Position numbers and translations under genes: made by a program. This document shows, piece after piece, positions 1 to 64,000 of a stretch of DNA of 64,000 nt. The stretch is from Escherichia phage outra: sequence record MN850645.1; one strand, given 5' to 3'. How positions within the stretch are numbered: the stretch's first letter is position 1; each line of letters starts with the position of its first letter. The notes beneath the pieces were generated by a model that was not told the origin of the DNA, ran no database searches, and saw only the letters and a list, made by a program, of their open reading frames with translations.

Positions 1-28
1 TCATCATCTGTAAGCATTTTCTTCCCCT

Positions 29-232
29 TTAGAATGGTAATCTTTGTATGTCACTTATCCCCACACCAAGAAGTCTAGCAATATCCTTATCTAAAAGCAA
101 CTCTTTTTGTTCTAAAATGTTAATCAGATCTCCTAATACTTCTTTAATGTCACGATCATTTTTAGCAACGTGACCACCTGCGGTATCAACTTTATCTTTA
201 AAAACAAAATAATGATCCATAATACCCTCCAT
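29..232 (-). CDS. hypothetical protein (67 aa; internal ATG at 220 has GGAGGG SD)
   Basis: track ORF co-oriented with neighbours; SD-like GGAGGG upstream of second ATG. Confidence 0.45.
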   Translation of the reverse strand: MEGIMDHYFVFKDKVDTAGGHVAKNDRDIKEVLGDLINILEQKELLLDKDIARLLGVGISDIQRLPF

Positions 233-258
233 ACAAATAAAGGAGGCTTTCGCCTCCT
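231..258 (-). terminator. rho-independent terminator
   Basis: perfect 7-bp GC stem AGGAGGC/GCCTCCT with 4-nt loop at 241-258 just 3' of ATPase stop, T-rich tail on minus strand. Confidence 0.55.
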
Positions 259-266
259 TTTATCAC

Positions 267-1427
267 TTAGTAAGAACGACCACCAAACACATACTCTGTG
301 TAGTTTTTACGTTCTTTGTTTTTAATAACAACTTCAATGTTGTTACCTTTATCATCGGTGAACATAAAGTGATAACCGTCACCGCCCATTGTACGGATGT
401 GTTTTTCATCATACGTCAGCAAGATACGGTCTACACCCCAGTAGTAGTCACCTTCTTCGTCTTTATCTTCTACGGTAACGACTCCTTCCATTTCAGGAAG
501 ATGCTCTTCTCCTAGCTTATGGTCTACAGCTACAACATAACGATTACCGCTAAACAAACCCTGTGCTGTCATACCGTCAATATCGGTATCTGCCGAAACA
601 TCTCCTGTACGATCTACACCGTTAACTTTCAGAAGTTTAACTTCTTTTGCAGCATAGCGGTGTTCAGTAATACTGATACCCATTAATGCAAGTGCATCAG
701 AGAATTTGTCATTAGGGTAACGGTTAAGTTCTTCTACTAATGACTGAACAATATCAAAGTTCAAGTCCACGGACAGATTATAAAGCGTTTCAAAATCTGG
801 TAAAAAGGCTTTGTTCTCCAGATTTTTAGCCAGATAATCATCCATAGTAGCTTTAGGTAGTTTCTTATAGCTAAAGCTGTAGAAAATACGGCTAGGGCGA
901 TTACGCAAAAATTCTGATACATAACCATCATTTTTAGTCAATACAAACAGCTTGTCATAGCCACCAACACCATCCAGCAGGGTAAGCAAACCATCCTGTG
1001 CATCTTTTTCAGCATACAGTTTATCAAATTCATCGATCATAATCATCACAGGTTGTGTGATTTTAGACATAAAATTGATAAAGCCTTCACCATTAAAAGC
1101 ACTACCGATAGAAATAGTAGGAATACCCATTTCACGAAGAGCAGAAGACAGCATTTTAGCTTGCAAAGTTTTACCGCTACCCTTCGTACCCTCAAGGAGA
1201 ACACCTGTGTTTTTACCTTTGCGGCTAAGGAACGTCTTGATAATACGTTCTGATTTATCATCAGTATCACCGTATGTTACTGAAGGGACTTCCATATCGT
1301 TTTTAGGATACAGGAAGAACTCGCCACTTTGAGTAACACCTACACCAAAAGTTCCTGCTGGAATTTCTTCAATATCTGTACCAGACTTCTGACGCAGGAA
1401 GATTTGATTGCCGAATACTGTAAACAT
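267..1427 (-). CDS. AAA+ family ATPase (paralogue 1)
   Basis: Walker A GTKGSGKT, Walker B IMIDEFDK, sensor/Arg region RPSR; SD AGAGGAG before ATG; paralogous to 15995-17122. Confidence 0.8.
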   Translation of the reverse strand: MFTVFGNQIFLRQKSGTDIEEIPAGTFGVGVTQSGEFFLYPKNDMEVPSVTYGDTDDKSERIIKTFLSRKGKNTGVLLEGTKGSGKTLQAKMLSSALREMGIPTISIGSAFNGEGFINFMSKITQPVMIMIDEFDKLYAEKDAQDGLLTLLDGVGGYDKLFVLTKNDGYVSEFLRNRPSRIFYSFSYKKLPKATMDDYLAKNLENKAFLPDFETLYNLSVDLNFDIVQSLVEELNRYPNDKFSDALALMGISITEHRYAAKEVKLLKVNGVDRTGDVSADTDIDGMTAQGLFSGNRYVVAVDHKLGEEHLPEMEGVVTVEDKDEEGDYYWGVDRILLTYDEKHIRTMGGDGYHFMFTDDKGNNIEVVIKNKERKNYTEYVFGGRSY

Positions 1428-1447
1428 AGTTTTCTCCTCTATTTAAT

Positions 1448-1918
1448 TTAGTCAGATTCCCAAATGTTGTCTTTCTTAACCCACATTCGTTGATTATCTG
1501 AACCTCTATAACGTTTCGTTGTTGGTTGAGTCATATCATACTTACCATCTATTACTATGTCAACCAGTTTTTTAATTTTCTCTGGAATTTCTTCAAAAAG
1601 ATATCCTGTATATAAGACAATATCTTTTTTGTTTCTAAAACAATCTCTTACCTTCTCAAGAACATACTCTACAGTGTCAATGTTCTCTTTGTCAAGAGGT
1701 TCACCACCTAAAACTGTTAATCCTTTAATGAAAGGTCGAGATAAATCTTTCAAGATAAGATCTAATGTTTCAGTAGTGAACTCTTGTCCGTAGTTATACG
1801 ACCAGGCTTTCTGGTTAAAGCAGCCACGGCAACCGTGGCTACAACCGCTCACCCACAAAGAGCATCTTACACCATCACCGTTGAGCATGTCAACAGGTTC
1901 ATATCCGGCGTAATTCAA
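1448..1918 (-). CDS. nrdG: anaerobic ribonucleotide reductase activating protein (radical SAM)
   Basis: CSHGCRGC radical-SAM cysteine motif, GGEP motif, 156 aa, directly downstream of nrdD. Confidence 0.85.
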   Translation of the reverse strand: MNYAGYEPVDMLNGDGVRCSLWVSGCSHGCRGCFNQKAWSYNYGQEFTTETLDLILKDLSRPFIKGLTVLGGEPLDKENIDTVEYVLEKVRDCFRNKKDIVLYTGYLFEEIPEKIKKLVDIVIDGKYDMTQPTTKRYRGSDNQRMWVKKDNIWESD

Positions 1919-3714
1919 AAATGTTTCTCCCTTTCTAATACCTCTTGCATTTTACCTTTATTATAAGGGCGAGAGTTAGGGGCAGACAGGTATCCTGACA
2001 CTCTTCTGATTACAGATATAGATTCTTCCTCATGATTGCCACAACTTGGACACTCGAAGCCTTTAGCTGTTGCCTTAAATTCACCATGAAAACCACATTT
2101 GAAACACTGATCTACAGGTTGGTTCACGCCAAAATAAGGAATTTTGTTGTAGGCATAATCTACAAGGGTTTCCAGTGCTTGCAAGTTATTTTTAAGGTTT
2201 GGTGTTTCTACATAGCCTATGTTCCCACCATTACTGATTTGTGCAAAACCTTCCTCATAATCCCACTTTTGGAACGGGGTAGTGTGCATCCACACAGGTT
2301 GATGGAAAGAGTTTGTCAAGTAGTCACGATCAATAGAACCAGGATAGCGATCATTTAATGCTTTGGCAAATTTATAACACAAGGATTCTGCTGGTGTTCC
2401 ATACAAACTAAAAGCTAAACCAGAACGTTCTTTAAATGTGCCACAGATATCCTTCATATATTGAAGGATGTTTTTACCCATTGCTTTTGGATTGGTGTTA
2501 CCTGGGTATAAAATCTCCATAGCTTCTGCTAAACCTACATAACCGATACTAATAGAGGCATAACCACCTTCGAATAGCTTACCAATCTCTTCATTAGCTT
2601 CTAGTCGAGCTAAAGCCCCTTCCATAAACAATGTAGGGTTTTGAGATGCTTTGGTATGTCTAATACGGTTAACACGTAGCATATGTGCCTTATACGCCAT
2701 CTCCATATGTTGTTCCAACAGTTCAGTAAATAAGATGCCCTTTTCACGGGACTCTGCTGCAATGATAGGTAAGTTTAAAGAAACTACGCCTAAGTTGAAA
2801 CGACCATCATATTTTTCACCTTGCTCTGTTGCATAGTATGACAAGAAGCTACGGCAACCCATGCTTGTGACGCGACCATCTGAAGATCCTGTAACTTCTT
2901 TGTTTAAAGGTACAGAGATAAAATCAGGATAAATGCGTTCAGCACAACACTCCATTGCCAGTTGCTTCAAATCATAATTTGGATCGCCAGCTTTCATGTT
3001 AACACCATCTTCCAAGAAGAAGATAACTTTAGGAAACACAGGAGTTACCCTATCTTTTCCCAATCCTTGTTTGTGCACCATTAGGTAGTTTTTAGTGATC
3101 ATTCTACCAAAAGCAGAGGTATCCAAACCTAAACTAATTGTTATAAAAGGTGACTGACCATTTACACTCATTAGAGTGTTCACCTGGTAGATTAAAGTTT
3201 GCATTGCATCATAGACCTGTTTATCTACCATACGCATAGCAATATCATAATCGCCAACATCGGCATATATTTTATTAAAACTTGCTTTAACGTATTGACT
3301 AAGCCCAGTATCAACATGTGCACAAGTTTGTCCACCATATTGGCTAGAAGCTACTGCTTGAATAATTTGAGTTAGGACAGTAGTCGCTACACCGATAGAT
3401 TTTGGTTTTTCAATATGTGCATTACCAATACGGAAACCGTTCTCAAGCATATCTTGGTAATTTACCAGGCAACAATTAGTTAAAGGTGAGAGTAAATAAT
3501 CTAAATCGTGAATGTGACCATACCCACTTTTATGCCATTCTGCCAGATCTTCCGGTAAAATATGGGTCATTGCCATGTGCTTGCTTAGGATACCTGCTAG
3601 TAAGTCTCGGTGAGTATTAACAATCATTGCAGGTTTGTTTGCATTTTCACGAGTAAATTCTTCGGATGTTTGTTCGAGGAATCCGATTACATCCTCATAT
3701 AGTTTTTGGGTCAT
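1915..3714 (-). CDS. nrdD: anaerobic ribonucleoside-triphosphate reductase (class III)
   Basis: C-terminal Zn ribbon CFKCG...CPSCG and glycyl-radical motif RVSGYLS; start moved to ATG 3714 with GGAGGA SD because track start 3744 lies inside a terminator hairpin. Confidence 0.85.
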   Translation of the reverse strand: MTQKLYEDVIGFLEQTSEEFTRENANKPAMIVNTHRDLLAGILSKHMAMTHILPEDLAEWHKSGYGHIHDLDYLLSPLTNCCLVNYQDMLENGFRIGNAHIEKPKSIGVATTVLTQIIQAVASSQYGGQTCAHVDTGLSQYVKASFNKIYADVGDYDIAMRMVDKQVYDAMQTLIYQVNTLMSVNGQSPFITISLGLDTSAFGRMITKNYLMVHKQGLGKDRVTPVFPKVIFFLEDGVNMKAGDPNYDLKQLAMECCAERIYPDFISVPLNKEVTGSSDGRVTSMGCRSFLSYYATEQGEKYDGRFNLGVVSLNLPIIAAESREKGILFTELLEQHMEMAYKAHMLRVNRIRHTKASQNPTLFMEGALARLEANEEIGKLFEGGYASISIGYVGLAEAMEILYPGNTNPKAMGKNILQYMKDICGTFKERSGLAFSLYGTPAESLCYKFAKALNDRYPGSIDRDYLTNSFHQPVWMHTTPFQKWDYEEGFAQISNGGNIGYVETPNLKNNLQALETLVDYAYNKIPYFGVNQPVDQCFKCGFHGEFKATAKGFECPSCGNHEEESISVIRRVSGYLSAPNSRPYNKGKMQEVLEREKHF

Positions 3715-3720
3715 TAATCC

Positions 3721-3754
3721 TCCGTGGAAAATAAAAGCCAGCATTAAGCTGGCT
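3721..3754 (-). terminator. rho-independent terminator
   Basis: stem AGCCAGC/GCTGGCT (3736-3754) followed on minus strand by TTTATTTTCC. Confidence 0.5.
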
Positions 3755-3803
3755 TTAGGGTGGATCTTTATTTTAAATCTTTTTCGTAAGATTGTCCTTG
3801 ATC

Positions 3804-4754
3804 TTAGTCAAGGTTTTTGGTAATACGTGTACAACCATCAGAAGTCAAACCGTCAACTTGAGTTTCCCAAGTGCCATGAATATTTCGGAACAATGTTGTT
3901 ACACCTTTTGGTTCATTAATAATGATTGCCATAACAAGTTTAGGATCGATAACAGACATAATCTTTTCCTCAATACCCTCTGTAATAACATTATTACGCA
4001 CAATATTAATTACATCTTCTTGTACAGAAAGGGTACTTACGTTCTTAAGAGTATATACCTGCTGCGTAGTGTAAATGATACGAACATAACTTACAGAACG
4101 AGTAGGCACAGGTTTACGCGGTCGGCGAAAACGTGGTTTTGGTGAAGATTCAGTCTTACTTTCATTTTTTGAATAATACTCCTCAAACAGTTTAGTAAAT
4201 GTTTTTACATCAACTACAAACCGATCTTTCCTATATGGAGAATTCTTATGTGCACCATTAATACCACTGTTTTCATCGAAGAAAGTAATGTTTTCTTCAG
4301 TTGAATATGTTAGATAATGGTCTGCATCTTTCCAATGTGGTTGTGGACAATGCGGATTACAAACGGAAAGCAGATAACTAATATCTTCTTCCGTTGCACT
4401 AGTATCCAGGAAACACGTATTGTGCACAGTCAGTTGTACTTTTGCAACCATATCCATTTCTTTATCCTCGTTGGCAAGATATTCAGTACGAATAATTTCC
4501 AGAAAACCTTCAGGTGTTACTTCCATAAATGTGTATTCAGGGTGAAGTTCCATATATTCAAATCCACAACCATCTAATTGCTGTAGGAAGTTAGGATAGA
4601 AGAACAAGTCATTAACACTATGAATCAGATCATTGATTTCTGCTTCAGATGTGTAACCAAAACTTTTGTGAATTGCTTCATTAAGAATATGCAGGATACC
4701 CATCTCTTCTGCTGCTTTTTTAACTTCCAGTTTATTAGCGTAAAATGCAATCAT
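3804..4754 (-). CDS. hypothetical protein (316 aa)
   Basis: long ORF in operon orientation, no recognisable motif. Confidence 0.6.
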   Translation of the reverse strand: MIAFYANKLEVKKAAEEMGILHILNEAIHKSFGYTSEAEINDLIHSVNDLFFYPNFLQQLDGCGFEYMELHPEYTFMEVTPEGFLEIIRTEYLANEDKEMDMVAKVQLTVHNTCFLDTSATEEDISYLLSVCNPHCPQPHWKDADHYLTYSTEENITFFDENSGINGAHKNSPYRKDRFVVDVKTFTKLFEEYYSKNESKTESSPKPRFRRPRKPVPTRSVSYVRIIYTTQQVYTLKNVSTLSVQEDVINIVRNNVITEGIEEKIMSVIDPKLVMAIIINEPKGVTTLFRNIHGTWETQVDGLTSDGCTRITKNLD

Positions 4755-4771
4755 TATGTTCTCCTTCTAAA

Positions 4772-5206
4772 TTAGTTTAAAATTTCTTTGGCAATGGTAG
4801 AAGCAAGTTTTCCATCATATTGATTAGGATACTCTGCTTTAAGGTGTTTCATCATATCTGGCATTTTCTTGCCTGTCAAGGCAAATTCTTCAGCAATCGC
4901 TCGAAGGTCATCTTCAGATAGCATTTCTGGCAAATATTTTTCCAGAGTGGTGATATCACGCATAGCTCGCTCACATTTGCTAATGGAAGCATTAACTTTC
5001 TTAAGTGAGTCTAGCTCCTCTTTAGCGTGTGCAATACCAATCTTAACAATGTTAATCATAATATCATCTTCTGATTTATTTAGATTTGCCTTTTGAGTAC
5101 GCGCAAGGTCAAACTCACCAATAATATTAGTTAACAAAGCAAAAGCACCCTTATCGGTTGTACGTGCTAAGATACGATCTGCTTTCATTTGTGTCACAAT
5201 AGACAT
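4772..5206 (-). CDS. GatB/YqeY-domain protein
   Basis: LEKYLPEMLSEDDLRAIAEE and ADGKLASTIAKEIL resemble YqeY signature blocks; 144 aa as in YqeY. Confidence 0.65.
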   Translation of the reverse strand: MSIVTQMKADRILARTTDKGAFALLTNIIGEFDLARTQKANLNKSEDDIMINIVKIGIAHAKEELDSLKKVNASISKCERAMRDITTLEKYLPEMLSEDDLRAIAEEFALTGKKMPDMMKHLKAEYPNQYDGKLASTIAKEILN

Positions 5207-5218
5207 TCTATTCTCCTC

Positions 5219-5791
5219 TTATTTGCTAATGCTTTGAGTCTTGTTTACAACACGGTTTATTGCCAGTGAAGCCCTAGGCTCTGCAATACCTGTTGCATAG
5301 ATATAAGGATGACCTTTTGGAGACTCCCTCATACCGAATGAACCTAATTCTAAACCATATTCATCCTCTACGTCAACCCCAATATTAGTGGGTACTAAAT
5401 ATGTTTTAACTCCATAATAAGTAGAGAAGAAACAGCGCATAGAGTTAGCATACTCTTCAATTGTAGCATCAGGGTAGAACTCAATCAACTCCAATTTCAA
5501 GAAAATATTAAAATGGGTATCATCTAAATTTTCTTCTGTGCGGTAACATGGTGTTAGTGCCATATACGGATTACCTACTGCAAATTCAAAACCATCCTTC
5601 TCCATTTGCAGGAAAGATTGTTCTGCACTAGCTACATAGTATTTACCGTTAGGATGCCCTAATGGGCGATCCTCTTTATTTTCTGGTAGTGTATACGCCA
5701 GTATATCAGCATCCACGAGATATGGAACTTCCAACATTTGTGCAAATCGACCATAGTAATCAATAGCTTGAGCTATTACTGCAACATTCAT
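5219..5791 (-). CDS. hypothetical protein (190 aa)
   Basis: ORF in operon orientation. Confidence 0.55.
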   Translation of the reverse strand: MNVAVIAQAIDYYGRFAQMLEVPYLVDADILAYTLPENKEDRPLGHPNGKYYVASAEQSFLQMEKDGFEFAVGNPYMALTPCYRTEENLDDTHFNIFLKLELIEFYPDATIEEYANSMRCFFSTYYGVKTYLVPTNIGVDVEDEYGLELGSFGMRESPKGHPYIYATGIAEPRASLAINRVVNKTQSISK

Positions 5792-6039
5792 GATCGACCT
5801 CCATTGCGGAATGCACGTTTAGTAATGTTTGACATAGTGATCAAATCTTGAAGCGTCATACCAGGAAAATGCTGTTCAAGAACACCTTCAACAGCGCCTA
5901 CAATATCTGATAACTCAATAAGTTGCATCAGCTTGCAATCTTGATCAATAGCATCTTGAAGTTCATAAAGCTCTTCTTGAATCTTAGCAACAGAACCATA
6001 TTCCTCTTTGCTAATCTCCTTCAAATGATACCCTGCCAC
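5788..6039 (-). CDS. small all-alpha protein, possibly MazG-like NTP pyrophosphohydrolase
   Basis: EELYELQDAI...LIELSDIVGAVEGVLE pattern loosely resembles MazG/HisE EExxE...ELxDv motif; 4-nt overlap with downstream gene. Confidence 0.35.
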   Translation of the reverse strand: MAGYHLKEISKEEYGSVAKIQEELYELQDAIDQDCKLMQLIELSDIVGAVEGVLEQHFPGMTLQDLITMSNITKRAFRNGGRS

Positions 6040-6051
6040 TTTAACCCCCCC

Positions 6052-7788
6052 TTAGTTTACCAGTTTATTTATATCTGGTAAAAGATTTATTTCACCTAAG
6101 AAATCACCTTCACCTTCCTCTAGCCAACTCTCATATGCTTGTGCATGATTATAGTTACCATCAAAAGAATCTGCAACAAATTTTTCTACAGTTTTTCGAG
6201 ATGTGCCAGCGCCAAATACACCAAGTTTAATACCATTGATCGGTAAAGTGGTACTTGTGGGTACTTTCTCTGTTGCAACACGGTTGATATCTATAATCTC
6301 CTGTACGGTTGTGTTCCATTGTAAGCATTTAACACAACGGGTATGCGCTACATACAGTAGGTTTCGCTCTGCCTCTTCCAGTCCTACCCATTCACCAGTC
6401 TTTTTATCATAGTTGGAAGGAAAATCATTAGCAACAATAACCTGATCCCACTCCAAACCTTTAGACTTGTGTGCTGTAGTCAGTGTGACTTTTGCTGTAG
6501 GAGAATTTCTATGCGTTCTAAGTGTATGTGCTATAGTGTTTGCCTTACCAGAAACTACGATGTTTAACAAGCGTTTAGCATCTGGATCAGCCTCTGCACA
6601 CTCAACAAATTCATCCCAGTCTGCGTAAGGTAATACAGTTTCATGTTTTACTTTCTCAATATCTCCTCTCCGAAGAGCATTAACACTATCTACCATAGAG
6701 ATAAAATCCCTGGTATCTACGTTAATAATAATTTCTTCCCCATCTGCAATACGATCCATTGCCTCCATAAGCAAGGTTAAATTCTTGCGAAAGATGATAG
6801 TGTAAGGTTTTGTATAGTCTACAACATCTGATTTGTAGCTACCTACTACAGTATCAAAACCTTTACCAACCAAAGGATGACGCAAAGGTTCTTTATCGCT
6901 TAAAATCATATTGGCAATGTTTGCCACTTTGGGGCCAAAACGGAAGCAAGCAGTTAATGGAAGCTCTGCCCCATATGTAGAGGTTTCCTTCATCATATTT
7001 TGGCTTCCACGGAACTGGTAGATGCTCTGATATTCGTCACCCACCACTACTACTTGTTTTGCAGATTTAGCATTTCGCAGAATAGACAAGAATGCAGGGT
7101 TAACATCCTGGAATTCATCACCAAAAATAATATCATAACCAAGATCAGCACCAGATAATTCAAACAATTTTACATAGGTGTCATGCGTCATCAAAGTATC
7201 TGTGTTAGGATCGATGCGCTCTCGCCACAATTGTTTTGCATACTTAACTACTTCTGTAATTAGTTTGTGTTCGTTAATACCTTTTCTTTTAATATCTGCA
7301 AGATGTACACTAGGAAAATGTTTACGGCTGATAAAAGGATCATCCGAAAATTCAAACTTACCTACGGTTTGCTTGATCATTAAACCGATCATAGCACGAG
7401 TTAAAAGTGTTTTCCCTCGTTTATCAATAAGATTATTAATCTTAAATTTCTTTGCTATCTCACTACCTGTACCTGCAACGTTAACATACTGTCCTTCTGG
7501 TCGTGACAGTTTTGCACGTAAACGATGATCCAGGAATTGATAGCAAATAGAATGCAATGTACGGCATTCTACATTTAGTGGCATCTTACGTCGTGCTTCT
7601 TCTGCCATGCTTTTATTGAAAGCTAAGTAAAGAATGCGATCTTCTGTACTGTTAGCCAGCAAATAAAGTGTTGACGTTTTGCCTGATCCAGATTTAGCTT
7701 GGATAGTTAAAAAGCGATGGTCTGGAAAAGCCTCCTTAATAGCTGTCTGCTCTTCTGTTGGAGTGAAGCTCAACTCTTTCTTAGCCAT
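6052..7788 (-). CDS. UvrD/Rep-like superfamily-1 DNA helicase
   Basis: Walker A AKSGSGKTST, motif II FGDEFQDVN, C-terminal VAHTR; start set to ATG 7788 with GAGAGG SD (track start 7827 is TTG). Confidence 0.8.
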   Translation of the reverse strand: MAKKELSFTPTEEQTAIKEAFPDHRFLTIQAKSGSGKTSTLYLLANSTEDRILYLAFNKSMAEEARRKMPLNVECRTLHSICYQFLDHRLRAKLSRPEGQYVNVAGTGSEIAKKFKINNLIDKRGKTLLTRAMIGLMIKQTVGKFEFSDDPFISRKHFPSVHLADIKRKGINEHKLITEVVKYAKQLWRERIDPNTDTLMTHDTYVKLFELSGADLGYDIIFGDEFQDVNPAFLSILRNAKSAKQVVVVGDEYQSIYQFRGSQNMMKETSTYGAELPLTACFRFGPKVANIANMILSDKEPLRHPLVGKGFDTVVGSYKSDVVDYTKPYTIIFRKNLTLLMEAMDRIADGEEIIINVDTRDFISMVDSVNALRRGDIEKVKHETVLPYADWDEFVECAEADPDAKRLLNIVVSGKANTIAHTLRTHRNSPTAKVTLTTAHKSKGLEWDQVIVANDFPSNYDKKTGEWVGLEEAERNLLYVAHTRCVKCLQWNTTVQEIIDINRVATEKVPTSTTLPINGIKLGVFGAGTSRKTVEKFVADSFDGNYNHAQAYESWLEEGEGDFLGEINLLPDINKLVN

Positions 7789-7789
7789 T

Positions 7790-8266
7790 TCAACCTCTCT
7801 TAATTTGTTTAACAAGCATAGGAACAAAATCTCGTTTTAAAATTTGTTCAATAATGTGATCAGGTAGCTGTTGGAAATTATAATTAAATGCTACTGTCTC
7901 ACCTTTAGGTGTTTCTACCCGCACATATAACATGTTACGAAGTTTATCCACTTGTGCTGTATATTCTAAACCATGTAATTGATGCATTGCAAACATCAAA
8001 TCATCAGTTTCAGTTTGGAATCTATCATTTGCTTGCATCAAGGACAAGGTAAAAGGTAGATTTTCCCTAAGAGCCACCTTCTTAGGAACTAGTGAAGGAA
8101 AATACTCACCAATAACTTCCTGTGTAAGCTGGATACACTCTTTTTCAAGTTGGTTTTGTTCCTTGAGTTCACAAACACTTTTTTGTAAAGTGTTAACCTC
8201 TTTTTGCAAAGCTGCTAGTTGAGCACTTAACTTTCTTTTTTGATTACGACCAAAACGTTTAGACAT
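7790..8266 (-). CDS. hypothetical protein, predicted coiled-coil N-terminus
   Basis: ORF in operon orientation. Confidence 0.5.
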   Translation of the reverse strand: MSKRFGRNQKRKLSAQLAALQKEVNTLQKSVCELKEQNQLEKECIQLTQEVIGEYFPSLVPKKVALRENLPFTLSLMQANDRFQTETDDLMFAMHQLHGLEYTAQVDKLRNMLYVRVETPKGETVAFNYNFQQLPDHIIEQILKRDFVPMLVKQIKRG

Positions 8267-8275
8267 ATTTCCCCC

Positions 8276-8791
8276 CTAGTAAAACCCTTTAACAATCTGT
8301 ATTAACTCGGCACAACGGTTGACCAACTTTTCCTCATACAATACACGTTGTGGCATATGTTGTATAATATACTCCATTTGCTCATGCCATGTCCACTTCT
8401 CTTTTTTGTCTGGGATAACATCACTAGCACGAGAATTATCTTTTAATGTTTGTATAATCCAATTGCTTGGAAAGTGCTCTCCACCTTTCTTAAATGGTTT
8501 ATAGTGGCCTAGAGTAAATTGAGAATCCCCTGTTAGAGCACCCAATTTATTTAGATGGATAATCAAACTACGAAACACGTAGTATTCATAGATGTTATCC
8601 ACCGTATAGCAAGCATAATATTTCAAGATGCCCTTATCTCGCGGATACTTACCAACATCCAGATTGCACCAGTTAACATTTTCTGGATCATAGTGGTGTT
8701 CCTTAAGCCATATTTCTCTTTCATCAAAGTCTGGATATATTACCGCCCTGCTTACAGAGTCAACAAGTGGAGATTGAGCATCAAAAAACAT
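8276..8791 (-). CDS. hypothetical protein (171 aa)
   Basis: ORF in operon orientation. Confidence 0.5.
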   Translation of the reverse strand: MFFDAQSPLVDSVSRAVIYPDFDEREIWLKEHHYDPENVNWCNLDVGKYPRDKGILKYYACYTVDNIYEYYVFRSLIIHLNKLGALTGDSQFTLGHYKPFKKGGEHFPSNWIIQTLKDNSRASDVIPDKKEKWTWHEQMEYIIQHMPQRVLYEEKLVNRCAELIQIVKGFY

Positions 8792-8812
8792 TATATTTTC
8801 CTTATTGGTTTG

Positions 8813-9178
8813 TTAAACGTTTTCTAAATCTTTTAAGGCATTACCCAACGTTAGAACAATAACATCGTTTGCTGCCTCTTCCCCATTGATATTGGTGAAA
8901 TTTGGTGTGACAAAAGTAACCATATAAAACTCGTCCACCTGGAAGACAGCAATAACACCATCCATCTTAACATCTTGACGAAAGGAAAAACCAATCATCT
9001 TCTCTTGCAAAGGCATATCCCCTTCCTTCATTACCGCCAGGGAGTTTTCAGGAATGTTATATTTATCTGATCCGATGTAGATGTACGTAATGTTATCTTT
9101 ATCGTGATGATACAGGGTTGCTTTTTCCATATCTAAACCTGACAGATCAAATACGTTAATTTCTTGTGTAGTCTTCAT
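8813..9178 (-). CDS. hypothetical protein
   Basis: start moved to ATG 9178 preceded by GGGAGGA SD. Confidence 0.45.
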   Translation of the reverse strand: MKTTQEINVFDLSGLDMEKATLYHHDKDNITYIYIGSDKYNIPENSLAVMKEGDMPLQEKMIGFSFRQDVKMDGVIAVFQVDEFYMVTFVTPNFTNINGEEAANDVIVLTLGNALKDLENV

Positions 9179-9542
9179 AAATATCCTCCCAAATCCAATA
9201 ATCATCTGTGTAAGTAGGATGCCTTTTATCCCACTCTGCTCTAGCCCAAGCAACCGCTGCTACCAACACATCACCATGACAAGGTTGAGGTGCGCAGAAG
9301 CAAACTAAGTCTTTCCCTTCTAATTCTAACAAATCCTCAAGAGTGATTTTACCACAACGAATTTGTTCCCACAACCACTCTTTATATCTTTGTATAGTTG
9401 ACCCTCGTGGTTCATCATCCTTTAACTTAAAAGGATTTGCAAACTTTGAGGCTTTTAACCCCATATGAGGCATAGCTCTGCCAATGTAAACTGCACCTTC
9501 AGGTATTACTTTACCTAAGTGGTAAAAATTTAATACTTTCAT
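9156..9542 (-). CDS. hypothetical Cys/His-containing protein (CFCAPQPCHGD)
   Basis: track start 9566 is TTG; ATG at 9542 overlaps upstream stop (TAATATG). Confidence 0.45.
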   Translation of the reverse strand: MKVLNFYHLGKVIPEGAVYIGRAMPHMGLKASKFANPFKLKDDEPRGSTIQRYKEWLWEQIRCGKITLEDLLELEGKDLVCFCAPQPCHGDVLVAAVAWARAEWDKRHPTYTDDYWIWEDIYEDYTRN

Positions 9543-9543
9543 A

Positions 9544-9894
9544 TTAACCCAAACACATCTGTGCAATCAAGCCCTGTATAAATTTATTAGCTTCTTTACT
9601 GTCGTAGTCAGTCTCTTCTGGATATCCATCTTCATCGTACACAACTGTACCTTCAATATACCCTGCCTCAATTAAGGCGCGGATCATATCAAATTGCCAG
9701 CATGAGTTACCAAATGGACGTTTACCATTAAAACACTCTTCTTCTCTCCATAACGTAGAGAGTAGTTGTCGGAAATATTCCCGTACAGTGACAGTACCAA
9801 GATCTGAATCCTCAAACATAACATCCAGGGCATCAGGATTGCTTTTCTCTACGTAAGGAATATATTTAACACCATTAATAGTTACATCAAGCAT
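9544..9894 (-). CDS. hypothetical protein (116 aa)
   Basis: ORF in operon orientation. Confidence 0.5.
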   Translation of the reverse strand: MLDVTINGVKYIPYVEKSNPDALDVMFEDSDLGTVTVREYFRQLLSTLWREEECFNGKRPFGNSCWQFDMIRALIEAGYIEGTVVYDEDGYPEETDYDSKEANKFIQGLIAQMCLG

Positions 9895-10257
9895 TTATTT
9901 CTCCTTATCATCATATTCTAGGAACATATCTGCACGATATGCTTTACGCTCTTCAAACTTAGCAGGATCTACAACAATAAGCAATACAAGGTTAACATCT
10001 AAATACTTTTTAACAAATAGAAATAAATCTTTTCCACAGTTAAAACCTACACCAGTATAGGCATCCCCATATTGATCTACTGATTTAATCTTCTTACTAA
10101 CCGTACATTCTATGCTATTCTTTTCTTCTTGGTATAAGGCTTTCCCACCCCAATATGTAAAGAATTTAGTACCGTCAGCACCAAGTTTAAAACCTTCTGT
10201 TGCATGTCCAGCAAATGAAAGTAAACATAACCAAGTAATCATCAGGTACTTTAGCAT
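9895..10257 (-). CDS. putative secreted protein with signal peptide
   Basis: MLKYLMITWLCLLSFAGHA N-terminal hydrophobic signal; GGGTGG SD before ATG 10257. Confidence 0.5.
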   Translation of the reverse strand: MLKYLMITWLCLLSFAGHATEGFKLGADGTKFFTYWGGKALYQEEKNSIECTVSKKIKSVDQYGDAYTGVGFNCGKDLFLFVKKYLDVNLVLLIVVDPAKFEERKAYRADMFLEYDDKEK

Positions 10258-10258
10258 T

Positions 10259-10741
10259 TTAACCACCCAATTGCAAATGTTTAGAAAGAACAATATCCCA
10301 CTGATCACCACAACCATTATCTATGCGGAACATAATGTACGTATCATCTTCTTCTACGACATATAATACCTCATAGGAATTACAACAGCCTTCCCAATTT
10401 TTAACAGCCTCTGGTGTATGATGTGTAAGGATTTCATTACCATCATATGACCAAAACAAAGGGGTAAGGTTTTCGAAGGTCAGTGAAGTAGGGTTTACTT
10501 CATCTTTAACTGCTTCCTCATATTCTTTATGCGTTTGTACTGCTTTAGTTAGTGTACTCATGTCTATCTCCTTTTCTCCTTCTTGACTATGGAGGATAGC
10601 GAACTCTCTAAACTCCACCTCACGCCATGTTTTCAGGTAGTGCTTTATAATTTGATCAACATCTACCTGTTCAACGTTACTTTTCAAGCAATAGTAGTCA
10701 TGGTCTTCACCCATTCTACCCCATATGCTATACATTGTCAT
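10259..10741 (-). CDS. hypothetical protein (160 aa)
   Basis: ORF in operon orientation. Confidence 0.5.
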   Translation of the reverse strand: MTMYSIWGRMGEDHDYYCLKSNVEQVDVDQIIKHYLKTWREVEFREFAILHSQEGEKEIDMSTLTKAVQTHKEYEEAVKDEVNPTSLTFENLTPLFWSYDGNEILTHHTPEAVKNWEGCCNSYEVLYVVEEDDTYIMFRIDNGCGDQWDIVLSKHLQLGG

Positions 10742-11009
10742 CTGATTGATCCTTCACATTGTTCTTGGCATACACAGGAATAACATCATGGTGATCTTTA
10801 TTACTTTCGTCTGTTAAAGCCCAAAACAACTTACCTGCCGGATGTTTAAAGATGTAAGCAATAGGTTCCTCTTCCTGTGCTTCTTTGCTACGGATGCCAT
10901 CCCGCCAGGCAAGCCAAGTGTAGATCATCATCTCTTGACGTTCTTCTTCATTAGGCCACAGATGGGGTAGAAAGTTTTTATCAAACCATTGCTTAAACTC
11001 TTCAGTCAT
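10728..11009 (-). CDS. hypothetical protein (93 aa)
   Basis: ORF in operon orientation. Confidence 0.5.
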   Translation of the reverse strand: MTEEFKQWFDKNFLPHLWPNEEERQEMMIYTWLAWRDGIRSKEAQEEEPIAYIFKHPAGKLFWALTDESNKDHHDVIPVYAKNNVKDQSDDNV

Positions 11010-11064
11010 AATCTACTCCTTAGCGTACAAAGTTAACTTCTGCTTCTTTCAGCTTTGACACTTC

Positions 11065-11184
11065 TACATAACCACCATGATCATCTTTAATCCATTCTTT
11101 TCCTTTTCGGATGATAACAGGGTAGGTAGAGTGAGTAAGTTTAGGTACAGATCTTTTTGTTTTAGTGATAGAAATGTTTTGCAT
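11065..11184 (-). CDS. hypothetical small protein (39 aa)
   Basis: ATG preceded by AAGGAG SD in otherwise empty 235-bp gap. Confidence 0.3.
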
Positions 11185-11244
11185 AGTAGTCTCCTTAGTA
11201 AATTTTACATAGAATCTAGATTATTTAGTAGGTAGAGTCAATAA

Positions 11245-11511
11245 CTAATTACTGTTAGATCTGTACTCTGTCTTCCATTCACAATGGTAAACTTCAACAG
11301 GTTCTAACTTCCAGTGTTCAGGAACTAGTTCAGGACAATATCTACAAAAGAGAAATAGATAGATAACTAAGACAGGTATTAAATAGTAAAATGGTATACG
11401 ATCATAACCATACTTACGAGATAACATGTAGACATATAGATAGGGTATAACAATTAATCCTATAACTATAAGTAAGAAGAGAAGTATAAACCTTAGTGTA
11501 GTAACATCCAT
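11245..11511 (-). CDS. hypothetical membrane protein (88 aa)
   Basis: strongly hydrophobic N-terminal half. Confidence 0.5.
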   Translation of the reverse strand: MDVTTLRFILLFLLIVIGLIVIPYLYVYMLSRKYGYDRIPFYYLIPVLVIYLFLFCRYCPELVPEHWKLEPVEVYHCEWKTEYRSNSN

Positions 11512-11589
11512 AGTATTCTCCTATACAGTAATATACTCTGTTCCTGCCCCTCCATGAGTGACAGGAACAATATCTATAGAGAATACTAA

Positions 11590-11650
11590 CTCGCTTCGCT
11601 CGTCACCTTTCAGGTTTAGGGTAGCATGTTTTTCTGAAAAAGTCAATACT
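11590..11650. repeat. conserved intergenic element copy A (CTCGCTTCGCTCG ... TTAGGGTAGCATGTTTTT)
   Basis: near-identical 18-bp core and upstream CTCGCTnnCGCTCG block also present at 40282-40340. Confidence 0.6.
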
Positions 11651-11675
11651 CTCCACAAAACTTTACAAAATACTT

Positions 11676-11948
11676 TTACATAGGTACAACAGAGTCTGTT
11701 TTGAAGTCGTACATATGATTTACACCTGTGATTTTTGACATAGAGATTGCACGTTTAGCACCTGCAATTACCTGGTCTGTCTTCTTAATCTCTTCACGGA
11801 ACTTACGTACAGTTAAAGAGAAGAAACGATGATCCATCCATTGACGATTCACACGATCACGCTTGAAGTGACGGAAATCTTCAATCTGCTTATTGCGCAA
11901 TCGGCGCAGTACATGCAATAGTTGATAGTAAGGGTGTTTATTTTTCAT
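11676..11948 (-). CDS. hypothetical basic protein (90 aa)
   Basis: ORF in operon orientation. Confidence 0.5.
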   Translation of the reverse strand: MKNKHPYYQLLHVLRRLRNKQIEDFRHFKRDRVNRQWMDHRFFSLTVRKFREEIKKTDQVIAGAKRAISMSKITGVNHMYDFKTDSVVPM

Positions 11949-11951
11949 AAA

Positions 11952-12380
11952 TTATTCTCCAAATCGAAAATCGTCAATATCATCAAACCATACACAATGG
12001 CGAGTCCTTTCTTTTTCTGTTGCAGACATTGTTTCAACAGCTTTAGGACTAAGCACAACAGGAGTGTAACGAATAGGTCGTTCATAATAGTAGCCATACT
12101 TTTCTGTATTAGCTGCCTCAAAGACTTTACGGCGTTCTTCAAGATCTTCTATGGTGAATCCTACCATATAGCCATCATATTTGCTACCCCATCCTTCCTC
12201 GCTTTCAACAATCGGGATATAAAAGCCGTTACGCGTCCCTAACGCTGGTTTTTCTTGAGCCTGAAGGCAAGCCTCCCATCCTGCTTTAAAGACGTTATAG
12301 AGCGATTTACGCACGTTATGAGTGCCGCTTTCGCTTGCTGGATAGAGTTCATTAAATTTATCTTGGATTTGTTGTGTCAT
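11952..12380 (-). CDS. hypothetical protein (142 aa)
   Basis: ORF in operon orientation. Confidence 0.5.
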   Translation of the reverse strand: MTQQIQDKFNELYPASESGTHNVRKSLYNVFKAGWEACLQAQEKPALGTRNGFYIPIVESEEGWGSKYDGYMVGFTIEDLEERRKVFEAANTEKYGYYYERPIRYTPVVLSPKAVETMSATEKERTRHCVWFDDIDDFRFGE

Positions 12381-12523
12381 ACTCGCCCCTTAGTGATTAT
12401 TTGACCAGCTAAACAAATAGCTTGTAGTACAATAAAGAAGTAGCCTAATTTTACACTACCCAATACCCAGAATGCAATGTTTGCAAACAAACAAAAAGCA
12501 ATATTAAGTCTAAAGAATAACAT
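12377..12523 (-). CDS. hypothetical small membrane protein (48 aa)
   Basis: hand-translated; ATG abuts upstream stop (TAAATG), stop overlaps next ATG. Confidence 0.35.
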   Translation of the reverse strand: MLFFRLNIAFCLFANIAFWVLGSVKLGYFFIVLQAICLAGQIITKGRV

Positions 12524-12724
12524 TTAATCCCCTTCATATTTAGGTAAAGGCATATATGCCACAATAGGAGGGTAATCAAAGTGAAAATGATGGTTCACCA
12601 CAATAATCTTACCAGACATACTTTTATGCACTTCACAATACCCTTTTTCACCATCTTCCATTACCACCACATACTCACCTAGTGGGATATCGTATGGATC
12701 TTCTACTTTTACCCATTCTGTCAT
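12524..12724 (-). CDS. hypothetical protein (66 aa)
   Basis: ORF in operon orientation. Confidence 0.45.
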   Translation of the reverse strand: MTEWVKVEDPYDIPLGEYVVVMEDGEKGYCEVHKSMSGKIIVVNHHFHFDYPPIVAYMPLPKYEGD

Positions 12725-12990
12725 TTTGGAAATACCTCTTGTCCATCTTCATGCATTTGTAGTAAAGTTTCACAGATTTCATACACATCTTGGTATGTTA
12801 CAACTGAGAGATCAGATTCTTGATCTTCGACAAGCATAGCACAAAGAGCTTTAATGTCAATACCTTTACAATGTTCCGTAGCTACACGGTACATTTCACC
12901 ATCCTCCCAAACAATTGGTTGCGGGAGCAAAACATCTGTACCATCTTCACAAGTTACAATGTAGTCTGCAATATTATCACGAATTTTCAT
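12721..12990 (-). CDS. hypothetical protein (89 aa)
   Basis: 4-nt overlaps with both neighbours. Confidence 0.5.
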   Translation of the reverse strand: MKIRDNIADYIVTCEDGTDVLLPQPIVWEDGEMYRVATEHCKGIDIKALCAMLVEDQESDLSVVTYQDVYEICETLLQMHEDGQEVFPK

Positions 12991-13244
12991 TGTACTACCC
13001 CCTTAAATCCAGATGTACTGCCAGTTTTAACTTTTGCTTTAAGAGGTTCCAACTCTACCATAGGTGTTGCTACTTGTATAGGATTTTCCTCAACCTCATA
13101 AATATAATATTCATAATAAGCATACTTACCAATAGAGTGCAGATACTTAATTGCATGTTCAGGTGAATCTGCTTCAACATACCCCAAATCTTTTGTAGTG
13201 CGGCCTTCACAGTCGCCTTCTGTAGTTACGTGATAAAGTGTCAT
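12987..13244 (-). CDS. hypothetical protein (85 aa)
   Basis: 4-nt overlaps with both neighbours. Confidence 0.5.
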   Translation of the reverse strand: MTLYHVTTEGDCEGRTTKDLGYVEADSPEHAIKYLHSIGKYAYYEYYIYEVEENPIQVATPMVELEPLKAKVKTGSTSGFKGVVQ

Positions 13245-13564
13245 AAAACCTCCTTCTTGTTGGCTGCTTCAATCATAGCGTTAAGAGTCTCCATACCACT
13301 GTCAACTGCTTGAGCAATCTCTTGGAACACCGTTTTCTTAAAGATGTATAAAGATCCTGCCTGTAAGCGTTGCACACAGCATAAGATGGTTTGGTGATCC
13401 ATAACAAAATCACCATAAGCACAATCAATTTTCCCTGTGATTGGGTTGTCTCGTGAGCGAGGATCGTATTCTAATGTGATATGCGTTACACCAGGTAAAG
13501 TAACAAACTGACAACGGATATTGACACGTGGTGCAATTGACACGCTAAACAGACTGTTTGACAT
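13241..13564 (-). CDS. hypothetical protein (107 aa)
   Basis: GAGGAGG SD before ATG. Confidence 0.5.
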   Translation of the reverse strand: MSNSLFSVSIAPRVNIRCQFVTLPGVTHITLEYDPRSRDNPITGKIDCAYGDFVMDHQTILCCVQRLQAGSLYIFKKTVFQEIAQAVDSGMETLNAMIEAANKKEVL

Positions 13565-13566
13565 TT

Positions 13567-13711
13567 AAACCTCCTCATAGTAAGGTAAAGCCTTGATCAG
13601 TTGTTCTGAAGTGCCATTTTGCACCCACGTAACACCATTGTCAACAGAAACATACCCTTTTTTGTCAATAAATTTACGCAGACAGCCAGTGAACTTATTT
13701 TTGTAGATCAT
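13567..13711 (-). CDS. hypothetical small protein (48 aa)
   Basis: hand-translated; AAGGA SD before ATG. Confidence 0.35.
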
Positions 13712-13875
13712 TTCTTCTTTCCTTTTTGATTACACCCCCCATCACTCCCTTGCCAAACTTCCGATCTGAATTCCATCTCAAACCACTCACCACCGCAAAA
13801 ACGGTTATGTTCAACACGTCTATCTTCCTTCATTGCTTCTTTAGCTTCGATAGAAGTTAGTTCGATGTTTTGCAT
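13708..13875 (-). CDS. hypothetical small protein (55 aa)
   Basis: start moved to ATG 13875 preceded by AAAGGAGAAA SD; first gene of minus block. Confidence 0.45.
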   Translation of the reverse strand: MQNIELTSIEAKEAMKEDRRVEHNRFCGGEWFEMEFRSEVWQGSDGGCNQKGKKK

Positions 13876-13993
13876 TTGTTTTTCTCCTTTCATTTGGTAT
13901 GCGCTAATCTTAACAAAATAAAAATGTATGTCAATACTTGATTTGAAATTAGTTTCTGGTACTCTGTGGGTATCGTAACAAAAGAGGTTAGAT

Positions 13994-14284
13994 ATGAACA
14001 TCACACTAGCAACTAAGAATATTACAGAAACTTTTGATGGTTTTGGCATTATTATTGCTGTTCATGGGCATAACGAAAAATGGTTAGCCTCTTTTGAAGA
14101 GGACAAAGAACGCAATGTACGTTTGAATGCACCAATCAAAGTTTTACACCAGGTAGGTGAGAATAAGAAACAATGGAGATCATACAAAGAGTGGAACATT
14201 ACGAACGAGTTAATACACAAACTTGACAAAGTGATAAACATGTTCGACAATGCACCAAGCAGTGCAAAACGTGTTTTACTATAA
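13994..14284 (+). CDS. hypothetical protein (96 aa)
   Basis: first gene of plus block after divergent intergenic region. Confidence 0.5.
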   Translation: MNITLATKNITETFDGFGIIIAVHGHNEKWLASFEEDKERNVRLNAPIKVLHQVGENKKQWRSYKEWNITNELIHKLDKVINMFDNAPSSAKRVLL

Positions 14285-14295
14285 AGGAGAGTGAT

Positions 14296-14649
14296 ATGAA
14301 AATTGTACACGATGAAATTCAATTTGAAGAGAGTGATCTTCTTGATCTGGATGTGACACTAAGTAAACTGATCTACAACGCACTTTCTGCATATCGTGCA
14401 AAAGTGATAGCCACAAACAATGTTAAAATTCCTAGCGGGTTACTTCGTCGGATGTACCCACACGCTAAAGGTGACTATCTACCTTATATGGAAGAACGAG
14501 CAGCAGAACACTGGTTAGAAATTCTTGAAAAAATGGAGTCCTCTTTTAAGGATTCAACTCCACCTGAAGAAGTTAATGAAAAACAACGGCAAGAGCGTTT
14601 AGAAGGTCGTATTTTGTTTGCTAAGTATTTCCATAATTTGTGGAGCTAA
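14296..14649 (+). CDS. hypothetical protein (117 aa)
   Basis: AAGGAG SD before ATG. Confidence 0.5.
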   Translation: MKIVHDEIQFEESDLLDLDVTLSKLIYNALSAYRAKVIATNNVKIPSGLLRRMYPHAKGDYLPYMEERAAEHWLEILEKMESSFKDSTPPEEVNEKQRQERLEGRILFAKYFHNLWS

Positions 14650-14747
14650 ACATATCTGGTAAAATCACTTATATGTTCTTAGTATACTTGTGTAAAGAAG
14701 TTATCTAACAGGTGTTGAGTGGACTATTAAATTAGGAGGGCTTTAAT

Positions 14748-15086
14748 ATGTTTAGTAAAGAAATGAGAGAAGTAATTGCCACTTTGGTAGTTGATCATGG
14801 TGTTGAAGTTGAGCGTCACGTTTGGAACGATGAACCTCCTTTCTTCGATTTGGCATCACGAGCTAAAAGTCATATGCACCTGCTGGAAGACGGTAATGAG
14901 TTTGTTCTCCGTATGCGTTATGATCGAGAGTTTCGAATTCCGCTTGACACTGAACCAGATGGTGTAGTAATGTGGTTGGCAGAACATTTCGCATACGATG
15001 CACTACATGGAAGAAGTTTTGGTAATGAGCGTTGGGATGCCATTTGTCGTAAGCATAATATTGAACCAGAGTACGGAGTTTTATAA
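14748..15086 (+). CDS. hypothetical protein (112 aa)
   Basis: AGGAGG SD before ATG. Confidence 0.5.
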   Translation: MFSKEMREVIATLVVDHGVEVERHVWNDEPPFFDLASRAKSHMHLLEDGNEFVLRMRYDREFRIPLDTEPDGVVMWLAEHFAYDALHGRSFGNERWDAICRKHNIEPEYGVL

Positions 15087-15337
15087 TGTTAAGTATCAAA
15101 CCTAAAATGATAACAGCAGATGAAGCAGACTTTATTTTCAAATGTGGACGTGTATGGAGAGAATTCACAAAAGGGAATGAAGTGGTTGTTGTTGTCGAAC
15201 ACAAGATATCTATCCAGGATCTGTTTGGACAATATGTTGATGTTATTAAATTAGGTATTGACAAGGGTTTAGTTGAGGTGTTAACATTAGATCAAGTTGA
15301 AGCAGAGCACCTCGATAAAGTGGTGGTTGAATTTTAA
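15086..15337 (+). CDS. hypothetical protein (83 aa)
   Basis: start overlaps upstream stop. Confidence 0.5.
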   Translation: MLSIKPKMITADEADFIFKCGRVWREFTKGNEVVVVVEHKISIQDLFGQYVDVIKLGIDKGLVEVLTLDQVEAEHLDKVVVEF

Positions 15338-15357
15338 AATACAGACGGGAGAAAGGT

Positions 15358-15531
15358 ATGAGTTTCTTTGTTACAGTATTTATGGCTATCTGGATTGTAG
15401 TCTCACTCGTTCTTTTCCTGGTGGGTTGTCTGGAAGAGATTAAGAAAGCGGTTATTTGCGGTTTCTTTGGCTTTATTATCTCTCCTGCCTGGATGTGGTT
15501 CTTCATTATGATTGGTTTCCTTAAAAGGTAA
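15358..15531 (+). CDS. hypothetical small membrane protein (57 aa)
   Basis: hand-translated; GGGAGAAAGG SD; hydrophobic. Confidence 0.4.
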   Translation: MSFFVTVFMAIWIVVSLVLFLVGCLEEIKKAVICGFFGFIISPAWMWFFIMIGFLKR

Positions 15532-15545
15532 GTGAGGAATAAAGA

Positions 15546-15983
15546 ATGAGTAAAACAAACGCAATCGCAGATAAAGCAACGGATGTACTTCTGAACATGG
15601 TTAACGTCACTATTCAAACAATGAGTGATGTTGTAGAGTTTGGAAAACAACAAATTCCAGAAGTAATCCATCAACTATTAGTGTGGAAAGCAGTATCCGC
15701 AGGTTTATGGCAACTTTTTAGTATTTGCTTTATGTTTATTACTTTTATTGCTGTGCGGAACCTCGTAAAAGCAATTAAAGATAAAGAATGCCTGTGGTCA
15801 CGAGATCGCTATGGTGAAGTATCTGCTTTACCTATTGTTGGCCTTGTTGTCTGTGCTTTCTTTTTCTTTTTAGGATTTGTTATTTTCTTTTCGAATTTTG
15901 ATTGGCTAAAAATCATTATTGCACCAAAAGTGTATCTGATTGAATTTGCTGCTGATTTAATTCGTTCATCTCAACAAAAATAA
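15546..15983 (+). CDS. hypothetical membrane protein (145 aa)
   Basis: two long hydrophobic segments. Confidence 0.5.
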   Translation: MSKTNAIADKATDVLLNMVNVTIQTMSDVVEFGKQQIPEVIHQLLVWKAVSAGLWQLFSICFMFITFIAVRNLVKAIKDKECLWSRDRYGEVSALPIVGLVVCAFFFFLGFVIFFSNFDWLKIIIAPKVYLIEFAADLIRSSQQK

Positions 15984-15994
15984 AAGGGGTTAAA

Positions 15995-17122
15995 ATGAAA
16001 TACACGATTTATGGTGATATTGTAAGTGTAAATAAAGATATGGGCGTGGAATCTAACTATCTTCCACCTGGATTCTATACTGTTAGTCGTGATCCCCTTG
16101 GCAATTATTTTTTAAGCCGTGGTAATCTGACAGGTGTACCTGATGTTCTGTATGGTGAAACAGAAAAACGAGCAAATCACGTTATCCGTACATTCCATCG
16201 CCGGAGTGCACAAGGTAAAAATACAGGATTGCTTCTGACAGGAACTAAGGGTAGTGGTAAAACTATGTTAGCCAAACTCATTAGTCGTGACCTTGTAGAA
16301 GAAGGTATTCCAACTATTATGGTTACTCAAGCCTACAGCGATGCTAATTTCATTGAACTTATTAGCAAGATCACCGACAAAGCAGTGATTATTTTTGACG
16401 AGTTTGATAAAGTGTATGAGAAGAAACAAGATCAAGAAGCACTTCTCACTTTGTTAGATGGTACTGGCAGTGGTAATAAACTGTTTATTCTAACTAAAAA
16501 CAGTGGCTTTATCTCTGAATTCTTTCTAAATCGTCCTAGTCGTGTGTTTTATAATTTTAATTATGATAAAATCTCACTAGAAACTATGATTGACTATTTA
16601 GATAAAAACCTGGATAACAAAGCACACTTTGATAATTTCCAAAGGCTTTGGGATGTAAGTTTAGAGTTGTCCTTTGATGTGATCCAAGGTATAGTAGAAG
16701 AACTTAATTTCTACCCTGATTTATCCTTTAAAGAATGCATCTCTATGATGGGCGTTTCTTTGGGTGGTGGTAATAAGTGGGATATCAGCAGCGTTGTTAT
16801 TAATGGGAAACTTCAGAAAGTTAGCTGGGTATCTAGTTGGCATAACTTCACACCTGCAATCTTTTTAGGTGGCTCGTGCACACTAGACGTGTACTTGTCA
16901 TCTCCAAGTGATGCAGACTCTAAAGAAGCCCTTGCTAATAGCTCTTACGTGGTTTTTGATGATGAAGGAGATGCTCGAATTCCATTGAATGCGACAAAAA
17001 TGAAAGCAGATCTTATTACAGGCGGTAAAATCGTTGTGTTTAGTGATGATCCAGAAGATTCTTTCCGTATTGTTCTGGAACCAACTATCACCAATGGTGC
17101 AACTTTGGCAAGCGTGTTTTAA
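15995..17122 (+). CDS. AAA+ family ATPase (paralogue 2)
   Basis: Walker A GTKGSGKT, Walker B IIFDEFDK, NRPSR; collinear similarity to 267-1427 product. Confidence 0.8.
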   Translation: MKYTIYGDIVSVNKDMGVESNYLPPGFYTVSRDPLGNYFLSRGNLTGVPDVLYGETEKRANHVIRTFHRRSAQGKNTGLLLTGTKGSGKTMLAKLISRDLVEEGIPTIMVTQAYSDANFIELISKITDKAVIIFDEFDKVYEKKQDQEALLTLLDGTGSGNKLFILTKNSGFISEFFLNRPSRVFYNFNYDKISLETMIDYLDKNLDNKAHFDNFQRLWDVSLELSFDVIQGIVEELNFYPDLSFKECISMMGVSLGGGNKWDISSVVINGKLQKVSWVSSWHNFTPAIFLGGSCTLDVYLSSPSDADSKEALANSSYVVFDDEGDARIPLNATKMKADLITGGKIVVFSDDPEDSFRIVLEPTITNGATLASVF

Positions 17123-17140
17123 GTAAGCCAGCAAATAAAA

Positions 17141-17164
17141 ACCCGCTCCGGCGGGTTTTCTTGT
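17141..17164 (+). terminator. rho-independent terminator
   Basis: ACCCGC-TCCG-GCGGGT stem-loop followed by TTTTCTTGT. Confidence 0.7.
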
Positions 17165-17196
17165 ATTGATGCCAGATTTAATAAGAGGAGTAATAG

Positions 17197-18369
17197 ATGA
17201 CAGCACCAAAATCATGGGAACAATATAAAGAAGAATTAACACCCCTTGCTAAAAATCGCAATATTCAAATCCTGGGTTATGTTGGTGAATGGAAAGGGAA
17301 CAAGACTAAACTTAAGCTATCTTGCCCTAAACATGGAGAGTGGAACACCACGAACATTAATGATTTTAAGAAGGGACGTGGTTGTCCTATCTGTTCTGGT
17401 AAGAAGCCGTTAACATGGGAAACAGAATTGCCGATCTTGGAAGAGATAGCACAGAAGAGGGGGTATCAGGTGTTAGGGTACGTGGGAGAATGGAAAGGGA
17501 ATAAAACAAAACTTGATTTGTTGTGTCATTGTGGTAATAAATGGGATACTACAAGTATTAACAATTTTAAACGTGGTAGCGGTTGTCCACAATGTAAGAG
17601 GGAGAGACAAACAATGTCCGACGATCAACATATTGCAGATTTCTTTTCTACAGGGGAATTTAAGGAAGGCACTATCTTCACCAATACAGGGAAACGTAAC
17701 AAGCGTGATGCAGTATGGATGGTTGAGTGTCCTGTTTGCTCCCATGATGAATATGTTCAAGCAGGTGTTTGTGATGGTAAATTTTACTCTGCAGGACATA
17801 ACCTTAAACAAGGGTATATTCCGTGTCGTTGTGGGAACTATCAGTATACAGAAGACCAGATCACCTATAGGGTAAAAAAGGAAGTAGAAGGGAAAGGGTA
17901 TGTCTGGGTAGATTGGATTACCAAACCCTCTTCTATAGGTAAGTTTAAATATCTTTGTCTTGTGCATGGTGAGCAGATAGGGAGTGCTCGTAATTTATTA
18001 AGCCTCGGTCAAGGTTGTCCACAGTGTGCTGGTCATAATCAACAGCAATTATATATTAATATTGTTAAAGATAATGATATTATAGTTGCTCTTAAGTTTG
18101 GTATATCTAAAGATAGCGATAGACGATTAAACGGTCAAAATAGCCGTAATCTGTTTTTTATGGGGCGTATTTGTTTATATGATTTTAGCACAGTGAAACA
18201 ATGTAGGGCTGCTGAAAGAGCTATAAAGAAAAAATTAAAAACTGGTATTTTAACGGCAAGAGAGTTGAAAGATGGTTATACAGAAACAGTAAGTGTTTCT
18301 GATTTGGAAAATCTTCAAAAAATTATTACACAATATGGTGGCAAATTAGTATACAGTAAGGAGATGTAA
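17197..18369 (+). CDS. Zn-ribbon-repeat protein with C-terminal T5orf172/GIY-YIG-like domain
   Basis: three repeats of about 40 aa each ending in CxxC (GCPICSG, GCPQCKR, GCPQCAG); C-terminal LYINIV...ALKFGISKDSDRRL resembles T5orf172/MUG113 motif; AAGAGGAG SD. Confidence 0.5.
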   Translation: MTAPKSWEQYKEELTPLAKNRNIQILGYVGEWKGNKTKLKLSCPKHGEWNTTNINDFKKGRGCPICSGKKPLTWETELPILEEIAQKRGYQVLGYVGEWKGNKTKLDLLCHCGNKWDTTSINNFKRGSGCPQCKRERQTMSDDQHIADFFSTGEFKEGTIFTNTGKRNKRDAVWMVECPVCSHDEYVQAGVCDGKFYSAGHNLKQGYIPCRCGNYQYTEDQITYRVKKEVEGKGYVWVDWITKPSSIGKFKYLCLVHGEQIGSARNLLSLGQGCPQCAGHNQQQLYINIVKDNDIIVALKFGISKDSDRRLNGQNSRNLFFMGRICLYDFSTVKQCRAAERAIKKKLKTGILTARELKDGYTETVSVSDLENLQKIITQYGGKLVYSKEM

Positions 18370-18921
18370 ATGCGGATTACTGATAAGTATGTGTTCTTCT
18401 TCTCGGCAAAAGATGAATTTAGCAACTGGTATCTATCATCTTTTATTGAACCTTTAGCTCCCAAGTATAATAATTCTATTACAAGTTCTGTTGAATTTAC
18501 TTGTGTGGAACAATATATGATGTGGAGAAAAGCATGTTTGTTTTATGATTACAACATTGCATCTTCTATTTTAACCGGAGATCTAAGATATACAGGAGAA
18601 AAAGAACAGGCATATTATAAGCGACTAGGTAGATTAGTTAAAGATTACGATGAAGCTACTTGGACTTCTTTACGGGAGAAGATTGTCAAGCGTGGTTTGT
18701 ATCTTAAATACACACAAAATGAAGATCTCAAAAATAAACTTATCGCTTACGCAGATAAGGAGTTCGTAGAGGCAAGCCCTTATGATTCTATTTATGGTAT
18801 CAAAATGGGAATGTGGGATCGTGATGTGGAAAATAAGGACTGTTGGAAAGGACAAAATCTTTTAGGAAAATGGCATACAGACCTTGCTGTTTATCTAAAA
18901 GCACAATCTGATATTTCCTGA
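18370..18921 (+). CDS. NADAR-family (YbiA-like, DUF1768) protein
   Basis: FFFS..DEFSNW, EQYMMWRKA and FVEASPYDSIYGIKMG blocks match the YbiA/NADAR pattern; ATG overlaps upstream stop (TAAATG). Confidence 0.65.
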   Translation: MRITDKYVFFFSAKDEFSNWYLSSFIEPLAPKYNNSITSSVEFTCVEQYMMWRKACLFYDYNIASSILTGDLRYTGEKEQAYYKRLGRLVKDYDEATWTSLREKIVKRGLYLKYTQNEDLKNKLIAYADKEFVEASPYDSIYGIKMGMWDRDVENKDCWKGQNLLGKWHTDLAVYLKAQSDIS

Positions 18922-19136
18922 TATTTTGAAAATTTTTATTTTTATAAAAAGGGGTGTGGGTTTCATGTACGGAAATCCACCCTCTGAATAATATATCCAG
19001 AGTAAATATTATTCTGTACTCTGTTAATAAAGTATTTAATTTGTTTGTTTGACTATGGTATCTGATCTTTAAAAGGCATACTATCTCTTAACTACTACTT
19101 ATAACAGAACAGTAAAATCATTTTTATAAAAAGGAC

Positions 19137-19340
19137 AAAATTATTTAAAGTTTTTACAGATTTTTGGGTACAAATTTTGAAAATGAAAAGTTCAAGTTTG
19201 GTCAAAATTATTTAAAGTTTTTGTACGTATTTCTATCCAGATTTTGAAAATGAAAACTTCAATTTTTTAAAAATTCCCCAGTTTATTTAAAGTTTTTTTG
19301 CCTTTTTCCGTAGAAAAATCAAAAATGAAAAGTTCAATTT
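19137..19340. repeat. three tandem imperfect direct repeats of about 67 bp
   Basis: each unit contains TTATTTAAAGTTTTT ... GAAAATGAAAAGTTCAA. Confidence 0.7.
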
Positions 19341-19363
19341 CGTGTTTTTATGGGTGTGCGTAT

Positions 19364-19472
19364 GATAATCATTTTCATTTGTAAATGAGAATCATTATCA
19401 TTTAAGTATGTAAGTGATAATCATTCTCAGTAAGAGAATGAGAATCATTAGCAAATGAGAATTTTCTCATTT
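19364..19472. promoter_or_regulatory. cluster of Fur-box-like palindromes (AATGAGAATCATTATCA etc.)
   Basis: 19384-19400 matches 14/15 of the E. coli Fur consensus core ATGATAATCATTATC; further GATAATCATTCTC-type palindromes at 19416-19472. Confidence 0.5.
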
Positions 19473-19734
19473 AGAGAATAACGCGCAGGGGCGGTGTTTG
19501 TCTCGCGCTCCCGTGTCCCCTCGCCATACAATAAGAATAGCATAACCAACAACAAAAGCAAGCGATTATTTTTATCTTTACATTTCTTTACAAATTTATT
19601 TTAGACGAGCTACCGGCGATCAACCTTCCAACCAGTAGTGCCCTGGTATGTTAGCCCCGCCTTTACGCCGTGGGGGTGGCGCTTCCTCTTCTGTATGTAA
19701 AACAGTATAAGCCCGATCCCTGGGCTTGTCAAGA

Positions 19735-20001
19735 TTATTTTTTGTTTTCTTGCCAGGATAGGACACCTAGCCAAAAATACATGTCGCCCCGCGCCCCTGG
19801 CGGGATCTTGCTTTCCCCGCCGCCACTGCAAGCCCATAGATAACCATTTGCGAACGTATCAAAATGATCTATTTCTTCCACCTTATGATCGCCCAGGTTG
19901 AGAACGGTTTCAACCTTTAAGCCCGTTGCGCTTGCTACCTGGTGCACCGTGCCGCCTTGCCAGCCTAATGAGTGCATGAGGTGTAAAGTAGTATTTGTCA
20001 T
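19735..20001 (-). CDS. hypothetical protein (88 aa), GC-rich, divergent from island
   Basis: ATG 20001 with AAGGG SD; possible minus-strand promoter TTGCTA-18-TATTAT at 20049-20078. Confidence 0.45.
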   Translation of the reverse strand: MTNTTLHLMHSLGWQGGTVHQVASATGLKVETVLNLGDHKVEEIDHFDTFANGYLWACSGGGESKIPPGARGDMYFWLGVLSWQENKK

Positions 20002-20112
20002 GGTATCGCCCTTTCTTTGATGTGCGCCCTGGTTGGCGCGGTAGAAAGATAATAGCCCCTTTCCTTTATAGATAGCAAGCAAAAAAGAAATGAAAAAAGA
20101 TTAAAAAAGGGG

Positions 20113-20141
20113 TTGACGTTCCTCACCTGGTAGCGTATTAT
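20113..20141 (+). promoter_or_regulatory. sigma70-like promoter
   Basis: -35 TTGACG 20113-18, 17-bp spacer, -10 TATTAT 20136-41. Confidence 0.55.
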
Positions 20142-20268
20142 TCATCTTGTCGAGGGGGGCGAGGCACAACGACAATAAACAAAAGGAGGGCGCAATGCAG
20201 GACGGGCAAAGGTGAGGATCTCCACAATCCACCGTCACAATAACATTACTTATAAAAGGTTGATAACG

Positions 20269-20364
20269 ATGATCAAGAAAGAAAACAGCTTGACGGTTGG
20301 AACGATTAACGCTATCATTCTAGCCGTTCCATTTTGGATTGTAGTAGCGGTTATTATCTTTTAA
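20269..20364 (+). CDS. hypothetical membrane peptide (31 aa)
   Basis: hand-translated; hydrophobic; weak SD. Confidence 0.25.
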   Translation: MIKKENSLTVGTINAIILAVPFWIVVAVIIF

Positions 20365-20372
20365 AAATATTC

Positions 20373-20428
20373 TTGACAACGTTTTTTAATCTGATAAGAT
20401 GTATCACATAGGGCGGCAATAGTGCCGC
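20373..20428 (+). promoter_or_regulatory. sigma70-like promoter plus type-B leader hairpin
   Basis: -35 TTGACA 20373-78, -10 TAAGAT 20395-400, hairpin GCGGCA-ATAG-TGCCGC 20413-28. Confidence 0.6.
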
Positions 20429-20452
20429 TCATAACAGAAGAGAGAAATAATC

Positions 20453-20725
20453 ATGGCATCATATAGCGCATCAATGATCGTAGCTGGCATCACTGGTAAA
20501 CCTATGCGCGGTGGCGGATCTTTCGCTAACATCAATATTGATGGGCGTTTATCCCTGGATGCAGCGATCACCGTGGCACGGGAAACATTTAAAAAAGAAT
20601 GTAATTTCAATAAACAAGATTATCTCGGCTTCGTTATTGAAAAAACCGCGCGCTTTGTGGATTATAAAAGCCCGAAAATGATCGACACTACACTAAAAGC
20701 GCAAGATGTAGCGTTTTTGCTTTAA
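20453..20725 (+). CDS. hypothetical protein (90 aa)
   Basis: ORF downstream of promoter/hairpin cassette; host-like codons. Confidence 0.55.
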   Translation: MASYSASMIVAGITGKPMRGGGSFANINIDGRLSLDAAITVARETFKKECNFNKQDYLGFVIEKTARFVDYKSPKMIDTTLKAQDVAFLL

Positions 20726-20728
20726 GGC

Positions 20729-20789
20729 TTGACACTTAAAAATAATTTTGTAATATATACCACATAAGGCGGGGAAATGGTTTCCCGCC
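20729..20789 (+). promoter_or_regulatory. sigma70-like promoter plus type-A leader hairpin
   Basis: -35 TTGACA 20729-34, -10 TAATAT 20751-56, hairpin GGCGGGGAAA-TGG-TTTCCCGCC 20768-89. Confidence 0.6.
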
Positions 20790-20811
20790 AAATCAAAGAA
20801 AGGGTAATGCA

Positions 20812-21174
20812 ATGAGCAAGCAAATCAATACTATCATGTTAAACCTGGTATCTTTCCGCGACGACGTGAAAAATCTTCCACGTGATGCAGTGGATGCACG
20901 GATCGAAAGCTATCGCTCACAGATCGCAACGCTACCGCTAAAACGTGATCAACATGCCGCTAATATGATGCTTAATGCTATGCTTAAAAAGATGATTCAA
21001 TGTGATCTTACCCTGGCTTATGAATATGCTGGCGATCTCTTTGTAACATATAGCAAGCCCGTACCAGGTATGAGCACAACCGAAGAATTGCATGCCTTAA
21101 ATCTGCGACAAGATGCATGGGATAACATGCGCCGTGTTATGGTATGGGTAGAAAGCGGTAAAATTTACGAATAA
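20812..21174 (+). CDS. hypothetical protein (120 aa)
   Basis: AAAGGG SD; downstream of cassette. Confidence 0.55.
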   Translation: MSKQINTIMLNLVSFRDDVKNLPRDAVDARIESYRSQIATLPLKRDQHAANMMLNAMLKKMIQCDLTLAYEYAGDLFVTYSKPVPGMSTTEELHALNLRQDAWDNMRRVMVWVESGKIYE

Positions 21175-21180
21175 AAACGG

Positions 21181-21234
21181 TTAACATTGCACTAAAACCT
21201 GATAAGCTATCTTAAAGCGGGAACTATTCCCGCT
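21181..21234 (+). promoter_or_regulatory. weak promoter-like sequence plus leader hairpin variant
   Basis: TTAACA-16-TAAGCT, hairpin AGCGGGAA-CTA-TTCCCGCT 21216-34. Confidence 0.35.
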
Positions 21235-21252
21235 TACATAGGATAAAACTTT

Positions 21253-21402
21253 ATGAAACAATATGTAATGAGTATTCACACCAAAAACGGCGCTACTGTT
21301 ACAACTCCGGCACGGTTTGCACTTGTAAACCGTTGCAAGAGACTAAAACGAGAGTTAAAAAATAACCGTGCAACGGGCTGCTTTAAACGCTGGGGAGGAT
21401 AA
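21253..21402 (+). CDS. hypothetical small protein (49 aa)
   Basis: hand-translated. Confidence 0.4.
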   Translation: MKQYVMSIHTKNGATVTTPARFALVNRCKRLKRELKNNRATGCFKRWGG

Positions 21403-21404
21403 TC

Positions 21405-21677
21405 TTGTTTTTTCTAAAAGTTTTTGATAATGTGATCGCTTTTGAACATGCTACAACGTTCAACCTGGCGAGATACGCTATCAGGTTTAAAGATAATGTT
21501 TATCCCCGTGCTGGTGGCGGTTACACTATCTTTAATCATCGTAACGCTCAATTAACAGATATAACGAATCCAGATCCTGGAGTGTATCGCATAGGCTGGC
21601 TACCGTCAAAAGACGCGGCAAGCATGTTTAAGGTGTGTAAACTACTAACAGAAGAGGCGAACGAACATGGGGCGTGA
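21405..21677 (+). CDS. hypothetical protein (90 aa), TTG start
   Basis: GGAGGA SD before TTG. Confidence 0.45.
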   Translation: MFFLKVFDNVIAFEHATTFNLARYAIRFKDNVYPRAGGGYTIFNHRNAQLTDITNPDPGVYRIGWLPSKDAASMFKVCKLLTEEANEHGA

Positions 21678-22221
21678 ATATGTGATCCAGTCATGGGTAA
21701 AGCATGACGCTAATGATCCGCGCATAATACCAGATGACATGATCGATCACATGGTAGGGTACAGCGGGGAGCAGATAGGGAATCGAGCGGCAAAGAGCAA
21801 CGGGCACACAAAGACGCGATCCGTTCGCCCTGGTTGGCTGGCAAATGGTAACGCTGACATTGCAAGCGCCGCAGATCCAAGCGATGACGCTAAAAATAAT
21901 CCCTTATATAGCATTGATCCGGCTTTTAAGGTGTTAGAAGAGTATCCCGCTAAATTAGCCGCACTAGATAAGGCATACGAAGAAAAGCGCATGGCATGGA
22001 CTGTATACAACACCGCTAAAATGGTGCTAGATGCAAAATTGATTAAAGCCCAGGAGAAGATCAATAAACTTGTTGCAGTAGCGCAAGAGGAAGACCAGGA
22101 CGACCAGGAGGAAGAGGAAGAAATCATGCCTACCCTGGAAGAGGAAGAGATCCAGCCATACATGCCGACGGAAGAGGAAAAAAGACAAGCCCTAAAAAAT
22201 TATGAAAATTGCATTGTGTAA
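21667..22221 (+). CDS. hypothetical protein with acidic C-terminal tail (184 aa)
   Basis: ORF; C-terminus QEEDQDDQEEEEE. Confidence 0.5.
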   Translation: MGREYVIQSWVKHDANDPRIIPDDMIDHMVGYSGEQIGNRAAKSNGHTKTRSVRPGWLANGNADIASAADPSDDAKNNPLYSIDPAFKVLEEYPAKLAALDKAYEEKRMAWTVYNTAKMVLDAKLIKAQEKINKLVAVAQEEDQDDQEEEEEIMPTLEEEEIQPYMPTEEEKRQALKNYENCIV

Positions 22222-22224
22222 GGC

Positions 22225-22280
22225 TTGACATATGCAAATAAGCCCCGTAATATGTACCACATAAAGCGGGGCAACGCCCC
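22225..22280 (+). promoter_or_regulatory. sigma70-like promoter plus short GC hairpin
   Basis: -35 TTGACA 22225-30, -10 TAATAT 22248-53, hairpin GGGGC-AAC-GCCCC 22268-80. Confidence 0.5.
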
Positions 22281-22302
22281 ATAAAGTGAAATAAAAAATC
22301 AC

Positions 22303-22330
22303 TTGACACCTGAAATCAGTAAGCTATAAT
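22303..22330 (+). promoter_or_regulatory. consensus sigma70 promoter
   Basis: -35 TTGACA 22303-08, 16-bp spacer, -10 TATAAT 22325-30. Confidence 0.65.
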
Positions 22331-22367
22331 GCTTATATAGATTGAAACATTACTAAGGAATAAAAGC

Positions 22368-22547
22368 ATGGCTATTATTGCAAAAACTGAGATCGTAGGT
22401 TTAGATTCTATCATCCTGGCATATGAGGAAGCTGTAGAAATGTATGTGGTTTCCTATGGTGATTATATCCGTGAATATAAATCTATTGATCTAGCTTTTG
22501 AATGCTATATTCGCCAGGTCAATAAAGCATATGATGATTATCGTTAA
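22368..22547 (+). CDS. hypothetical small protein (59 aa)
   Basis: hand-translated; AAGGA SD. Confidence 0.45.
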   Translation: MAIIAKTEIVGLDSIILAYEEAVEMYVVSYGDYIREYKSIDLAFECYIRQVNKAYDDYR

Positions 22548-22566
22548 AAGTTTTAGTCTTGTGCTA

Positions 22567-22595
22567 TTGACAACGAACGATAGTACAAGCATAAT
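22567..22595 (+). promoter_or_regulatory. sigma70-like promoter
   Basis: -35 TTGACA 22567-72, 17-bp spacer, -10 CATAAT 22590-95. Confidence 0.5.
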
Positions 22596-22642
22596 AACTT
22601 TTATCGGGAATACTCCTAACTAATCAAAAGAGATTAAAGACT

Positions 22643-23008
22643 ATGGCTAAAAATATCAATGTTTCTGCTTATGCTACCCTGGCTAACACTGCTAAAATTG
22701 AACTATCTAGCATTGAAGCGGTACATATTAGCGCCCGTCGCTGGTTTCAAAAGTCTTATGGTAACACTTATTTCTCTTTGATGGTTGACGTTGAGATCGG
22801 CGGTAAACTGATCGAAGTCGTTAACGTTCCGTTTCACTATGGCTACGGGGATCATTTTGATACCGTTGCCCTAGAAGAGTTTAGCAAGGTTATCAACCTG
22901 GAAGGTAAAGAGTTTTCAAATTATGCCTACCTTTCCCGTTTTTGCCGTGATAATGGGATCGCTGTATACAGTCATGCAAGCGATGTTAAACGTAAAAAAG
23001 ATTTATAA
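22643..23008 (+). CDS. hypothetical protein (121 aa)
   Basis: ORF downstream of promoter. Confidence 0.55.
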   Translation: MAKNINVSAYATLANTAKIELSSIEAVHISARRWFQKSYGNTYFSLMVDVEIGGKLIEVVNVPFHYGYGDHFDTVALEEFSKVINLEGKEFSNYAYLSRFCRDNGIAVYSHASDVKRKKDL

Positions 23009-23014
23009 AAAGCA

Positions 23015-23079
23015 TTGACAGCACGAATAAAAAGCGTAAAATGTTTCATATCAGGACGGGGAACGAAGTAACACCCCGT
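23015..23079 (+). promoter_or_regulatory. sigma70-like promoter plus hairpin (no ORF immediately downstream)
   Basis: -35 TTGACA 23015-20, -10 TAAAAT 23037-42, hairpin ACGGGG...CCCCGT 23056-79. Confidence 0.45.
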
Positions 23080-23128
23080 TAAGTAGCCCAGGAGTAAGGC
23101 ACACGAAAAACTCCCCTGATAAAATAGT

Positions 23129-23186
23129 TTGACAATGGTTTCTAATAACGTATAATACTTACATCGAGAGCGGGAACACTTCCCGC
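23129..23186 (+). promoter_or_regulatory. consensus sigma70 promoter plus leader hairpin
   Basis: -35 TTGACA 23129-34, -10 TATAAT 23151-56, hairpin GCGGGAA-CAC-TTCCCGC 23170-86. Confidence 0.65.
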
Positions 23187-23211
23187 CTCACTGAAAAAAG
23201 AGATTAACATC

Positions 23212-23451
23212 ATGGCTAAATCTAAAATGTTCTTAGGTCACAAAAACAAAACTCATTGGAATGTAAGCCTTTGGATCAACAACGATGAAGGTTTTTATAA
23301 TCTTGCGCGTGAATTTATCGCAGCTAACACCAATAAGAATGACGCAGCGCGTGATATGATGTTATTTCTTGAAAGTATGGATCAAGATAAAACGCCAGAC
23401 GGTTACAAGTTCAGTAAAACCGCGATCCGTGCCGCTATGGTTGGAATGTAA
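23212..23451 (+). CDS. hypothetical protein (79 aa)
   Basis: ORF downstream of cassette. Confidence 0.55.
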   Translation: MAKSKMFLGHKNKTHWNVSLWINNDEGFYNLAREFIAANTNKNDAARDMMLFLESMDQDKTPDGYKFSKTAIRAAMVGM

Positions 23452-23546
23452 AGGAGACATAAAAATGAAACATCGTTCGACCTATCTCACAAAACGTTTT
23501 AGCTTAGATCATAAATTGGGCTATTACGGAAGAAATAGAAAATAAT

Positions 23547-23606
23547 TTGACAACGTTTTAAATTAGTGTAAGATATATCACATAGGGCGGGAAATGGTTT
23601 CCCGCC
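23547..23606 (+). promoter_or_regulatory. sigma70-like promoter plus type-A leader hairpin
   Basis: -35 TTGACA 23547-52, -10 TAAGAT 23569-74, hairpin GGCGGGAAA-TGG-TTTCCCGCC 23586-606. Confidence 0.65.
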
Positions 23607-23628
23607 AAATCAAAGAAAGGTTATCATT

Positions 23629-23856
23629 ATGGCTATCATTATTGTTCGCGTATCCGGTACGGTTGGAAGCTCCCAGGTAGTAGCAGTTATCACCGAGAAG
23701 AAAGGGGATGATCTTCACTCTTCCTTGAATAGCTGGGCGGTAGCTAACTTCGGGCAATGGTCGAGCGTTGAGTACATCGAATCCTACCAGGTGCCAACGA
23801 TTAGCCTAACCGATCTAAATGTTGATCGCTTGTTGTGCCTGGATGGATTAAACTAA
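23629..23856 (+). CDS. hypothetical protein (75 aa)
   Basis: ORF downstream of cassette. Confidence 0.55.
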   Translation: MAIIIVRVSGTVGSSQVVAVITEKKGDDLHSSLNSWAVANFGQWSSVEYIESYQVPTISLTDLNVDRLLCLDGLN

Positions 23857-23864
23857 AAATAATC

Positions 23865-23920
23865 TTGACAAGATAACTAAAATCAGTAAAATGTAATGCA
23901 TAGGGCGGCAATAGTGCCGC
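23865..23920 (+). promoter_or_regulatory. sigma70-like promoter plus type-B leader hairpin
   Basis: -35 TTGACA 23865-70, -10 TAAAAT 23887-92, hairpin GCGGCA-ATAG-TGCCGC 23905-20. Confidence 0.6.
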
Positions 23921-23943
23921 TCCTAGTGAGAGAGATTATCAAA

Positions 23944-24156
23944 ATGGCTAATATCCGCACACTGTTAAAAAATGCAAAACAAGTTTTATTTTCTGATCAC
24001 GATCATTTTAATAAAGATATTACAGGCGTGAAGAATATCAAAGAGGTAAAAAGTGTTATGGGTATCTATTGCAATATGAAGCGAGTAGGCACATTTGGTG
24101 ATAAAGTATTATATCAGGCAGGTGACTACAATTTTACTTTGACAATTATCAACTAA
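23944..24156 (+). CDS. hypothetical protein (70 aa)
   Basis: start moved to ATG 23944 (track start 23896 lies inside promoter/hairpin). Confidence 0.5.
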   Translation: MANIRTLLKNAKQVLFSDHDHFNKDITGVKNIKEVKSVMGIYCNMKRVGTFGDKVLYQAGDYNFTLTIIN

Positions 24157-24167
24157 GGGATCACAAA

Positions 24168-24326
24168 ATGAAAACTTGCCAATGTGGTAAAAAGTCTATC
24201 TCTGGTTTAAAACGTGGCGTTGCTCTTTGTCAATATCACTATAACGCTCAAACGTGGGGTAAGCAGTGGGCGGATCAGGTGGAAGAGGCAAAGAAAGAAA
24301 ATATAAAAGTAGTTGCAAAGAAATAA
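24168..24326 (+). CDS. small Zn-ribbon-like protein (52 aa)
   Basis: hand-translated; CQCG...CQYH motif. Confidence 0.4.
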   Translation: MKTCQCGKKSISGLKRGVALCQYHYNAQTWGKQWADQVEEAKKENIKVVAKK

Positions 24327-24373
24327 AAATAGAGTAAACTGTATTCATCAAGGCGGTGGAATAGCTCACCGCC
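24313..24373 (+). promoter_or_regulatory. promoter-like sequence plus leader hairpin variant
   Basis: TTGCAA-16-TAAACT, hairpin GGCGGTG...CACCGCC 24352-73. Confidence 0.4.
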
Positions 24374-24397
24374 TAACAAAGAGAAGAGGAAAACATC

Positions 24398-24568
24398 ATG
24401 ATCACTTTCGCTACCCGTGAAGCCGCTCGCAACGTTGCACGTAAAGTTAATGCCGCCAACCTGGGCGCTACGCTTAAAGCCCCGGTAAAAGATGAATCAG
24501 GTAAATGGATCTTTCCTGGTCTGCGTCACGCTGATAAGCTGGGAACATTAACGTTAAAAAATAAATAA
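24398..24568 (+). CDS. hypothetical small protein (56 aa)
   Basis: hand-translated; GAGGA SD. Confidence 0.45.
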   Translation: MITFATREAARNVARKVNAANLGATLKAPVKDESGKWIFPGLRHADKLGTLTLKNK

Positions 24569-24575
24569 TATCCGC

Positions 24576-24634
24576 TTGACAGTAGCATGGTTTATAAGTA
24601 AAGTAACAACAACGGCGGGAAATGGTTTCCCGCC
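24576..24634 (+). promoter_or_regulatory. sigma70-like promoter plus type-A leader hairpin
   Basis: -35 TTGACA 24576-81, -10 TAAAGT 24599-604, hairpin GGCGGGAAA-TGG-TTTCCCGCC 24614-34. Confidence 0.55.
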
Positions 24635-24654
24635 ATCAATAAAGAGATAAGATT

Positions 24655-25014
24655 ATGAAATCAGTAAAAGCAATCAAAACTTACATTGTATCGGCTATTT
24701 CTTTTGAAGGTACTACAACCGAAAAAGAAAAAATCACCGAACTGATGCGCCGTTTTAATTCTGAATACTGGTATCCCGATAATCAAAAACGTTACAATTA
24801 TAACGTGATCAAGGCGATAGCCTCATGGTTACAAGGTTTACCGTCAGACATTAACATTGCCTTTGATTATAACGAGATTGATCATTTATTAATTGAATGG
24901 AAGTACATAAAAGAAACAAGCAAAGAAACAACCGTTACCCGTGAGCGGGAAAATTATTGGTTATATATTGCAAGCATGATCGTAATCCTGGCAAAACAGC
25001 ATAACGTGGCGTAA
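24655..25014 (+). CDS. hypothetical protein (119 aa)
   Basis: ORF downstream of cassette. Confidence 0.55.
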   Translation: MKSVKAIKTYIVSAISFEGTTTEKEKITELMRRFNSEYWYPDNQKRYNYNVIKAIASWLQGLPSDINIAFDYNEIDHLLIEWKYIKETSKETTVTRERENYWLYIASMIVILAKQHNVA

Positions 25015-25029
25015 TTAAGAGGAAGAAAC

Positions 25030-25167
25030 ATGAACGCATCACAGCAGATCGAAAAATTCAACCGCAGCAAGGCGCGTAAAGATTGGAACGAAGAGATCAC
25101 CAAAAAAGGCGACAAGCGGAACAAAACAAAAAGAGATCGCAGCACAAAAAGATACTGGAACGAATAA
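25030..25167 (+). CDS. hypothetical small basic protein (45 aa)
   Basis: hand-translated; GAGGA SD; Lys/Arg-rich. Confidence 0.4.
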   Translation: MNASQQIEKFNRSKARKDWNEEITKKGDKRNKTKRDRSTKRYWNE

Positions 25168-25174
25168 CAAAAAA

Positions 25175-25196
25175 GGGCGCAATAAGCGCCCTTTTA
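25175..25196 (+). terminator. rho-independent terminator
   Basis: GGGCGC-AATAA-GCGCCC stem-loop followed by TTTT. Confidence 0.65.
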
Positions 25197-25286
25197 GCTT
25201 ATATAGGGGCTTGTTACCCATAGGCAATGGTAACGCCAGGGCAAGCCTATAAATCAACGTTAGACGGCTTTACAGGAGCTTTAAAA

Positions 25287-25469
25287 ATGAGATTAGAAGA
25301 AATAAGCAAGGCACTAGACCAGGAGCAAAGGTTATGCGCCCGATATCGTGATCAATATGGCTTCATAACTAGCGGCGTGATCCTGGGGATGGAAGGCAAT
25401 AAGATTTTTATTGACACGTTGAAAAACGTTGTATATAGTGACAATATAATCTCAATAAAACATATATGA
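25287..25469 (+). CDS. hypothetical small protein (60 aa)
   Basis: start moved to ATG 25287 with AGGAG SD. Confidence 0.4.
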   Translation: MRLEEISKALDQEQRLCARYRDQYGFITSGVILGMEGNKIFIDTLKNVVYSDNIISIKHI

Positions 25470-25477
25470 GGCAAGAA

Positions 25478-25879
25478 ATGAAAAACTTATTGATCGCTGG
25501 TTTAATCTCTTTTGGCATGGTTGGAACATCTAGCGCGGCGATATCCTCCACAGTAGCAGAATTAAGCGCCGTTGATGCAATGGAAAACGTCATGCTTATT
25601 AATAATGCGATCCCCGATGAAATCATGGAGGATTCACACATGATCGCTTATGGTGCTGTTACACAACTAACGGCAAAAATAGATAAATCTATTGTTAATG
25701 GCTTAAATGAAGATGTACCATGTGAAATTATTACCAGTGTGCTGACTACTCAAAATTTTACGCCGTGGTTAAAAAGTATTCAAAAAGTACACAGTACAGC
25801 CGCAGATCGTAGCAATGAAAAACTAGTGTCAGCACTTGCAACGTATACCCTAGCAAAATGCACTGAGATAAAAGATTGA
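25478..25879 (+). CDS. putative secreted/periplasmic protein
   Basis: MKNLLIAGLISFGMVGTSSA signal-peptide-like N-terminus; GAGG SD. Confidence 0.5.
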   Translation: MKNLLIAGLISFGMVGTSSAAISSTVAELSAVDAMENVMLINNAIPDEIMEDSHMIAYGAVTQLTAKIDKSIVNGLNEDVPCEIITSVLTTQNFTPWLKSIQKVHSTAADRSNEKLVSALATYTLAKCTEIKD

Positions 25880-25904
25880 CAACATAGAAAGCACGTTATA
25901 AGAT
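25876..25904 (+). promoter_or_regulatory. sigma70-like promoter
   Basis: -35 TTGACA 25876-81, 17-bp spacer, -10 TAAGAT 25899-904. Confidence 0.5.
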
Positions 25905-25926
25905 ACACACAACAAAGGAGAACTAC

Positions 25927-26229
25927 ATGAACGGCATAGCTAAAACGTTTTTTCTTTTTTCTGGTGTAAATGATCCATCAATAAAAGTCGATAGTGTAAA
26001 AGAAAAAAATACTATCACCGCTAAATTGTTTCAAGATGAAACAAATAACGTGCTAATCATTAATCTTAAAGAAGTAACGAAAGGTTATTATACTATTGCT
26101 TACCATGCGATCTATCATGCTGGTACTGGTGAGGAAGTGCAAACAAGCAACAACGAAAGCGCGGCGCTACCTGGTGATCTGGTGCTGGGCGTTATCAGTT
26201 TAATTGTCAATGATTTTTTTAAGGAGTAA
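25927..26229 (+). CDS. hypothetical protein (100 aa)
   Basis: AAAGGAG SD. Confidence 0.55.
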   Translation: MNGIAKTFFLFSGVNDPSIKVDSVKEKNTITAKLFQDETNNVLIINLKEVTKGYYTIAYHAIYHAGTGEEVQTSNNESAALPGDLVLGVISLIVNDFFKE

Positions 26230-26233
26230 AACC

Positions 26234-26329
26234 ATGCCCTATTTACATTTATTTTTCGGTATCTTATTAACAGGATCTTTTTTCTTCTGTATGCTTGTTT
26301 CTATTGTAAACCACGTTTTAAGACATTAA
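26234..26329 (+). CDS. hypothetical membrane peptide (31 aa)
   Basis: hand-translated; AAGGAG SD; hydrophobic. Confidence 0.35.
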   Translation: MPYLHLFFGILLTGSFFFCMLVSIVNHVLRH

Positions 26330-26338
26330 GGAAACAGC

Positions 26339-26458
26339 ATGAAAATTATTCCCGTACAATATAGCGTAATAAATCCAGCATATGAGGAAGGAAGGAAAAC
26401 AAGCATGGCTTTATGTTGTATTGCTACTATAGCCATGTTGTTATACATTGTGTTTTAA
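26339..26458 (+). CDS. hypothetical membrane peptide (39 aa)
   Basis: hand-translated; AAGGAA SD; hydrophobic C-terminus. Confidence 0.35.
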   Translation: MKIIPVQYSVINPAYEEGRKTSMALCCIATIAMLLYIVF

Positions 26459-26487
26459 TAGGTTTTATAGTTGTACGCTTTAAAGGC

Positions 26488-26516
26488 TTGACAATTTTTT
26501 GTTATGCTTTAAACTA
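26488..26516 (+). promoter_or_regulatory. promoter-like sequence (good -35, weak -10)
   Basis: -35 TTGACA 26488-93; -10 candidate weak. Confidence 0.3.
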
Positions 26517-26558
26517 TATCTTGAAAACGGCAAAGGCCGCAAACAAAAGGGTAAAATT

Positions 26559-26882
26559 ATGAAATCTGTGATCGGTGTTTATTTGGATAACTCTGATTTT
26601 TTCTATCATCGCGCGCGTTTACTTGATGCTATTGAAATGATAGAATCAGGCTTTAAAGAGTATCGCCTTGCACATGATGACCTGGAAGCATTACAGGGCA
26701 ATAGTGTTTTTACATTGCAAGCGAAAGCACTATGCAAAAGCCGGATCGAGATTGCAAGTAAAAAGATAGAGCGCGGCATGTCCTGGTTGCGCACCGCAGA
26801 AATCAACATGGGGCAATGGTACGGCGAAAACTTAGAAAATAAACATGCTTTTGTCAATGTAGAAAATATTGAAGATTATTGA
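26559..26882 (+). CDS. hypothetical protein (107 aa)
   Basis: start moved to ATG 26559. Confidence 0.5.
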   Translation: MKSVIGVYLDNSDFFYHRARLLDAIEMIESGFKEYRLAHDDLEALQGNSVFTLQAKALCKSRIEIASKKIERGMSWLRTAEINMGQWYGENLENKHAFVNVENIEDY

Positions 26883-26944
26883 TTGACAGCACACCGAACG
26901 GGGAGTATATTGTATCTCATAGAGCGGGGAAATGGTTTCCCCGC
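26883..26944 (+). promoter_or_regulatory. sigma70-like promoter plus type-A leader hairpin
   Basis: -35 TTGACA 26883-88, -10 TATATT 26906-11, hairpin GCGGGGAAA-TGG-TTTCCCCGC 26924-44. Confidence 0.6.
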
Positions 26945-26964
26945 CTTAAAAGAAGAGATAAGCT

Positions 26965-27249
26965 ATGAAGATCACAAAAGCACTTTCCAACTATGCAGCA
27001 CGTCGCGGCTTATGTTTAACCGTTGAAAACCTGGGGAAAGAAGATTTTTTGTGCTTTTGGGAGCTTGAGAATGATAATGAGTGGATCTTCTCTTATTCTA
27101 TCTGCGAAGATCAAAACGGTTGTTTATTAGCCTGGCGCGGTAATATCTATCTACCGGAAGAAATCAAAGAAGAATTACCAGGCACGATCATGACTGAGAA
27201 ACAGCTTAAGGAAGTGATCAATTTTGTAGGGCAAAACATTAAAAAATAA
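26965..27249 (+). CDS. hypothetical protein (94 aa)
   Basis: ORF downstream of cassette. Confidence 0.55.
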   Translation: MKITKALSNYAARRGLCLTVENLGKEDFLCFWELENDNEWIFSYSICEDQNGCLLAWRGNIYLPEEIKEELPGTIMTEKQLKEVINFVGQNIKK

Positions 27250-27250
27250 T

Positions 27251-27307
27251 TTGACACTAGGCAAACAACGTAGTAAAGTTTATCACATAGGGCGGCAATA
27301 GTGCCGC
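27251..27307 (+). promoter_or_regulatory. sigma70-like promoter plus type-B leader hairpin
   Basis: -35 TTGACA 27251-56, -10 TAAAGT 27274-79, hairpin GCGGCA-ATAG-TGCCGC 27292-307; leader nearly identical to 20401-20452. Confidence 0.6.
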
Positions 27308-27330
27308 TCATAACAGAAGAGAAACAAATC

Positions 27331-27501
27331 ATGATCCCAACTATGTTTTATGTATCGCGCAAAGGTCACAATATTTTTTGGTCTGAAGATTTAAATGAAG
27401 CCATGACGTTTGCCCGTGATCGTGTCGCTATCGGTGGCGTTAACATTACCGTAACCGATGAAAATGGCATTGAATACTATAACGGCGACGATGAAGAGTA
27501 A
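27331..27501 (+). CDS. hypothetical small protein (56 aa)
   Basis: start moved to ATG 27331 (track start inside hairpin). Confidence 0.5.
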   Translation: MIPTMFYVSRKGHNIFWSEDLNEAMTFARDRVAIGGVNITVTDENGIEYYNGDDEE

Positions 27502-27508
27502 TTAATGA

Positions 27509-27529
27509 GGCGGGGGAATATTCCCCGCC
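27509..27529 (+). promoter_or_regulatory. intercistronic leader-type hairpin
   Basis: GGCGGGGGAA-TA-TTCCCCGCC between two ORFs without a recognisable promoter. Confidence 0.45.
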
Positions 27530-27548
27530 GTCAATAAAGAGGTAAATC

Positions 27549-27818
27549 ATGAAAATATCATTGGACGTTGCAATCAAGGCCATCGAATCCGGTTACACCC
27601 TGGTAAAAGATGATAAGGCTAAAATAGTGCATCATGTTAACAAGGAAACAGGCGAAAGCATGATCACATATAAAGCCGCCTACTTTCTCCAATCAGTAGC
27701 AGATCCGCGCGTACAACGCCAGGTTACGGCGGCTATTGCTAAAAAAGTATGTGCTTTACAGGGTACAAGTTTTAACGAGATCGCCCCGTGTTTTGACTGG
27801 TCGAGCTTGAAAAAATAG
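27549..27818 (+). CDS. hypothetical protein (89 aa)
   Basis: GAGG SD. Confidence 0.55.
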   Translation: MKISLDVAIKAIESGYTLVKDDKAKIVHHVNKETGESMITYKAAYFLQSVADPRVQRQVTAAIAKKVCALQGTSFNEIAPCFDWSSLKK

Positions 27819-27819
27819 T

Positions 27820-27847
27820 TTGACAATATGCGGTTATCTGGTAAAGT
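27820..27847 (+). promoter_or_regulatory. sigma70-like promoter (degenerate hairpin follows)
   Basis: -35 TTGACA 27820-25, -10 TAAAGT 27842-47. Confidence 0.5.
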
Positions 27848-27899
27848 GTACGACATAGGGCGGGGCAATAAGGCAACGCCCACTAATGAGGGTAAAATC

Positions 27900-28004
27900 A
27901 TGTTAGAGAAAATTTTCACGGTTGTAGTAGTGGGCCTGGCGTTATCGGTTGGAGTGATTGCAACTATGGCTAACATGATCCTATCTTCCCACGGTATTGG
28001 ATAA
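27900..28004 (+). CDS. hypothetical membrane peptide (34 aa)
   Basis: hand-translated; GAGGG SD; hydrophobic. Confidence 0.35.
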   Translation: MLEKIFTVVVVGLALSVGVIATMANMILSSHGIG

Positions 28005-28014
28005 GGTGAATCAA

Positions 28015-28230
28015 ATGATCACGAATAAGACAGGTAAAACAGAATTTTTACGCGGCTTGCAAATTGGTAAACCTGAAATATGGCATTGCACTAAATCCGC
28101 GCATAATGAGATGAAAGACTTTACCGCCACGTTACAACGTGTTAAAATATCTATTACGCAGAAAAAAGCCTTATTAGTAGTAGAAAACGAGATACCGCAA
28201 ACCATTATTATTGTCGAGCGTACAGCATGA
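28015..28230 (+). CDS. hypothetical protein (71 aa)
   Basis: start moved to ATG 28015 with AAGGTG SD. Confidence 0.45.
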   Translation: MITNKTGKTEFLRGLQIGKPEIWHCTKSAHNEMKDFTATLQRVKISITQKKALLVVENEIPQTIIIVERTA

Positions 28231-28613
28231 AAACTGAAATCATTATTGAAATCATCAACGGTTATAAAGAAGCCTTTATTTTTGCTGAATCAGCCAGGGA
28301 TCATGAAGGTAATTTTGTAAACGACATGACTGACTATGATTTTTCAGATCAAGCCCATCAGCGGATCATTCATGACGTAGCGGCTTATTGTGATGCCAAT
28401 GATGCTGCTATCTCTGAGGCAATGAGCGACGGCGCAACAGCAAACCAGATCGGGAATGACTTACATTTCACCCGTAACGGTCACGGCGTAGGCTTTTGGG
28501 ATCGCCCTGAAATATACACTACTAACACCGCCAACCGCCTAACAAATGCAGCTAAATTAATGCCATCGGTGCATGCTTACATTGGTGAAGATAATTTGAT
28601 TTATATTGAATAA
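28227..28613 (+). CDS. hypothetical protein (128 aa)
   Basis: 4-nt overlap with upstream gene. Confidence 0.55.
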   Translation: MKTEIIIEIINGYKEAFIFAESARDHEGNFVNDMTDYDFSDQAHQRIIHDVAAYCDANDAAISEAMSDGATANQIGNDLHFTRNGHGVGFWDRPEIYTTNTANRLTNAAKLMPSVHAYIGEDNLIYIE

Positions 28614-28619
28614 AAAGTA

Positions 28620-28678
28620 TTGACACCGATCCCCGATATGTTATTATTTACCACGTAGGCGGGAAATGGTTTCCCGCC
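28620..28678 (+). promoter_or_regulatory. sigma70-like promoter plus type-A leader hairpin
   Basis: -35 TTGACA 28620-25, -10 TATTAT 28642-47, hairpin GGCGGGAAA-TGG-TTTCCCGCC 28658-78. Confidence 0.65.
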
Positions 28679-28702
28679 AGGTAATCAAAAAAGGTAAATA
28701 CT

Positions 28703-29092
28703 ATGCGCAACCTGGTTTCTGTTTCTAACGTTGAAAAATTTCAATCCTTGCAGGGTATCGTTAACAACGTAGCGCCTTTTCTAGTCAATGGCTTGATTGC
28801 AAAGATGAAAAATAAACATCATGCAGCATGGTCTGCTTACTGCTTTGATAATGATGAAAAAGCGGCTGAAATGATGTTAAATATGCTGTTAGATAGTGTA
28901 GAATCATCTTTACCGGAAAACATCGCAGAAGAGATCACCTATCGTTATAATATGGCGATCACCTATCAGGAGGTTGCGCAATTCAATATGATGGACGATG
29001 ACGAACAACAGGATCAGGAAATGTTTTGGGAATATGCAGATCGTCAATCGGCTTTTGATGAAAAGTTAGCGATGTATTATAACGAATATTAA
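28703..29092 (+). CDS. hypothetical acidic protein (129 aa)
   Basis: AAAGG SD; downstream of cassette. Confidence 0.55.
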   Translation: MRNLVSVSNVEKFQSLQGIVNNVAPFLVNGLIAKMKNKHHAAWSAYCFDNDEKAAEMMLNMLLDSVESSLPENIAEEITYRYNMAITYQEVAQFNMMDDDEQQDQEMFWEYADRQSAFDEKLAMYYNEY

Positions 29093-29108
29093 TACACGGT
29101 AAAAGAAA

Positions 29109-29133
29109 GGGGCGCACTAAGCGCCCTTTTTTG
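29109..29133 (+). terminator. rho-independent terminator
   Basis: GGGGCGC-ACTA-AGCGCCC stem-loop followed by TTTTTTG. Confidence 0.7.
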
Positions 29134-29477
29134 TATTCTTTTTCACGATGGAAGTAACACGTAAAGAATAAACGTAAGAGGTGGCGTAAAACAGCCTAAA
29201 ACCGATTATAACCGCTTAAACAAGGTAGTAATGACTAATCACCTTGCCAGGATGAAAAAGCTGTTATAAAGCTATCTAGAGCGTTTAAAGCACATAGGAA
29301 ATAATTTGCTTTTTATCTTGCCTTTTATCCTGCTTTTGATTATTATTATGGAACGGGCGGCACCTGGGGACAGGGGAAGATAATCACCGGAAGATCCCGC
29401 TATATATTAATAGCTAATACCTATCAAACAACAAAACATCAAAGGAATAAACTATCAAATCTTTACAATCCTACCTA

Positions 29478-29537
29478 TTGACACAGGATCACCCTTATAC
29501 TAATATGTATCCCGTAGGGCGGGAAATGGTTTCCCGC
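29478..29537 (+). promoter_or_regulatory. sigma70-like promoter plus type-A leader hairpin
   Basis: -35 TTGACA 29478-83, 17-bp spacer, -10 TAATAT 29501-06, hairpin GCGGGAAA-TGG-TTTCCCGC 29519-37. Confidence 0.65.
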
Positions 29538-29556
29538 TTGATATAGGAATCATACC

Positions 29557-29790
29557 ATGATCGAACAAATTAAAAGCACTACACCAAATGTTAACGGCAA
29601 TGTTTCACACTTTATCGGTGATAATGAAAGGGGCACACCATACGCCGCCGTAACCGTGCAACCTAACGGGGATTATTGGTTTACCGTGTACGGATCATAC
29701 TCTTTCGGACGCCCGGCACATGATAAGATCTTGCAAGCGGTTAAACCTGCGGGGAAGAATATCACAGTAGAAAAATTCTATGAAAAATAA
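29557..29790 (+). CDS. hypothetical protein (77 aa)
   Basis: ORF downstream of cassette. Confidence 0.55.
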   Translation: MIEQIKSTTPNVNGNVSHFIGDNERGTPYAAVTVQPNGDYWFTVYGSYSFGRPAHDKILQAVKPAGKNITVEKFYEK

Positions 29791-29865
29791 CTTGCTTTAT
29801 AGCCTCTGTTAATTTATAGTTATCGTGTAGGGCAAACAATTTTAAACGGTAAACGAGGAATCACC

Positions 29866-30249
29866 ATGAGCAATATCATCAACCTGGCAGCGACTGTAAA
29901 CGGTAAAGATTTTAACGGCGCTGTAGATCATGATCCTATGTGGTGCTTATCAGTGTTTAAAGGTGACTTGGTTGAAGTTAGAACAACCGAAGGTTATAGC
30001 GACGATTATAAATGCGAGATTCATTTACACAACTGGTACACGGGTAAAACTTATGCGCTGAATCATGCGTTTATCGGCAAGGTTGAATATAGGGAAATGA
30101 TCGACGAAGAAACGGGGCAAGATTTTAGCGATTATGTTTATATTCGTTCCGAGACATTAGCCGAACGTTTGATCGAGAAAATGAAAGCAAAAAATAAAAT
30201 TAATTTAGCTCATTGGATTGATATAACAAACGATCCTGCTTATCAGTAA
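29866..30249 (+). CDS. hypothetical protein (127 aa)
   Basis: GAGGAA SD. Confidence 0.55.
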   Translation: MSNIINLAATVNGKDFNGAVDHDPMWCLSVFKGDLVEVRTTEGYSDDYKCEIHLHNWYTGKTYALNHAFIGKVEYREMIDEETGQDFSDYVYIRSETLAERLIEKMKAKNKINLAHWIDITNDPAYQ

Positions 30250-30263
30250 ATAACATTTCAAAC

Positions 30264-30292
30264 AAGGGCGCTTATTGCGCCCTTTCTTTTTA
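30264..30292 (+). terminator. rho-independent terminator (end of island)
   Basis: AGGGCGC-TTATT-GCGCCCT stem-loop followed by TTCTTTTT. Confidence 0.7.
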
Positions 30293-30496
30293 CCTAAATA
30301 AAGATGATAGCTTTTACCTATCAAAAACGTTCACCGAAAAAAGTGAATAGATCGCGGTATCGAGCTAATCAGGGAGCAGATGAACAACCATACCATGAAG
30401 ATCATAAGGCGCTTACAACGGCTTTTAGACCGCTTATTTTTAATTTCTTCATGCAACTATCTGGCAAAAACAGCCTTTTTCTTGTCTTTCCTCTTA

Positions 30497-30570
30497 AATG
30501 ATAATCATTCTTATTTATAGCTGATTATTTATGCAATAAACTGCATAATGCAATAATGATAATCATTCTT
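30497..30570. promoter_or_regulatory. two Fur-box-like sites (AAATGATAATCATTCTTA; AATAATGATAATCATTCTT)
   Basis: GATAATCATT core shared with Fur consensus. Confidence 0.45.
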
Positions 30571-31424
30571 AACTTATGACCATCTAACCTATAAAATAAT
30601 AAGCTATCTAACTAAATTAAAACTAATTATCTCACCTTTATTTATAACTTACTGTTACTATCTCATTGATAACCTTATATTAAACAACAATAACTAATAT
30701 AAATCATTACTAAGCTAAATATAATCTATCTAACCTTTAAAACTATAACTATAATCTATCGAATTGTTGCACAAAGTAACTATTAAATTGTTAGTAACAT
30801 TGCTAAATAATTAATATCCTATCTATTTATGATCTAATCTTTACCTTCCTATTTATTACCTAAATAACCATTTCATATAGTAATTATTTCATACAATAAC
30901 TATAACAAGAAACATAATTCGCAAGCGTATCATTAGCAGCCTATGCCGGACACATAGGCGGCTAATAATAACGCAACTACACACCCCACATAATAACCAT
31001 CACCGATAGTTATTATTTGTGCTTATGTAGCTTGCAACAATTGCAAGCGCAACAATATACTAAGGTATATTGTATCCCTTACATTGTTGCGGTGCGTTAT
31101 TATTAGCTAATGTTTAGAACATTGGCTATAATATAAGCTGCATATAATAAGCTATTCAATAATAAACATCGTGAATAATGACATTGATGATCATAATGCG
31201 CCACCCTCCAGGGGGCGCTATGTGAACACAAAGAAATCTTTCTTATCAAGAAAATATTATCACTATTGCGCAAAATTATTTACATCTGAATAGATGATTT
31301 TTCATACTATTATTGTTATTTGTTGAGCATAGTTATAGCCTATTTGTTGAGCCTACTTTCTTAAAAGCGCAATAAATCAGAATTATCTTGATTTTTAGTG
31401 CGTTTTATAGTATAGAAAATATGC

Positions 31425-31443
31425 AAATGATAATCATTATCAG
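31425..31443. promoter_or_regulatory. near-consensus Fur box (AATGATAATCATTATC)
   Basis: 16 contiguous bases identical to positions 4-19 of E. coli Fur consensus GATAATGATAATCATTATC. Confidence 0.55.
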
Positions 31444-31607
31444 CTATCTTCCACGGGTAGCACTATTTCACGCCAGATCATTTCATTTGGCAAGGTGTAT
31501 ATAGATGTTTAGACTTGCCAAGTTATTGATTTACTTAGAATTTATCTATTTTGTTGTGAGTAGTACCTTTCTTGCTTAGAAAATAATCAAAAGTCTTATA
31601 AGTCATT

Positions 31608-31640
31608 GAATGATAATACAAATGATAATTATTCTCATTG
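31608..31640. promoter_or_regulatory. Fur-box-like tandem site (TGAATGATAATACAAATGATAATTATTCTCATTG)
   Basis: repeated GATAAT hexamers and palindromic half-sites. Confidence 0.4.
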
Positions 31641-31998
31641 ATATTTGAGGGGGACGGTCGGCAGAAATCGGGGGGTGCTGAAAATCGCGTTAAGCACCTC
31701 TCGCAAGCGAGCAGTATTTTGCGGCAAGTTATTGATATTATTGGCTTTACGCTTATGAAAAGGGGGTGTGTCGAAATAAAGCGGGTATACCGGAAAATTT
31801 TTGTGGCATAGATATTTATTTGTCTATATTATGTACAAAGGGGTGTGTTAAAAATATTAGGTATATATAGAATAATTGATAGGGAAATCCTATACTAATC
31901 CCTCCATTAATGATGTTTCTATGTTACTGTTCTTGTAATAGATGAAAAGACGCTGTATGATGTGTGGCATGAAACGTAAACTTATAAAGGAGTCTGAT

Positions 31999-32376
31999 AT
32001 GTGTGTTCCTCTTAGCAGTCCACTGCTGTTAGAATTTTATAAAGCATGGATGCAAGATCATTCCTCAATGCATCGTGAGAATGTTGGTTTGTGTATTTGC
32101 CTTATGGATTATCTGGCAACCACTATGTCAAAGAAAAAACCTACGCGAGAAGATATAGAACATTTCAAGATGGTTCGTAGTAAAACGCTGGAAGAGATGA
32201 AATTGCAATTCACGTGTGCTGGGCTATCCTCCTTCCTGCCCTTTAATGATGATCTTCTGTGTTATGAAGATGAAGGTAAGAAACATTCTTGCCATACTAA
32301 CCCAGAGAGATTGCAGTGGGTGAAAGATCGTATTGCCGATTCGTGTTTGGTGTTAGGGGGTGACAATGAAAAGTAA
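31999..32376 (+). CDS. paralogue-family protein A1 (Cys/His-rich, 125 aa)
   Basis: AAGGAG SD before ATG 31999; shares S..LL.FY..W, GLC.CL.DY, QFTCAGL..LPFN, CHTN..RLQWV..RI.D with three downstream paralogues. Confidence 0.6.
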   Translation: MCVPLSSPLLLEFYKAWMQDHSSMHRENVGLCICLMDYLATTMSKKKPTREDIEHFKMVRSKTLEEMKLQFTCAGLSSFLPFNDDLLCYEDEGKKHSCHTNPERLQWVKDRIADSCLVLGGDNEK

Positions 32377-32734
32377 TATTCCGTTGAGTAGTGCAGCTTT
32401 AATACGATTCTATAAAGCATGGATTGCCAACCATCCGGCAATGAATCGCACAACGAGTGGCTTGTGTGGTTGTCTGGTAGATTATGTAGATGATTTTGTT
32501 GGTGAGGTAACTAGAGAAGAAGATAAAAGATGGCGTGATCGTTTGTTGGATAGTTTGAAATACGAAATGAGGAAACAATTTACATGTGCAGGACTGGACT
32601 ACAATCTTCCGTTCAATGCAGATTGCATGGATTACCTTTCAGAATGTATAGACTTGGCGTGTCATACCAACACGTTACGTCTTCAATGGGTGAAAAACAG
32701 AATCGAAGATGCAAATAATGCTTGCATTGAATAG
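32360..32734 (+). CDS. paralogue-family protein A2 (124 aa)
   Basis: same conserved blocks as A1. Confidence 0.6.
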   Translation: MTMKSNIPLSSAALIRFYKAWIANHPAMNRTTSGLCGCLVDYVDDFVGEVTREEDKRWRDRLLDSLKYEMRKQFTCAGLDYNLPFNADCMDYLSECIDLACHTNTLRLQWVKNRIEDANNACIE

Positions 32735-32804
32735 AAATGCCTGTACACTGTGTTCCATAAGATATGCAATATCGCGCATAACAAACTACTAATGAGAGGT
32801 GTAA

Positions 32805-33263
32805 ATGAAAACTGTATCTTTGTATCTTGCTAACACGGAGCGTGTACATAATCTTGTAAAAGAATGTGGTGTGAGTGTTCAATTTAACACAGGAAAGCCT
32901 TCTGTGGTGATAGGCAGTGAGATGTGTGTTATTGATTTCATCAATGAATATTTTCGTGGGAAGCCTATTGCTCGTCACTTCATCCGAGAAATGCGAGATG
33001 TACAACAGGATTATGAATTCTACCCAGAAATTTGTGAACGCTATGAAACTATTCTTAGTTCTGTAGAAGATCCAGATACCAGTGAAACAGGTGCTTCCCA
33101 CTTACTGTGGATGTTGAATGAAATTCAGGATGGGTGTAATGGTATGTCTGAAACCAAACGCCATCGTTGGCTAGGTTATATTCAGGGTGTTATGGTTATG
33201 AAAAACCTTATTACAGTGAATGACGAACGTAATGCTACACGCCCCGTCTTTAATGGAGCATAA
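32805..33263 (+). CDS. hypothetical protein (152 aa)
   Basis: GAGAGG SD. Confidence 0.55.
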   Translation: MKTVSLYLANTERVHNLVKECGVSVQFNTGKPSVVIGSEMCVIDFINEYFRGKPIARHFIREMRDVQQDYEFYPEICERYETILSSVEDPDTSETGASHLLWMLNEIQDGCNGMSETKRHRWLGYIQGVMVMKNLITVNDERNATRPVFNGA

Positions 33264-33264
33264 C

Positions 33265-33480
33265 ATGAAAAGGATTCAGGTGTGTATTGAAAATAATTGT
33301 GGTTATCTGGGGTTGACACACGTTGCTTTCCCTCTTATATTAGATGCTGATATCGCTTACAGCGGAGTTGCTTATGTGTCATTCAAGACAATGAGCCAAG
33401 TACCTGGCTGGAAGTGGGAAGTAGTTGATGTTGTTGAAGGAGAAGATTATGTTTTCCTTCCACACGAATATACTGTTTAA
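33265..33480 (+). CDS. hypothetical protein (71 aa)
   Basis: start moved to ATG 33265. Confidence 0.45.
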   Translation: MKRIQVCIENNCGYLGLTHVAFPLILDADIAYSGVAYVSFKTMSQVPGWKWEVVDVVEGEDYVFLPHEYTV

Positions 33481-33495
33481 AGAGAGGAAAAGAAG

Positions 33496-33672
33496 ATGGA
33501 TAAACAAACTACTGTGTACTTAGTAACAAAGAATACCCCAGGCTGGAGCCAATGCAGCACTGTCCCTTACAAGATCTGTGCAACATTAGAACTAGCACAA
33601 CGTGCAGAAGCAGAAGTGAATGCCATGCAATACAGCTATGGTGAAATCATTCCTTTTACTCTTGAACAATAA
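33496..33672 (+). CDS. hypothetical small protein (58 aa)
   Basis: hand-translated; GAGAGGAAAAG SD. Confidence 0.4.
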   Translation: MDKQTTVYLVTKNTPGWSQCSTVPYKICATLELAQRAEAEVNAMQYSYGEIIPFTLEQ

Positions 33673-33683
33673 GGAGTTGTGTA

Positions 33684-34136
33684 ATGTTTGAAATTGGTAA
33701 AGTGTATCGTTTTAAAAACCCATCTTATATCCGTAAGTTTGCTAACATGTCTGAGTGCAATAGCAGGATTGCTTCTTTTTTAGGTGATTCCTATTTTCGT
33801 GTATTAGATGTGGATGATTGGTATGGTGTCACTGCTTTGCAATCCTTAGCAGGAGAACAAGAAATTATCGCTCAAAATGAAGGAGACTTTCTTCAGTGTT
33901 ACACGTTGCTTGCAAAAAGTGAGTTTGAGTATTTTGTAGAAGTCTTAGAGGAAGCACCAAAAAGTAAACACGAAGAGAAATACCTGCTTGTAGTGGATGG
34001 AGTTCCGATCATGGAAACCATCTCCCGTGAGGAAGTTGAAAAAGAGGCGAAACGTTACAAGCTGGATCGTACACAGAGTGTAGTTGAAGTCTATTCTCTT
34101 GTTGGTGTTGCAGATATTAGTGTGAACATCGTATAA
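33684..34136 (+). CDS. hypothetical protein (150 aa)
   Basis: AAGGAG SD. Confidence 0.55.
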   Translation: MFEIGKVYRFKNPSYIRKFANMSECNSRIASFLGDSYFRVLDVDDWYGVTALQSLAGEQEIIAQNEGDFLQCYTLLAKSEFEYFVEVLEEAPKSKHEEKYLLVVDGVPIMETISREEVEKEAKRYKLDRTQSVVEVYSLVGVADISVNIV

Positions 34137-34139
34137 TAT

Positions 34140-34352
34140 ATGTGTAATGACAGATACATTCTTCGTGTATCTGATAAGTCTCCTATGTTTGACTGGCGGG
34201 GCTGGTGGCTACTAGCTCCGATGCAAGGTCTGACAGACGTGGAAAAGGAGGCTTATGTGTATACAAAAGAAGAGATAGAAGATAGTCTTTATTTGACAGA
34301 TAACATTAAGAATGGTATCTTTGAGTGTAAATTGAAAGGAGAGGAAGAATGA
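34140..34352 (+). CDS. hypothetical protein (70 aa)
   Basis: ORF in operon. Confidence 0.45.
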   Translation: MCNDRYILRVSDKSPMFDWRGWWLLAPMQGLTDVEKEAYVYTKEEIEDSLYLTDNIKNGIFECKLKGEEE

Positions 34353-34648
34353 CTGTTACAGAAAAACTGCGTTGTATTGCAAAGCAAAGTGGAGAAGGTT
34401 TATGGTTTCCTATTGAGGAAATTATTCAGGACTGTTATGATCAGGCTAAGACTGGCAAATATTCCAAAGCATTTAAACCATCTGTTTTCGGTTTGGATGA
34501 CTATCCAAAAAATGAACAAGCAAAGAAACGACAAGTTGATTTGATTGATCTTGCTATGGAAGCACTACGAGAGCATGGACTTAGTAAGGTGTATGCTTTA
34601 AACACCAAAGAGGGCTTTGTAGATTCAGTGATCGTAGACTGGTATTAA
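34349..34648 (+). CDS. hypothetical protein (99 aa)
   Basis: 4-nt overlap; GGAGAGGAAG SD. Confidence 0.5.
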   Translation: MTVTEKLRCIAKQSGEGLWFPIEEIIQDCYDQAKTGKYSKAFKPSVFGLDDYPKNEQAKKRQVDLIDLAMEALREHGLSKVYALNTKEGFVDSVIVDWY

Positions 34649-34657
34649 GGAGAAGTC

Positions 34658-35026
34658 ATGCAAGAGAATACTAAAGTGTGTAGCATGAAAAGCAGCCCCT
34701 ATTTGCTACAATTTTATGCGTGGTGGTTAGAACAAGAAGATACAAACTTTAGCAAAAAGCATTATGGTCTTTGCACGTGTCTTGTAGACTTCTTATACAA
34801 TATTGCTTGGATAAAAGATGTTGAGAATGTAGCAAACCTCCAATCCTCTGTACGAGAGGAAATGAAGGAACAATTTAAGAAAGCGGGTTTGAACCATTTA
34901 CATCCGTTTAATACGGATTTCTCGCACTACTTTACGGAAACAGAGTTAGGCATTGCACACCTTAATAAAGAACGTGTACAATGGGTGATTGATCGTATTC
35001 GTGATATGGAGGAATACAATGGTTAA
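34658..35026 (+). CDS. paralogue-family protein A3 (122 aa)
   Basis: YLLQFYAWW, GLCTCLVDF, HPFN, RVQWVIDRIRD blocks. Confidence 0.6.
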   Translation: MQENTKVCSMKSSPYLLQFYAWWLEQEDTNFSKKHYGLCTCLVDFLYNIAWIKDVENVANLQSSVREEMKEQFKKAGLNHLHPFNTDFSHYFTETELGIAHLNKERVQWVIDRIRDMEEYNG

Positions 35027-35237
35027 GTTTAAAACTTTCTGTGCAATCACTGTTTGTCTTATTCTTGCATACGTGTTATTCTCTGGTATCGTTCGTTTAG
35101 GTGAGTATATGGCAAGAGAAGCTCGTGAAAGTGCAGCTAAAAAAGAACAGTGTATTGTGTTCAAGCATCAAAGAGATGCTGAAAAGTTTCTCGCACTTGA
35201 TTGCAATCGTTATGTATCTTATCAAATGTATGAGTAA
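35019..35237 (+). CDS. small membrane-anchored protein (72 aa), paralogue of 39728-39952
   Basis: start moved to ATG 35019 with GGAGGA SD; shares KE.CI..KH...AE.FL...CN.Y motif. Confidence 0.5.
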   Translation: MVKFKTFCAITVCLILAYVLFSGIVRLGEYMAREARESAAKKEQCIVFKHQRDAEKFLALDCNRYVSYQMYE

Positions 35238-35246
35238 GGAGGGTTT

Positions 35247-35471
35247 ATGGTAAAACGTCTGGAATGGGATGCGTGTACTGCTCACGCTTGTCACTGTGAT
35301 ATTGTTGAAGATCCTAATGGAGAAATGGTGTATTATGAAGATTACGAAGCATTGCATAATGCTGTGATCGCTTTACTGGATGATATTAGCTCACGCTATC
35401 CAGGACAACAGTTTACGTGTCCACATATTCAACTGTTAGCCAAACTTACGGAGTATCCAAGTGTTCCATAA
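35247..35471 (+). CDS. hypothetical Cys/His protein (74 aa), shares CDIV.DP.G motif with 40604-40876
   Basis: AAGGAGGG SD. Confidence 0.5.
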   Translation: MVKRLEWDACTAHACHCDIVEDPNGEMVYYEDYEALHNAVIALLDDISSRYPGQQFTCPHIQLLAKLTEYPSVP

Positions 35472-35472
35472 T

Positions 35473-35640
35473 ATGGGTGTCCCTGAACAACTCCTCTTTA
35501 TTGTAGGACTAGTAGGCTTATTGGCGGCTGGCGCTAAAGCCGCTTCTCACACGCATCACATAATGTTAAGATTTCTATTCCTGCTCCCTTCTATCCTCGT
35601 GTTATTAGTCATACTGATCGATAATATTTTGCACAATTAA
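35473..35640 (+). CDS. hypothetical membrane protein (55 aa)
   Basis: hand-translated; no SD (TAATATG coupling). Confidence 0.3.
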   Translation: MGVPEQLLFIVGLVGLLAAGAKAASHTHHIMLRFLFLLPSILVLLVILIDNILHN

Positions 35641-35649
35641 GGAGAGGTT

Positions 35650-36234
35650 ATGAGTAAAATTATACCAAGCAGTTATGAATTATTGCAGTTTTATGTCTAT
35701 TATATAGACTGGGTTACTAGATCGAATGTTAAAGACAATGCGATGTTTAGTAAAAACATCTGTTTAACAGAAAGTATCTTCCGTTACTGGCACACAGGCA
35801 GAAAGTGTACACACAGTGAAGCTATGCGCATTGTAGGAGAATATCTGGAGCAATTGCAAAAAGCAGAGTTACCTGTCCTTCACCCATTCAACGAATCTAA
35901 AGAAGAATTAGAACAAGAGTGTAGAGAAGGTAAGTGCCATTTGAATGAAAAACGTATCGAATGGGTGAGGCAACGTTTAGCCGATACAGGAAAGCCTCCT
36001 AGTGACTCTGACTATACGTGGTATGATGTAGAGGGTTTAGTTCAAGGTTTTGAGGCTTGTGCTATAGATAATACCAACTTTGCCAAAGTTTTATGCGAGG
36101 CTTATGATCTGGCAGATAAAATCCGAAATCAAGGATGGAAACAAGAGCATAAAGAATCATATGAACGTCTTGACAAGATTTTCAAACAGATCTATTCTAA
36201 CCACAAAGAGATGTTCCAAATGGAGGATGTGTAA
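35650..36234 (+). CDS. paralogue-family protein A4 with C-terminal extension (194 aa)
   Basis: ELLQFYVYY, HPFN, CHLNEKRIEWVRQRLAD blocks; AAGGAGAGG SD. Confidence 0.6.
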   Translation: MSKIIPSSYELLQFYVYYIDWVTRSNVKDNAMFSKNICLTESIFRYWHTGRKCTHSEAMRIVGEYLEQLQKAELPVLHPFNESKEELEQECREGKCHLNEKRIEWVRQRLADTGKPPSDSDYTWYDVEGLVQGFEACAIDNTNFAKVLCEAYDLADKIRNQGWKQEHKESYERLDKIFKQIYSNHKEMFQMEDV

Positions 36235-36917
36235 TGAAAGAGATTATGTTTGAAGGTCATCGTTACGAAGTTCCAGACAATGCAAATTTCATGGCTCGTG
36301 ATATCACTGGAGATGTGTTCTGGTTTGAAGATGAACCTGTGTTTTCGAACAAACACTGGTTTTCACAACAATCTTCTTCGGAAAATATGACTTTTGGTTA
36401 TGTAGAACCTAAAGTACGTTGCAAAGCAGCTTCTTCTTTGGTAAAAATTTCCCAAGATGACCAAGAAAATACTCAAGATGTTGTTAGTGCGCTACTGAAG
36501 TACATTGCAGAACTTGAGAAGAAAATTAAAGAAGCAGAAACTAAGGTGGAAGCACGATCAGCAATCATCGAAGCTATGTCTGAACGTATTTTAGAACTAG
36601 AAGATTTGTGTGGAGAGGCTTATCAAGTGGTTGGTGCACTGGCTTGTGAAGCACAAATGTTTGAAACTTCAGAACAAGTTTCACATATGTTAGATAATTT
36701 GAGTGAATGTAAAATGATTCATGATGATGTGTTACCATTTTGTTGCAATGTTAACAAAACAGAGCAAACACAAGATTCAGAAACAGTTTATGTTCCGCTA
36801 ATGTGTGTTCCAGATCATCTAAAAGGTGTATTCTCTTGTAAATGGTCGCTGTTGAGCGTTACTAATTGTGGTGAAAACTATTCTGCTAACATTGAATTGC
36901 TAAAACACGTTAAATAA
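36234..36917 (+). CDS. hypothetical protein (227 aa)
   Basis: ATG overlaps upstream stop. Confidence 0.55.
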   Translation: MKEIMFEGHRYEVPDNANFMARDITGDVFWFEDEPVFSNKHWFSQQSSSENMTFGYVEPKVRCKAASSLVKISQDDQENTQDVVSALLKYIAELEKKIKEAETKVEARSAIIEAMSERILELEDLCGEAYQVVGALACEAQMFETSEQVSHMLDNLSECKMIHDDVLPFCCNVNKTEQTQDSETVYVPLMCVPDHLKGVFSCKWSLLSVTNCGENYSANIELLKHVK

Positions 36918-36927
36918 GGAGAGTAAG

Positions 36928-37332
36928 ATGTGGTCTGTTAAAATCAAATATAATGCACAGTATTATGGTGGACAACCTTATGAAGTTGTTATTTGTGACT
37001 GTATCTCTAAAGAAGTTGCACAGCTTTGTGGCACTGGTGTTAGTGAAGCTATGAACAAAATGCATAACTCGACTGTGCGTTACCTGGATCAAGATATTCC
37101 AGAAGATGTAAATGATTATGGTTACGAAATTATTTACAGTGAAGGTAAGAAGCTCTCTATTGAAGATGCACTTAAAGCACTACCTGCTATGTGCAATCCA
37201 ACACCAGAAGCAGTTAAAAAGATTTTACCAGAATCCAACCCCGATGAATATGCTGCTATGGTTGCTTCAGACATGTGGAATCTCTGTCGAGAAACTATGA
37301 TTAAAAATCTGGTGGAAATGGCGCATGAGTAA
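36928..37332 (+). CDS. hypothetical protein (134 aa)
   Basis: AAGGAGAG SD. Confidence 0.55.
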   Translation: MWSVKIKYNAQYYGGQPYEVVICDCISKEVAQLCGTGVSEAMNKMHNSTVRYLDQDIPEDVNDYGYEIIYSEGKKLSIEDALKALPAMCNPTPEAVKKILPESNPDEYAAMVASDMWNLCRETMIKNLVEMAHE

Positions 37333-37543
37333 AACGCACTTTATACATCCATTTGATCCAAAGAACAAGGCGGTTATACACCGCCGTTGGACTGAAACGC
37401 GCATTACAAAATGTCCTGTGCCAGCAGCAGAGGAATATAACAAAACATATAAAGCAGAATTTGTGGAGTACACCTTTGTGAATAACAAAGGGAAAGAGGT
37501 TTATGTTCCAGAATACTGCCTTTGGATAAAATGGGAGGAATAA
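37325..37543 (+). CDS. hypothetical protein (72 aa)
   Basis: overlapping start. Confidence 0.45.
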   Translation: MSKTHFIHPFDPKNKAVIHRRWTETRITKCPVPAAEEYNKTYKAEFVEYTFVNNKGKEVYVPEYCLWIKWEE

Positions 37544-37710
37544 TGCAAACATTTTTTATCGACAAGTTCAATAAAAATATGAACACGTGGATGGCAACAT
37601 TCACTATGCAATTTGCATCGTTTAAAGAAGCTCAAGAATGGTGCGATCAACACAAGGATTTTGATTTTTACTATCAAATCAATCCGAATCTCTCTCCAGA
37701 GGAGAAATAA
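37543..37710 (+). CDS. hypothetical small protein (55 aa)
   Basis: start moved to ATG 37543 with GGAGGA SD. Confidence 0.45.
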   Translation: MQTFFIDKFNKNMNTWMATFTMQFASFKEAQEWCDQHKDFDFYYQINPNLSPEEK

Positions 37711-37711
37711 T

Positions 37712-38056
37712 ATGTTGGCTGATATTGAAATCCTTATGTACCGACAAGGTATGATCAAAATGTGGCTAGATTCTTTTAGCAACATATACTGCACAGTGCG
37801 ATCAGCAGAGGAGCGTAAAACGCTTATTTTATCTGCTATTGTTGATAAACAACGTTTCTTCAAAGAAGTTTTGCAAACAGGCTTCTCCGATGCAGGAGTA
37901 GAAATTGCAACTCTTAGTCTTGGGGTGCTGTCTTACTTGGAATCCGTTGTTTTATATGTCTTCTCTTTAGAAGAACACTTGCAATTTGAAGCATTAAAAC
38001 TTATCTTAGATGCTGCAATTGACATAGAACAAAATCGAATTGATTCTTTTGAATAA
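37712..38056 (+). CDS. hypothetical protein (114 aa)
   Basis: start moved to ATG 37712 with AGAGGAG SD. Confidence 0.5.
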   Translation: MLADIEILMYRQGMIKMWLDSFSNIYCTVRSAEERKTLILSAIVDKQRFFKEVLQTGFSDAGVEIATLSLGVLSYLESVVLYVFSLEEHLQFEALKLILDAAIDIEQNRIDSFE

Positions 38057-38072
38057 AAATAAGGAGGAAACT

Positions 38073-38531
38073 ATGCAAGAGGTTAAACATTATCCACATG
38101 GTCGTAGTTTTGTAGCTGTATGGCATGTTCCTGCTCGTAATGAACTATTTTGTGCATCTTTTCATTACAAAGATGGACAATATTTCACCTATGACGAGAC
38201 AATGGATGATTTTATCCCAGAGTGCGATCACGGGTATACACCAATGTTCTTTAAACGTATGAAAGCTCGTTTCTTCGTTACAGATGTTGATGGTGAACCT
38301 ACTTGGCATATCGAAGAAGATTGGCAAGATTCTGTAGATATTAAAGAAGCCCCAGAATGGGCTACATTACTGGTACACGTCAAAACCCCTACTCTTGACG
38401 TTATGGCGTGGGTTAATCATGATGATACCCATTACCAATACATAAATGGTAGCACAGAGATTTCTGGTGAGATTATTGGTCGTTGGAAGCCTACGAATCA
38501 GGTTGCCATTGTCGGGTATAAGACAGTATAA
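38073..38531 (+). CDS. hypothetical protein (152 aa)
   Basis: start moved to ATG 38073 with AAGGAGGA SD. Confidence 0.55.
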   Translation: MQEVKHYPHGRSFVAVWHVPARNELFCASFHYKDGQYFTYDETMDDFIPECDHGYTPMFFKRMKARFFVTDVDGEPTWHIEEDWQDSVDIKEAPEWATLLVHVKTPTLDVMAWVNHDDTHYQYINGSTEISGEIIGRWKPTNQVAIVGYKTV

Positions 38532-38532
38532 T

Positions 38533-38727
38533 ATGAAAAATAGTGTAGACTGGGATGATTTATCCGATTTTGAAAAATGGTTCTTAGGTAGTGGTTGTTA
38601 TGCAGATGGGGATCTCGAAAGAGATCCTTCTGGAAATTACACTATGCCATTAACCCAAGGTTTTTATGAGTGCTGGTGCGCAGCACAAAACAACGTACTG
38701 AATAAGGAGACAACACAATGCAATTAA
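38533..38727 (+). CDS. hypothetical small protein (64 aa)
   Basis: start moved to ATG 38533. Confidence 0.4.
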   Translation: MKNSVDWDDLSDFEKWFLGSGCYADGDLERDPSGNYTMPLTQGFYECWCAAQNNVLNKETTQCN

Positions 38728-38957
38728 ACATCGGACAACCAATTTTTGATGCAGATACTGGTCAATATGCAGTGATTGTTGCTCGTATGAGCGGTGATGA
38801 CCTTATTGTTTCAGAACTACTCGGATCAGATCCGCAACTGCGCGTAGTATGTGACCTATATCTTCGAGACGAAAGTGATCGCATTGCACTGAAAGAAGAT
38901 GGTATGCTCTACTACACCTGGACTAGAGATCCTGGGGTAACGGAGGTAGAGGTATAA
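38718..38957 (+). CDS. hypothetical protein (79 aa)
   Basis: AAGGAGA SD. Confidence 0.5.
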   Translation: MQLNIGQPIFDADTGQYAVIVARMSGDDLIVSELLGSDPQLRVVCDLYLRDESDRIALKEDGMLYYTWTRDPGVTEVEV

Positions 38958-39256
38958 TGGTAAGGAATAGGGGTTTACATAAAAGAAGACACCTTACTTA
39001 CTGGCATCGTAAAGTACATGAACCTGTATCAAAGAAAGAATGGCAATATCTGCCTTATGGGAAGGAGCGAAGAAAGTATTTGTTAGCTCATTTAAGGGTA
39101 CATGGTTCTCTTCCTGTTAACAGTAAGTGGCAATTGCAAACAGCTTATGACGAAGATATGAAATATCTGTTAAAGAGAGGCATTATTTGCCTTGTTAAGA
39201 TAGGACGATGGAAATCTCGTCAATCTTATATCGTACTTAAACAGGAGAAACGATGA
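38957..39256 (+). CDS. hypothetical basic protein (99 aa)
   Basis: GGAGGTAGAGG SD. Confidence 0.5.
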   Translation: MVRNRGLHKRRHLTYWHRKVHEPVSKKEWQYLPYGKERRKYLLAHLRVHGSLPVNSKWQLQTAYDEDMKYLLKRGIICLVKIGRWKSRQSYIVLKQEKR

Positions 39257-39504
39257 ATATCAAAGATGTTGTAGCATACGTAGAAGATGAAGTTAAAAAC
39301 CATACAAGTTTACTGAAAGTAATGGTTGTGGTTAAAGATGGTATTGGACAAGTAAACGTACAACATGTCTTATCTGACACTGTATATAATGTGTTTGAAT
39401 GTAAAGAAACACCTCATGGAGTACGTGTGGTTTATATTGATAACAATTTCAAAGAATGTGTGAGACATACCTTAGAAAATGAACTAAGGATCACAATCTT
39501 ATGA
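39253..39504 (+). CDS. hypothetical protein (83 aa)
   Basis: 4-nt overlap. Confidence 0.5.
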   Translation: MNIKDVVAYVEDEVKNHTSLLKVMVVVKDGIGQVNVQHVLSDTVYNVFECKETPHGVRVVYIDNNFKECVRHTLENELRITIL

Positions 39505-39674
39505 GTTATTATGTTGTACCTTATGCCAATAAGTGGAGAGTAAGAGAAACTTGTTTTCTATTCTCCTGGTGGGCTACGTTCGGAGATGGTTGTGGAAATG
39601 ATACAGGAAAGCCTGTAGAGTACGACACAAAAGAAGAATGTGAACAGTGGATAAAATTAACACAAAGATGTTGA
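39501..39674 (+). CDS. hypothetical small Cys-containing protein (57 aa)
   Basis: hand-translated; ATGA overlap. Confidence 0.35.
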   Translation: MSYYVVPYANKWRVRETCFLFSWWATFGDGCGNDTGKPVEYDTKEECEQWIKLTQRC

Positions 39675-39727
39675 CACGATCTTAACTTCTTGTTAGTATC
39701 AATGTGTACTAACGATAAGGAGGGTTT

Positions 39728-39952
39728 ATGAAGTCTGTAAACAAGTTGCAACAATTTTTGTTATCAACAGCAATCTTTTTGCTTTTGTTAATTGGTATTC
39801 TGTATGGTGCATCTAACTTATACAATCTACATAATGATGTAGAACAGAATAAAGAGAAGTGCATCATTCTAAAACACAAGAAACAAGCAGAAGATTTCTT
39901 AAAGAATAAGTGTTACAACTACATTGATTATGAGGAGACAAACAATGATTAA
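39728..39952 (+). CDS. small membrane-anchored protein (74 aa), paralogue of 35019-35237
   Basis: AAGGAGGG SD; hydrophobic N-terminus; shared C-terminal motif. Confidence 0.55.
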   Translation: MKSVNKLQQFLLSTAIFLLLLIGILYGASNLYNLHNDVEQNKEKCIILKHKKQAEDFLKNKCYNYIDYEETNND

Positions 39953-40187
39953 AGAATTAGGTATGCGAGTATACAGTGAGTGGACTCCAAGCAATGGCCC
40001 AGGAGTTGTTGCAGCTAAATGTATCAATGGTCGTATTGAGTACCTGGAAGGGTATGAAGATAATGAAGAGTTAGTAGATTATGCTAAATCTTTTATTGAA
40101 GATGATACAGACTTTATTGTATTATATGATACAGGAGAGTTAGAGTATGGATATGATGGAGATGGGGATATCTTTGAACTTCAATAA
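39945..40187 (+). CDS. hypothetical acidic protein (80 aa)
   Basis: start moved to ATG 39945 with GAGGAG SD. Confidence 0.45.
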   Translation: MIKELGMRVYSEWTPSNGPGVVAAKCINGRIEYLEGYEDNEELVDYAKSFIEDDTDFIVLYDTGELEYGYDGDGDIFELQ

Positions 40188-40281
40188 GAGTAGTAAGTAA
40201 GGTATAAAGAGTATATAGTTAGTTATAGAGTTAGTAACATTACATATACTCTTTCCATGTATAACATGGAATATTCTCTAC

Positions 40282-40340
40282 CTCGCTATCGCTCGGTATA
40301 TAAGATTAGGGTAGCATGTTTTTTACGAAAAGTAAAACTG
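40282..40340. repeat. conserved intergenic element copy B (CTCGCTATCGCTCGG ... TTAGGGTAGCATGTTTTTT)
   Basis: 18-bp core identical to 11616-11633. Confidence 0.6.
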
Positions 40341-40394
40341 TTTATACCGATTGATAGCAGGTTTTTAATAGATTCTATCTATGAGGAGTAGAAA

Positions 40395-40613
40395 GTGTAC
40401 AAATTATATAAAGGAAAAGATAAGTTTACGGGTAATACATCTGGTTTCTATGTAACACCACGTGGCGTTGCTGTATTTGACTGGATTCCTGGTACTCCAG
40501 ATCGTGAAATGATCTCTCTTGTAAAACTGTCGGAACAAGAGTACACTTACGGTGACATTACAACATTCTATTCTCGTGCAGAAAATCCAAAACTGATTGC
40601 GGAGTGGGAATAA
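40395..40613 (+). CDS. hypothetical protein (72 aa), GTG start
   Basis: GAGGAG SD 6 nt before GTG. Confidence 0.5.
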   Translation: MYKLYKGKDKFTGNTSGFYVTPRGVAVFDWIPGTPDREMISLVKLSEQEYTYGDITTFYSRAENPKLIAEWE

Positions 40614-40876
40614 TGGTTACACGATATGATTTAGAGGTGTACAGCCAAGGTGCTGCTGGTCAATGTGATATTGTACCAGATCCAGAAGGAGACTATGTTC
40701 TTCTTGCTGATTACAATAAGCTAGAAGAAAGGCTTCGGGCTGTGTATGCTAAAGAGAACAAAACAATCTGTCCTTATTGCAGTGGAATGGGTTGGGTGGT
40801 TGCAGATGTTGGACAAATGTATGAATGTGTACCTTGTAAAACCACAGGCTTTATTGAAAAGGATACTGACAAATGA
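40604..40876 (+). CDS. small Zn-ribbon protein (90 aa)
   Basis: CPYCSG...CVPCK pair of CxxC motifs; N-terminus shares CDIVPDPEG motif with 35247-35471. Confidence 0.5.
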   Translation: MGIMVTRYDLEVYSQGAAGQCDIVPDPEGDYVLLADYNKLEERLRAVYAKENKTICPYCSGMGWVVADVGQMYECVPCKTTGFIEKDTDK

Positions 40877-41121
40877 CTGTAGCAGATAAAATGAGAGAAC
40901 TGGCAGAAAACGCAGAACTTAACAAAGCAAAAGAGAGTTTACAAAGCATCTACGCGTATATTGAAAGAGCAGCTAAAGATGGAGACAGAGAAGCTGCTAT
41001 ATACACGCTTTATCCAACTTTCGTAAAAGTTAGCTTGGATGCTGAAGGTTTTTCAACTTTTATTGATACAGAAACATCTCATTACGATGAAAACTTTACT
41101 CGAATAGTTATTCGATGGTAA
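40873..41121 (+). CDS. hypothetical protein (82 aa)
   Basis: 4-nt overlap. Confidence 0.5.
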   Translation: MTVADKMRELAENAELNKAKESLQSIYAYIERAAKDGDREAAIYTLYPTFVKVSLDAEGFSTFIDTETSHYDENFTRIVIRW

Positions 41122-41226
41122 ATTTCTGATATTTATGCGCCCTGGCTACCTGGGCGTAATAAATTCAGCTTATATTTGATCCGCGCCTTCGGCGCTTAGG
41201 CAAAGCCACGCCACATAGGAGAGTTT

Positions 41227-41637
41227 ATGTTCAAATGGTTAAAAGGGTTTCTAACATCTTTGGCAGAACCTAAGCAAGATGTTATTAAAAGCTCTATCAC
41301 AGGAAAACCGCTTGTTATAGTTACAGGCGGCTTTGGTCATGGGTTTTCTCTTAAACAAACAGATATAGGTTTACAGGGATGCTTGATTAGCTTTAGAATC
41401 ACTCAATTAGGAGATAATAGACAAACAATCTTAGACCTTTTCAATGGGGAATTTGATGATTATTTATCTAAGAGTGGTAAAGAACGTCTGATCGAACATA
41501 TAAAACACCGCTATGAGCATGGTGGTTACTACTTAGATACAAAACGTAATGCACAAGGTGATCTTGACATAGTTCGTATAGCGTGGGATAATGAATTTAA
41601 AACTAAACTTGGTAAACTTCTGGAGGAGTTATGGTAA
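41227..41637 (+). CDS. hypothetical protein (136 aa)
   Basis: AGGAGAG SD. Confidence 0.55.
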   Translation: MFKWLKGFLTSLAEPKQDVIKSSITGKPLVIVTGGFGHGFSLKQTDIGLQGCLISFRITQLGDNRQTILDLFNGEFDDYLSKSGKERLIEHIKHRYEHGGYYLDTKRNAQGDLDIVRIAWDNEFKTKLGKLLEELW

Positions 41638-41813
41638 ATATTAAAACAGGTGATATTGTACGTCTTGCCAGTGAAGAAATGTTAATGACTGTAATGGTAT
41701 CTACCTATGATACTTGCGAAGTGGTATGGTTTGATGTTAATGAACAACTACAGAAAGCTACATTTGATAAACGTATGCTTCGTAAAGTTGAAGAAGTGAA
41801 GGAGGAAGAATAA
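41631..41813 (+). CDS. hypothetical protein (60 aa)
   Basis: overlapping start. Confidence 0.45.
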   Translation: MVNIKTGDIVRLASEEMLMTVMVSTYDTCEVVWFDVNEQLQKATFDKRMLRKVEEVKEEE

Positions 41814-41814
41814 T

Positions 41815-42027
41815 ATGACAATGTTGCTTCGTATGTTTGTGTTTCTTATGTTCTGGATTATCGTTGGTAACGGTATTGTATTTTTGATTTTTCCTGAAGT
41901 AATGACAGGTAATGAAAATAAGGCAGTGCCTTACATTATGCTTATCGGTTACGGTATTGGTACACTTGGATTACTGTTTGCTGACTGGTTAGTCAATACC
42001 TTGTTCTCTAAGTACAGGAACAACTAA
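41815..42027 (+). CDS. hypothetical membrane protein (70 aa)
   Basis: two hydrophobic helices; GGAGGAAG SD. Confidence 0.5.
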   Translation: MTMLLRMFVFLMFWIIVGNGIVFLIFPEVMTGNENKAVPYIMLIGYGIGTLGLLFADWLVNTLFSKYRNN

Positions 42028-42028
42028 T

Positions 42029-42301
42029 ATGTCGGAAAAATTACCTAATGTTTTCTTTTGTTTTGTAGATTGTGTTACACAAGAAATTATAGTTGACGAA
42101 GAAGGTATGTTTACTTATTTTGCATCTGAAGAAGAGGCAAAACTATCAGCTATGAAATGTATAAGCCAATTGTCAGTACCTGCTGTCAACAGGTTCGGTA
42201 TTGCACAGGTGTATAAAACAGTAACAGAGTTTACACCAGATCGAAAACTAACTTTTCTTAACGTTCACTTTGTTTGTAAGTTTAGTGAACTACGACATTA
42301 A
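42029..42301 (+). CDS. hypothetical protein (90 aa)
   Basis: ORF in operon. Confidence 0.5.
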   Translation: MSEKLPNVFFCFVDCVTQEIIVDEEGMFTYFASEEEAKLSAMKCISQLSVPAVNRFGIAQVYKTVTEFTPDRKLTFLNVHFVCKFSELRH

Positions 42302-42314
42302 AGCAGGAGTAAAA

Positions 42315-42914
42315 ATGAAAGAATATTGGAGTGGTGAGAAGGGCTTACTAAAGCCAGGAATGCTTTTGCGAGTAAAGAACATGTTGATCACACAAGATTA
42401 CATAATGCCTAATCCTGGAGCATTAGTAGAATTCCTTACTGCGCGAGATCAACCTGGGGTTGGTGAAATGTGGATTGTAACGTGGATATCTCTCGATAGT
42501 AAATTGCGCGTTGCTCCTATTGACCCAAAACACCTAGAATCTCCTTACGCCAGTATTGATCCTCGGATCATAGATTTGGCTAGAGTTTATAAGGCTAGGA
42601 CTGGTGTAGAATTAGATGTAGAAATTTTAAATCAATGTATTGACTTCTTACCTGAAAAAGTGCATAATGCACAACAAGAAGATAGCAGTTTAGAAGTTAT
42701 TCTTCTGAATGATGGGATGTTCTCTGGTTTGGCATCTGTAGATTTTCCAATAACATTAAGATTGTTACCTGGAGAATACGTACTGGATGAAGATACTATT
42801 GCTATATCCTCTAAAATTTTAGAACTCATTCCAGGTGCAAGGTGTGTTGGTGATACATCTTCCTTGCTGTTTACTCTGAATGAAGAAGCCATTATAGTTA
42901 AAAAGGAGAAGTAA
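42315..42914 (+). CDS. hypothetical protein (199 aa)
   Basis: start moved to ATG 42315 with AGGAG SD. Confidence 0.55.
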   Translation: MKEYWSGEKGLLKPGMLLRVKNMLITQDYIMPNPGALVEFLTARDQPGVGEMWIVTWISLDSKLRVAPIDPKHLESPYASIDPRIIDLARVYKARTGVELDVEILNQCIDFLPEKVHNAQQEDSSLEVILLNDGMFSGLASVDFPITLRLLPGEYVLDEDTIAISSKILELIPGARCVGDTSSLLFTLNEEAIIVKKEK

Positions 42915-43019
42915 ATGATGACGTTTATTGTTGGTGTTGTTGTTGGTTATTTTGGTCACAAGTACCAAGATGTTATCATCGCTAAAGTTGACGAAGTAAT
43001 CGAAAAATTTAAACACTAA
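42915..43019 (+). CDS. hypothetical membrane peptide (34 aa)
   Basis: hand-translated; AAGGAGAAG SD. Confidence 0.35.
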   Translation: MMTFIVGVVVGYFGHKYQDVIIAKVDEVIEKFKH

Positions 43020-43070
43020 TTTTCTAAAAGGCTGTACTATTGTGCAGCCTATCTTTCAAAGGAGAGTAAA

Positions 43071-43244
43071 ATGTTCAAAGATACCAATTATAAATGTGTA
43101 CATTGTGGTAAATCTTTTGGTGATCACCAAGCTAAAACATTCAATTGTCCACGAAAAGGGCGAGGTAGCTTTAAAGGTTTTAATCCATCCCACGTTTATT
43201 CTCCCAACTACGAGAAACCAGAAGAAGAAAAATTTGTAATCTGA
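43071..43244 (+). CDS. small Zn-ribbon-like protein (57 aa)
   Basis: hand-translated; AAAGGAGAG SD; CVHCGK...NCPRKG. Confidence 0.45.
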   Translation: MFKDTNYKCVHCGKSFGDHQAKTFNCPRKGRGSFKGFNPSHVYSPNYEKPEEEKFVI

Positions 43245-43253
43245 GGAGGCAAT

Positions 43254-43541
43254 ATGGAACTAGTGCAAGAAGTTTATGAAAAACTGAAAGAAGAGAATCT
43301 TGATTGGCCTGAACATGCTCTTATTGTCGTCAAAGATACTAATGGTGAAATAAAATTCTCAAGTGTAAGTGAAGATGATGTTGTCTTAAGTCCTACAGGA
43401 TATTATATGAGAGGTGTTACGTGTCTATTCAACACCAAAGTGTATCCTGAAATTAAACTTAGTTACGGTGAACCTGATCATCCAGAAATCGTTACACGTA
43501 ATGAATATGAAAATTATTATTTTGCTCGTGAAAGCAAATAA
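43254..43541 (+). CDS. hypothetical protein (95 aa)
   Basis: GAGGAGG SD. Confidence 0.55.
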   Translation: MELVQEVYEKLKEENLDWPEHALIVVKDTNGEIKFSSVSEDDVVLSPTGYYMRGVTCLFNTKVYPEIKLSYGEPDHPEIVTRNEYENYYFARESK

Positions 43542-43549
43542 GGAAAACT

Positions 43550-43873
43550 ATGCAAAAAATAAACACTGGTTCTCGTCCTAAACAGAAGCAAACAAAAGCA
43601 AGGGTATCTTATGTTGACAACTCTTGTTATAATTTCAAAAATGTTAAAGAAGTTATCATTGATGAAAAAGAAGGTTTGATTCACATTTCATCTGAACGTT
43701 TGAAAGGTAGTGTTACTCTTCGTGAGAATGTATCTATACCTATGAAAGTTGTGGCTACACTCTGTGTTGATAAACCAGATGTTGTTAACTACTATGTGTT
43801 CCGTGATAGTTGTATTTCATTACATAATAAGATTTTTAAATCTTCGCACGTTAAAACAAAACACATTGTATAA
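43550..43873 (+). CDS. hypothetical protein (107 aa)
   Basis: AAGGAAA SD. Confidence 0.55.
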   Translation: MQKINTGSRPKQKQTKARVSYVDNSCYNFKNVKEVIIDEKEGLIHISSERLKGSVTLRENVSIPMKVVATLCVDKPDVVNYYVFRDSCISLHNKIFKSSHVKTKHIV

Positions 43874-43880
43874 CACATAA

Positions 43881-43904
43881 ACCCGCTTCGGCGGGTTTTC
43901 TTGT
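43881..43904 (+). terminator. rho-independent terminator
   Basis: ACCCGC-TTCG-GCGGGT stem-loop followed by TTTTCTTGT. Confidence 0.7.
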
Positions 43905-43958
43905 ATGTGTGTTCTTTATTTGTTATAAGTATTCTTAGCATAAACAATAGGAGGTATT

Positions 43959-44180
43959 ATGTCTGTAGTTGTAGAAGGTAGTATTGGTTTCTTAGTAGAT
44001 AACCCTCACCCTTTCGTGGTTAAGGTTCATATTCAAGAAAAGGTAAGCAACAATACGTGGTTGTGCTTGTTAGATAGTAAGATACACTCTTATACAGAGG
44101 TTTATCTTCACACTTGGCAAATTGGTACGATAACAGCAGAGGATGAATTGATAATTGAATTATATGAACGAGATCTATAG
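43959..44180 (+). CDS. hypothetical protein (73 aa)
   Basis: AGGAGG SD. Confidence 0.5.
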   Translation: MSVVVEGSIGFLVDNPHPFVVKVHIQEKVSNNTWLCLLDSKIHSYTEVYLHTWQIGTITAEDELIIELYERDL

Positions 44181-44261
44181 ATGACTTTACTAGAGAGTAT
44201 CGTAGTGTTAATCATCTTTATCATTGTTGTCATAGGATATTTTACAGAAGACTAAAATAAA

Positions 44262-44292
44262 GCCCCTAGAAGCGATTCTAGGGGCTTTTGTT
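44262..44292. terminator. bidirectional rho-independent terminator at strand switch
   Basis: 8-bp stem GCCCCTAG/CTAGGGGC with T-runs on both sides; lies between convergent gene blocks. Confidence 0.6.
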
Positions 44293-44355
44293 TGCATTAG
44301 ATAGGGAAACGTATTACTAAAATAAAAAGTGCGTTAGAATGCGTTACAGGAGGTT

Positions 44356-44613
44356 TTAAGAATGCATAAAATCTTCTTCAGGGCAGGTTGAGAGATAAGA
44401 GATGCACGTTGGGACAACAACAACATTATCTTTAAGGTTTGCAACCAAGCCTTTTGTAATTCCAGCCACTGCCCCGTTAATATCTGCTTGACGGATACCA
44501 AAACCTTGTTGTGCGGATAGATAACAAAATCCCTCACCTTTCTGTTGATTATTATTGAAGTAATAAACGTAGTGCATCATAAAATGGTCTTTAACGATTT
44601 GTTCTGTGGTCAT
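44356..44613 (-). CDS. hypothetical protein (85 aa)
   Basis: GGAGAA SD. Confidence 0.5.
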   Translation of the reverse strand: MTTEQIVKDHFMMHYVYYFNNNQQKGEGFCYLSAQQGFGIRQADINGAVAGITKGLVANLKDNVVVVPTCISYLSTCPEEDFMHS

Positions 44614-44621
44614 AATATTCT

Positions 44622-44647
44622 CCTATAAGAAAAGGGGCTTTCGCCCC
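44622..44647 (-). terminator. rho-independent terminator
   Basis: GGGGC-TTTC-GCCCC stem-loop 3' of Sir2-like gene. Confidence 0.5.
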
Positions 44648-44657
44648 CTTGGTCAAG

Positions 44658-45470
44658 TTACTTAGTCAAATGATCTTCTATCATTTTTATGAAAGCAGGA
44701 TTGCTAAAAGCCTCTGCTGCCTTTTCTCTATAAACAAAGACTCCTCTATCTTCGTAAAGAAGAGTTTCTTCGTAATTAATTCCTGGGTTAACAACAATCA
44801 TTTTTGTACCCATATTAAGTGCAGGAAATAATTCCCAATTAAAATTGATAACTTGGTTTGAACATCCTACTACAACAACCAAATCTTGCATGGTCAGAGT
44901 ATCAAACAAGTAAGCCATATCTGCATACAAAGGTGCAGCCTCGCCAAAAAATACAACATTAGGCTTCACCCAGTTATAATCATCTATGTTTATACTATTG
45001 TAACCAATGTCTACCAGTGTTTTGTAATCTCCAGGATGCATACGGTAAACTACTTCAGGAAGATACCCGTGCACGTGAATAACAGAATCCCTGTCCACAC
45101 CTGCTCGCTCTAGTAGATCATCAACGTTTGTTGTCAAGTTTACTACTTGGTTAGGATATTCCTTAAACCACTTTGCTATTTGAATATGTGCAGCATTAGG
45201 TTGTACATCTTTAAGCTCAACACGTCTTTTGTTATAAAATTCGTGTGTTTTGGCATACAAATCCATACCGTTCTCGTCTACACCACCGACCACTGGAAGA
45301 TCTGGAGATGTTCTAACACGATAACCTGCTTGGAAAGCTCCAATATCGCAGACCTCTTCTAAATCATATTCTTCCCATAAGGCACGACCACTATCTGTGT
45401 CTGTTCGGAATGTTCGAATCCCACTGTCTGCACTTAAACCTGCGCCACTAACAAAAATTACTCTTCGCAT
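44658..45470 (-). CDS. Sir2-family (sirtuin-like) NAD-dependent protein
   Basis: N-terminal GAGLSADSGIRTFR, NAAH...TTNVDDLLERAG...IHVHG, VVFFGE blocks match sirtuin motifs; no CxxC...CxxC Zn ribbon seen. Confidence 0.7.
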   Translation of the reverse strand: MRRVIFVSGAGLSADSGIRTFRTDTDSGRALWEEYDLEEVCDIGAFQAGYRVRTSPDLPVVGGVDENGMDLYAKTHEFYNKRRVELKDVQPNAAHIQIAKWFKEYPNQVVNLTTNVDDLLERAGVDRDSVIHVHGYLPEVVYRMHPGDYKTLVDIGYNSINIDDYNWVKPNVVFFGEAAPLYADMAYLFDTLTMQDLVVVVGCSNQVINFNWELFPALNMGTKMIVVNPGINYEETLLYEDRGVFVYREKAAEAFSNPAFIKMIEDHLTK

Positions 45471-46012
45471 TCAATATCCTCTTCGTAATCATCATCCCAA
45501 GAAGATGCGTCGTAACGCTCTTCCTCTTCGAAATCCCAATTAATTTCTACTCCAAAATCTAAAAACAATTTAACAATGTTTTCTGTAGAATAGTATTTAT
45601 CATAAGCGTTAGCTAGTTCCCAATACTTGTCACTCAATTTTTTATAAATAGGATCATTATAGTCATAATCTACTTTATAACCATAGTCATACATCTCTTG
45701 TTCAGCTTTAAGCATAGCTTCTGGTGTAAGAAGATTAGGGAACGGACGATTTCTTTCTTTTAACTTAGAAGCGATCCAGTTTGCAACATTCGCCACTTCA
45801 CCATCTCGATTATCACCTAAACAACTTGCATAATCTCCATCTTGGTAAGTGCCTAAATCCCCACTAACTTCATGTACAATACTTGAATACGATCCACACG
45901 TTTCACAATCTGAAAAAGTGTCTACTGTTGTAATATCAATAGATAAAACTGGTAAAGCCATAGCTTCTTTCACACAAGCCTCCTCATATAATAACATATC
46001 ATCAAAACCCAT
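45458..46012 (-). CDS. hypothetical acidic protein (about 184 aa; start uncertain)
   Basis: track start 46027 is TTG; ATG 46012 has GGAGGA SD. Confidence 0.45.
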   Translation of the reverse strand: MGFDDMLLYEEACVKEAMALPVLSIDITTVDTFSDCETCGSYSSIVHEVSGDLGTYQDGDYASCLGDNRDGEVANVANWIASKLKERNRPFPNLLTPEAMLKAEQEMYDYGYKVDYDYNDPIYKKLSDKYWELANAYDKYYSTENIVKLFLDFGVEINWDFEEEERYDASSWDDDYEEDIECEE

Positions 46013-46020
46013 ATATCCTC

Positions 46021-46049
46021 CACACAAATAAAGCCCCTGATTGGGGCTT
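46021..46049 (-). terminator. rho-independent terminator or attenuator
   Basis: AAGCCCC-TGATT-GGGGCTT stem-loop plus T-rich tail on minus strand. Confidence 0.5.
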
Positions 46050-46066
46050 TGGTTAAGTTTTACGGA

Positions 46067-46675
46067 TTATACCAGACTTTTAAGGTACTTGTCAAGGGCT
46101 TCTTGATCACCTTGACAAACATAGCAACGGAAATCTTGAGCCGAGGGTTCTTTGTCCTCGTCCCAATCCCAATAAACAGTACCTTTATAACGTGAACCTG
46201 GGAACTCGAAATATGCTGTATGAGTGATATGATGTGGGCCACCCCAAAACTGTATAAAAGTAAATTGAGGATATGCTGCTTTAACTGTATTTTCAAACCA
46301 AGTTTTACGATCTAATGCTTCGTTTATAAAATAAGCATGGCGTTCCATTTCATCCCAGTTTTTCCAAACGCATTTTTCATCCAGAGAAAAAACAAAATCT
46401 TCACTGTTGAATTCATCTGTATCTTCCAAAATATCATAATCATGTGCACTAGGTATCCACCATCCAGCTTCTAATAGTGCTTTCACGGGTACAAAACCTT
46501 TTTCAGCATATTGATCAAATTCTTTTACTCTACGTACAGTGCAGTATTCATCTTCACCACCAATGTCCAGCAGACAAGCACCTTTGCGTCTTGCTGCAAG
46601 ACCATGTGTATCAAAAACTACAACACTACCTTCACCATCTTCACGATCTACTTGATATGCAACTTTTTGAGTCAT
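46067..46675 (-). CDS. hypothetical protein (202 aa)
   Basis: ORF in operon orientation. Confidence 0.55.
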   Translation of the reverse strand: MTQKVAYQVDREDGEGSVVVFDTHGLAARRKGACLLDIGGEDEYCTVRRVKEFDQYAEKGFVPVKALLEAGWWIPSAHDYDILEDTDEFNSEDFVFSLDEKCVWKNWDEMERHAYFINEALDRKTWFENTVKAAYPQFTFIQFWGGPHHITHTAYFEFPGSRYKGTVYWDWDEDKEPSAQDFRCYVCQGDQEALDKYLKSLV

Positions 46676-46676
46676 A

Positions 46677-46799
46677 TTACCCCCAATGTATATGGGAAAT
46701 TAACCAAAAGATAAATTCCCAAAAACACCAACCAAGAAAAGTTAATGGAATTATAAAAGCTATCAGAGCAGTCTTCCAGCCTTTCCACAATGTTTCCAT
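46677..46799 (-). CDS. hypothetical membrane peptide (40 aa)
   Basis: hand-translated; GGAGGAAT SD; Trp-rich hydrophobic. Confidence 0.35.
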   Translation of the reverse strand: METLWKGWKTALIAFIIPLTFLGWCFWEFIFWLISHIHWG

Positions 46800-47788
46800 T
46801 ATTCCTCCATACATTTAAGAATATGTGCAATGACAGGTATAGTCCAACCGTTGCCTAACATCTTATATGCTTGTGTGTTACTACTCACTTTAAAGTAATC
46901 ATCTGGAACACCTTGTAAGCGGCAACACTCTTTAACCGTTAACTTTCTATAATGTACGCCTTCACTCAATTTTTCAAAGGCATCTAGATATCTTCCAGGT
47001 GGAATGTAGGCTAATAGTACGTCTTTCGGCACAGTCGTGAGGCAACGAGTTTTTTCACTGTCCTGAACTTCCAAACAATGTACCAAACGATCAGTTTTAG
47101 ATGTACTACGTTTGCCATTTTCATTAATTCTACGCCCATATATTGCTGCCGGATAAAAAACCAGTTGTCTGCGACTCTTTTCAAAATACTGTTCTATATT
47201 ACCACCTTTGGCATAATTTGCATCTATGCAATAAGCCTTATCTCTGTCTACGATACTATCATCTTCAATGATATCTTGCAACACTTCATTGGTAATATCC
47301 CAAGGTTTTATTTCCCAATTGCACCAGTATAAACGTTGTCTATTCTGTGCCGTGAAATCTGCGGAGTTAATGAACACGGGATCAACACCTAAGTAACTTG
47401 TGATCACGTTTTCCCACTCCACCTTCATCTTAACGTTCTCAAGCATGAACTTAACATTAGGGTTAAACTTTTTAATATGTTCAAGAATTTCAACATATTC
47501 AAAGAACAGTTTAGATCGCGGATCTTGAAAGTTCAAACCCTTACCAGAAGAAGAGAAGCCTTGGCACGGGCTACCACCTAACAAAAGATCAATTTCTCCC
47601 CACGGGATATCCCATTCTCTCCATTTTGTAACATCACCTAACTGAATAATATCTGGAAAATTTGCTTGGCTTTCGGCTATGGCAAATTTGTCTAATTCTG
47701 AAGCATAATATGTATCTACTTCAATACCTGCACTTTTTAGCGCAAGCATTCCTCCTGACATACCATCAAAAAGACTTAAAACTTTCAT
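46799..47788 (-). CDS. DNA (cytosine-5)-methyltransferase
   Basis: motif I LFDGMSGG, motif IV GGSPCQGFS, ENV motif. Confidence 0.85.
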   Translation of the reverse strand: MKVLSLFDGMSGGMLALKSAGIEVDTYYASELDKFAIAESQANFPDIIQLGDVTKWREWDIPWGEIDLLLGGSPCQGFSSSGKGLNFQDPRSKLFFEYVEILEHIKKFNPNVKFMLENVKMKVEWENVITSYLGVDPVFINSADFTAQNRQRLYWCNWEIKPWDITNEVLQDIIEDDSIVDRDKAYCIDANYAKGGNIEQYFEKSRRQLVFYPAAIYGRRINENGKRSTSKTDRLVHCLEVQDSEKTRCLTTVPKDVLLAYIPPGRYLDAFEKLSEGVHYRKLTVKECCRLQGVPDDYFKVSSNTQAYKMLGNGWTIPVIAHILKCMEE

Positions 47789-47790
47789 TA

Positions 47791-48201
47791 TTACTTCTTC
47801 TCCTTAACACTAGCTGGTAATTCTGCCTTGAGGCAGAAGTTTAAACGGTAAGCCTCATTCTCATTTAAAAGTACAGATTCACACGATAACCAGAACAAGA
47901 GATCCTCAATACCAGGGCTGTTAAGCCAACAGTGCAGAAGAGAATGTTGTTCTATATCAATGTAATTTAGTAACAAGGCTTGTAAGGCGTAACTAGTTCC
48001 CGTCGTTTTTGCTTTTTCAAGGATGATATCGTGTTTACTAACAACTTTCTTCTTAAGACCAAACCATTTATTAACAACAACAGTCTCCTCTTGTAGTTGT
48101 TTTCTTATTTTCTCACATTCTTTAACTACAATCTGCATCTTATCCACTGCCGATTGAAGTTGTTCTTTTGTTGGGTTTACAAAATAATCACTATAATACA
48201 T
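47791..48201 (-). CDS. hypothetical protein (136 aa)
   Basis: ORF in operon orientation. Confidence 0.5.
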   Translation of the reverse strand: MYYSDYFVNPTKEQLQSAVDKMQIVVKECEKIRKQLQEETVVVNKWFGLKKKVVSKHDIILEKAKTTGTSYALQALLLNYIDIEQHSLLHCWLNSPGIEDLLFWLSCESVLLNENEAYRLNFCLKAELPASVKEKK

Positions 48202-48253
48202 GCTAATCTCCTCTTCTGTTTTTCTGTAGTTTATTCGAAAAAACTGGTGTTGT

Positions 48254-48279
48254 CAACAAAAAACCCGCCGAAGCGGGTT
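48254..48279 (-). terminator. rho-independent terminator
   Basis: AACCCGC-CGAA-GCGGGTT stem-loop, TTTTGTTG tail on minus strand. Confidence 0.65.
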
Positions 48280-48283
48280 TATA

Positions 48284-48541
48284 TTATTCTACAGGAACTT
48301 CTTCACCAAGAGAAACTTCTAAACGGAATGCTTTACTTTCAATACACTCACTACCTTTTAGAAAATCAAATTGCACTATAGACTGACTTAATAGAATAGA
48401 TAGGATCACATCGCAATCTTCACTAGGGGCTAGATGTTTGTATTCTTCCTTCAAGGTAACATCATAAAAACATAAATCCCCTACTCCTAGTTCATCCCAT
48501 CCTTCCCACGCATCTACAAAGTTAAACTCTAAACCTTTCAT
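48284..48541 (-). CDS. hypothetical acidic protein (85 aa)
   Basis: ORF in operon orientation. Confidence 0.5.
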   Translation of the reverse strand: MKGLEFNFVDAWEGWDELGVGDLCFYDVTLKEEYKHLAPSEDCDVILSILLSQSIVQFDFLKGSECIESKAFRLEVSLGEEVPVE

Positions 48542-49062
48542 ACAACCTCCTCGTAGTTGTTATTGTGTTTTACTGTCTCAACATACAATAAAGATTCCAT
48601 CTGTAATACATTACCAGAAATAATAAACCCATAAGCCATTTCAGATGTGTCTATATCATATGCCCCGTCTTCCGGTTTAGCAAAGTGTAAAACTATTTCA
48701 TCCGGGTTTTCTTCATCCCATATTTTAGAAATTTTCCGAACCAGAATGTTAGCTAAGATAGTTGACATTCGGGATAAAGCTGTATCCTCATATCTTTTAA
48801 AACCTAGCCAATAGAGATTAAGAATTTCTACTTCTTCTTGTGTTAAGTTTTTGTCTAAAGTAATCAGATCTGTAGAGCACGGCGTTTTTGTTGAACCCAC
48901 TGTTACAAAACCTGGAGTGTTATGAAAAACAATCTTAACTTTATCACGTATAAAGTTTAAACCTTGTGCCTCAACTATATATTGTATTGTAGGTACAATA
49001 TCGTTTGTTACATCAATAAAACTATCTTTAATGACGCTTATATTATTTCTGGACAAGACCAT
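48538..49062 (-). CDS. hypothetical protein (174 aa)
   Basis: 4-nt overlap. Confidence 0.5.
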   Translation of the reverse strand: MVLSRNNISVIKDSFIDVTNDIVPTIQYIVEAQGLNFIRDKVKIVFHNTPGFVTVGSTKTPCSTDLITLDKNLTQEEVEILNLYWLGFKRYEDTALSRMSTILANILVRKISKIWDEENPDEIVLHFAKPEDGAYDIDTSEMAYGFIISGNVLQMESLLYVETVKHNNNYEEVV

Positions 49063-49621
49063 TCTCCTCTAAGATAGGCTTAATAAATTCGAAAATTTGT
49101 TTTTTACTTTTACCTCGAATATTAAAACAAGGAACATTAAACTTTTTAGCCAACATCCAAGCTGTTCTTGTACCACCTAAAGGATCTCCATTTTTATCTG
49201 TATTTGCACAAGCTAAAAGAAAACAAGATGGTTTTGGATTCTCAAGATCTCTTCCAAGAACTTGGTGGATATTTCTTTGATGTAATTTTTTAGCACCTTG
49301 AGATAATCTGTCCCAAGCTGGATGCAATTCTTTTGCATATTGCAAGGTTAAAGCATAGTTTACACTATCTGGTCTATCAAGAACAATAACCTCTCCCTCT
49401 ATCTCATTACCTTTAAACGAGAGCCAAGGAATGTATATTTCTTTCTTTGTATTGTTCCCACTATCATATACCCCGCATTCAAATGCGGAATCTGCACCTC
49501 CTGCTTTACCAGATCGCAAAATGAACCATGTAGATAACCATTTTGCAACAGATACCATAGTATCCCACTCTTCGTCTGTAATATCTCTGCTACCAACACC
49601 TGTGTAGAATAAATCGCTCAT
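49043..49621 (-). CDS. DprA/Smf-like (SLOG Rossmann-fold) protein
   Basis: YTGVGSRDITDEE ... SGKAGGADSAFECG resembles DprA GxGSR / GGAxGxD blocks; start moved to ATG 49621 with AAGGAGAAAACC SD. Confidence 0.4.
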   Translation of the reverse strand: MSDLFYTGVGSRDITDEEWDTMVSVAKWLSTWFILRSGKAGGADSAFECGVYDSGNNTKKEIYIPWLSFKGNEIEGEVIVLDRPDSVNYALTLQYAKELHPAWDRLSQGAKKLHQRNIHQVLGRDLENPKPSCFLLACANTDKNGDPLGGTRTAWMLAKKFNVPCFNIRGKSKKQIFEFIKPILEENGLVQK

Positions 49622-49631
49622 GGTTTTCTCC

Positions 49632-49952
49632 TTAACAAGTAATATTGGGAGTAACAATAGGATTAACAATTGGAGTAATAGGGTACGTAAACCAAGGGCT
49701 TCCAATTTCCCAAGGATAATAAGGTCTACGAGGATCATATGGAGGAGTTACTTCAGGCTTTTTCCAAATCTCCGCTAGTTGTTTCTTCCATTTATCCCTT
49801 GCTGTCTCATTATCTTCATCCAACTGTTCATCATTATCTTTTATTTCTGGTTTTGGAAATAAAAGCTCTTTGACTAACTCAACATCTTCCGTCTCAATAG
49901 TAGTTTCTTTCGTAAGTTCTCCTACTGTTTCTTTAATTGTGATTTTATACAT
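49632..49952 (-). CDS. hypothetical Pro-rich protein (106 aa)
   Basis: ORF in operon orientation. Confidence 0.45.
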   Translation of the reverse strand: MYKITIKETVGELTKETTIETEDVELVKELLFPKPEIKDNDEQLDEDNETARDKWKKQLAEIWKKPEVTPPYDPRRPYYPWEIGSPWFTYPITPIVNPIVTPNITC

Positions 49953-50698
49953 TAGTCCTCCTCTAAAGTAGAATAAAATTGTAACGTATTTGAATCATCA
50001 AAATATGCAAAGGTTAAATTACCATTGAAGCAAGATCCTGTGTCCATATATACCCTATTACTGCTAATTACAGGTTTAGGAACATAAGAATGCCCGTGAA
50101 ATACATAATCTACTCCTGAGACTCTAGGAAGAAGAATCCCTTCAAGTGCGCAATCTATCATATCACGATCCCACATTAAAGATTCTGTGAATCGAGAAAC
50201 TTGCTCTTTATTCATATTCAAACAAAATGGCAAAACTTCTGTCACTGGTAAATGTTCCAAAACTGAAGGATACCCACCGTGAATAAAGCCTAGTTTCATA
50301 TTACGATAATTGACAACAAGTACAACAGGTAAATCTTCTAGCATCAAAGCAAGAGCAGTTGCACCCTCTTCTCCACACTCGTCTAGAACTGTATGGCCTC
50401 CGTTCTGAAACCAACATTCGTAATATCGTCTATCACCTTCTAGCAACCCTTTAATCATCATATCTTCATGATTTCCACGAATACCATAACGATTTAGCTT
50501 TCTGGTGAATTCAACAACACAACGAAAATTCTGCTTGCCGCGATCTGTAAGATCTCCTAAAGATACAACAACATCTTGATCTCGGATACCTAAAGTATTA
50601 ACACCTTTCTGGTACAAATCAAAGCAACCATGTAAATCACCAATAATAAACAGGTCTTGATCATCTTTTACACTAATTTCTTGATATACTAGCATCAA
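49952..50698 (-). CDS. Ser/Thr protein phosphatase (calcineurin-like metallophosphoesterase)
   Basis: GDLHG, GDLTDRG, GNHE motifs. Confidence 0.85.
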   Translation of the reverse strand: MMLVYQEISVKDDQDLFIIGDLHGCFDLYQKGVNTLGIRDQDVVVSLGDLTDRGKQNFRCVVEFTRKLNRYGIRGNHEDMMIKGLLEGDRRYYECWFQNGGHTVLDECGEEGATALALMLEDLPVVLVVNYRNMKLGFIHGGYPSVLEHLPVTEVLPFCLNMNKEQVSRFTESLMWDRDMIDCALEGILLPRVSGVDYVFHGHSYVPKPVISSNRVYMDTGSCFNGNLTFAYFDDSNTLQFYSTLEED

Positions 50699-51021
50699 CT
50701 CTCCTCAAAATCCATAAGTATAAAGATATTAACTTTACCTTCTATATTATGTTCTACAACAAGATCTGCAAATTCTTTGTAGGCTTTTTCTTCTATTTGT
50801 TCAATGTGAGACGCTACATCTTTGTATATAGCGTCACCATCTACTTTAACAAGGAGGAATAGAGATCTCACTTCAATCTCTTTATTTTTACGGGGTAGAA
50901 AATCGACGGCTTCTTGTATACGCCAGCCGAGATACCCTGGAGTCCTTTGAATATCCTCCAAATGACTTTCTAAGATTTCCCTTCCTTTGTCTATTAAAGC
51001 CTGTTCTGTCGTTATTTTCAT
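50695..51021 (-). CDS. hypothetical protein (108 aa)
   Basis: 4-nt overlap. Confidence 0.5.
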   Translation of the reverse strand: MKITTEQALIDKGREILESHLEDIQRTPGYLGWRIQEAVDFLPRKNKEIEVRSLFLLVKVDGDAIYKDVASHIEQIEEKAYKEFADLVVEHNIEGKVNIFILMDFEES

Positions 51022-51031
51022 CCCCTTCTCC

Positions 51032-51604
51032 TTAATGTGTTAATGAAACTGCATAACTAAACACAGGTTCAGATATTACATCGGCTACAGTAATAAAAAC
51101 GTCTTCGTCTTGAGTTGTTTCTACACGACATACAGTTACACCATTCACCACGAATTCAACGCAATGTGGAATATCTTCACAAACGAAGGTAGTGTAAGTA
51201 ACACCCAAAGCATCATACAAAGATTTAACAGTGTTTGCAAGTGTCGCAGTTTCTTCTTTTTCTGAGACAATGAATGCTGTAACAATAAGATTGTTTGCAT
51301 AGTTTAGACTGTCCTCTATAGCCAATGATTTACAAGGTAGTAATGCAAAATATTTACCTGGTTTAATCAGACCTGCTTCCCATTGATTCAAAATTGCCTG
51401 GGATGGTTTAGTAATATAAAACAGATTTTCACTTGGGTTATCAATATTACTTCTGGCGATACAACGTGAAGGATTATTAATATCAAATACATGATCAAAA
51501 TCTACACAAACAGGTAAACTGAAAGGTGTGAATTTTTTATCTAATAATCCTATGGCTGATAATATGTTTGCTGTGCTTATCTTCCCGTTAAAAGCTAAAC
51601 GCAT
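51032..51604 (-). CDS. hypothetical protein (190 aa)
   Basis: ORF in operon orientation. Confidence 0.5.
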   Translation of the reverse strand: MRLAFNGKISTANILSAIGLLDKKFTPFSLPVCVDFDHVFDINNPSRCIARSNIDNPSENLFYITKPSQAILNQWEAGLIKPGKYFALLPCKSLAIEDSLNYANNLIVTAFIVSEKEETATLANTVKSLYDALGVTYTTFVCEDIPHCVEFVVNGVTVCRVETTQDEDVFITVADVISEPVFSYAVSLTH

Positions 51605-51615
51605 ATTTAACTCCT

Positions 51616-51819
51616 TTAACTAGCAACCGTAACTTCCGAACTTTCTTCTTTCGTGCTGTCTACGATATGCCTGGTGGCAATATACGAGACTTGCCAGTTA
51701 CCATCTGGTGTAGTCTCAATAAGTACCCTATCTACTTCGAGAAAATGCAAAAATTCAACCATCGCTCGCTTCGATAGGAATTGTTTTTTAACAGTCTCCT
51801 CAAAAGATTGAACTGCCAT
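51616..51819 (-). CDS. hypothetical protein (67 aa)
   Basis: ORF in operon orientation. Confidence 0.45.
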   Translation of the reverse strand: MAVQSFEETVKKQFLSKRAMVEFLHFLEVDRVLIETTPDGNWQVSYIATRHIVDSTKEESSEVTVAS

Positions 51820-51828
51820 GTTTCCTCC

Positions 51829-52491
51829 TTATTTAATATTCAATTTTGCACAAAGACGTTGTACCGCTTTGGCATCGAACAAACTCCCACGAATAGTTCT
51901 CTTTCCTGATTCATTCAGATGCTTTGCAATCGTCATATATGGCGTTTTACAAGCTCTGTATGCAACTAAAGAATCTTTTAAAGAAAGCGCAAACTCTCTT
52001 GAGCGTTTTGCTTCTTCCGTTTTCGTATAATCTGTTCTTTTGTATTTAGGGTTTGCTGCACCAAGAAGCGTTCCCTTCGCTTTTGCTACCTTAAGGCTCT
52101 TCTTAACACGATCAGATATTGCACGAGCCTCTTCTTCTGCCAGAACTGCTAAAATATTTATTATCATATTTTCAGCGGAGGGCATAGTTGCTATTCGTAC
52201 ATTAATCATCTCTAACAAGGTTGCAACAGAAGCTGTGTTACGTCCCAGACGGTCAACCTTAGCAACAACAAGTGTAGCACCTGTTTCCTTGCAAAGATTA
52301 ACAGCTTTTACAAGCTCTCTACGTTGCTTCCAATCACCTTTACCAGAATAAAACTCTGCAAAGCTACCTACAATAGTATAATTTTCTTGTGAATCCAGGA
52401 AGCGTTGGATATCTGCTTCCTGTGATTCTATACCATACTGGTTGCCTTGTTGTTTCTTCTTAGAAAGTCGATGATACAGTACAAACTTCAT
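51829..52491 (-). CDS. serine recombinase (resolvase/invertase family)
   Basis: N-terminal YHRLSKKKQ (catalytic Ser), VDRLGRN motif, C-terminal HTH-like region; 220 aa. Confidence 0.75.
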   Translation of the reverse strand: MKFVLYHRLSKKKQQGNQYGIESQEADIQRFLDSQENYTIVGSFAEFYSGKGDWKQRRELVKAVNLCKETGATLVVAKVDRLGRNTASVATLLEMINVRIATMPSAENMIINILAVLAEEEARAISDRVKKSLKVAKAKGTLLGAANPKYKRTDYTKTEEAKRSREFALSLKDSLVAYRACKTPYMTIAKHLNESGKRTIRGSLFDAKAVQRLCAKLNIK

Positions 52492-52548
52492 AATACCCTC
52501 CTGTTCTGTTGCAGGAAGTATGCACTACCTTAATGTTAAAGTCAACAG

Positions 52549-52752
52549 TTAAGTAGTGGTAATATCATCTTCTTGAATATCAGGGTCAACTTCTGCAAAG
52601 ATAGCCTCTACAGGAATTTCTTCACCTGCTATTCTAGAAAGAAGCACTGAACCAATAGCTTTTGCGTGTTCTTCGGATTCCGCATAAACATTAGTTCCTG
52701 TGTCTTTTTTCTTAGTTTCGTTAAAATATACCAGATAGTAATTGTATGCCAT
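52549..52752 (-). CDS. hypothetical acidic protein (67 aa)
   Basis: ORF in operon orientation. Confidence 0.45.
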   Translation of the reverse strand: MAYNYYLVYFNETKKKDTGTNVYAESEEHAKAIGSVLLSRIAGEEIPVEAIFAEVDPDIQEDDITTT

Positions 52753-53003
52753 TATTCATCCCAATCGTTGTTGCGAGCACTTTCAAGAACCTTGACAACT
52801 TCTGCGTACTCTACAGCTAAACCAGCACACACTTCAGCTTGTTTTGCAATTGCTTGCTTAAAGAACATAGCGATTGCAACACTCTGTGTTGTGTGAATGT
52901 TATCTGCTTTAGTTGATACATGAAGATCAAAATCTTCTTCATCAAAGGTGAGTTCCATAGTAACAATAAATTTCTCGGTCATAAAAATGCTCCTCTTAAA
53001 CAA
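52752..53003 (-). CDS. hypothetical protein (83 aa)
   Basis: ORF in operon orientation. Confidence 0.45.
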   Translation of the reverse strand: MFKRSIFMTEKFIVTMELTFDEEDFDLHVSTKADNIHTTQSVAIAMFFKQAIAKQAEVCAGLAVEYAEVVKVLESARNNDWDE

Positions 53004-53505
53004 AATAGAAAGGTTGAGTTAAACCCAGCCTGTTTTTTGGGTCGTAGACGTACCAAGCATATGCTGTCTTATCAGTACCACCTGCAACAAAAGATGGTCG
53101 TTCAGAAAGAACAATCAAATTTGTTGGTGGATTCTGTTTATGGAATTCCCTTCGTTTAATAGACTCTAGGAACCCAAGACGCAACAAGTATATGCAAACG
53201 TCTGCTTCTTTTAAGCTCTTTTGCAAGAACTCAAGTGCAAGTCTGAATGGTGGATTTGTGATTATAATATCCGGCTTAGTATGCCATTCGTGGTTAAAAT
53301 AATCCTTCCCTTCTTCTAACTCACAATATTCTGATCCTTCTGGAAAATGTTGATAAATTGCAGCAGCAGCGCCTTTACACGGTTCTGCAAAAATAAAACC
53401 TTCTTCTTTAAGGTTATTAAAATCTATTACACTAAATAATGCATTTATACATTTTTGTGGAGTAGGATAGTAATCAGTCGGTGGACGATCATACTTATTT
53501 GCCAC
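52996..53505 (-). CDS. small amino-methyltransferase-like protein (putative phage Dam-type N6-adenine MTase)
   Basis: FAEPCKGAAAA (SAM-binding-like) and IITNPPF (NPPF catalytic motif); 169 aa. Confidence 0.5.
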   Translation of the reverse strand: MANKYDRPPTDYYPTPQKCINALFSVIDFNNLKEEGFIFAEPCKGAAAAIYQHFPEGSEYCELEEGKDYFNHEWHTKPDIIITNPPFRLALEFLQKSLKEADVCIYLLRLGFLESIKRREFHKQNPPTNLIVLSERPSFVAGGTDKTAYAWYVYDPKNRLGLTQPFYFV

Positions 53506-53923
53506 TACTTAAAATCTCCTCTTTTGTGATTTCAGGGTCTTCTTCAAAAACCATAATATCTCTTAAGAACGTTAATTCTTCCATAGATACTGGTATTGTA
53601 TCTTCTTCTGTTTTTCGTTTACATAAATCGTCAAGAAAGTTTTTAAAGTTTTCTGACAAATCGTAAAATTTCAACAGTTGATAATCACAGGAGGAGATCC
53701 TACCCAGTTCTAACATTCTTTCTAAGATATTTTCTGTGTTGCCATACAGCACACGAACTTCTCCGAAAGGGTTGACTGAATATTGTGAAGTTCTGAACCA
53801 TCCCTTTTTAGATACAGTGTAACGCTGTTCTGCTAAACTTTCAATAAAATTTTTAGCTCTTTTACAGTTTTGTTCTAAAGAGTAGTAGGCTTTTTCTACA
53901 AAGGTTACAGGTACTGGTAACAT
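53495..53923 (-). CDS. hypothetical protein (142 aa)
   Basis: AGGAGGAG SD. Confidence 0.5.
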   Translation of the reverse strand: MLPVPVTFVEKAYYSLEQNCKRAKNFIESLAEQRYTVSKKGWFRTSQYSVNPFGEVRVLYGNTENILERMLELGRISSCDYQLLKFYDLSENFKNFLDDLCKRKTEEDTIPVSMEELTFLRDIMVFEEDPEITKEEILSSGK

Positions 53924-53964
53924 ATCTCCTCCTAATAACCCCCTTGCGGGGGGTTTATACTAGA

Positions 53965-54618
53965 TTAATTATCAGAGGACACTTTATCAAGTTTTTCAGA
54001 GACTGTCAATACTTTTTCTTGTGATTCTTTCATTTCTGCTAAAATACTTTCAGCTTCATCACTATCAGGATCACCAGTCAACAGCATACTAATTAGTTGC
54101 TCCTTGCTGAAGTTCAGAATATCTTCCGCTGTTAACTCCAGTTGTTCTTCGATCTCTTCGATAAAAGTTTCACCGCCTGAAAAAGCATCTCGCAGTTTTG
54201 CAACTTCCATCGCTTCTTCTGGGGTTGCCCCAGCGTCTAAAGCTGCTAAAGCAAAATCTGCCCCACTACCAACAGCATAATAATCTTCAGTTAAAGGATA
54301 TGCTCGCGTTGGATTGTTACCCTCGTGCATATAAATTTTACCATCTGGGTGAACAACTAATGCCACAAACTCTTCATCTTCTTTATCAGGATCTGACTGG
54401 ATCACCAAACCTGGGATTGTCTCTTGTGCTGCTTGGCATTGTAAGTTTTGTTCGAACCAAGAAAAGAAAGTCAGGATAGAAGACAGACGTCCTGCACCAC
54501 CAACAAGGTAATCCCCAATTTTACGCACTTTCTTGAAATTTAAAGTGTCTACACGACTACCTACTGTTACTTTACCGTCAGACAGAATTTTGTTACGTGT
54601 TGCAATAATTGTTGTCAT
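53965..54618 (-). CDS. HslV-like proteasome-family Ntn hydrolase
   Basis: N-terminal MTTII (Thr directly after Met), KKVRK, GGAG, YYAVGSGADFALAALDAG blocks align with HslV; extra acidic C-terminal tail of about 50 aa. Confidence 0.6.
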   Translation of the reverse strand: MTTIIATRNKILSDGKVTVGSRVDTLNFKKVRKIGDYLVGGAGRLSSILTFFSWFEQNLQCQAAQETIPGLVIQSDPDKEDEEFVALVVHPDGKIYMHEGNNPTRAYPLTEDYYAVGSGADFALAALDAGATPEEAMEVAKLRDAFSGGETFIEEIEEQLELTAEDILNFSKEQLISMLLTGDPDSDEAESILAEMKESQEKVLTVSEKLDKVSSDN

Positions 54619-55109
54619 TGTACTTCCTCCTGTAGTGTTTTAAGGACTGCTTTACCACCGCTTACATATTTACGGAGGTAATCAATAGCTCTTAGTGTTT
54701 CTTTATCCACAAGAATTTTATTAGTTCTTGTTAGTGGATGATTTAGTAAATCACTGCAATTTCTTACTAACATAGATTTCTTGTGAAAGATACTGCTAAG
54801 AAAAAGAAGTTTAGAATCTTCTTCATCAATCAGGAGTAATTCTGAATTAGACCCAGCTATATTTATTATACACTCAAACAAGCCTTCTTGACTATCAGAT
54901 AATTCCTGGTAATATTTAGTTAGCCAATCCTCGCCTTTTAACCAACTAAAAAACATCTGAACTTTTTGCAAAGTTGTCATGTTCTCTAAACGAAGAGATA
55001 TCTCTTTTTCAATCTTGTCAATATAAATCTGTCTAAACTCATTCGGCTTAACTAAGCCAGCTTGATAGCATTCATCAATACCATTGCGATCAATCTCAAT
55101 TAGCGTCAT
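54615..55109 (-). CDS. hypothetical protein (164 aa)
   Basis: 4-nt overlap with HslV-like gene. Confidence 0.5.
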   Translation of the reverse strand: MTLIEIDRNGIDECYQAGLVKPNEFRQIYIDKIEKEISLRLENMTTLQKVQMFFSWLKGEDWLTKYYQELSDSQEGLFECIINIAGSNSELLLIDEEDSKLLFLSSIFHKKSMLVRNCSDLLNHPLTRTNKILVDKETLRAIDYLRKYVSGGKAVLKTLQEEVQ

Positions 55110-55145
55110 TTAACCTCCATAACAGGCATCCTTGCCTTGTAATTA

Positions 55146-55898
55146 TTAATATACTTCCGTGATGAACTGAGACAAACGGGAACGTTGGTTATCAGCAGTT
55201 GTCATTTCAACATAACCAATAAAATCCACAATAGCTTCCCTTTCTCCTTCTTCATTAATAGGAACAACACGATCTAACAAATCACCTAACCCGTTAGCTC
55301 TTCGTTTAATTGCATATGTTTGATTAATATCACCCATAATGACAATACGTGTATTAAGACCTGCTCGCTCAAGGAGAAGTTTTACTGTATTTGGTGACAT
55401 AAGTTGAACTTCATCAATAAGAATAATGCTGTTATCCCACGTAGCACCTAGTGCATAGTTTGGAATATTAAGTTCAATTTTGCCACTTGCAATATCGTTT
55501 TCCAATTTATTTGCAGTCATAAACTGTTGGAAAATTCTTTTAGTTGATTCGTAGTGTGCTGCTAGTTTATCAGTCTTATCTCCAGATAAGAAACCAATTT
55601 GATCATCACCTACTTCTGTCGGGTTTTTAAGGAAAATCAACTTTCTGAAATCACCAGCTTTAAGCATTTGCAATGCTTTCCATAGTGCTGTTGTCGTTTT
55701 TCCTGTTCCTGCTGGGGCGTTAACAATGGTTAAATCATTCCAAACCATGCTTCTTACAATAGCTTCTTGATTCCCAACAGGGGTAAATTCATCAAGACGG
55801 TAATCATCATTTCCTACTGCTTTAGCCGCATAACGACTGGCACGTTTGTCATCATTGGCTGCTGATTGACGACGAGCCTTTGCGGTTTTATTTCCCAT
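55146..55898 (-). CDS. phoH: PhoH-family ATPase
   Basis: Walker A NAPAGTGKTT, Walker B ILIDEVQ, IVIMGDINQ; AAGGAG SD. Confidence 0.85.
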   Translation of the reverse strand: MGNKTAKARRQSAANDDKRASRYAAKAVGNDDYRLDEFTPVGNQEAIVRSMVWNDLTIVNAPAGTGKTTTALWKALQMLKAGDFRKLIFLKNPTEVGDDQIGFLSGDKTDKLAAHYESTKRIFQQFMTANKLENDIASGKIELNIPNYALGATWDNSIILIDEVQLMSPNTVKLLLERAGLNTRIVIMGDINQTYAIKRRANGLGDLLDRVVPINEEGEREAIVDFIGYVEMTTADNQRSRLSQFITEVY

Positions 55899-55915
55899 GT
55901 TTGCACTCCTTATAA

Positions 55916-55934
55916 AAGGGGCTTTCGCCCCTTT
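55916..55934 (-). terminator. rho-independent terminator or attenuator
   Basis: AAGGGGC-TTTC-GCCCCTT stem-loop between lysozyme and phoH. Confidence 0.45.
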
Positions 55935-55936
55935 GT

Positions 55937-56437
55937 TTAGTTATAAGCGTCTAATGTTCCAGTTTTAAGCACCTGAATTACACGCTCTGCGCGATTAGGC
56001 GTTTGGCGATACCATTTACTTTTACGTAAATTTATAGAGGCTTGAGTATAATATGAATTACTCACTAAAGTCAAGCTATTTTTGAAAGATTCTGCACCTT
56101 TCAACCCCATTTGAAATACCATATTAATAATAGCCATTTTACGATTAGGACTTACTTTATCGTAAATAGGAGATAATATGGTACTTGAATGGATTTGTTG
56201 TATCGCTTTCTTTACATCACTTTCAAAGATTCTTCTAGCTTCCGCTTCAGTAATAACTCCATTGGTTTTTCTACCTACTAAGTTATCAAGAATGCGTATA
56301 GCTTCTGCTTTATCTTTGAGTTTTGTCAGAAGGTGTCCAATACCAACTGTCCAATACCCTTCGGTATCAGGATATACAGTTAGCTTTAGTCCTTCATCAA
56401 AACGTAACATATCAAACACATCAACTACTTTAGCCAT
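55937..56437 (-). CDS. T4-type lysozyme (GH24 endolysin)
   Basis: MLRFDEGLKLTVYPDTEGYWTVGIGHLL matches the T4 lysozyme catalytic region (Glu, Asp, Thr); 166 aa. Confidence 0.9.
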   Translation of the reverse strand: MAKVVDVFDMLRFDEGLKLTVYPDTEGYWTVGIGHLLTKLKDKAEAIRILDNLVGRKTNGVITEAEARRIFESDVKKAIQQIHSSTILSPIYDKVSPNRKMAIINMVFQMGLKGAESFKNSLTLVSNSYYTQASINLRKSKWYRQTPNRAERVIQVLKTGTLDAYN

Positions 56438-56449
56438 GTTTTCCTTATA

Positions 56450-56593
56450 TTAGTCGCCCTCCCCATGATCTAGCTCTTGAAACAGTAGGTGTTCAGGAGA
56501 CATTTCACGTTTAGGCTTCGTCTTTTTAGTTTGGGACTTAAGCTCTGTTGCCAAAGCACGAGAAAAGATCTTACGTTTCTGTTTACCTTTCAT
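56450..56593 (-). CDS. hypothetical small basic protein (47 aa)
   Basis: hand-translated; GGAG SD. Confidence 0.3.
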   Translation of the reverse strand: MKGKQKRKIFSRALATELKSQTKKTKPKREMSPEHLLFQELDHGEGD

Positions 56594-56597
56594 ATTG

Positions 56598-56864
56598 TTA
56601 CTCCGCAATCTGAGCCATGAATTCACGTAGTTCAGAAAAACCTCCTACGTGGGTTAGCTGTTCACCATCTTCCACAAAAATTTGAGGAAATGTGCGTGGT
56701 AGAACACCTGTTTTCTCTAAAACCAGATTCTGAATCTGATCTAAAGAATAGTCTTCATCTAAGGTAAGGTATTTAAAATCCTGTTCACGCTGTTCTAGTA
56801 GAATCTTAGCGTTAGTGCAGAAAGGACAATTTGGTTTACCGTAGATAATAAAATTCATTTTCAC
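56598..56864 (-). CDS. glutaredoxin (T4 NrdC-like)
   Basis: YGKPNCPFC active-site CxxC, 88 aa, thioredoxin-fold length. Confidence 0.8.
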   Translation of the reverse strand: MKMNFIIYGKPNCPFCTNAKILLEQREQDFKYLTLDEDYSLDQIQNLVLEKTGVLPRTFPQIFVEDGEQLTHVGGFSELREFMAQIAE

Positions 56865-57691
56865 TCCTTGTTTAAAAGTATAGTTAAAGTTTTTACAATA
56901 CCGCTATCAACACTTCGCGGATTTAAAGTAGGATCTGTTTTTAAATAAGATGTTGCTGGTCTGACTGCTTTGGAATTATAGGTTGAAGCAGATACAGGAT
57001 TAACTGTAACAGACAAATCTATAACAAGAAATATCTTTCGTGCAAAATCATACCAAGAAATATAATCTGCACCTGCATAGTGTACAATTTTACTATTTAC
57101 ACCATCTTTTACAAGTTTAAAAATTGTTTCTGCAAGATCAGGTGCATAAGTAGGACATGATAAATGATCACATACTACATTAAATTCTTTTTGACCACCG
57201 TTGTAGCGTTCCAACATAGTTTTCAAAAAGTTATGTCCAAATTCACTATAAACAGAAGCTGTTCTGATAATAAGTGCTGTAGGACAAACTGCTTGTACTA
57301 AAGTTTCACCTAATTGTTTACTGTAACCGTAGGTGTTCAAGGGGTTTGTTTTACTCTCTTCTGTGCCAGCAACATGCCCATCAAAAACATAGTCTGTTGA
57401 AATATGTACAAACTGTATCAGTAAATCATTACATGCTTTGGCAATGTTTGTTGCACCGTATGCATTAACATTTATACAGGTGTTAACATCTTCTTCAGCT
57501 TTATCTACTGCCGTGTAAGCCGCACAATTCACAACAACATCAGGCACGTGCTGTACAAGACTATTCATAACATCTTTAAAGTTGGTAATGTCTATATCAC
57601 TTGCTTCAATCAAAATAACATCTTCGGGCGCAACTTTTGCCAAAGACTGTCCTAATTGACCTTTTGAACCAAAGATTAAAAATTTTGTCAA
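56861..57691 (-). CDS. rmlD: dTDP-4-dehydrorhamnose reductase
   Basis: N-terminal Rossmann FGSKGQLG, 276 aa, operon context after rmlC. Confidence 0.75.
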   Translation of the reverse strand: MTKFLIFGSKGQLGQSLAKVAPEDVILIEASDIDITNFKDVMNSLVQHVPDVVVNCAAYTAVDKAEEDVNTCINVNAYGATNIAKACNDLLIQFVHISTDYVFDGHVAGTEESKTNPLNTYGYSKQLGETLVQAVCPTALIIRTASVYSEFGHNFLKTMLERYNGGQKEFNVVCDHLSCPTYAPDLAETIFKLVKDGVNSKIVHYAGADYISWYDFARKIFLVIDLSVTVNPVSASTYNSKAVRPATSYLKTDPTLNPRSVDSGIVKTLTILLNKE

Positions 57692-58242
57692 AATATCATC
57701 TCCTTTAGTGTTTTGGCTTGCTGATCTTTTTGTGACAAGATAGGTTTAAAATTAATATCATTAAAGATTAAATCAAAACCCCAATCTACATTGATATCTG
57801 GATCATTCCACGCAAGACTACACTCGGAAGTCGGATCGTAATATTCTGTACATTTATATTCAAAATCAGCAATGTCGCTAATCACAACAAAACCATGAGC
57901 GAAACCAGGAGGAATCCAAAATTGTGTTTTATTCTTTTCAGATAAAAGAACACCTACCCATTCTCCAAATGTTGGACTACCAACCCTAATATCTACAGCA
58001 ACATCATAAACTTCACCACGAACACAACGTACTAACTTCCCTTGTGGGTTTTTCTTTTGAAAATGAAGCCCACGTAGAACTCCTCGAATAGAACGTGAGT
58101 GGTTATCCTGGACAAAGTTTTGTTTACCTATGTATTGATCATATAAAGCCTGATTAAAACTTTCTAAGAAAAAGCCACGTTCATCTCCGTAAACGTCAGG
58201 TTGAATGATCAACAAATCTTCGATTTTTGTTGCTTGAATCAT
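57688..58242 (-). CDS. rmlC: dTDP-4-dehydrorhamnose 3,5-epimerase
   Basis: 184 aa cupin-like, RGLHFQ motif, operon context. Confidence 0.75.
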   Translation of the reverse strand: MIQATKIEDLLIIQPDVYGDERGFFLESFNQALYDQYIGKQNFVQDNHSRSIRGVLRGLHFQKKNPQGKLVRCVRGEVYDVAVDIRVGSPTFGEWVGVLLSEKNKTQFWIPPGFAHGFVVISDIADFEYKCTEYYDPTSECSLAWNDPDINVDWGFDLIFNDINFKPILSQKDQQAKTLKEMIF

Positions 58243-58254
58243 TTAATCTCCCCT

Positions 58255-59124
58255 TTATTTTAATTTAAGTAAATACTTGCCGTAGTCTGTTTTACTTAAA
58301 ACCTCTCCAGAACTTTTTACGGAATCTAAAGTAATCCATTCATTTTTAAAAGCAATCTCTTCTAGGCATGCAACCTTCATACCTTGTTGCTTTTCTATTG
58401 CATGAACAAATTGAGATGCTTCCATAAGACTTTCATGTGTTCCTGTATCCAACCAAGTGAAACCTCTTCCTAGCTTACAGACACGTAAAGCCTTTTCTTT
58501 CCAGTACATCTCATTTATATCTGTGATCTCTAACTCCCCTCTAGCAGAAGGCTTAACGCTTTTAGCTTTCTGTATAACAGAATTATCGTAAAAGTACAAG
58601 CCTGTAATTGCATAGTTGCTTTTTGGTGCTTTTGGTTTTTCTTCAATACTTACCACTGTACCTTCAGAATCAAACTCAACAACACCAAACCTTTCAGGAT
58701 CATTTACGTGATACCCAAAAATATTAGCTCCACCATTCTTTTCAATATGTTCTCTAGCAGAATCTAAAATGCTACCAAAACTCTGACCAAAGAATAAATT
58801 ATCACCTAGAACAAGTGCTACAGAATCTTCACCAATAAAGCTCTCACCAATAATAAACGCTTCTGCTAAACCTTTTGGGCTGTCCTGTATTGCATACTGT
58901 AGGGAAACACCAAAAGAAGAACCATCACCTAAAAGATTTACAAAATTAATTTGATCTTCTGGTGTTGTAATTATTAGTATTTCCCTAATTCCAGAAAGCA
59001 TTAGGACAGAGAGTGGATAATAAATCATAGGTTTATCATAAATTGGTAATAGTTGTTTACTAACCCCTTTAGTAACTGGGTAAAGTCTTGTTCCACTACC
59101 ACCTGCTAAGATAATACCTTTCAT
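58255..59124 (-). CDS. rmlA: glucose-1-phosphate thymidylyltransferase
   Basis: [18 protein letters not shown] nucleotidyltransferase signature, 289 aa. Confidence 0.85.
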
Positions 59125-59132
59125 ACTCCTCC

Positions 59133-60122
59133 TTAAACTTTATTTTCCCACCACTCTTTGTTATCTACATACCAATCAATGGTTGAATAAAGTTTTTCTT
59201 CAAATGTGCCTTTAGCTTTCCACCCTAATTCCTTTTCAATCTTATAAGGATTCACTTCATATCTTAAATCATGCCCAGGCCTATCTGTAACCATCTCAAT
59301 GAGGCTACAAGCATCTGTTTCAGATGGATATACCGCATCCATATAATCGCAAATCATATAGATTACATCAATATTAGTTCTAGGGTTTCTGCTCCCAATA
59401 TTATATGTCTCTCCAGATTTGCCTTTAGTTACTACTAGGTGTAATGCTTCTGCGTGATCGTCAACGTATAACCAATCTCTTACTTGAAGACCATTGCCAT
59501 AAACAGGGATTGGTTTATTCATTAAGATATTTGTTATCGTCTTAGGTATTAGTTTTTCTGGATGATGATATGCTCCAAAATTATTTGAACAATTTGTTAT
59601 AACTGTCGGAATACCATAAGTACGATGCCACGCTCTTACCAAATGATCGCTTGCAGCTTTAGATGCAGCATATGGACTACTTGGTTTATAAGGATTCTGT
59701 TCTGTAAACGGATAATCCCCTTCTTCCATATCACCATACACTTCATCTGTTGAAATATGATGGAACATTTTAAGATTTGATTTATCTCCCATTAAACGAA
59801 CAGCTTCTAGAAGATTAAATGTCCCAACAATATTTGAATTTATAAAAACACTCGGTGATGCTATTGAATTATCTACGTGACTTTCTGCTGCAAGATGCAT
59901 TATATAATCTGGATTAACATCTGCCACAATCTTAGCAGTTAACTGTGCATTTGTCAAGTCAACACGACAAAACTTTACATTAGGTGTTTCTGATAAATTT
60001 CTAGGGTCTGAAGCGTAACCCCATTTATCTATAACGTAAATATCATTCTTAGTATTTTTAGCTAGGAAACGAACTACCGCACTTCCAATAAAGCCTAAAC
60101 CACCTGTTACTAAGTATTTCAT
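59133..60122 (-). CDS. rmlB: dTDP-glucose 4,6-dehydratase
   Basis: TGGLGFIGS Rossmann motif, YAASK (YxxxK) catalytic motif, 329 aa. Confidence 0.8.
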
Positions 60123-60316
60123 TTAGTCTCCTTCCAATTATTCCCTTCAGTAAAAATAATACCTTCATAAAACAACCATCTGGAACCTTTTTCAACAGGA
60201 ACAGGAAGCTCTTCTTCAGTAAAGTTATAAACCTCTCTAGCATCTTCTAAAAGTGATGCAAATGTTTTTGGACTTACTGTTACGCGAGGAGCATTGATCA
60301 GTTGATCTAGCATCAT
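60119..60316 (-). CDS. hypothetical protein (65 aa)
   Basis: start moved to ATG 60316 with AAGGAGGA SD. Confidence 0.4.
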   Translation of the reverse strand: MMLDQLINAPRVTVSPKTFASLLEDAREVYNFTEEELPVPVEKGSRWLFYEGIIFTEGNNWKETK

Positions 60317-60329
60317 TCTACTATCCTCC

Positions 60330-60656
60330 TTACCAAACGTGTTGAGAAATAATAGTTTCCGTTTCAATGTTATATTTTTCAAGAAGTTGTGCATAGGCTT
60401 CTTTTGCATTTTTATTTAGTTGCTCAAGATCTACAGCTACACTTCCTTCGCCACCTTCTAAATAAATGCCATATATGCAATAAGATTCATCAGCGTCATA
60501 GAAAGGAGAGATACGACTTAAATCAAGACCTTCTTGTAAGAACCAGTTAAAATCTCCATCAAATTCTTCTTCAATTCTAGGATCTTCTCCTACAGCTTCT
60601 TCCCATTTATTAAAAGGTGCGCCCTGTAACATACGCCATTCAATATTAGTTCCCAT
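60330..60656 (-). CDS. hypothetical acidic protein (108 aa)
   Basis: ORF in operon orientation. Confidence 0.5.
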   Translation of the reverse strand: MGTNIEWRMLQGAPFNKWEEAVGEDPRIEEEFDGDFNWFLQEGLDLSRISPFYDADESYCIYGIYLEGGEGSVAVDLEQLNKNAKEAYAQLLEKYNIETETIISQHVW

Positions 60657-60792
60657 TATCTTCCTCTTCTTCTTTTTCTTTAGTATGAACGAAACCTAGA
60701 CCGTTACAATTCCAACAAGGAATAAATTGTTCCATACTAACAATAAAATTCCCAGTACCCCCGCAGATAGGACAAATACTCACACCATCCAT
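60646..60792 (-). CDS. small Zn-ribbon protein (48 aa)
   Basis: hand-translated; CPICGG...CWNCNG. Confidence 0.35.
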   Translation of the reverse strand: MDGVSICPICGGTGNFIVSMEQFIPCWNCNGLGFVHTKEKEEEEDNGN

Positions 60793-60794
60793 TA

Positions 60795-61001
60795 TTAAAG
60801 CTCCTCAATCTTTTCTAACATCTGTTTTAACTCATTCTCTGTTAACAGAATTTCTGTGATACCATCGTAAGTTTCTACCATCAGAGTAAAACATTTTTCC
60901 CCATCCGAACACACAAAAGCACCACCTTCCTCTTCTGTTAAGTCAGAATTAATATCTACATCAACAAAATCAATCATCTTTTTCTCCTTTGATAATTTCA
61001 A
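60795..61001 (-). CDS. hypothetical acidic protein (68 aa)
   Basis: ORF in operon orientation. Confidence 0.45.
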   Translation of the reverse strand: MKLSKEKKMIDFVDVDINSDLTEEEGGAFVCSDGEKCFTLMVETYDGITEILLTENELKQMLEKIEEL

Positions 61002-61188
61002 ACTTGGCTACACCATTAACTATAATATGACCGCAAGACATAACTCCTAGCCAATGATCACCATTCTTTTTTAAACGTTTGCCGTAAACATCACAGAAAC
61101 CATTCTGTAATTCGGAAGCCTCGTAAGAGGCTCCCTTTTCGAAAACGTCTTTGAAGTCAGAAATTAATCCAACACAAAGTAGTTTCAT
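60970..61188 (-). CDS. hypothetical protein (72 aa)
   Basis: ORF in operon orientation. Confidence 0.45.
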   Translation of the reverse strand: MKLLCVGLISDFKDVFEKGASYEASELQNGFCDVYGKRLKKNGDHWLGVMSCGHIIVNGVAKFEIIKGEKDD

Positions 61189-62273
61189 TAAAAGTCTAAC
61201 TCCTCGTCATCACTTACATCTTTATTTGCTGAATTCAGTTTGTAAGCTGTAATTTGGATCTCCTGTGCTGCTGCTTGAATTTGATCTGGATTTAACCAAA
61301 CATCCATCCAAGGCAGTGGACTTTTCTTCGGTGCACGGAATTTGTGTTTCATTTTCAGTCTGCGATAGATAGGTGCAGCATTGAAGTAAACCCAAAGTTT
61401 GAACAACTCTGCGTTACCACCAACGATAACCCTTCCTTCACTAAACAGATAGTCACACCAATCTTCCTCTTGTCCAACTACCGTATCGAGAATTTCTGTC
61501 AGAACGTCGATATTGTCTTCGTATACTTTTCTCCAGACAGGATCTTTCAGCAGTGCATCAATAATAGCATAATCCATTTTAACGTGCAATAGTTCATCCA
61601 ACATAATTTTTTGAATGAGTTTAGCTGCACCTACAAACAATTGCTGCTCTGCTAAGGCAAATGTTGCAGCAAAAGAGGAGATGAACTGAATACCTTCCAG
61701 ACCGATAAGTGCAATCATTCCTTTCAGGATCAGTAGACGAAGGTTATCATCCTTCTCAATCAGACCTAGAGCATATTTATGTCCTGCCTCTGCCAGATCA
61801 CTCATTATCTCTTCAACTATACCCATCCTCTGGAAGATTCTTTCATTCTCCATGATCTGATCGATAACTTCATTTGGATTAGGGATACACTGACGAATAA
61901 TTTCAGAATATGTCAAAGCGTGTAAAACTTCCATTTCTGATTGCTTCATCATCATTGCACATGCTTCGTTGTTACTTAAAAATGGTGCAAACAAAGTGAT
62001 GATTGATTTAGCAAGTGAATCATTTTCCCATTGGAAAGATAGGTTTTTGATCATAACATCATAGTTGCTTTTAGAACAAGCTACGAAATCTTTTCGTGTC
62101 TGATCTAAGTTTACTTCGTTTTCATCCCAATCTTGCTGTTTTTGTAGTTTGTACAGACGATGCATTTCTGGGTATGTTACATTAATAGAATCAAAAATAC
62201 CTAACTGTTCGCCCAAAAATACAGGGTAGAAACCTTCTTTGTAAGTGTCGTTGTATAAATTAATTGCTGCCAT
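61188..62273 (-). CDS. nrdB: ribonucleotide reductase small (beta) subunit, class I
   Basis: di-iron ligand blocks EVLH and LEGIQFISSFAATFALAE...LDELLH, acidic C-terminal tail. Confidence 0.85.
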   Translation of the reverse strand: MAAINLYNDTYKEGFYPVFLGEQLGIFDSINVTYPEMHRLYKLQKQQDWDENEVNLDQTRKDFVACSKSNYDVMIKNLSFQWENDSLAKSIITLFAPFLSNNEACAMMMKQSEMEVLHALTYSEIIRQCIPNPNEVIDQIMENERIFQRMGIVEEIMSDLAEAGHKYALGLIEKDDNLRLLILKGMIALIGLEGIQFISSFAATFALAEQQLFVGAAKLIQKIMLDELLHVKMDYAIIDALLKDPVWRKVYEDNIDVLTEILDTVVGQEEDWCDYLFSEGRVIVGGNAELFKLWVYFNAAPIYRRLKMKHKFRAPKKSPLPWMDVWLNPDQIQAAAQEIQITAYKLNSANKDVSDDEELDF

Positions 62274-62595
62274 TTAAATCCTCCACAATATCACACATTG
62301 CTTTTATTGTATCAATGTGTTCTTTCTCCATACCATGCTCTATGTAAGCCTTCTCTAATGCGTTCCATACACTCTTTGTGAGTAGTACAGTAACTTCTCC
62401 CTCATATCTTGCCCTGGTTAAAGCATACCAGGTAGCTATGGGATCATTGGAAGCCCATATTTCAACACTGGAAAATTGAAAACCTGCAATATAATGACAA
62501 CACCAATCGAATGTAAAATCTTTACTATCTACCAGTGTATAATTGCCCCAACGCCTTTGTGGTGTTGCCCCAGGTAATACAACTAATGTAGGCAT
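62260..62595 (-). CDS. hypothetical protein (111 aa) between nrdA and nrdB
   Basis: start moved to ATG 62595 with AAGGAGGAAT SD. Confidence 0.45.
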   Translation of the reverse strand: MPTLVVLPGATPQRRWGNYTLVDSKDFTFDWCCHYIAGFQFSSVEIWASNDPIATWYALTRARYEGEVTVLLTKSVWNALEKAYIEHGMEKEHIDTIKAMCDIVEDLNGSN

Positions 62596-62636
62596 ATTCC
62601 TCCTTAAGAAATGGGGGACAAAGCCCCCTAGCTTCA

Positions 62637-64000
62637 TTACATCTTACAAGCCTCACAACCGGATTCTTCATCCTCTTGAGCGAGTGAGGTTGCTGATTTT
62701 GTTCGACTATTTAGATAGTACAAAGATTTACCACCAAGTTTTGCAAACTGAAGAATATATTGCATTTCTGATTTAATGGATAAACGACCACCTTCCATCT
62801 TAGAATAGTCAATCCACTTGTCACATGATGCACCTTGATCTAAGAATTTAGTCAACAGTCCATATGCTTCAGCCATATCTTTATCTGGCGTATCCCAAGC
62901 CGATTGGTAAATATCTTTTAGTTTATCGTAATCTGGCACAATAAACAGAACATTACCTTTTTGGCTTTGTTTATAAACTATAGTATCACGTACAGGATAC
63001 ACAGAGTTAGTCGTATTACTTACAAGACTACTGGACTCATTCGGAGCAATAGCTGCTAATACACTATTTCGGATACCGCCTTGTGCAATGATATCTTGTC
63101 GTAAACCTTCCCAATCCATTTTAAGTTTAAAATTGCCAATATCATCTACAGCTTTAGCGTAGGTGTCAATAGGCAACCATCCTTCAGGCCATTTGGTTTT
63201 ATGCATCCATTCTGCATTACCTTTCTCTTTTGCCAAACGAAGAGAAGCTCTTGCTAACCAATAATAATGTCTTTCTGCTAATTCGTGAATTAGTTTTTTG
63301 CCGTAAGGATCTGAATAAGTAACAAAATTACTTGCCAGATAATGTGCAAGGTTTGTAATACCTACACCGATAGACCTACGTGCTTTAGCAGTGATTTCGT
63401 TATGTTTAAACGGATACTGCATTGTTTCAATCACATTATCAATAGTTAGAACGGTATAATATGCAACATCTTCATATTCTTCTGGTGTAACACGACCAGC
63501 TACAATAGAAGACAGGAAGCATAATGCCAATTCTTGATCTTCTGTATTCTCACCTGTGAAAAGATCAGTCATATTGTGAAATGCTTTCGTAGGTAAGAAA
63601 ATTTCTTGGCACAAGTTTGACTGGTAAATAACATCCTTAAACGGAGTATGCTTATTAGCATTATCCGCAAAGAACATATAAATACGTCCTGTTTCTGCTC
63701 TTTGTGTAATAATTTCTGCCAGAAGATCTCTTGCTTTTACAAACTTCTTCTTAATTCGTTTGCGACTAACTTTTTCATATACTTCTTCAAACTCTTCCTC
63801 GCTTTTATAAAGCGCCTCATAGAGTTCTGGTGCTTCGTCATAACTGACTAGCATCCAATCTTTACCTTTTGCTGCACGTCGCAGGAAAGCATTGTTTACT
63901 ACAATAGAGTAATCAAGTTTATCTACTCGTTTTTCACTAACAGTAGTTGGGTTTTTCAAACGTACCAGATCTTCAAAATCAGGTTCTAATATTGTAAACG
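62637..64000 (-). CDS. nrdA: ribonucleotide reductase large (alpha) subunit, class I; 3' portion only, 5' end beyond window
   Basis: active-site SNLCQEI block and C-terminal ESGCEACKM tail; catalytic block lies only about 100 aa into the track ORF, so the N-terminal half must be outside the window. Confidence 0.85.
   Translation of the reverse strand, partial: FTILEPDFEDLVRLKNPTTVSEKRVDKLDYSIVVNNAFLRRAAKGKDWMLVSYDEAPELYEALYKSEEEFEEVYEKVSRKRIKKKFVKARDLLAEIITQRAETGRIYMFFADNANKHTPFKDVIYQSNLCQEIFLPTKAFHNMTDLFTGENTEDQELALCFLSSIVAGRVTPEEYEDVAYYTVLTIDNVIETMQYPFKHNEITAKARRSIGVGITNLAHYLASNFVTYSDPYGKKLIHELAERHYYWLARASLRLAKEKGNAEWMHKTKWPEGWLPIDTYAKAVDDIGNFKLKMDWEGLRQDIIAQGGIRNSVLAAIAPNESSSLVSNTTNSVYPVRDTIVYKQSQKGNVLFIVPDYDKLKDIYQSAWDTPDKDMAEAYGLLTKFLDQGASCDKWIDYSKMEGGRLSIKSEMQYILQFAKLGGKSLYYLNSRTKSATSLAQEDEESGCEACKM

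What the first reader, a model, noticed from the sequence alone, without database searches (positions are those of the whole stretch)
31999..36234. Tandem family of four diverged Cys/His-rich paralogues
Products of 31999-32376, 32360-32734, 34658-35026 and 35650-36234 share ordered blocks: SxxLLxFYxxW, GLCxCLxD(Y/F), QFxxAGLxxxxPFN, and CHxNxxR(L/V)QWVxxRIxD. They are otherwise strongly diverged, and one carries a C-terminal extension. Rapidly diversifying tandem paralogues in a phage early region are typical of genes under host-driven selection, such as inhibitors of host proteins or defence systems. The conserved Cys/His positions suggest a small metal-binding fold.
Basis: seen in the sequence. 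Interest (0 to 1): 0.6.

Follow-up and report, generated by a model that had tools for sequence, protein, structure and literature searches.

The report
Uncharacterised early phage helical-domain gene family
Four diverged copies of a small, all-helical, phage-only protein domain of unknown function sit at the first-injected end of a phi92-like coliphage genome; the family is real, widespread and a good candidate for early host manipulation, but it is probably not a zinc finger and is not evolving fast.

Summary
The four ORFs are true homologues (pairwise phmmer E 1e-5 to 1e-29) and no fifth copy lies in the window. All four match PHROG 2510, a family of unknown function. None matches Pfam, NCBIfam, PADLOC or any PDB sequence.

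Only one cysteine (C32) is family-wide. A structural zinc site is therefore unlikely.

Orthologues are under purifying selection (dN/dS 0.09-0.28, similar to neighbouring genes). What changes is copy number:
- phi92: 2 copies
- JohannJBalmer: 3, one a copy1/copy2 recombinant
- this phage: 4
- phiWec186: 9

Copies 1 and 2 are the first genes after the terminal repeat. Relatives sit in the N4-like early region and in the P22-like PL operon. Overlapping gene pairs and linker-less two-domain fusions recur.

Best guess, at low confidence: dispensable early host-interaction modules that work in pairs through a conserved Cys/Tyr/Arg site.

The parts
31999..32376 (+). Copy 1, 125 aa. Family domain with C32, C34, C98 and H99. 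First gene after the terminal repeat. RBS AAGGAG at 31987-31992.
   Evidence: (phrog_2510, E 7e-22); AF2 model of this copy, pLDDT 95
32366..32734 (+). Overlaps copy 1 by 11 nt. Closest paralogue of copy 1 (46% identity).
   Evidence: (phrog_2510, E 9e-24)
34658..35026 (+). Copy 3, 122 aa, orthologue of phi92 gp006. Lacks Cys98.
   Evidence: (phrog_2510, E 2e-25)
35650..36009 (+). Copy 4, domain part (about residues 1-120), orthologue of phi92 gp010. The GLC motif is degenerate (NICLT). All other motifs are kept.
   Evidence: (phrog_27059, E 5e-140; phrog_2510, E 7e-17)
36010..36234 (+). C-terminal extension of copy 4 (about 75 aa), unrelated to the domain. Only weak PHROG matches of unknown function.
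   Evidence: phrog_25020, E 0.002
31350..31692 (.). Context: homologue of the phi92 left direct terminal repeat. This is the physical genome end, about 300 bp upstream of copy 1.
   Evidence: phi92 1-565 aligns to window 31350-31912 at 96.8%
31913..32683 (.). 771-bp segment carrying copy 1 and most of copy 2. It is absent from phi92, which keeps only the last ~50 nt of copy 2.

Best explanation
SHOWN. The four genes belong to a widespread phage-only family (PHROG 2510/27059/6418) that has no Pfam entry. The domain is about 110 aa, acidic and all-helical (five helices). Each copy is a real gene kept by purifying selection. The family sits in early-expressed accessory regions of very different phages. 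Copy number changes by deletion and by unequal recombination between paralogues.

INFERRED, and this is the mechanism I commit to. These are dispensable early host-interaction modules made in the first minutes of infection. The working unit is a pair of domains, either a homo- or heterodimer or a fused two-domain protein. All members share one working site at one pole of the bundle, built from the invariant Cys32 in the first turn of helix 2, Tyr14 and Arg104, with Glu66, Gln70, Asn101 and usually His99. Their diverged surfaces give each paralogue a different partner or substrate in the host, most plausibly components of host defence or host takeover. Carrying several diverged copies widens the range of hosts or host variants the phage can handle.
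For: Homology and gene reality:
- Pairwise E 1e-5 to 1e-29.
- dN/dS 0.09-0.28.
- Good RBSs.

Family size: 773 clusters with E<=1e-3 and 226 of 50,697 phage records.

Conserved site:
- Y14, C32, P81, F82 and R104 are invariant in A2.
- S7, Q70 and N101 are >=90%; E66 is 90%.
- C32 is almost never replaced by Ala, Ser or Val.
- The helix-2 start at residue 31 places C32 in the first helical turn.

Early location:
- First genes after the DTR.
- Between the N4 Gp1/Gp2 homologues and RNAPII in N4-like phages.
- In the P22-like PL operon between abc2 and int.

Dispensability and copy-number flux:
- phi92 has 2 copies.
- JohannJBalmer has 3, including a copy1/copy2 chimera joined inside RLQWVKDRI.
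- This phage has 4.
- phiWec186 has 9.

Pairing:
- The copy1/copy2 overlap of 11 nt recurs in the phiWec186 leading triplet and in an unrelated N4-like phage.
- 9 of 147 representative proteins are linker-less two-domain fusions.
- In prophages the domain is cargo in mosaic proteins of the exo-xis-type region. Ea22 proteins there are known to carry portable, dimeric, acidic C-terminal domains (PMC10834534).

The family is acidic (median pI 5.3), which argues against DNA binding.
Against: - There is no experimental or annotation evidence of function anywhere. Every record says 'hypothetical', and I found no paper on the family.
- I could not read model coordinates. The clustering of the conserved polar residues at one pole is inferred from helix periodicity and loop topology, not observed.
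- Several conserved polar residues (S7, N83, N101) sit at helix N-cap positions and may be purely structural.
- Copy 4 lacks the canonical Cys32 yet is under purifying selection (dN/dS 0.10).
- His99 is Tyr or Arg in both halves of some fusions.
- Early timing is inferred from position and synteny, not from transcript data.
- The promoter scan is no better than chance.
- Pairing rests on gene overlap and fusions only.
Confidence: 0.4

Rival explanations
1. The domain is a small thiol-dependent enzyme or a small-molecule binder (a 'sponge') that acts on a conserved metabolite, nucleotide signal or nucleic acid, not on host proteins. The paralogues would differ in substrate.
For: Polar residues (Y14, C32, R104, N101, Q70, E66) are invariant across phages of alpha-, beta- and gamma-proteobacteria. 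That pattern suits a chemical site better than a protein-protein interface with fast-changing partners. The Cys lies in the first turn of a helix. Oligomeric or paired architecture is typical of known sponges.
Confidence: 0.2
2. One reading: a small zinc- or other metal-binding fold that uses the conserved Cys/His positions. The site could lie within a monomer (C32, C34, C98, H99) or bridge a dimer (C32 and H99 from each subunit).
For: Copies 1 and 2 carry all four candidate ligands. C32+C98+H99 co-occur in 57 of 140 domains. Pairing and fusions would allow an interfacial site. A catalytic three-ligand site (Cys/His/Glu) cannot be excluded.
Against: Only C32 is family-wide. C34 is Asn in 64%, C98 is present in 57%, and H99 in 79%, replaced by Tyr, Arg or Ser. 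The full CCCH set occurs in 9 of 140. AF2 folds the domain confidently as a helical bundle with an ordinary hydrophobic core and no knuckle or hairpin. No Pfam zinc-finger match. Adjacent C98-H99 is an unusual ligand pair.
Confidence: 0.1
3. The proteins regulate the phage's own programme instead of countering the host. They would act like exo-xis region genes that bias developmental decisions, or as early transcription or replication modulators.
For: In temperate relatives the domain lies in the exo-xis/'ea'-type region, next to a gene with a faint Ead_Ea22 Pfam hit and a DUF551 gene. Ea22 from that region affects the lysis-lysogeny choice (PMC10834534, PMC7093339).
Against: The family is abundant in strictly lytic phages: phi92-like, N4-like, Felix O1-like (Av-05) and other lytic coliphage records. 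Copy number ranges from 2 to 9 among close relatives, which is unlike a core regulator. The proteins are acidic and show no HTH.
Confidence: 0.15
4. The copies are decaying or functionless duplicates, or the shared blocks arise by chance.
For: phi92 does without copies 1 and 2.
Against: Pairwise E down to 1e-29. dN/dS 0.09-0.28 with intact ORFs in all genomes examined. 773 related clusters.
Confidence: 0.02

Closest known systems
PHROG families 2510, 27059 and 6418 (all 'unknown function')
   Same: All four proteins match phrog_2510 (E 7e-17 to 2e-25). Copy 4 matches phrog_27059 end to end (E 5e-140). The family is therefore already catalogued.
   Different: The catalogue gives no function, fold, motif or context. 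Pfam and NCBIfam have no model.
Portable C-terminal domains of mosaic exo-xis region proteins of lambdoid/P22-like phages (Ea22 type; PMC10834534)
   Same: In enterobacterial prophage contigs the domain is one module of 250-400 aa mosaic proteins. These lie in the PL operon between abc2 and int, next to a gene with a faint Ead_Ea22 hit and a DUF551 gene. It is also fused to DUF551 in Felix O1-like phage Av-05. Like Ea22 CTDs it is small, acidic and probably dimeric.
   Different: The lambda Ea22 CTD has a mixed alpha-beta fold; this domain is all-helical. The window proteins have no Ead_Ea22 or DUF551 match. Here the domain stands alone in a lytic phage.
Leading-end early anti-host genes of phages with fixed ends (T7 gp0.3 Ocr, T5 pre-early genes), and terminal multigene families of large DNA viruses (ASFV MGF, poxvirus terminal families). 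From general knowledge; analogy only.
   Same: Located at the first-entering genome end. Dispensable, small and acidic. Present as diverged paralogue arrays whose number differs between close strains.
   Different: No sequence or structural similarity to any of them. No functional data. Membership is not claimed.
Phage immune-signal sponges (Acb2, Tad1/2 and others; 10.1101/2025.07.12.664507)
   Same: Small early proteins that work as oligomers with a conserved ligand pocket.

Membership tests
PHROG 2510 (unknown function) | Significant match to the family profile HMM over most of the domain | tested here: met
   E 7e-22, 9e-24, 2e-25 and 7e-17 for copies 1-4. Copy 4 matches phrog_27059 best, E 5e-140.
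Structural zinc-binding fold (zinc finger / zinc ribbon / treble clef) | Three to four Cys/His ligands conserved across the family at fixed spacing | tested here: not met
   C32 98-100%, C34 16%, C98 57%, H99 79%. The CCCH state occurs in 9 of 140 domains.
Structural zinc-binding fold (zinc finger / zinc ribbon / treble clef) | Knuckle or beta-hairpin ligand-bearing elements; little hydrophobic core without the metal | tested here: not met
   The AF2 model is five helices with a conserved hydrophobic core (L10, F13, W17, L31, F71, L76, F82, W107, V108), pLDDT 95 without metal.
Structural zinc-binding fold (zinc finger / zinc ribbon / treble clef) | Stoichiometric bound metal | not testable with these tools
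   Needs ICP-MS or a PAR assay on purified protein.
Ead/Ea22 family (Pfam PF13935) and DUF551 (PF04448) | Pfam profile match above the gathering score | tested here: not met
   No Pfam hit for the four window proteins at E<=1. DUF551 is found only as a fusion partner in P0135/Av-05. Ead_Ea22 appears only as a faint hit on a neighbouring prophage gene.
Known anti-defence protein families represented in Pfam, PDB and PHROG annotations (Ocr, ArdA, Acb2, Tad1/2, Lar and others) | Sequence or fold similarity to a characterised member | tested here: not met
Known anti-defence protein families represented in Pfam, PDB and PHROG annotations (Ocr, ArdA, Acb2, Tad1/2, Lar and others) | Demonstrated relief of a defence system | not testable with these tools
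   Needs plating assays on defence-system strains.
HEPN RNase domain (considered because of the H-x-N-x-x-R motif at a helix start) | R-x4-6-H motif at the start of the last helix of a four-helix bundle; similarity to HEPN profiles or structures | tested here: not met
Erv/ALR sulfhydryl oxidase (considered because it is a five-helix, Cys-containing viral domain) | CxxC redox pair and similarity to the Evr1_Alr profile or structure | tested here: not met
Anti-phage defence system components (PADLOC-DB) | Match to a PADLOC profile | tested here: not met
   No hits for the four copies or for the fusions. The only hit is a chance-level one (E 0.02) on one distant member.

The most novel reading that the evidence does not exclude
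The family is a new fold and a new mechanistic class of early phage effector. In this reading it is an obligate two-domain (hetero)dimer with a reactive first-turn cysteine that modifies or traps a conserved host molecule. It would be shared by N4-like, P22-like and phi92-like phages. Its copy number at the first-injected genome end (2 to 9 among Stephanstirmvirinae) would expand and contract by paralogue recombination as an 'accordion' response to host immunity.
Probability: 0.2. Interest if true: 0.75.

Novelty: new member of a known kind. Interest (0 to 1): 0.45.

Why it matters
Most early accessory genes of large lytic coliphages are unannotated, and they are where new anti-defence and host-takeover mechanisms keep turning up.

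This family has several features that make it a tractable target:
- It is widespread: at least 773 clusters at 50% identity, in phages of alpha-, beta- and gamma-proteobacteria.
- It has a confident predicted fold with no solved relative and no Pfam model.
- It has a clear candidate working site (Cys32, Tyr14, Arg104).
- It sits at the leading genome end or in early operons in four unrelated phage architectures.
- Natural variants with 2, 3, 4 and 9 copies already exist in culture collections, including BASEL phages, so a host-range or defence-panel comparison could be done directly.

As it stands the finding is a well-supported family of unknown function, not a new mechanism.

Tried and rejected
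1. Word-indexed homologue search with copy 3 alone gave one hit. With the 108-sequence alignment it gave 26 hits, all hypothetical and without Pfam domains.
3. The single genome-contig scan, run with mosaic protein P0120, matched only its unrelated N-terminal module in Enterobacter (L002). It was useless for the domain.
4. The afdb50 fold library was unavailable.
5. The DNA of the prophage-type domain has no match in 5,426 complete E. coli genomes in near or distant mode.
6. Literature searches (phi92/Phapecoctavirus, phrog_2510, BASEL Bas60-62, Ea22/DUF551, phage accessory genes) and a motif search in the supplements of PMC12373910 found nothing on this family. The Bas60 mentions in 10.1101/2025.07.12.664507 concern its use as a test phage only.
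8. P0018 (2115 aa, 15 short stretches) is a repetitive false positive and was excluded.
9. The sigma-70 promoter scan upstream of copy 1 is no better than shuffled sequence: 30 sites found against 27.8 expected. No promoter is claimed.
10. Rfam finds nothing in 29000-37500.
Full report
WHAT THE WINDOW IS. The region 31000-37000 is 95-97% identical to many Justusliebigvirus genomes. These are phi92-like, roughly 146-kb E. coli myophages of the subfamily Stephanstirmvirinae, such as ESCO32, EmilieFrey and Eryne. Every gene under the match is annotated 'hypothetical protein' or similar.

CHECK OF THE OBSERVATION. The four + strand ORFs exist as described.
- Their alignment shows 32-47% identity to copy 1 and 23 columns identical in all four.
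- Each protein, searched with phmmer against all 614 stop-to-stop ORFs of the window, finds only the other three, with E 1e-5 to 1e-29.
- An HMM of the four finds nothing else in the window; the next ORF has E 0.6.

The homology is therefore real and there are exactly four copies. Corrections follow.
- Copy 2 probably starts at ATG 32366. It has AGGGGG 5 nt upstream and is annotated that way in ESCO32, so it overlaps copy 1 by 11 nt.
- Copy 1 has AAGGAG 6 nt before ATG 31999.
- Copy 4 has a degenerate GLC block, and copy 3 lacks the Cys of 'CH'.
- Only copies 1 and 2 are adjacent.
- Only copies 1 and 2 are Cys-rich: 5.6-5.7% Cys against 2.5% in neighbouring genes.

THE FAMILY.
- All four match PHROG 2510. 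Copy 4 matches PHROG 27059 best. Both families have unknown function.
- Nothing matches in Pfam (108 members scanned), NCBIfam, PADLOC or PDB sequences, even with a 108-sequence profile.
- A profile search of 1.84 billion cluster representatives gives 773 proteins at E<=1e-3 and 161 at E<=1e-10. Most are 100-125 aa.
- tblastn finds the domain in 177-226 of 50,697 phage records: Escherichia, Salmonella, Klebsiella, Erwinia, Pectobacterium, Rhizobium and Achromobacter phages among others. All are annotated as hypothetical.
- Hits in 'bacterial' assemblies lie on phage-sized contigs of 151 kb and 77 kb.

CONSERVATION AND THE METAL HYPOTHESIS. Numbering follows copy 1.
- Invariant in A2: Y14, C32, P81, F82, R104.
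- At least 90%: S7, L10, F13, W17, G30, L31, Q70, F71, L76, N101, W107, V108.
- Lower: E66 90%, E92 84%, H99 79%, N83 73%, C98 57%, C34 16% (Asn 64%).
- The commonest state at positions 32/34/98/99 is C-N-C-H (41 of 140). C-C-C-H, as in copies 1 and 2, occurs in 9 of 140.

One invariant Cys in an all-helical domain with an ordinary hydrophobic core does not make a structural zinc site. A three-ligand or dimer-bridging site cannot be excluded by sequence. C32 is almost never replaced by Ala, Ser or Val, which argues for a role beyond packing. It lies in the first turn of helix 2, a position that favours a reactive thiolate (inference). From helix periodicity and loop topology, C32, E66/Q70 (C-terminal half of helix 3), the P81-F82-N83 loop and H99/N101/R104 (start of helix 5) should converge at one pole of the bundle. 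I could not read coordinates, so this too is inference. S7, N83 and N101 sit at helix N-cap positions and may be structural only. The family is acidic (median pI 5.3; the four copies 5.4-5.9).

GENOMIC POSITION.
- The annotated left direct terminal repeat of phi92 (1-343) aligns to window 31350-31692. Overall, phi92 1-565 aligns to window 31350-31912 at 96.8%. The window therefore spans the physical genome ends, and copies 1 and 2 are the first genes after the repeat.
- In N4-like phages (L010-L013) a family member lies between homologues of the N4 early proteins Gp1/Gp2 and the RNAPII gene.
- In a P22-like prophage (L003) the domain is part of a 402-aa mosaic protein in the PL operon. The gene order is N, cIII, arf, erf, abc2 and other genes, then a gene with a faint Ead_Ea22 hit, one small ORF, this gene, and further on a DUF551 gene and int.
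- In Felix O1-like Av-05 the domain is fused to DUF551.

Early expression is thus supported by position and synteny in four unrelated architectures, but not by transcript data. The promoter scan is at chance level.

EVOLUTION.
- Orthologue comparisons with five related genomes give pooled dN/dS of 0.28, 0.09, 0.12 and 0.10 for copies 1-4. Neighbouring genes range from 0.01 to 0.60. The genes are constrained and are not fast evolving.
- Copies 1 and 2 are each other's nearest relatives (46%). Copy 3 is nearer to P0015 (47%). Copy 4 is nearer to P0033 and to a prophage mosaic protein (39% and 34%) than to the other copies in its own genome. The set is therefore one old tandem duplication plus two ancient or separately acquired members.

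What does vary is copy number.
- phi92 lacks window 31913-32683 but retains the last ~50 nt of copy 2, which indicates a deletion.
- JohannJBalmer has a single leading gene. It is copy 1 up to RLQWVKDRI and then the tail of copy 2, an unequal crossover within the conserved motif.
- Eryne and EC_OE_11 carry an extra 156-nt ORF between copies 1 and 2.
- The Phapecoctavirus phiWec186 has nine members within 16 kb after its DTR-like sequence, starting with a triplet.

PAIRING. The 11-nt overlap of copies 1 and 2 recurs in the phiWec186 triplet and, independently, in an N4-like metagenomic phage (7001-7327 and 7317-7643 in L011). Nine of 147 representative proteins are head-to-tail two-domain fusions with no linker. 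Gene overlap together with such fusions suggests that the working unit is a pair of domains (inference). The literature on Ea22 describes mosaic proteins with portable, dimeric, acidic C-terminal domains in the same kind of region (PMC10834534). The lambda Ea22 CTD itself has a mixed alpha-beta fold and so is not homologous to this domain.

INTERPRETATION.
- High confidence: a genuine, widespread, phage-specific, functionally uncharacterised domain family. It is encoded in early accessory regions, is dispensable, and varies in copy number.
- Low confidence (about 0.4): paired early host-interaction modules that share one Cys/Tyr/Arg working site and differ in specificity through diverged surfaces.
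- Rivals: an enzyme or small-molecule sponge (0.2), a regulator of the phage's own programme (0.15), a metal-binding fold (0.1), functionless duplicates (0.02, effectively refuted).

NOVELTY. The genes and the family are already in databases as hypothetical proteins (PHROG 2510). Paralogue arrays of small early genes at a phage genome end are a known kind of thing. What is added here is the fold prediction without a solved relative, the conservation pattern that argues against a zinc finger, the leading-end and early-operon context across phage types, the recombination-driven copy-number series, and the pairing evidence. I rate it a new member of a known kind, with moderate interest as a candidate for experimental work.

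Noticed in passing
window 19361-19449 and 30497-30509, 30555-30567, 31426-31438, 31621-31633: The palindrome AATGATAATCATT occurs 12 times (<=1 mismatch, both strands) against 0.36 expected by chance. It forms two non-coding clusters. One is an array at 19361-19470. The other lies in the AT-rich genome-end region, including inside the terminal-repeat homologue. 31423-31441 (GCAAATGATAATCATTATC) matches 17 of 19 positions of the E. coli Fur-box consensus as I recall it. These could be host Fur sites, operators of a phage regulator, or early promoter elements.
   Followed up: partly
window 30285-31998: A 1.7-kb AT-rich stretch (GC 0.32) with no convincing gene. It follows a strong terminator-like hairpin at 30264-30284 and contains the homologue of the phi92 terminal repeat (31350-31692). 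The window is therefore a permuted assembly that runs across the physical genome ends.
   Followed up: partly
window 32805-33263: The gene after copy 2 has no nucleotide similarity to phi92 gp001 at the same position. Similarity resumes at 33496 with 98.1% identity. This looks like a cassette replacement at the leading end.
   Followed up: no
window 35247-35471: A 74-aa protein between copies 3 and 4 has a weak match to PHROG 3592, 'Lar-like restriction alleviation protein' (E 9e-4). It has no Pfam hit and very low dN/dS (0.01).
   Followed up: no
window 33684-34136: A 150-aa protein matches phrog_3710 (unknown function) and, weakly, the T4 GoF mRNA-metabolism modulator family (phrog_2980, E 9e-7). 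It is annotated goF in phage Eryne.
   Followed up: no
window 36234-37332: The two genes after copy 4 are the orthologues of phi92 gp011 and gp012, annotated there as 'potential Eaa-like proteins'. This is another link between this lytic-phage region and the 'ea' accessory region of temperate phages.
   Followed up: no
GenBank MG065639, MG065645, MG065656, MG065689, MG065650: Records labelled 'Campylobacter phage' (host C. jejuni) are 96.5% identical to this E. coli phage region across 6 kb. They may be mislabelled or contaminant genomes.
   Followed up: no
window 29866-30249 and 37325-37543: Two of the few neighbouring genes with Pfam matches: T4 Gp30.8-like (PF06019, E 4e-29) and DUF7202 (PF23832, E 6e-35).
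   Followed up: no
window ~14000 and ~44000: GC skew changes sign at about 14 kb and 44 kb, marking switches of coding strand. The finding lies inside the 30-kb + strand block.
   Followed up: no

Follow-up and report, generated by a model that had tools for sequence, protein, structure and literature searches.

Two pairs of related small proteins in the left-end operon of a phi92-like phage probably reflect old paralogy and domain shuffling

The closest described counterparts of the four small genes considered here are gp007, gp008, gp022 and gp025 of phage phi92 (PHROGs 15662, 23083, 23204 and 22955, respectively), which are the same genes and are all annotated as "hypothetical protein." PHROGs places the partners in separate families, whereas we pair gp007 with gp022 (A1 and A2) and gp008 with gp025 (B1 and B2); no mention of either pairing was found in the sequence records or literature searched. 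Lytic coliphages are known to make small signal-anchored periplasmic proteins early in infection, as illustrated by T4 Sp, Imm and RI. We analyzed a 64,000-nucleotide stretch of Escherichia phage outra (MN850645.1, hereafter the window), which belongs to a phi92-like myovirus (Justusliebigvirus), is 96–98% identical in nucleotide sequence to phi92-like phages and matches phi92 gene by gene. Orthologues of the four genes were found in 55 of 55 close relatives. All four ORFs lie on the + strand behind good Shine-Dalgarno sites (GGAGG ahead of A1 at 35019, AAGGAGG ahead of B1 at 35247):

35019..35237, + strand: A1, phi92 gp007 orthologue, 72 aa, predicted single-pass membrane or exported protein (phrog_15662)
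35247..35471, + strand: B1, phi92 gp008 orthologue, 74 aa, N-terminal module and helical tail of the RYPGQxFTCPH type (phrog_23083)
39728..39952, + strand: A2, phi92 gp022 orthologue, 74 aa, diverged paralogue of A1 (phrog_23204)
40613..40876, + strand: B2, phi92 gp025 orthologue, 87 aa from ATG 40613, N-terminal module and zinc finger (phrog_22955)

Each protein matches its own PHROG over its full length (E = 1e-37 to 1e-61), and the genes are under purifying selection, with pN/pS values of 0.05–0.28 for B1, B2 and A2 (about 0.05 for B1, four genomes); the crude value for A1 is high (0.82), driven by two C-terminal alleles. The four ORFs are real, conserved small genes of the left-end early/accessory operon, and would be expressed early. 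An earlier note had begun the fourth gene at GTG 40604; ATG 40613 (MVTRY...) is almost certainly the true start, since it is the one used in phi92, shares 1 nt with the upstream stop and leaves the module near the N terminus, as in nearly all of the family.

Both similarities proved highly significant in pairwise alignment. For pair A, BLASTP aligned 13/28 identical residues (E = 6e-9), and the Smith-Waterman score of 84 (22.8 ± 4.2 for shuffled sequences) was attained in none of 20,000 shuffles; for pair B, 16/44 residues were identical (E = 3e-6) and the score was 64 (24.5 ± 4.6 shuffled; maximum 56 in 20,000 shuffles). The partners are reciprocal best hits among all 433 window ORFs (phmmer E ~1e-7 for A and ~1.5e-4 for B), and each matches the PHROG of its partner (A1 to phrog_23204 at 1.3e-5, A2 to phrog_15662 at 1.5e-8, B1 to phrog_22955 at 4e-4, B2 to phrog_23083 at 7.5e-4). 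Searched with family HMMs and regular expressions, the window contained two members of each family and no more. At the DNA level, pair B retains 79% identity over 38 nt (35286-35323 / 40655-40692), and no similarity was found between the copies of pair A; neither pair shows flanking repeats or DNA similarity beyond the 38-nt B motif. The details of the motifs required amendment, as the shared ending of the A motif is C-x-x-Y (CNRY in A1, CYNY in A2) rather than CNxY, and the similarity of B1 and B2 holds over the N-terminal ~45 residues but does not extend to their C-terminal halves, which are unrelated.

Given that the proteins are only 72–87 aa long and align over 28–44 residues, that a hydrophobic region forms part of the A similarity and that cysteines drive the zinc-finger similarity, one could suppose that short ORFs match here by chance or through similar composition, or even that they are no genes at all. 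This is extremely improbable and effectively refuted by the shuffles, which did not attain either score even when the membrane segment was left out, by the reciprocal best hits and by the independent PHROG profiles; moreover, homologues are kept across genera, the ribosome-binding sites are strong and selection is purifying.

A1 and A2 are full-length paralogues, consisting of a short, positively charged N terminus, one hydrophobic helix, a variable linker and a highly conserved domain of ~30 aa with an invariant C-x16-C pair. Their parts, and the gene preceding A1, are as follows:

34658..35026, + strand: gp006, P-family protein (LLxFYxWW..GLCxCL..AGL..PFN..RVQWV) upstream of A1
35037..35093, + strand: A1 hydrophobic segment, residues 7-25, putative signal anchor or signal peptide (mean Kyte-Doolittle 2.55 over 19 residues)
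35142..35225, + strand: A1 conserved C-terminal domain, residues 42-69, KEQCIVFKHQRDAEKFLALDCNRYVSYQ, with Cys45-x16-Cys62
39755..39811, + strand: A2 hydrophobic segment, residues 10-28 (mean Kyte-Doolittle 2.41)
39851..39934, + strand: A2 conserved C-terminal domain, KEKCIILKHKKQAEDFLKNKCYNYIDYE, from the BLASTP match to A1 and the family alignment

In the C-terminal domain, E43, C45, K49, A54, L58, C62 and Y68 are invariant across 33 aligned family members, and the AF2 model of A1 (pLDDT 75) shows a helix at 2-51 and a short helix at 54-59. Both hydrophobic segments carry two positive charges on the N side, and their C side is neutral or negative in A1 and net negative in A2. This charge bias, together with the segment itself, favours a predicted N-in/C-out orientation, judged from a crude charge count and from the signal peptide annotated for A2 in the phi92 record (SignalP 3.0). 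The opposite arrangement, in which the C-terminal domain would be cytoplasmic (N-out/C-in or peripheral), its cysteines binding metal across a dimer and its target a cytoplasmic or inner-leaflet host protein, is unlikely. It would agree with the Lys/Arg-rich character of the domain (9–11 positive charges, conserved RYVRYKQDN tail), with several family members that have no charged residue ahead of the helix, and with gp006, the translationally coupled upstream partner, which has no membrane segment and would therefore be cytoplasmic; the A1 start codon overlaps the gp006 stop, and phAPEC8 shows this P-then-A overlap too (gp233/gp232). However, the net charge averaged over the family is −0.6 in the first 15 residues after the helix, against +0.8 ahead of it, to which the amino terminus adds; a signal peptide is annotated in the phi92 record; and just two cysteines are invariant, no His or further Cys being conserved, a pattern more in keeping with a disulfide than with metal binding. 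In the preferred N-in/C-out reading, the C-terminal domain would face the periplasm, either anchored or released by signal peptidase, and may form a helix-turn-helix stapled by a disulfide, as the two invariant cysteines suggest. It could then bind a conserved host envelope or inner-membrane component early in infection, with superinfection exclusion or envelope takeover as possible roles. A2, the second copy peculiar to this genus, has diverged from A1, possibly toward a second target.

Neither the A nor the B family gave a significant match to Pfam, NCBIfam, PDB sequences or known folds. Pair B differs from pair A in that only a module is shared, and the following parts can be delimited, along with one related ORF elsewhere in the window:

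35247..35384, + strand: B1 N-terminal module, residues 1-46, MVKRLEWDACTAHACHCDIVEDPNGEMVYYEDYEAL... (profile search)
40613..40747, + strand: B2 N-terminal module, residues 1-45, MVTRYDLEVYSQGAAGQCDIVPDPEGDYVLLADYNKLEERL... (profile search)
40763..40861, + strand: B2 C-terminal zinc-finger half, CPYCSGMG ... CVPCKTTG, DnaJ/anti-TRAP-like
60649..60792, − strand: stand-alone 48-aa zinc-finger ORF resembling the B2 C-terminal half

The module spans ~45 aa, with a beta-hairpin/helix pattern (a three-stranded beta-meander, then a helix) and the consensus MVxRYE..(C.C)..E..GDYVxYEDYxxLE; the AF2 model of B1 (pLDDT 87) has two strands, at 5-10 and 15-21, followed by a helix at 31-50 and another at 61-69. 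A profile of the module retrieved at least 138 cluster representatives at E ≤ 1e-3 from enterobacterial phages and from lambdoid prophages, where its genes lie between the replication genes and ninB or next to NinX. In 133 of 140 proteins it begins no later than residue 8, and in most of the matches listed within residues 1–3; the proteins carrying it range from 52 to 318 aa, with varied C termini and often a coiled coil after the module. It may be a common handle by which different effector tails oligomerise or dock. The B1 module is 57–65% identical to prophage proteins versus 35% to B2, and the closest relative of the B2 module outside the genus (60%) is a protein on a lambdoid nin-region contig (P0111). 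The two are not mutual nearest relatives, ranking 89th and 78th of 129, in an identity ranking rather than a phylogeny, over ~45 aligned residues and among matches from a profile that contains both. The helical tail of B1 (RYPGQxFxCP) recurs in phAPEC8 gp227 and Kagunavirus gp67. The zinc-finger half of B2 scores below the Pfam thresholds (15 bits versus 32.7 for DnaJ_CXXCXGXG, 15.6 versus 32 for Anti-TRAP), matches phrog_13972 (E = 8.6e-9) and shares 63% identity with phAPEC8 gp205, a syntenic gene that has no module; phrog_13972 and gp205 are labelled "DNA ligase," implausibly so for a length of 65–75 aa. The ORF at 60649..60792 matches B2 (phmmer E = 3e-5 within the window, BLASTP E = 1e-6) and phrog_8027.

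In contrast to the widespread B module, the A family appears to be confined to Stephanstirmvirinae: its 61 clusters are all on contigs of ~140–155 kb, with only 3 IMG/VR loci. A2 was found only in the 55 Justusliebigvirus records, in a word-indexed search of 5.8 billion proteins and a tblastn search of 50,697 phage records, and A1 and A2 are both fixed across these records. In phAPEC8 there is one A gene, no A2 and one gene carrying the B module. In the conserved domain, A2 is 45–48% identical to every A1-type protein, and A1-types of different genera are 68–78% identical to each other, so that by identity A2 falls as an outgroup to the A1-types of all genera. As A2 is equidistant (~46%) from all first-copy orthologues, any A duplication is old, and duplication is the simplest origin of the pair given that the family occurs only in this subfamily. 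From these comparisons, A1 and A2 are genuine paralogues, but old ones, with no recent duplication.

The earlier note had concluded that the block underwent repeated local duplications; the homology of both pairs stands, but repeated duplication does not follow from it. We consider it probable that these real pairs are ancient, combining old A paralogues with B domain shuffling in the course of ordinary mosaic evolution rather than recent local duplication. On this account B1 and B2 are not duplicates of one gene: B1 is the module joined to a small helical tail, and B2 the module joined to a zinc finger that, in the ancestor, probably occupied this locus as a gene of its own. Shuffling by recombination is indicated because the N-terminal module alone is shared, is widespread and has closer relatives elsewhere, and because the phAPEC8 finger gene has no module; that gene could instead have lost the module, rather than the window lineage having gained it. 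Under the competing view that both pairs arose by repeated tandem or nearby duplication and then diverged, B2 later gaining or keeping its finger, one would point to both pairs occupying one strand of a single operon within 5.5 kb, to the A family being unknown outside the subfamily, which makes internal duplication the most economical origin of A2, and to the B motif still being 79% identical over 38 nt. Copy number does vary nearby, in the third (P) family at 31.9–32.7 kb, whose extra copies are present or absent among close relatives, but none of the 55 genomes showed such variation for A or B. Together with the outgroup position of A2, the closer prophage relatives of both B modules, the absence of repeats or further DNA similarity, and the unrelated C-terminal halves of B1 and B2, each with separate phAPEC8 homologues, this makes local duplication of both pairs unlikely.

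Alternatively, A2 and the B2 module may each have entered horizontally from other phages, through illegitimate recombination or recombination at short homologies, neither pair being an in-lineage duplication. Mosaic exchange is indeed active, the window ORF 32360-32734 being 90% identical to phAPEC8 gp244, and a fusion through microhomology exists in a natural variant (Logan SRR3713844 contig) that misses this segment:

35350..40052, strand not applicable: 4.7-kb segment from gp009 to gp022, including A2, deleted in the variant

The junction, at a 9-bp TATGAAGAT microhomology, joins the B1 module to the gp023 C terminus; the deletion suggests that, in some conditions at least, the phage can do without A2 and its neighbours. 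The occurrence of the module in Wifcevirus, Kagunavirus and lambdoid prophages, and the lack in phAPEC8 of both A2 and a module on the zinc-finger gene, would also agree with acquisition. Yet neither large search described above returned an A2-type donor, and pair A would need an unsampled source, so that acquisition of both is somewhat doubtful, and old A paralogy with B shuffling remains our preferred account.

Compared with known systems, the A proteins resemble T4 Sp, Imm and RI in their size (~70–100 aa), N-terminal hydrophobic anchor, short C-terminal domain predicted to be extracytoplasmic and location among early or non-essential genes; this likeness is one of architecture, and Pfam and PHROG scans revealed no similarity in sequence or profile. 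B1 shares its module (57–65% identity) with accessory proteins of the lambdoid prophage nin-/ea-region (PHROGs 492, 614 and 368), which are uncharacterised and without Pfam or NCBIfam match, are encoded between the replication genes and ninB and carry a coiled coil and variable tails after the module; B1 and B2 are far smaller proteins without their ETPATDAFLAEVRAQGV...LRKG tail. The module also weakly matches the first ~45 of 182 profile positions of phrog_3592, "Lar-like restriction alleviation protein" (E = 8.7e-4 for B1, 1e-3 for P0041 and kaset, 3.5e-6 for P0101), but the match is limited to this N-terminal head, and Pfam Lar (PF14354) gave none at E ≤ 1. Finally, with its CPYCSGMG...CVPCKTTG pattern, B2 resembles the DnaJ CXXCXGXG finger, anti-TRAP and the small phage zinc-finger proteins of phrog_13972, but it comprises only a single finger unit.

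An earlier note on this DNA had proposed that two pairs of small proteins encoded in the 32-44 kb operon are homologous. Mapping onto the curated phi92 record identified the four genes concerned, and a fifth, unpaired ORF elsewhere in the window resembles part of one of them:

35019-35237, rightward: A1, a small protein with a hydrophobic N terminus, corresponding to phi92 gp007
35247-35471, rightward: B1, corresponding to phi92 gp008
39728-39952, rightward: A2, the second protein of the A type, corresponding to phi92 gp022, for which a SignalP signal peptide is annotated
40613-40876, rightward: B2, corresponding to phi92 gp025, annotated there as "predicted DnaJ-like zinc finger domain"
60649-60792, minus strand: a stand-alone zinc-finger ORF of 48 aa that resembles the C-terminal half of B2 (BLASTP, E=1e-6)

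The results show that both similarities are real, as BLASTP, shuffled alignments, reciprocal searches and profile comparisons agree. Pairwise alignment, the check that the earlier note had named, was significant in both cases, with 13 of 28 residues identical between A1 and A2 (BLASTP, E=6e-9) and 16 of 44 between B1 and B2 (E=3e-6). The Smith-Waterman scores were 84 for the A pair (shuffle mean 22.8±4.2) and 64 for the B pair (24.5±4.6), neither of which was reached in 20,000 shuffles, and the A result was unchanged when the membrane segment was removed. Using phmmer on the window's 433 ORFs of 35 aa or more, we found the partners to be reciprocal best matches (E about 1e-7 for A, about 1.5e-4 for B). 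Each protein matches its own PHROG over its full length (A1, phrog_15662, E=1.7e-37 over 1-72; A2, phrog_23204, E=1e-49 over 1-74; B1, phrog_23083, E=1e-56; B2, phrog_22955, E=5.4e-61), and these independently built profiles cross-match both ways within the A pair (1.3e-5 and 1.5e-8) and within the B pair (4.2e-4 and 7.5e-4, over the N-terminal ~45 residues only). Family HMMs and motif regular expressions recovered exactly two members per family in the window, and no further member of either family was found among the 433 ORFs by regular expression, BLAST, phmmer or HMM.

Some details of the original description had to be revised. The shared A block stands, with C-x-x-Y rather than “CNxY” as its ending; the B motif is indeed common to both proteins, the similarity being limited to the N-terminal ~45 residues; and the fourth gene exists, its start being almost certainly the ATG at 40613 instead of the GTG at 40604. 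Separately, a minus-strand ORF at 62263-62637 (phrog_17458) ends in CDIVEDLNGSN, giving a 9-residue match (CDIVEDLNG) at its C terminus, and 14 nt at its 3′ end are identical to the B1 motif (TGTGATATTGTGGA); this match is probably due to chance, about 0.1 such 14-mers being expected.

The four genes belong to a long operon of some 40-50 small genes in rightward orientation, which in phi92 starts just inside the left terminal repeat and in the window extends from ~31.9 to 44.2 kb, where strong bidirectional terminators precede a leftward Sir2 gene. Its orientation and position near the left terminus suggest that the four genes are expressed early, and canonical ribosome-binding sites precede all of them. 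The surrounding 6.6 kb are 96-98% identical at the nucleotide level to 55 Justusliebigvirus records (subfamily Stephanstirmvirinae), including phi92, PaulScherrer, VEcB and Paula. Crude pN/pS values over four genomes were 0.05 for B1, 0.17 for B2, 0.28 for A2 and 0.82 for A1, the last inflated by two C-terminal alleles. A sigma-70-like site (39671-39699, TTGACA-17 nt-TAGTAT, with TG upstream) falls in the 53-nt interval directly before A2, which, as a lead only, could begin its own transcription unit there; promoter-like sites in the region are not enriched relative to shuffles (55 vs 51.8). The operon's first annotated gene, gp001 (32805-33263), is a diverged or replaced allele: for 32761-33300 blastn found no counterpart at this position in phi92, VEcB or PaulScherrer, while the flanks are 87-97% identical to theirs. 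Five records labeled “Campylobacter phage” (MG065639, MG065645, MG065656, MG065689 and MG065650) also came up: A150, A145, C3 and A110a are 95-99% identical over the 6.6-kb region, B15 carries phAPEC8-type homologues, and the C. jejuni host labels of all five look doubtful.

An N-terminal hydrophobic helix followed by E-x-C-x3-K-x4-AE-x-FL-x3-C-x5-Y defines the A family and is found in A1, A2 and 31 relatives. A profile search of 5.8 billion proteins with A1, A2 and two relatives returned 61 clusters, essentially all on phage-like contigs of 140-155 kb; IMG/VR contains three loci only, and tblastn against 50,697 phage records gave matches in Stephanstirmvirinae only. In the alignment, a short N terminus with mostly one or two Lys/Arg precedes a variable helix (mean Kyte-Doolittle 1.6-3.3 over 19 residues across the family, 2.4-2.6 in A1 and A2), a variable linker and a strongly conserved C-terminal block, KEQCIVLKHQKxAEKFLDxDCxRYVRYKQDN, with E43, C45, K49, A54, L58, C62 and Y68 invariant. 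The mean charge is +0.8 before the helix and -0.6 across the 15 residues after it, a bias that, taken with the phi92 SignalP annotation, modestly favors an N-in/C-out topology or cleavage of the segment as a signal peptide. The AF2 model of A1 (33 sequences, pLDDT 75) consists of a single long helix (2-51) and a short one (54-59), and the two invariant cysteines would lie one on each of these elements, in keeping with a disulfide staple.

A1 overlaps the stop of gp006 (34658-35026), a member of a third small-gene family, P, exactly as the A gene of phAPEC8 (gp232) overlaps the P gene gp233, suggesting that the P-A gene pair is conserved and translationally coupled; the adjacency is broken in Klebsiella phage KP13-26. 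Between A1 and B1, an additional 82-aa gene (phrog_17168) is found in VEcB, Paula, EmilieFrey and other relatives (2893-3141 in the locus of one relative); phi92 and the window, where the gap is 35237/35247, lack it, and KP13-26 has a homologue two genes beyond its A gene. The presence of this gene appears to accompany a 69-aa (versus 72-aa) A1 allele with another C-terminal end, as seen directly in VEcB.

The earlier note had concluded that the block underwent repeated local duplications. While its observation is confirmed, this interpretation proved only partly right: the homology holds, but a recent duplication does not, and the B pair more probably reflects a shared domain than a duplicated gene. 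The marks of a recent tandem duplication (mutual closest relatives, residual DNA identity and/or copy-number variation) were not found. The copy number of the A and B genes, for which a comparison with related phages had been suggested, does not vary, all four being full-length in the 55 close relatives, and a search of 31.5-44.5 kb for direct repeats gave nothing but a 38-nt B motif, which is also the only DNA-level similarity between B1 and B2.

Over the 28-residue conserved block, A1-type proteins of different genera are 68-78% identical to one another, whereas A2-types are 45% identical to the A1 proteins of Justusliebigvirus and 48% to those of other genera. Given this distance, the restriction of A2-type genes to the 55 Justusliebigvirus records and the lack of DNA similarity between A1 and A2, A2 is placed by these comparisons as an outgroup to all known A1-types. 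The first 26 kb of phAPEC8 contain one A gene. A2 could be an old duplicate lost in other lineages, a lineage-specific duplicate that diverged fast, or an import from a relative so far unsampled. As the A family is unknown beyond Stephanstirmvirinae, duplication is still the most economical origin, though not a recent one.

The N-terminal module of the B pair, by contrast, is widespread. The module HMM recovers B1 and B2 at E 1e-23 to 1e-28, and an exhaustive HMMER search of 1.84 billion cluster representatives with a profile of the module found 138 proteins at E<=1e-3, 46 of them at E<=1e-10. These proteins are 52-318 aa long, and the module starts within 8 residues of the N terminus in 133 of 140, at residues 1-3 in most of the matches listed. 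V2, R4, G25, V28, D32, Y33 and L36 (B1 numbering) are present in both B1 and B2; in both alignments G25 is invariant and R4, V28, D32, Y33 and L36 nearly so, V2 reaching 90% in the 28-sequence alignment only. Many carriers are prophage proteins, named only “hypothetical protein” in their clusters; after the module they continue into a coiled coil and variable tails (PHROGs 492, 614, 368 and others). In a Salmonella lambdoid prophage, one of them is encoded between ninB and the DnaB-like replication gene, and another adjoins NinX. Proteins with this head also occur in Wifcevirus (kaset, Mansfield) and, encoded by two neighboring genes, in a Kagunavirus. Both gp68 and gp67 of the Kagunavirus-like EC3-1 (locus 2119-2591) open with it (MVQRYE.../MVQRLD...) and differ in their C termini; tandem module-sharing pairs therefore also exist in an unrelated siphovirus.

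Based on ~45 aligned residues of profile-selected sequences, ranked by identity, the B1 module shares 57-65% identity with prophage-type modules and 35% with that of B2; B2 ranks 89th of 129 among the relatives of B1, and B1 78th of 129 among those of B2, whose closest relative outside the genus (60%) is a 52-aa protein on a lambdoid nin-region contig. The C-terminal halves are unrelated. The B1 tail, RYPGQxFTCPH, recurs in Kagunavirus gp67 and in the 151-aa phAPEC8 gp227, which has an additional C-terminal domain, and the B2 tail is a zinc finger (CPYCSGMG...CVPCKTTG) that is 63% identical to phAPEC8 gp205, a protein without the B module encoded at the syntenic site after the gp024 homologue. 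By the most economical reading of these comparisons, B2 is a zinc-finger gene and gained its B-type head by recombination, or phAPEC8 lost the head, so that B1 and B2 would share a domain and represent no duplicated gene. The stand-alone minus-strand ORF at 60649-60792 has the pattern CxxCxGxG...CxxCxxxG and matches phrog_8027. Zinc-finger proteins of 65-75 aa, including phAPEC8 gp205 (locus 5119-5316), phrog_13972 and many Phapecoctavirus records, are annotated “DNA ligase,” almost certainly a propagated mis-annotation.

Genuine copy-number variation and inter-genus exchange in the block are found in the P family. Window positions 31914-32684 (~770 bp) hold two extra P genes (ORFs 31942-32376 and 32360-32734; motif LLxFYxxW..GLCxCL..AGL..PFN..RLQWV), both of which phi92, VEcB and PaulScherrer lack and only 19 phage records have at full length; ORF 32360-32734 shares 90% amino acid identity with phAPEC8 gp244. 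In addition, Logan contig SRR3713844 (locus 1-1550) aligns collinearly with 34397-35349 and 40053-40665 of the window, revealing a 4.7-kb deletion (35350-40052) at a 9-bp TATGAAGAT microhomology, by which gp009-gp022, A2 included, are gone and the B1 head is joined to the C-terminal tail of gp023. If Logan contigs are assembled from k=31 unitigs, a 9-bp repeat could not fake this junction, which is thus probably a real natural variant and hints that the deleted stretch is dispensable. The fusion protein (P0039) had prompted the idea that A2 and gp023 (39945-40187) form a duplicated A-B cassette; this was rejected, as gp023 has no B-module similarity by HMM or BLAST and the fusion is explained by the microhomology.

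Homology, architecture, the restricted distribution of A versus the broad one of the B module, synteny and purifying selection are established; beyond these, we propose a mechanism in graded steps. The conserved, putatively disulfide-stapled C-terminal domain of the A proteins more likely than not faces the periplasm. That the B module acts as a common oligomerization or docking head displaying variable C-terminal domains is a tentative idea, and it is slightly less probable still that the A domain binds a conserved envelope or inner-membrane component of the host, for instance in superinfection exclusion or envelope takeover. A joint reading strikes us as improbable: here the ~45-aa B module would be a widespread, so far undescribed docking head with which enterobacterial phages and prophages bring swappable C-terminal effectors (zinc fingers, coiled coils or Lar-like ribbons) to a single host or phage partner, e.g., in counter-defense, and the A proteins would be periplasmic effectors of a new, disulfide-stapled class in Stephanstirmvirinae, A1 and A2 being specialized for different envelope targets.

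Databases already listed the four genes, each as a hypothetical protein in a PHROG of its own, and the literature searched contains no mention of them or of the A and B pairings. Our analysis assigns these “hypothetical” genes of phi92 to two families, defining a small Cys-x16-Cys family, predicted to be exported and specific to Stephanstirmvirinae, and a widespread N-terminal module common with lambdoid prophage accessory proteins and absent from Pfam and NCBIfam; it also corrects one start codon and flags the “DNA ligase” label. Phi92-like phages attract therapy interest because of their broad host range, and paralogous or dispensable early genes, as in the natural 4.7-kb deletion, inform genome minimization and knockout design, where redundancy may mask single deletions. 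Paralogues that have diverged and domains that have been shuffled are familiar among the small early or accessory genes of phages; the value lies mostly in annotation and knockout design, and no long-standing question or new system type is opened.

As to known systems, Pfam and PHROG scans gave no match of A1 or A2 to T4 Imm, Sp, RI or Hok/Gef-type families. For the B module, a resemblance to Ea22/Ead was rejected, as Ead/Ea22-like (PF13935) matches neither B1 and B2 nor ten prophage-type relatives, and the prophage, Wifcevirus and Kagunavirus carriers have no Pfam or NCBIfam assignment. Weak matches to phrog_3592 (“Lar-like restriction alleviation”) recur over the first ~45 positions, i.e., the head only; the match covers positions 4-50 of 182 and the Lar zinc ribbon (PF14354) gives no Pfam match to B1 or B2 at E<=1, so that this likeness is a lead and no family membership. 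The B2 finger scores below the anti-TRAP cutoffs (15.6 bits vs 32 for PF15777; 17.8 vs 65 for NF058604 RtpA) and below that of DnaJ_CXXCXGXG (PF00684; 15.0 vs 32.7), from whose repeated CxxCxGxG units it differs in having one CxxCxGxG and one CxxCxxxG.

Follow-up and report, generated by a model that had tools for sequence, protein, structure and literature searches.

The question raised by this locus is what a virulent phage might do with a sirtuin that carries none of the cysteines of the usual CxxC...CxxC zinc module. The locus lies within a stretch of 64,000 nucleotides (referred to below as the window) from Escherichia phage outra, sequence record MN850645.1, a phi92-like E. coli myovirus of the Justusliebigvirus lineage that is 99% identical to phage Paula. 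The sir2 ORF, at 44658..45470 on the minus strand (as are the features of its cassette and immediate surroundings described below, unless stated otherwise), starts with ATG and is predicted to encode a protein of 270 aa. A first-pass annotation, made from the letters of the sequence, had described the product as Sir2-like, had singled out four motifs of a sirtuin core and the lack of a zinc ribbon, and had drawn a link to the Sir2 NADases of bacterial defence systems.

The assignment of the ORF to the sirtuins is borne out by its matches to Pfam SIR2 (PF02146; 80.1 bits against a gathering cut-off of 24, E=2.5e-22), to PHROG 2162 over the full length of the protein (aa 1-269, E=5.2e-105) and to E. 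coli CobB (1s5p), for which E is 9e-19 with the single sequence and 1.5e-25 with the family profile. The best sequence matches in the PDB are CobB, Sir2Af1/Af2 and SIRT5, and as judged by sequence the match of the sir2 product to sirtuins is far beyond chance. Structure prediction, which the first-pass annotation had proposed as a check, points the same way: the AlphaFold2 model has an overall pLDDT of 90.9, with the cofactor loop (aa 24-28) as its sole disordered stretch, and all of its top Foldseek matches are sirtuins, led by CobB 1s5p (target-normalised TM 0.86) and followed by Sir2Af1 and SIRT5. Orthology with CobB was also considered and rejected on the basis of the NCBIfam CobB equivalog models (NF040867, NF001753 and related), against which the protein scores 106 bits where the cut-off is 243 and 86 bits where it is 320; it is a relative of CobB and not an orthologue.

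Conservation was assessed in 120 close homologues, in a family alignment of 75 sequences and in 144 representatives at 50% identity, the last pooled whether of phage or of bacterial origin. The four core motifs are all present (aa 9-22, 113-124, 132-135 and 172-177). The NAD-binding motif and cofactor loop GAGLSADSGIRTFR (aa 9-22; 45405..45446) aligns to GAGISAESGIRTFR of CobB, and each of the residues G9, G11, S13, S16, F21 and R22 is kept in at least 134 of the 144 representatives. The segment TTNVDDLLERAG (aa 113-124; 45099..45134), aligned to CobB TQNIDNLHERAG, provides N115 (144/144) and D117 (139/144), which are predicted to contact the nicotinamide ribose; the Gln that canonically precedes this Asn (TQNID) is Thr114 in outra, a position held by Q in 89 and by T in 42 of the representatives. 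HVHG (aa 132-135; 45066..45077), aligned to CobB HMHG, contains the putative catalytic residue His134, conserved in all 144 representatives. By the account of the first-pass annotation itself, its proposal would fail if a careful alignment showed the catalytic His or Asn to be missing. Both are there: GAGLS (aa 9-13), F21/R22, N115, D117 and H134 align with both CobB and Sir2Af2, and these elements (the first as GAGxS), together with V172 and F175-G-E177, are essentially invariant over the 144 representatives. We show here that the fold and every residue for NAD+ binding and for cleavage of the nicotinamide-ribosyl bond are present in the sir2 product, which is very probably an active NAD+-cleaving sirtuin.

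The lack of a CxxC...CxxC module was likewise seen correctly. The protein contains only two cysteines, C41 and C203, and both fall outside the segment that runs from HG to FGE (aa 135-171; 44958..45068), which is cysteine-free and collinear with the CxxC...CxxC module of distant relatives. The two CxxC pairs that bind structural zinc in canonical sirtuin deacylases (classes I-IV and U) are therefore missing, not only from outra but from all 120 close homologues; more distant relatives keep them, and zinc-free and Cys4 forms are interleaved among the relatives in the alignment. In the AlphaFold2 model the segment forms a three-stranded sheet (strands 135-143, 151-154 and 167-172; pLDDT 94-96), and we show here, as far as a predicted structure allows, that the former zinc ribbon is retained as a cysteine-free beta-module. 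The zinc of sirtuins is structural and not catalytic (PMC8556138), and an otherwise canonical sirtuin that is naturally free of it would be a useful test of the need for structural zinc.

The elements that would contact a substrate are in part those of known deacylases. VVFFGE (aa 172-177; 44940..44957), aligned to CobB VVWFGE, corresponds to the VxFGE motif of the acyl-lysine tunnel and substrate loop in canonical deacylases, with F175 kept in 143 and E177 in 133 of the 144 representatives. Y79-N-K-R82 (45225..45236) aligns to FYNARR of CobB and would be the counterpart of Y92/R95, the pair by which class III enzymes of the CobB/SIRT5 type recognise acidic acyl groups through a YxxR motif; the placement of Y79 is anchored by the chain of a CobB Y92A mutant, which reads FANARR at that position. 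Neither residue varies in the family alignment of 75 sequences, and among the 144 representatives Y is found in 138 and R in 111. Other elements differ from those of CobB. The strand that follows GxS and makes up one half of the peptide beta-staple is SNQVINFNWELFP in outra as against SGHVYPAA in CobB. The family hardly departs from this version, which implies that substrates are recognised in another way than by CobB. A helical segment of the small domain (aa 42-74; 45249..45347; pLDDT 81-95 in the AlphaFold2 model) comprises 33 residues in outra against 11 in most representatives, an insertion of ~22 aa that is a gap in CobB.

The sir2 gene of outra is of a known kind, another orthologue in an established family, here with a lineage-specific partner gene, and the novelty implied in the first-pass annotation does not hold. 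Homologues are annotated in 982 phage records, T5.102 of T5 among them, and 911 of these cover at least 80% of the query; annotations of the phage family are two decades old, the loss of zinc ligands was published in 2016 (PMC5107563) and the clade was defined in 2022 (PMC9503650). The outra protein belongs with the PHROG 2162 orthologues of T5, rV5/FFH2, Mydo, the KVP40-like phages and GAP32, and with the 'distinct clade' of viral sirtuins described by Iyer et al. (2022), its close relatives being found in tailed phages of Proteobacteria. These enzymes are among the most widespread users of NAD+ in virulent enterobacterial phages (T5-like, rV5-like, phi92-like, KVP40-like and jumbo). The outra protein is 47-60% identical to those of T5-like phages, Mydo and rV5-like phages and has three features in common with them: a zinc module devoid of cysteine, the insertion at aa 42-74 and the motif SNQVINFNWELFP of the groove. 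Mean column identity in the 75-sequence alignment is 58% across phage families, which implies purifying selection on sir2. The Sir2/CobB proteins of the Vibrio phages phiSt2/phiGrn1 and KVP40, which were analysed in silico in 2016 and found to have no zinc ligands while keeping the active-site His and the lysine tunnel (PMC5107563), are homologous to the outra protein as Vibrio phage orthologues at about 40% identity, but they belong to another host and phage family and come with no partner like that of outra. Likeness to the characterised cellular enzymes is more distant. CobB (1s5p, 6rxj), a class-III NAD+-dependent lysine deacylase, shares the NAD+ motifs, the catalytic His, FGE and the Y92/R95 pair, but only ~26% identity, and the outra protein differs from it in having no zinc cysteines, a helical module longer by ~22 aa, Thr for Gln and another beta-staple strand. 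The class III enzymes human and zebrafish SIRT5 and Archaeoglobus Sir2Af1 have the same fold (Foldseek E about 1e-13 to 1e-15) and the YxxR motif, but are 19-25% identical and have a Cys4 zinc site of their own.

In outra, sir2 is the second gene of a cassette that comprises a promoter, a hairpin, orf184 and sir2 and that lies at the end of a leftward block of genes. The context differs from that of its PHROG 2162 relatives in that no genes for RNA ligase, HAD_SAK or Nudix proteins surround it. The two co-oriented upstream ORFs pointed out in the first-pass annotation both exist. The nearer one, orf184 (45458..46012; PHROG 9509), initiates at the ATG at 46012, preceded by the ribosome-binding site GGAGGA; at its 3' end it shares 13 nt with sir2 in a stop/start overlap, an arrangement that would couple the translation of the two genes. 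The product is hyper-acidic (pI 4.05, net charge -31), has no Pfam match over the cut-off and, by Foldseek of an AlphaFold2 model (pLDDT 82.6, built from 5 sequences only), no structural relative in the PDB (best E 0.057, TM 0.2). The farther one, orf202 (46067..46675; PHROG 8514), contains in its 3' end a promoter that matches the sigma-70 consensus perfectly (TTGACA-18-TATAAT, with the TG of an extended -10; 46066..46095), one of three such matches in the 64 kb where 0.12 would be expected. A GC-rich hairpin between promoter and orf184 (46030..46050) might serve as the terminator of the upstream gene and/or as a 5' stem-loop. The gene order orf202-orf184-sir2 is conserved in Phapecoctavirus, in which phage AV126 retains the orf184-sir2 coupling, an 11/12 version of the promoter at the equivalent place and an equivalent of the hairpin with a stronger T-run.

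Homologues of orf184 are confined to the Stephanstirmvirinae and a few jumbo phages. The notion that orf184 is a universal partner of Sir2 was rejected, since 136 phage records contain a homologue of it, as against 982 for Sir2; the jumbo phage pEa_SNUABM_12 carries one without an annotated Sir2 gene within 6 kb. The BASEL label of orf184 as a fragment of an aminoacyl-tRNA synthetase is similarly unsupported, with a PhetRS_B1 score of 15.2 bits against a cut-off of 26.8 and no relative in the PDB; nor is orf184 a paralogue of the other gene in the window with the same label, at 51032-51604 (BLASTP E=0.49).

Our preferred reading of the locus, held tentatively and at somewhat less than an even chance, is that sir2 encodes a catalytically competent, zinc-independent sirtuin that is made early, together with orf184, and acts as an NAD+-dependent lysine deacylase. 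Both genes would probably be made early by the host RNA polymerase from the consensus sigma-70 promoter. The enzyme, to judge from its closest characterised relatives, would transfer ADP-ribose from NAD+ to the acyl oxygen of an acylated lysine, with release of nicotinamide, and acidic acyl groups (succinyl, malonyl) may be preferred, as well as acetyl, because the Tyr79/Arg82 pair is kept. The enzyme would then be likely to serve in resetting how host or phage proteins are acylated. The near-identical phage VEcB carries, in a part of its genome outside the window, genes for NAMPT and PRPP synthetase that might recycle the released nicotinamide. The PHROG 2162 family is acidic (median pI 4.9, range 4.6-6.05; net charge -15 for the outra protein), which suggests a better fit to protein substrates than to RNA. 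A literature search for experimental characterisation of any phage sirtuin found in-silico work only, and taken for itself the choice of acyl-lysine as the substrate, which is drawn by analogy, is plausible though not quite an even bet. Several observations run against it. Among them are Thr114 in place of the canonical Gln, a beta-staple unlike that of CobB and scores far below the CobB equivalog cut-offs. RNA end-healing and sealing neighbours of sir2 in three other phage lineages would point to a different substrate. The T5-like phage DT57C has lost sir2 naturally, and the gene can thus be done without, at least under laboratory conditions.

The RNA neighbours bring up the strongest competitor of lysine deacylation, a role in RNA repair that was predicted by Iyer, Burroughs, Anantharaman and Aravind in 2022 for the phage sirtuin clade that they defined (PMC9503650, section 3.7.3). 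In this scenario the sirtuin would act in the manner of KptA/Tpt1, removing by NAD+-dependent ADP-ribosylation the 2'-phosphate left in tRNA or mRNA after cleavage by anticodon nucleases; the nucleases would be metal-independent enzymes of the host, and the partners a phage RNA ligase, kinase, cREC protein and phosphoesterases. We regard it as rather unlikely. The neighbourhoods on which it is based were confirmed here: Mydo and FFH2 (Vequintavirinae) have sir2 in an operon with RNA ligase, a cREC-like gene, a small ATPase/kinase, phosphoesterase and MazG, and T5 has sir2 (T5.102) and T5.105 within one promoter-to-terminator unit, T5.105 being a match to Pfam HAD_SAK_2 ('HAD domain in Swiss Army Knife RNA repair proteins', E=4e-20). 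The Justusliebigvirus lineage also holds all the module genes of the Vequintavirinae (identities to Mydo of 58% for Rnl, 74% for the ATPase, 51% for the cREC-like protein and 40% for the phosphoesterase), and a phosphate, in place of a carboxylate, could be the ligand of the invariant Y79/R82/R83 cluster. Nevertheless, the conserved end-processing and ligation neighbourhood of Mydo, FFH2 and T5 (Rnl, cREC, kinase, HAD_SAK, 2H, Nudix) is absent from both the operon and the window of outra. A tblastn search for Rnl, cREC, kinase, HAD_SAK and MazG gave no matches in the window; every match fell on VEcB sequence that the window does not cover. The window contains no tRNA genes. The module of VEcB is at 39.4-45.5 kb and its sir2 at 12.2-13.0 kb, ~26-32 kb apart, and in outra sir2 is served by a promoter of its own and paired instead with orf184. 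No RNA-repair genes adjoin sir2 in SE131, Vibrio phage D484 or GAP32. Salmonella-phage records contain few members of the Rnl family (14/701) as compared with Sir2 (289) and HAD_SAK_2 (271), so that T5-like phages appear to be without a ligase that leaves a 2'-phosphate junction. Furthermore, the residues of the narrow acyl-lysine tunnel are conserved, and so acidic a family is unlike typical RNA-binding enzymes. The likeness to KptA/Tpt1 itself is functional only and hypothetical, an NAD+-dependent ADP-ribosyl transfer proposed from gene neighbourhoods; KptA/Tpt1 has the fold of the ART superfamily and is not homologous to the Rossmann sirtuins. No sirtuin is known to act on an RNA 2'-phosphate. 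A broader form of the idea, which we consider less likely again, would have the protein be a nucleic-acid sirtuin and not a protein deacylase, undoing anticodon-nuclease damage by removal of RNA 2'-phosphates or by ADP-ribosylation of RNA or DNA ends, with Y79/R82/R83 binding the phosphate and orf184 controlling or targeting the enzyme in phi92-like phages; if true, it would be the first sirtuin to act on nucleic acid. The identity of the substrate would tell whether these phages rewrite the host acyl-proteome or possess a sirtuin able to repair RNA, and would also clarify the presence of NAD+ salvage genes in many of them.

Sirtuin chemistry also permits the transfer of ADP-ribose to a protein, and with its complete NAD+ site the outra enzyme might be a mono-ADP-ribosyltransferase like SirTM, SIRT4 or SIRT6 that modifies a host or phage protein (or DNA) in a take-over akin to that by T4 Alt/ModA/ModB. 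Such a role would be in keeping with a promoter of host type, the groove strand is highly conserved in a form unlike that of CobB, and one record labels an orthologue 'Sir2-like transferase'. We nonetheless hold it to be a poor prospect: both sequence and structure place the protein closest to deacylases, and it keeps two features of these enzymes, the FGE motif and the Y/R pair. No SirTM structure is among the top PDB matches by sequence or by Foldseek, and searches with Pfam, PHROG, PADLOC and NCBIfam found among the neighbours of sir2 neither the operon macrodomain partner (and GcvH-L/LplA) that goes with SirTM nor any other ADP-ribose eraser. Far less credible is the link to defence-type NADases made in the first-pass annotation, by which the protein would cleave free NAD+ or manipulate the NAD+ pool, for example in superinfection exclusion or in the shutdown of host metabolism. 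A Sir2 domain is present and is shared, with its NAD+ substrate, by ThsA, DSR1/2, Sir2-HerA and SPARSA; the outra lineage carries NAMPT and PRPP synthetase, and in GAP32 sir2 sits between NAMPT and a Nudix gene. However, no defence Sir2 model in PADLOC matches the protein (a lone PDC-S65 match, with E=0.0066 over 37 residues, is noise), and its nearest relatives are the class-III deacylases CobB, Sir2Af1 and SIRT5. It is a bare core of 270 aa without a sensor or partner domain, searches with Pfam, PHROG, PADLOC and NCBIfam found no HerA, pAgo, TIR or SLOG domains in the neighbours, and it keeps the FGE and Y/R peptide-substrate elements that defence NADases do not have. Depletion of NAD+ would, moreover, harm a virulent phage that encodes NAD+ salvage. 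The loss of the zinc ligands and the natural deletion in DT57C could, finally, be taken to mean that the protein is a catalytically dead remnant, made unstable when the zinc site disappeared and kept for a structural or regulatory role, but this is the least probable reading of all, given that the catalytic residues are all invariant across phage families ~50% diverged in sequence and that the cysteine-free module is modelled with such high confidence.

A hairpin with a T-run (44632..44650) lies directly 3' of the sir2 stop codon and is followed by orf85 (44356..44613; PHROG 15991), the last gene of the leftward block; AV126 has a small gene at the equivalent position. Searches of Pfam, NCBIfam and PADLOC found no domains in orf85, orf184 or orf202. 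Beyond orf85, a strong bidirectional terminator with a 13-bp stem (44259..44288; not assigned to either strand) marks the junction of the leftward block with a rightward block of small genes. The GC skew of the window changes sign at about 44 kb.

The minus-strand ORF at 44658-45470, to which the first-pass annotation had assigned a Sir2-like product without a zinc ribbon, is a real sirtuin-type gene of 270 codons (sir2 in what follows), and all four of the motifs quoted for it are found in its product, at aa 9-22, 113-124, 132-135 and 172-177. The Pfam SIR2 profile matches the product far beyond chance (80 bits against a gathering score of 24, E=2.5e-22), PHROG 2162, "Sir2 (NAD-dependent deacetylase)", matches it over its full length (E=5e-105), and the E. 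coli deacylase CobB is matched with E=9e-19 by the single sequence and 1.5e-25 by the family profile. In HMMER alignments with CobB and the Archaeoglobus sirtuin Sir2Af2, counterparts exist for GAGxS, F21/R22 of the cofactor loop, N115 and D117 of (T)QNxD, the catalytic H134, V172, F175-G-E177 and G202-x-S204. The NAD+ and catalytic residues are also invariant or nearly so in a 75-sequence family alignment and among 144 representatives at 50% identity; hence the catalytic His and Asn, whose disappearance had been proposed earlier as grounds for abandoning the assignment, are both in place. The gene is under strong purifying selection.

Canonical sirtuins carry a CxxC...CxxC zinc module between their HG and FGE motifs. 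The only cysteines of the phage protein are C41 and C203, neither of which lies in that interval, and the CxxC motif is absent from all 120 of the closest homologous clusters. In an AlphaFold2 model built from a 75-sequence alignment (mean pLDDT 90.9, pTM 0.88, with values below 50 only at aa 24-28 of the cofactor loop), the cysteine-free segment aa 135-171 forms three strands with pLDDT 94-96, and aligns collinearly with the CxxC...CxxC modules that more distant relatives carry. A Foldseek search of the PDB with this model placed CobB at the top (E=2.8e-17, target-normalised TM 0.86), followed by Sir2Af1 and SIRT5. Among representatives at 50% identity, the nearest have 0-1 Cys in the module and the Cys4 set is complete in many that are more distant, the zinc-free and Cys4 forms being interleaved. 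The role of zinc in sirtuins is structural and not catalytic (PMC8556138), and the sir2 product is predicted from its sequence to be a complete NAD+-cleaving sirtuin machine that dispenses with the zinc cysteines.

The first-pass annotation is thus right on both counts, that the protein is a sirtuin and that it lacks the zinc site, and both are already documented for phages, whose annotations routinely include the gene. Skliros et al. 2016 (PMC5107563) built models of the Sir2/CobB proteins of Vibrio phages and KVP40, in which the zinc ligand is absent and the His and lysine tunnel are kept, and listed T5 and GAP32 as bearers of the same gene. The interest of the locus lies in the biochemistry of an enzyme that is very widespread among phages, and in its lineage-specific acidic partner. 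The region shares 99% identity with Escherichia phage Paula and 97-98% with many phi92-like genomes (Justusliebigvirus, Stephanstirmvirinae), whose records label the gene "Sir2-like", "sirtuin family protein" or "NAD-dependent protein deacetylase". Homologues were found by tblastn in 982 phage records, with identities of 52-60% in T5-like phages (T5 gene T5.102), 56% in Mydo, 47% in rV5-like phages, 50% in Moazamivirus SE131, about 40% in Vibrio phages and 35% in the jumbo phage GAP32; metagenome-scale searches returned 1,164 clusters at 90% identity and 2,142 representatives at 50% identity (E<1e-3).

Several public records of a "Campylobacter phage", A150 and C14 among them, match phi92-like or rV5-like phages of E. 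coli with at least 96% identity, so that their host labels are probably wrong, and the orthologue in Pectobacterium phage P0069 is named "tail assembly protein". T5.105 (T5, L002 6142-6648) is listed in RefSeq as "Sir2 (NAD-dependent deacetylase)", a misannotation that has propagated, the encoded domain being an RNA-repair phosphatase of the HAD_SAK_2 type; T5.106 and T5.107 encode DUF7415 proteins in tandem.

As to function, our literature search found no experiments on the sirtuin of any phage. We tentatively favour NAD+-dependent lysine deacylation, with acidic acyl groups as possible substrates, because the nearest characterised relatives in both sequence and structure are class-III deacylases, because the acyl-lysine tunnel (FGE) and a Tyr/Arg pair are kept, and because the uniformly acidic family (pI 4.6-6.05) would fit protein substrates better than RNA. 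The pair, Y79/R82, corresponds to CobB Y92/R95 in an alignment whose register is fixed by the Y92A mutant chain of CobB (FANARR, wild type FYNARR); in SIRT5 and CobB it recognizes succinyl and malonyl groups. Unlike CobB, the phage protein has Thr114 in place of the Gln of TQNID and SNQVINFNWELFP in place of SGHVYPAA in the strand after GxS, both fixed in the close family, and its helical small domain (aa 42-74) contains an insertion of ~22 residues. A (D/N)-I-G-Y motif in the small beta-module (aa 154-157, about 45000-45011), conserved in the zinc-free and Cys4 relatives of this group and missing from CobB in these alignments, may serve as a substrate contact peculiar to the clade.

Iyer et al. 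2022 (PMC9503650) placed most viral sirtuins in a distinct clade from phages of Proteobacteria and predicted for them a KptA-like removal of RNA 2'-phosphates, a role that we consider somewhat unlikely here. It draws on gene linkage to RNA end-processing in three lineages, which these authors described for rV5/Mydo, T5-like SP15 and the jumbo Serratia phage BF. Our own inspection confirms these neighbourhoods: the order is phosphoesterase, RNA ligase (Rnl), cREC-like protein, ATPase, Sir2, DNA ligase, MazG in Mydo and FFH2, and in T5 the HAD_SAK_2 gene T5.105 (Pfam E=4e-20) shares one promoter-to-terminator unit with T5.102. Against it stand the acidic charge of the family, the apparently missing ligase of T5-like phages and the want of such linkage in the phi92-like lineage. 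The Justusliebigvirus RNA-repair module (Rnl 58%, ATPase 74% and cREC-like protein 51% identical to those of Mydo) lies outside the window, in the near-identical phage VEcB at 39.4-45.5 kb, 26-32 kb from sir2 at 12.2-13.0 kb. Only 14 of the 701 phage records with Rnl are from Salmonella phages, for which Sir2 is found in 289 and HAD_SAK_2 in 271; the T5-like phages therefore appear to lack Rnl. No tRNA genes occur in the window, and Sir2 has no RNA-repair neighbours in SE131 or Vibrio phage D484. ADP-ribosyl transfer to protein or DNA is quite unlikely; a free NADase, given that no defence-type HMM matches the protein, is very improbable, and a dead remnant is hardly to be credited.

Other neighbourhoods vary. 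In GAP32 (L009 392-5664) the sirtuin gene follows NAMPT at a distance of four small genes and immediately precedes a Nudix-domain gene, which links it there to NAD+ salvage and not to an RNA ligase; VEcB and Mydo, too, carry NAMPT and PRPP synthetase. In the phi92-like VEcB (L006 39362-50246, outside the window) MazG, DNA ligase, ATPase, RNA ligase, phosphoesterase and cREC-like genes are adjoined on the opposite strand by PRPP synthetase and NAMPT, the same set that flanks Sir2 in Vequintavirinae. In T5-like DT57C (L011 2468-2740) a natural deletion has joined a piece of Sir2 to the C-terminal portion of HAD_SAK_2 (annotated "sir2 defective"), so that both genes are dispensable under laboratory conditions.

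Upstream of sir2 lies orf184 (45458-46012, minus strand; ATG at 46012, ribosome-binding site GGAGGA), whose stop is overlapped by 13 nt by the sir2 start at 45470. Its 184-aa product has a pI of 4.05 and a net charge of -31, an extreme acidity in which it resembles DNA-mimic anti-restriction proteins, and carries a disordered poly-Asp/Glu tail and conserved cysteines C13, C36xxC39, C64 and C182. It matches no domain above any cut-off in Pfam, PADLOC or NCBIfam and has no structural relative in the PDB; the BASEL label "putative aminoacyl-tRNA synthetase" was rejected, being based on a sub-threshold Pfam match. Since orf184 is confined to Stephanstirmvirinae and a few jumbo phages, and the latter have no annotated Sir2 gene within 6 kb of it, we regard it as a lineage-specific companion and reject it as a defining partner of the family.

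The cassette has a host-type promoter, a perfect sigma-70 consensus (TTGACA-18-TATAAT with an extended -10 TG; 46095-46066, minus strand) within the 3' end of orf202 (46067-46675). A GC hairpin (46050-46030) precedes orf184, a hairpin with a T-run (44650-44632) follows the sir2 stop, and orf85 (44356-44613) comes next, before a strong bidirectional terminator (44259-44288). This terminator marks the junction of the leftward block with a block of small rightward genes, and the GC skew reverses its sign there. In the sister genus Phapecoctavirus the order orf202-orf184-sir2-small gene is kept, together with a promoter matching at 11/12 positions and with the coupling of stop and start (TAATG). 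Within 46030-46095, as also at L010 2914-2985 in Phapecoctavirus AV126, the promoter comes ahead of the preceding gene's terminator-like hairpin and does not follow it; orf184-sir2 transcripts would therefore start with this hairpin, which could be a 5' stabiliser or attenuator. The leftward block also encodes a Dcm-like C5 cytosine methyltransferase (46799-47788, minus strand, Pfam E=1.4e-43) and a calcineurin-like metallophosphoesterase (49952-50698, minus strand, E=2.9e-13). A 190-aa protein (51032-51604, minus strand), which related records call "histidyl tRNA synthetase" or "putative aminoacyl-tRNA synthetase", has no Pfam match, and BLASTP (E=0.49) shows it to be no paralogue of orf184. 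Perfect sigma-70 sites number three in the 64-kb window, against 0.12 expected, and the other two (TTGACA-N16-18-TATAAT; 22303-22330 and 23129-23156, plus strand) probably act as strong promoters of early transcription in the rightward block.
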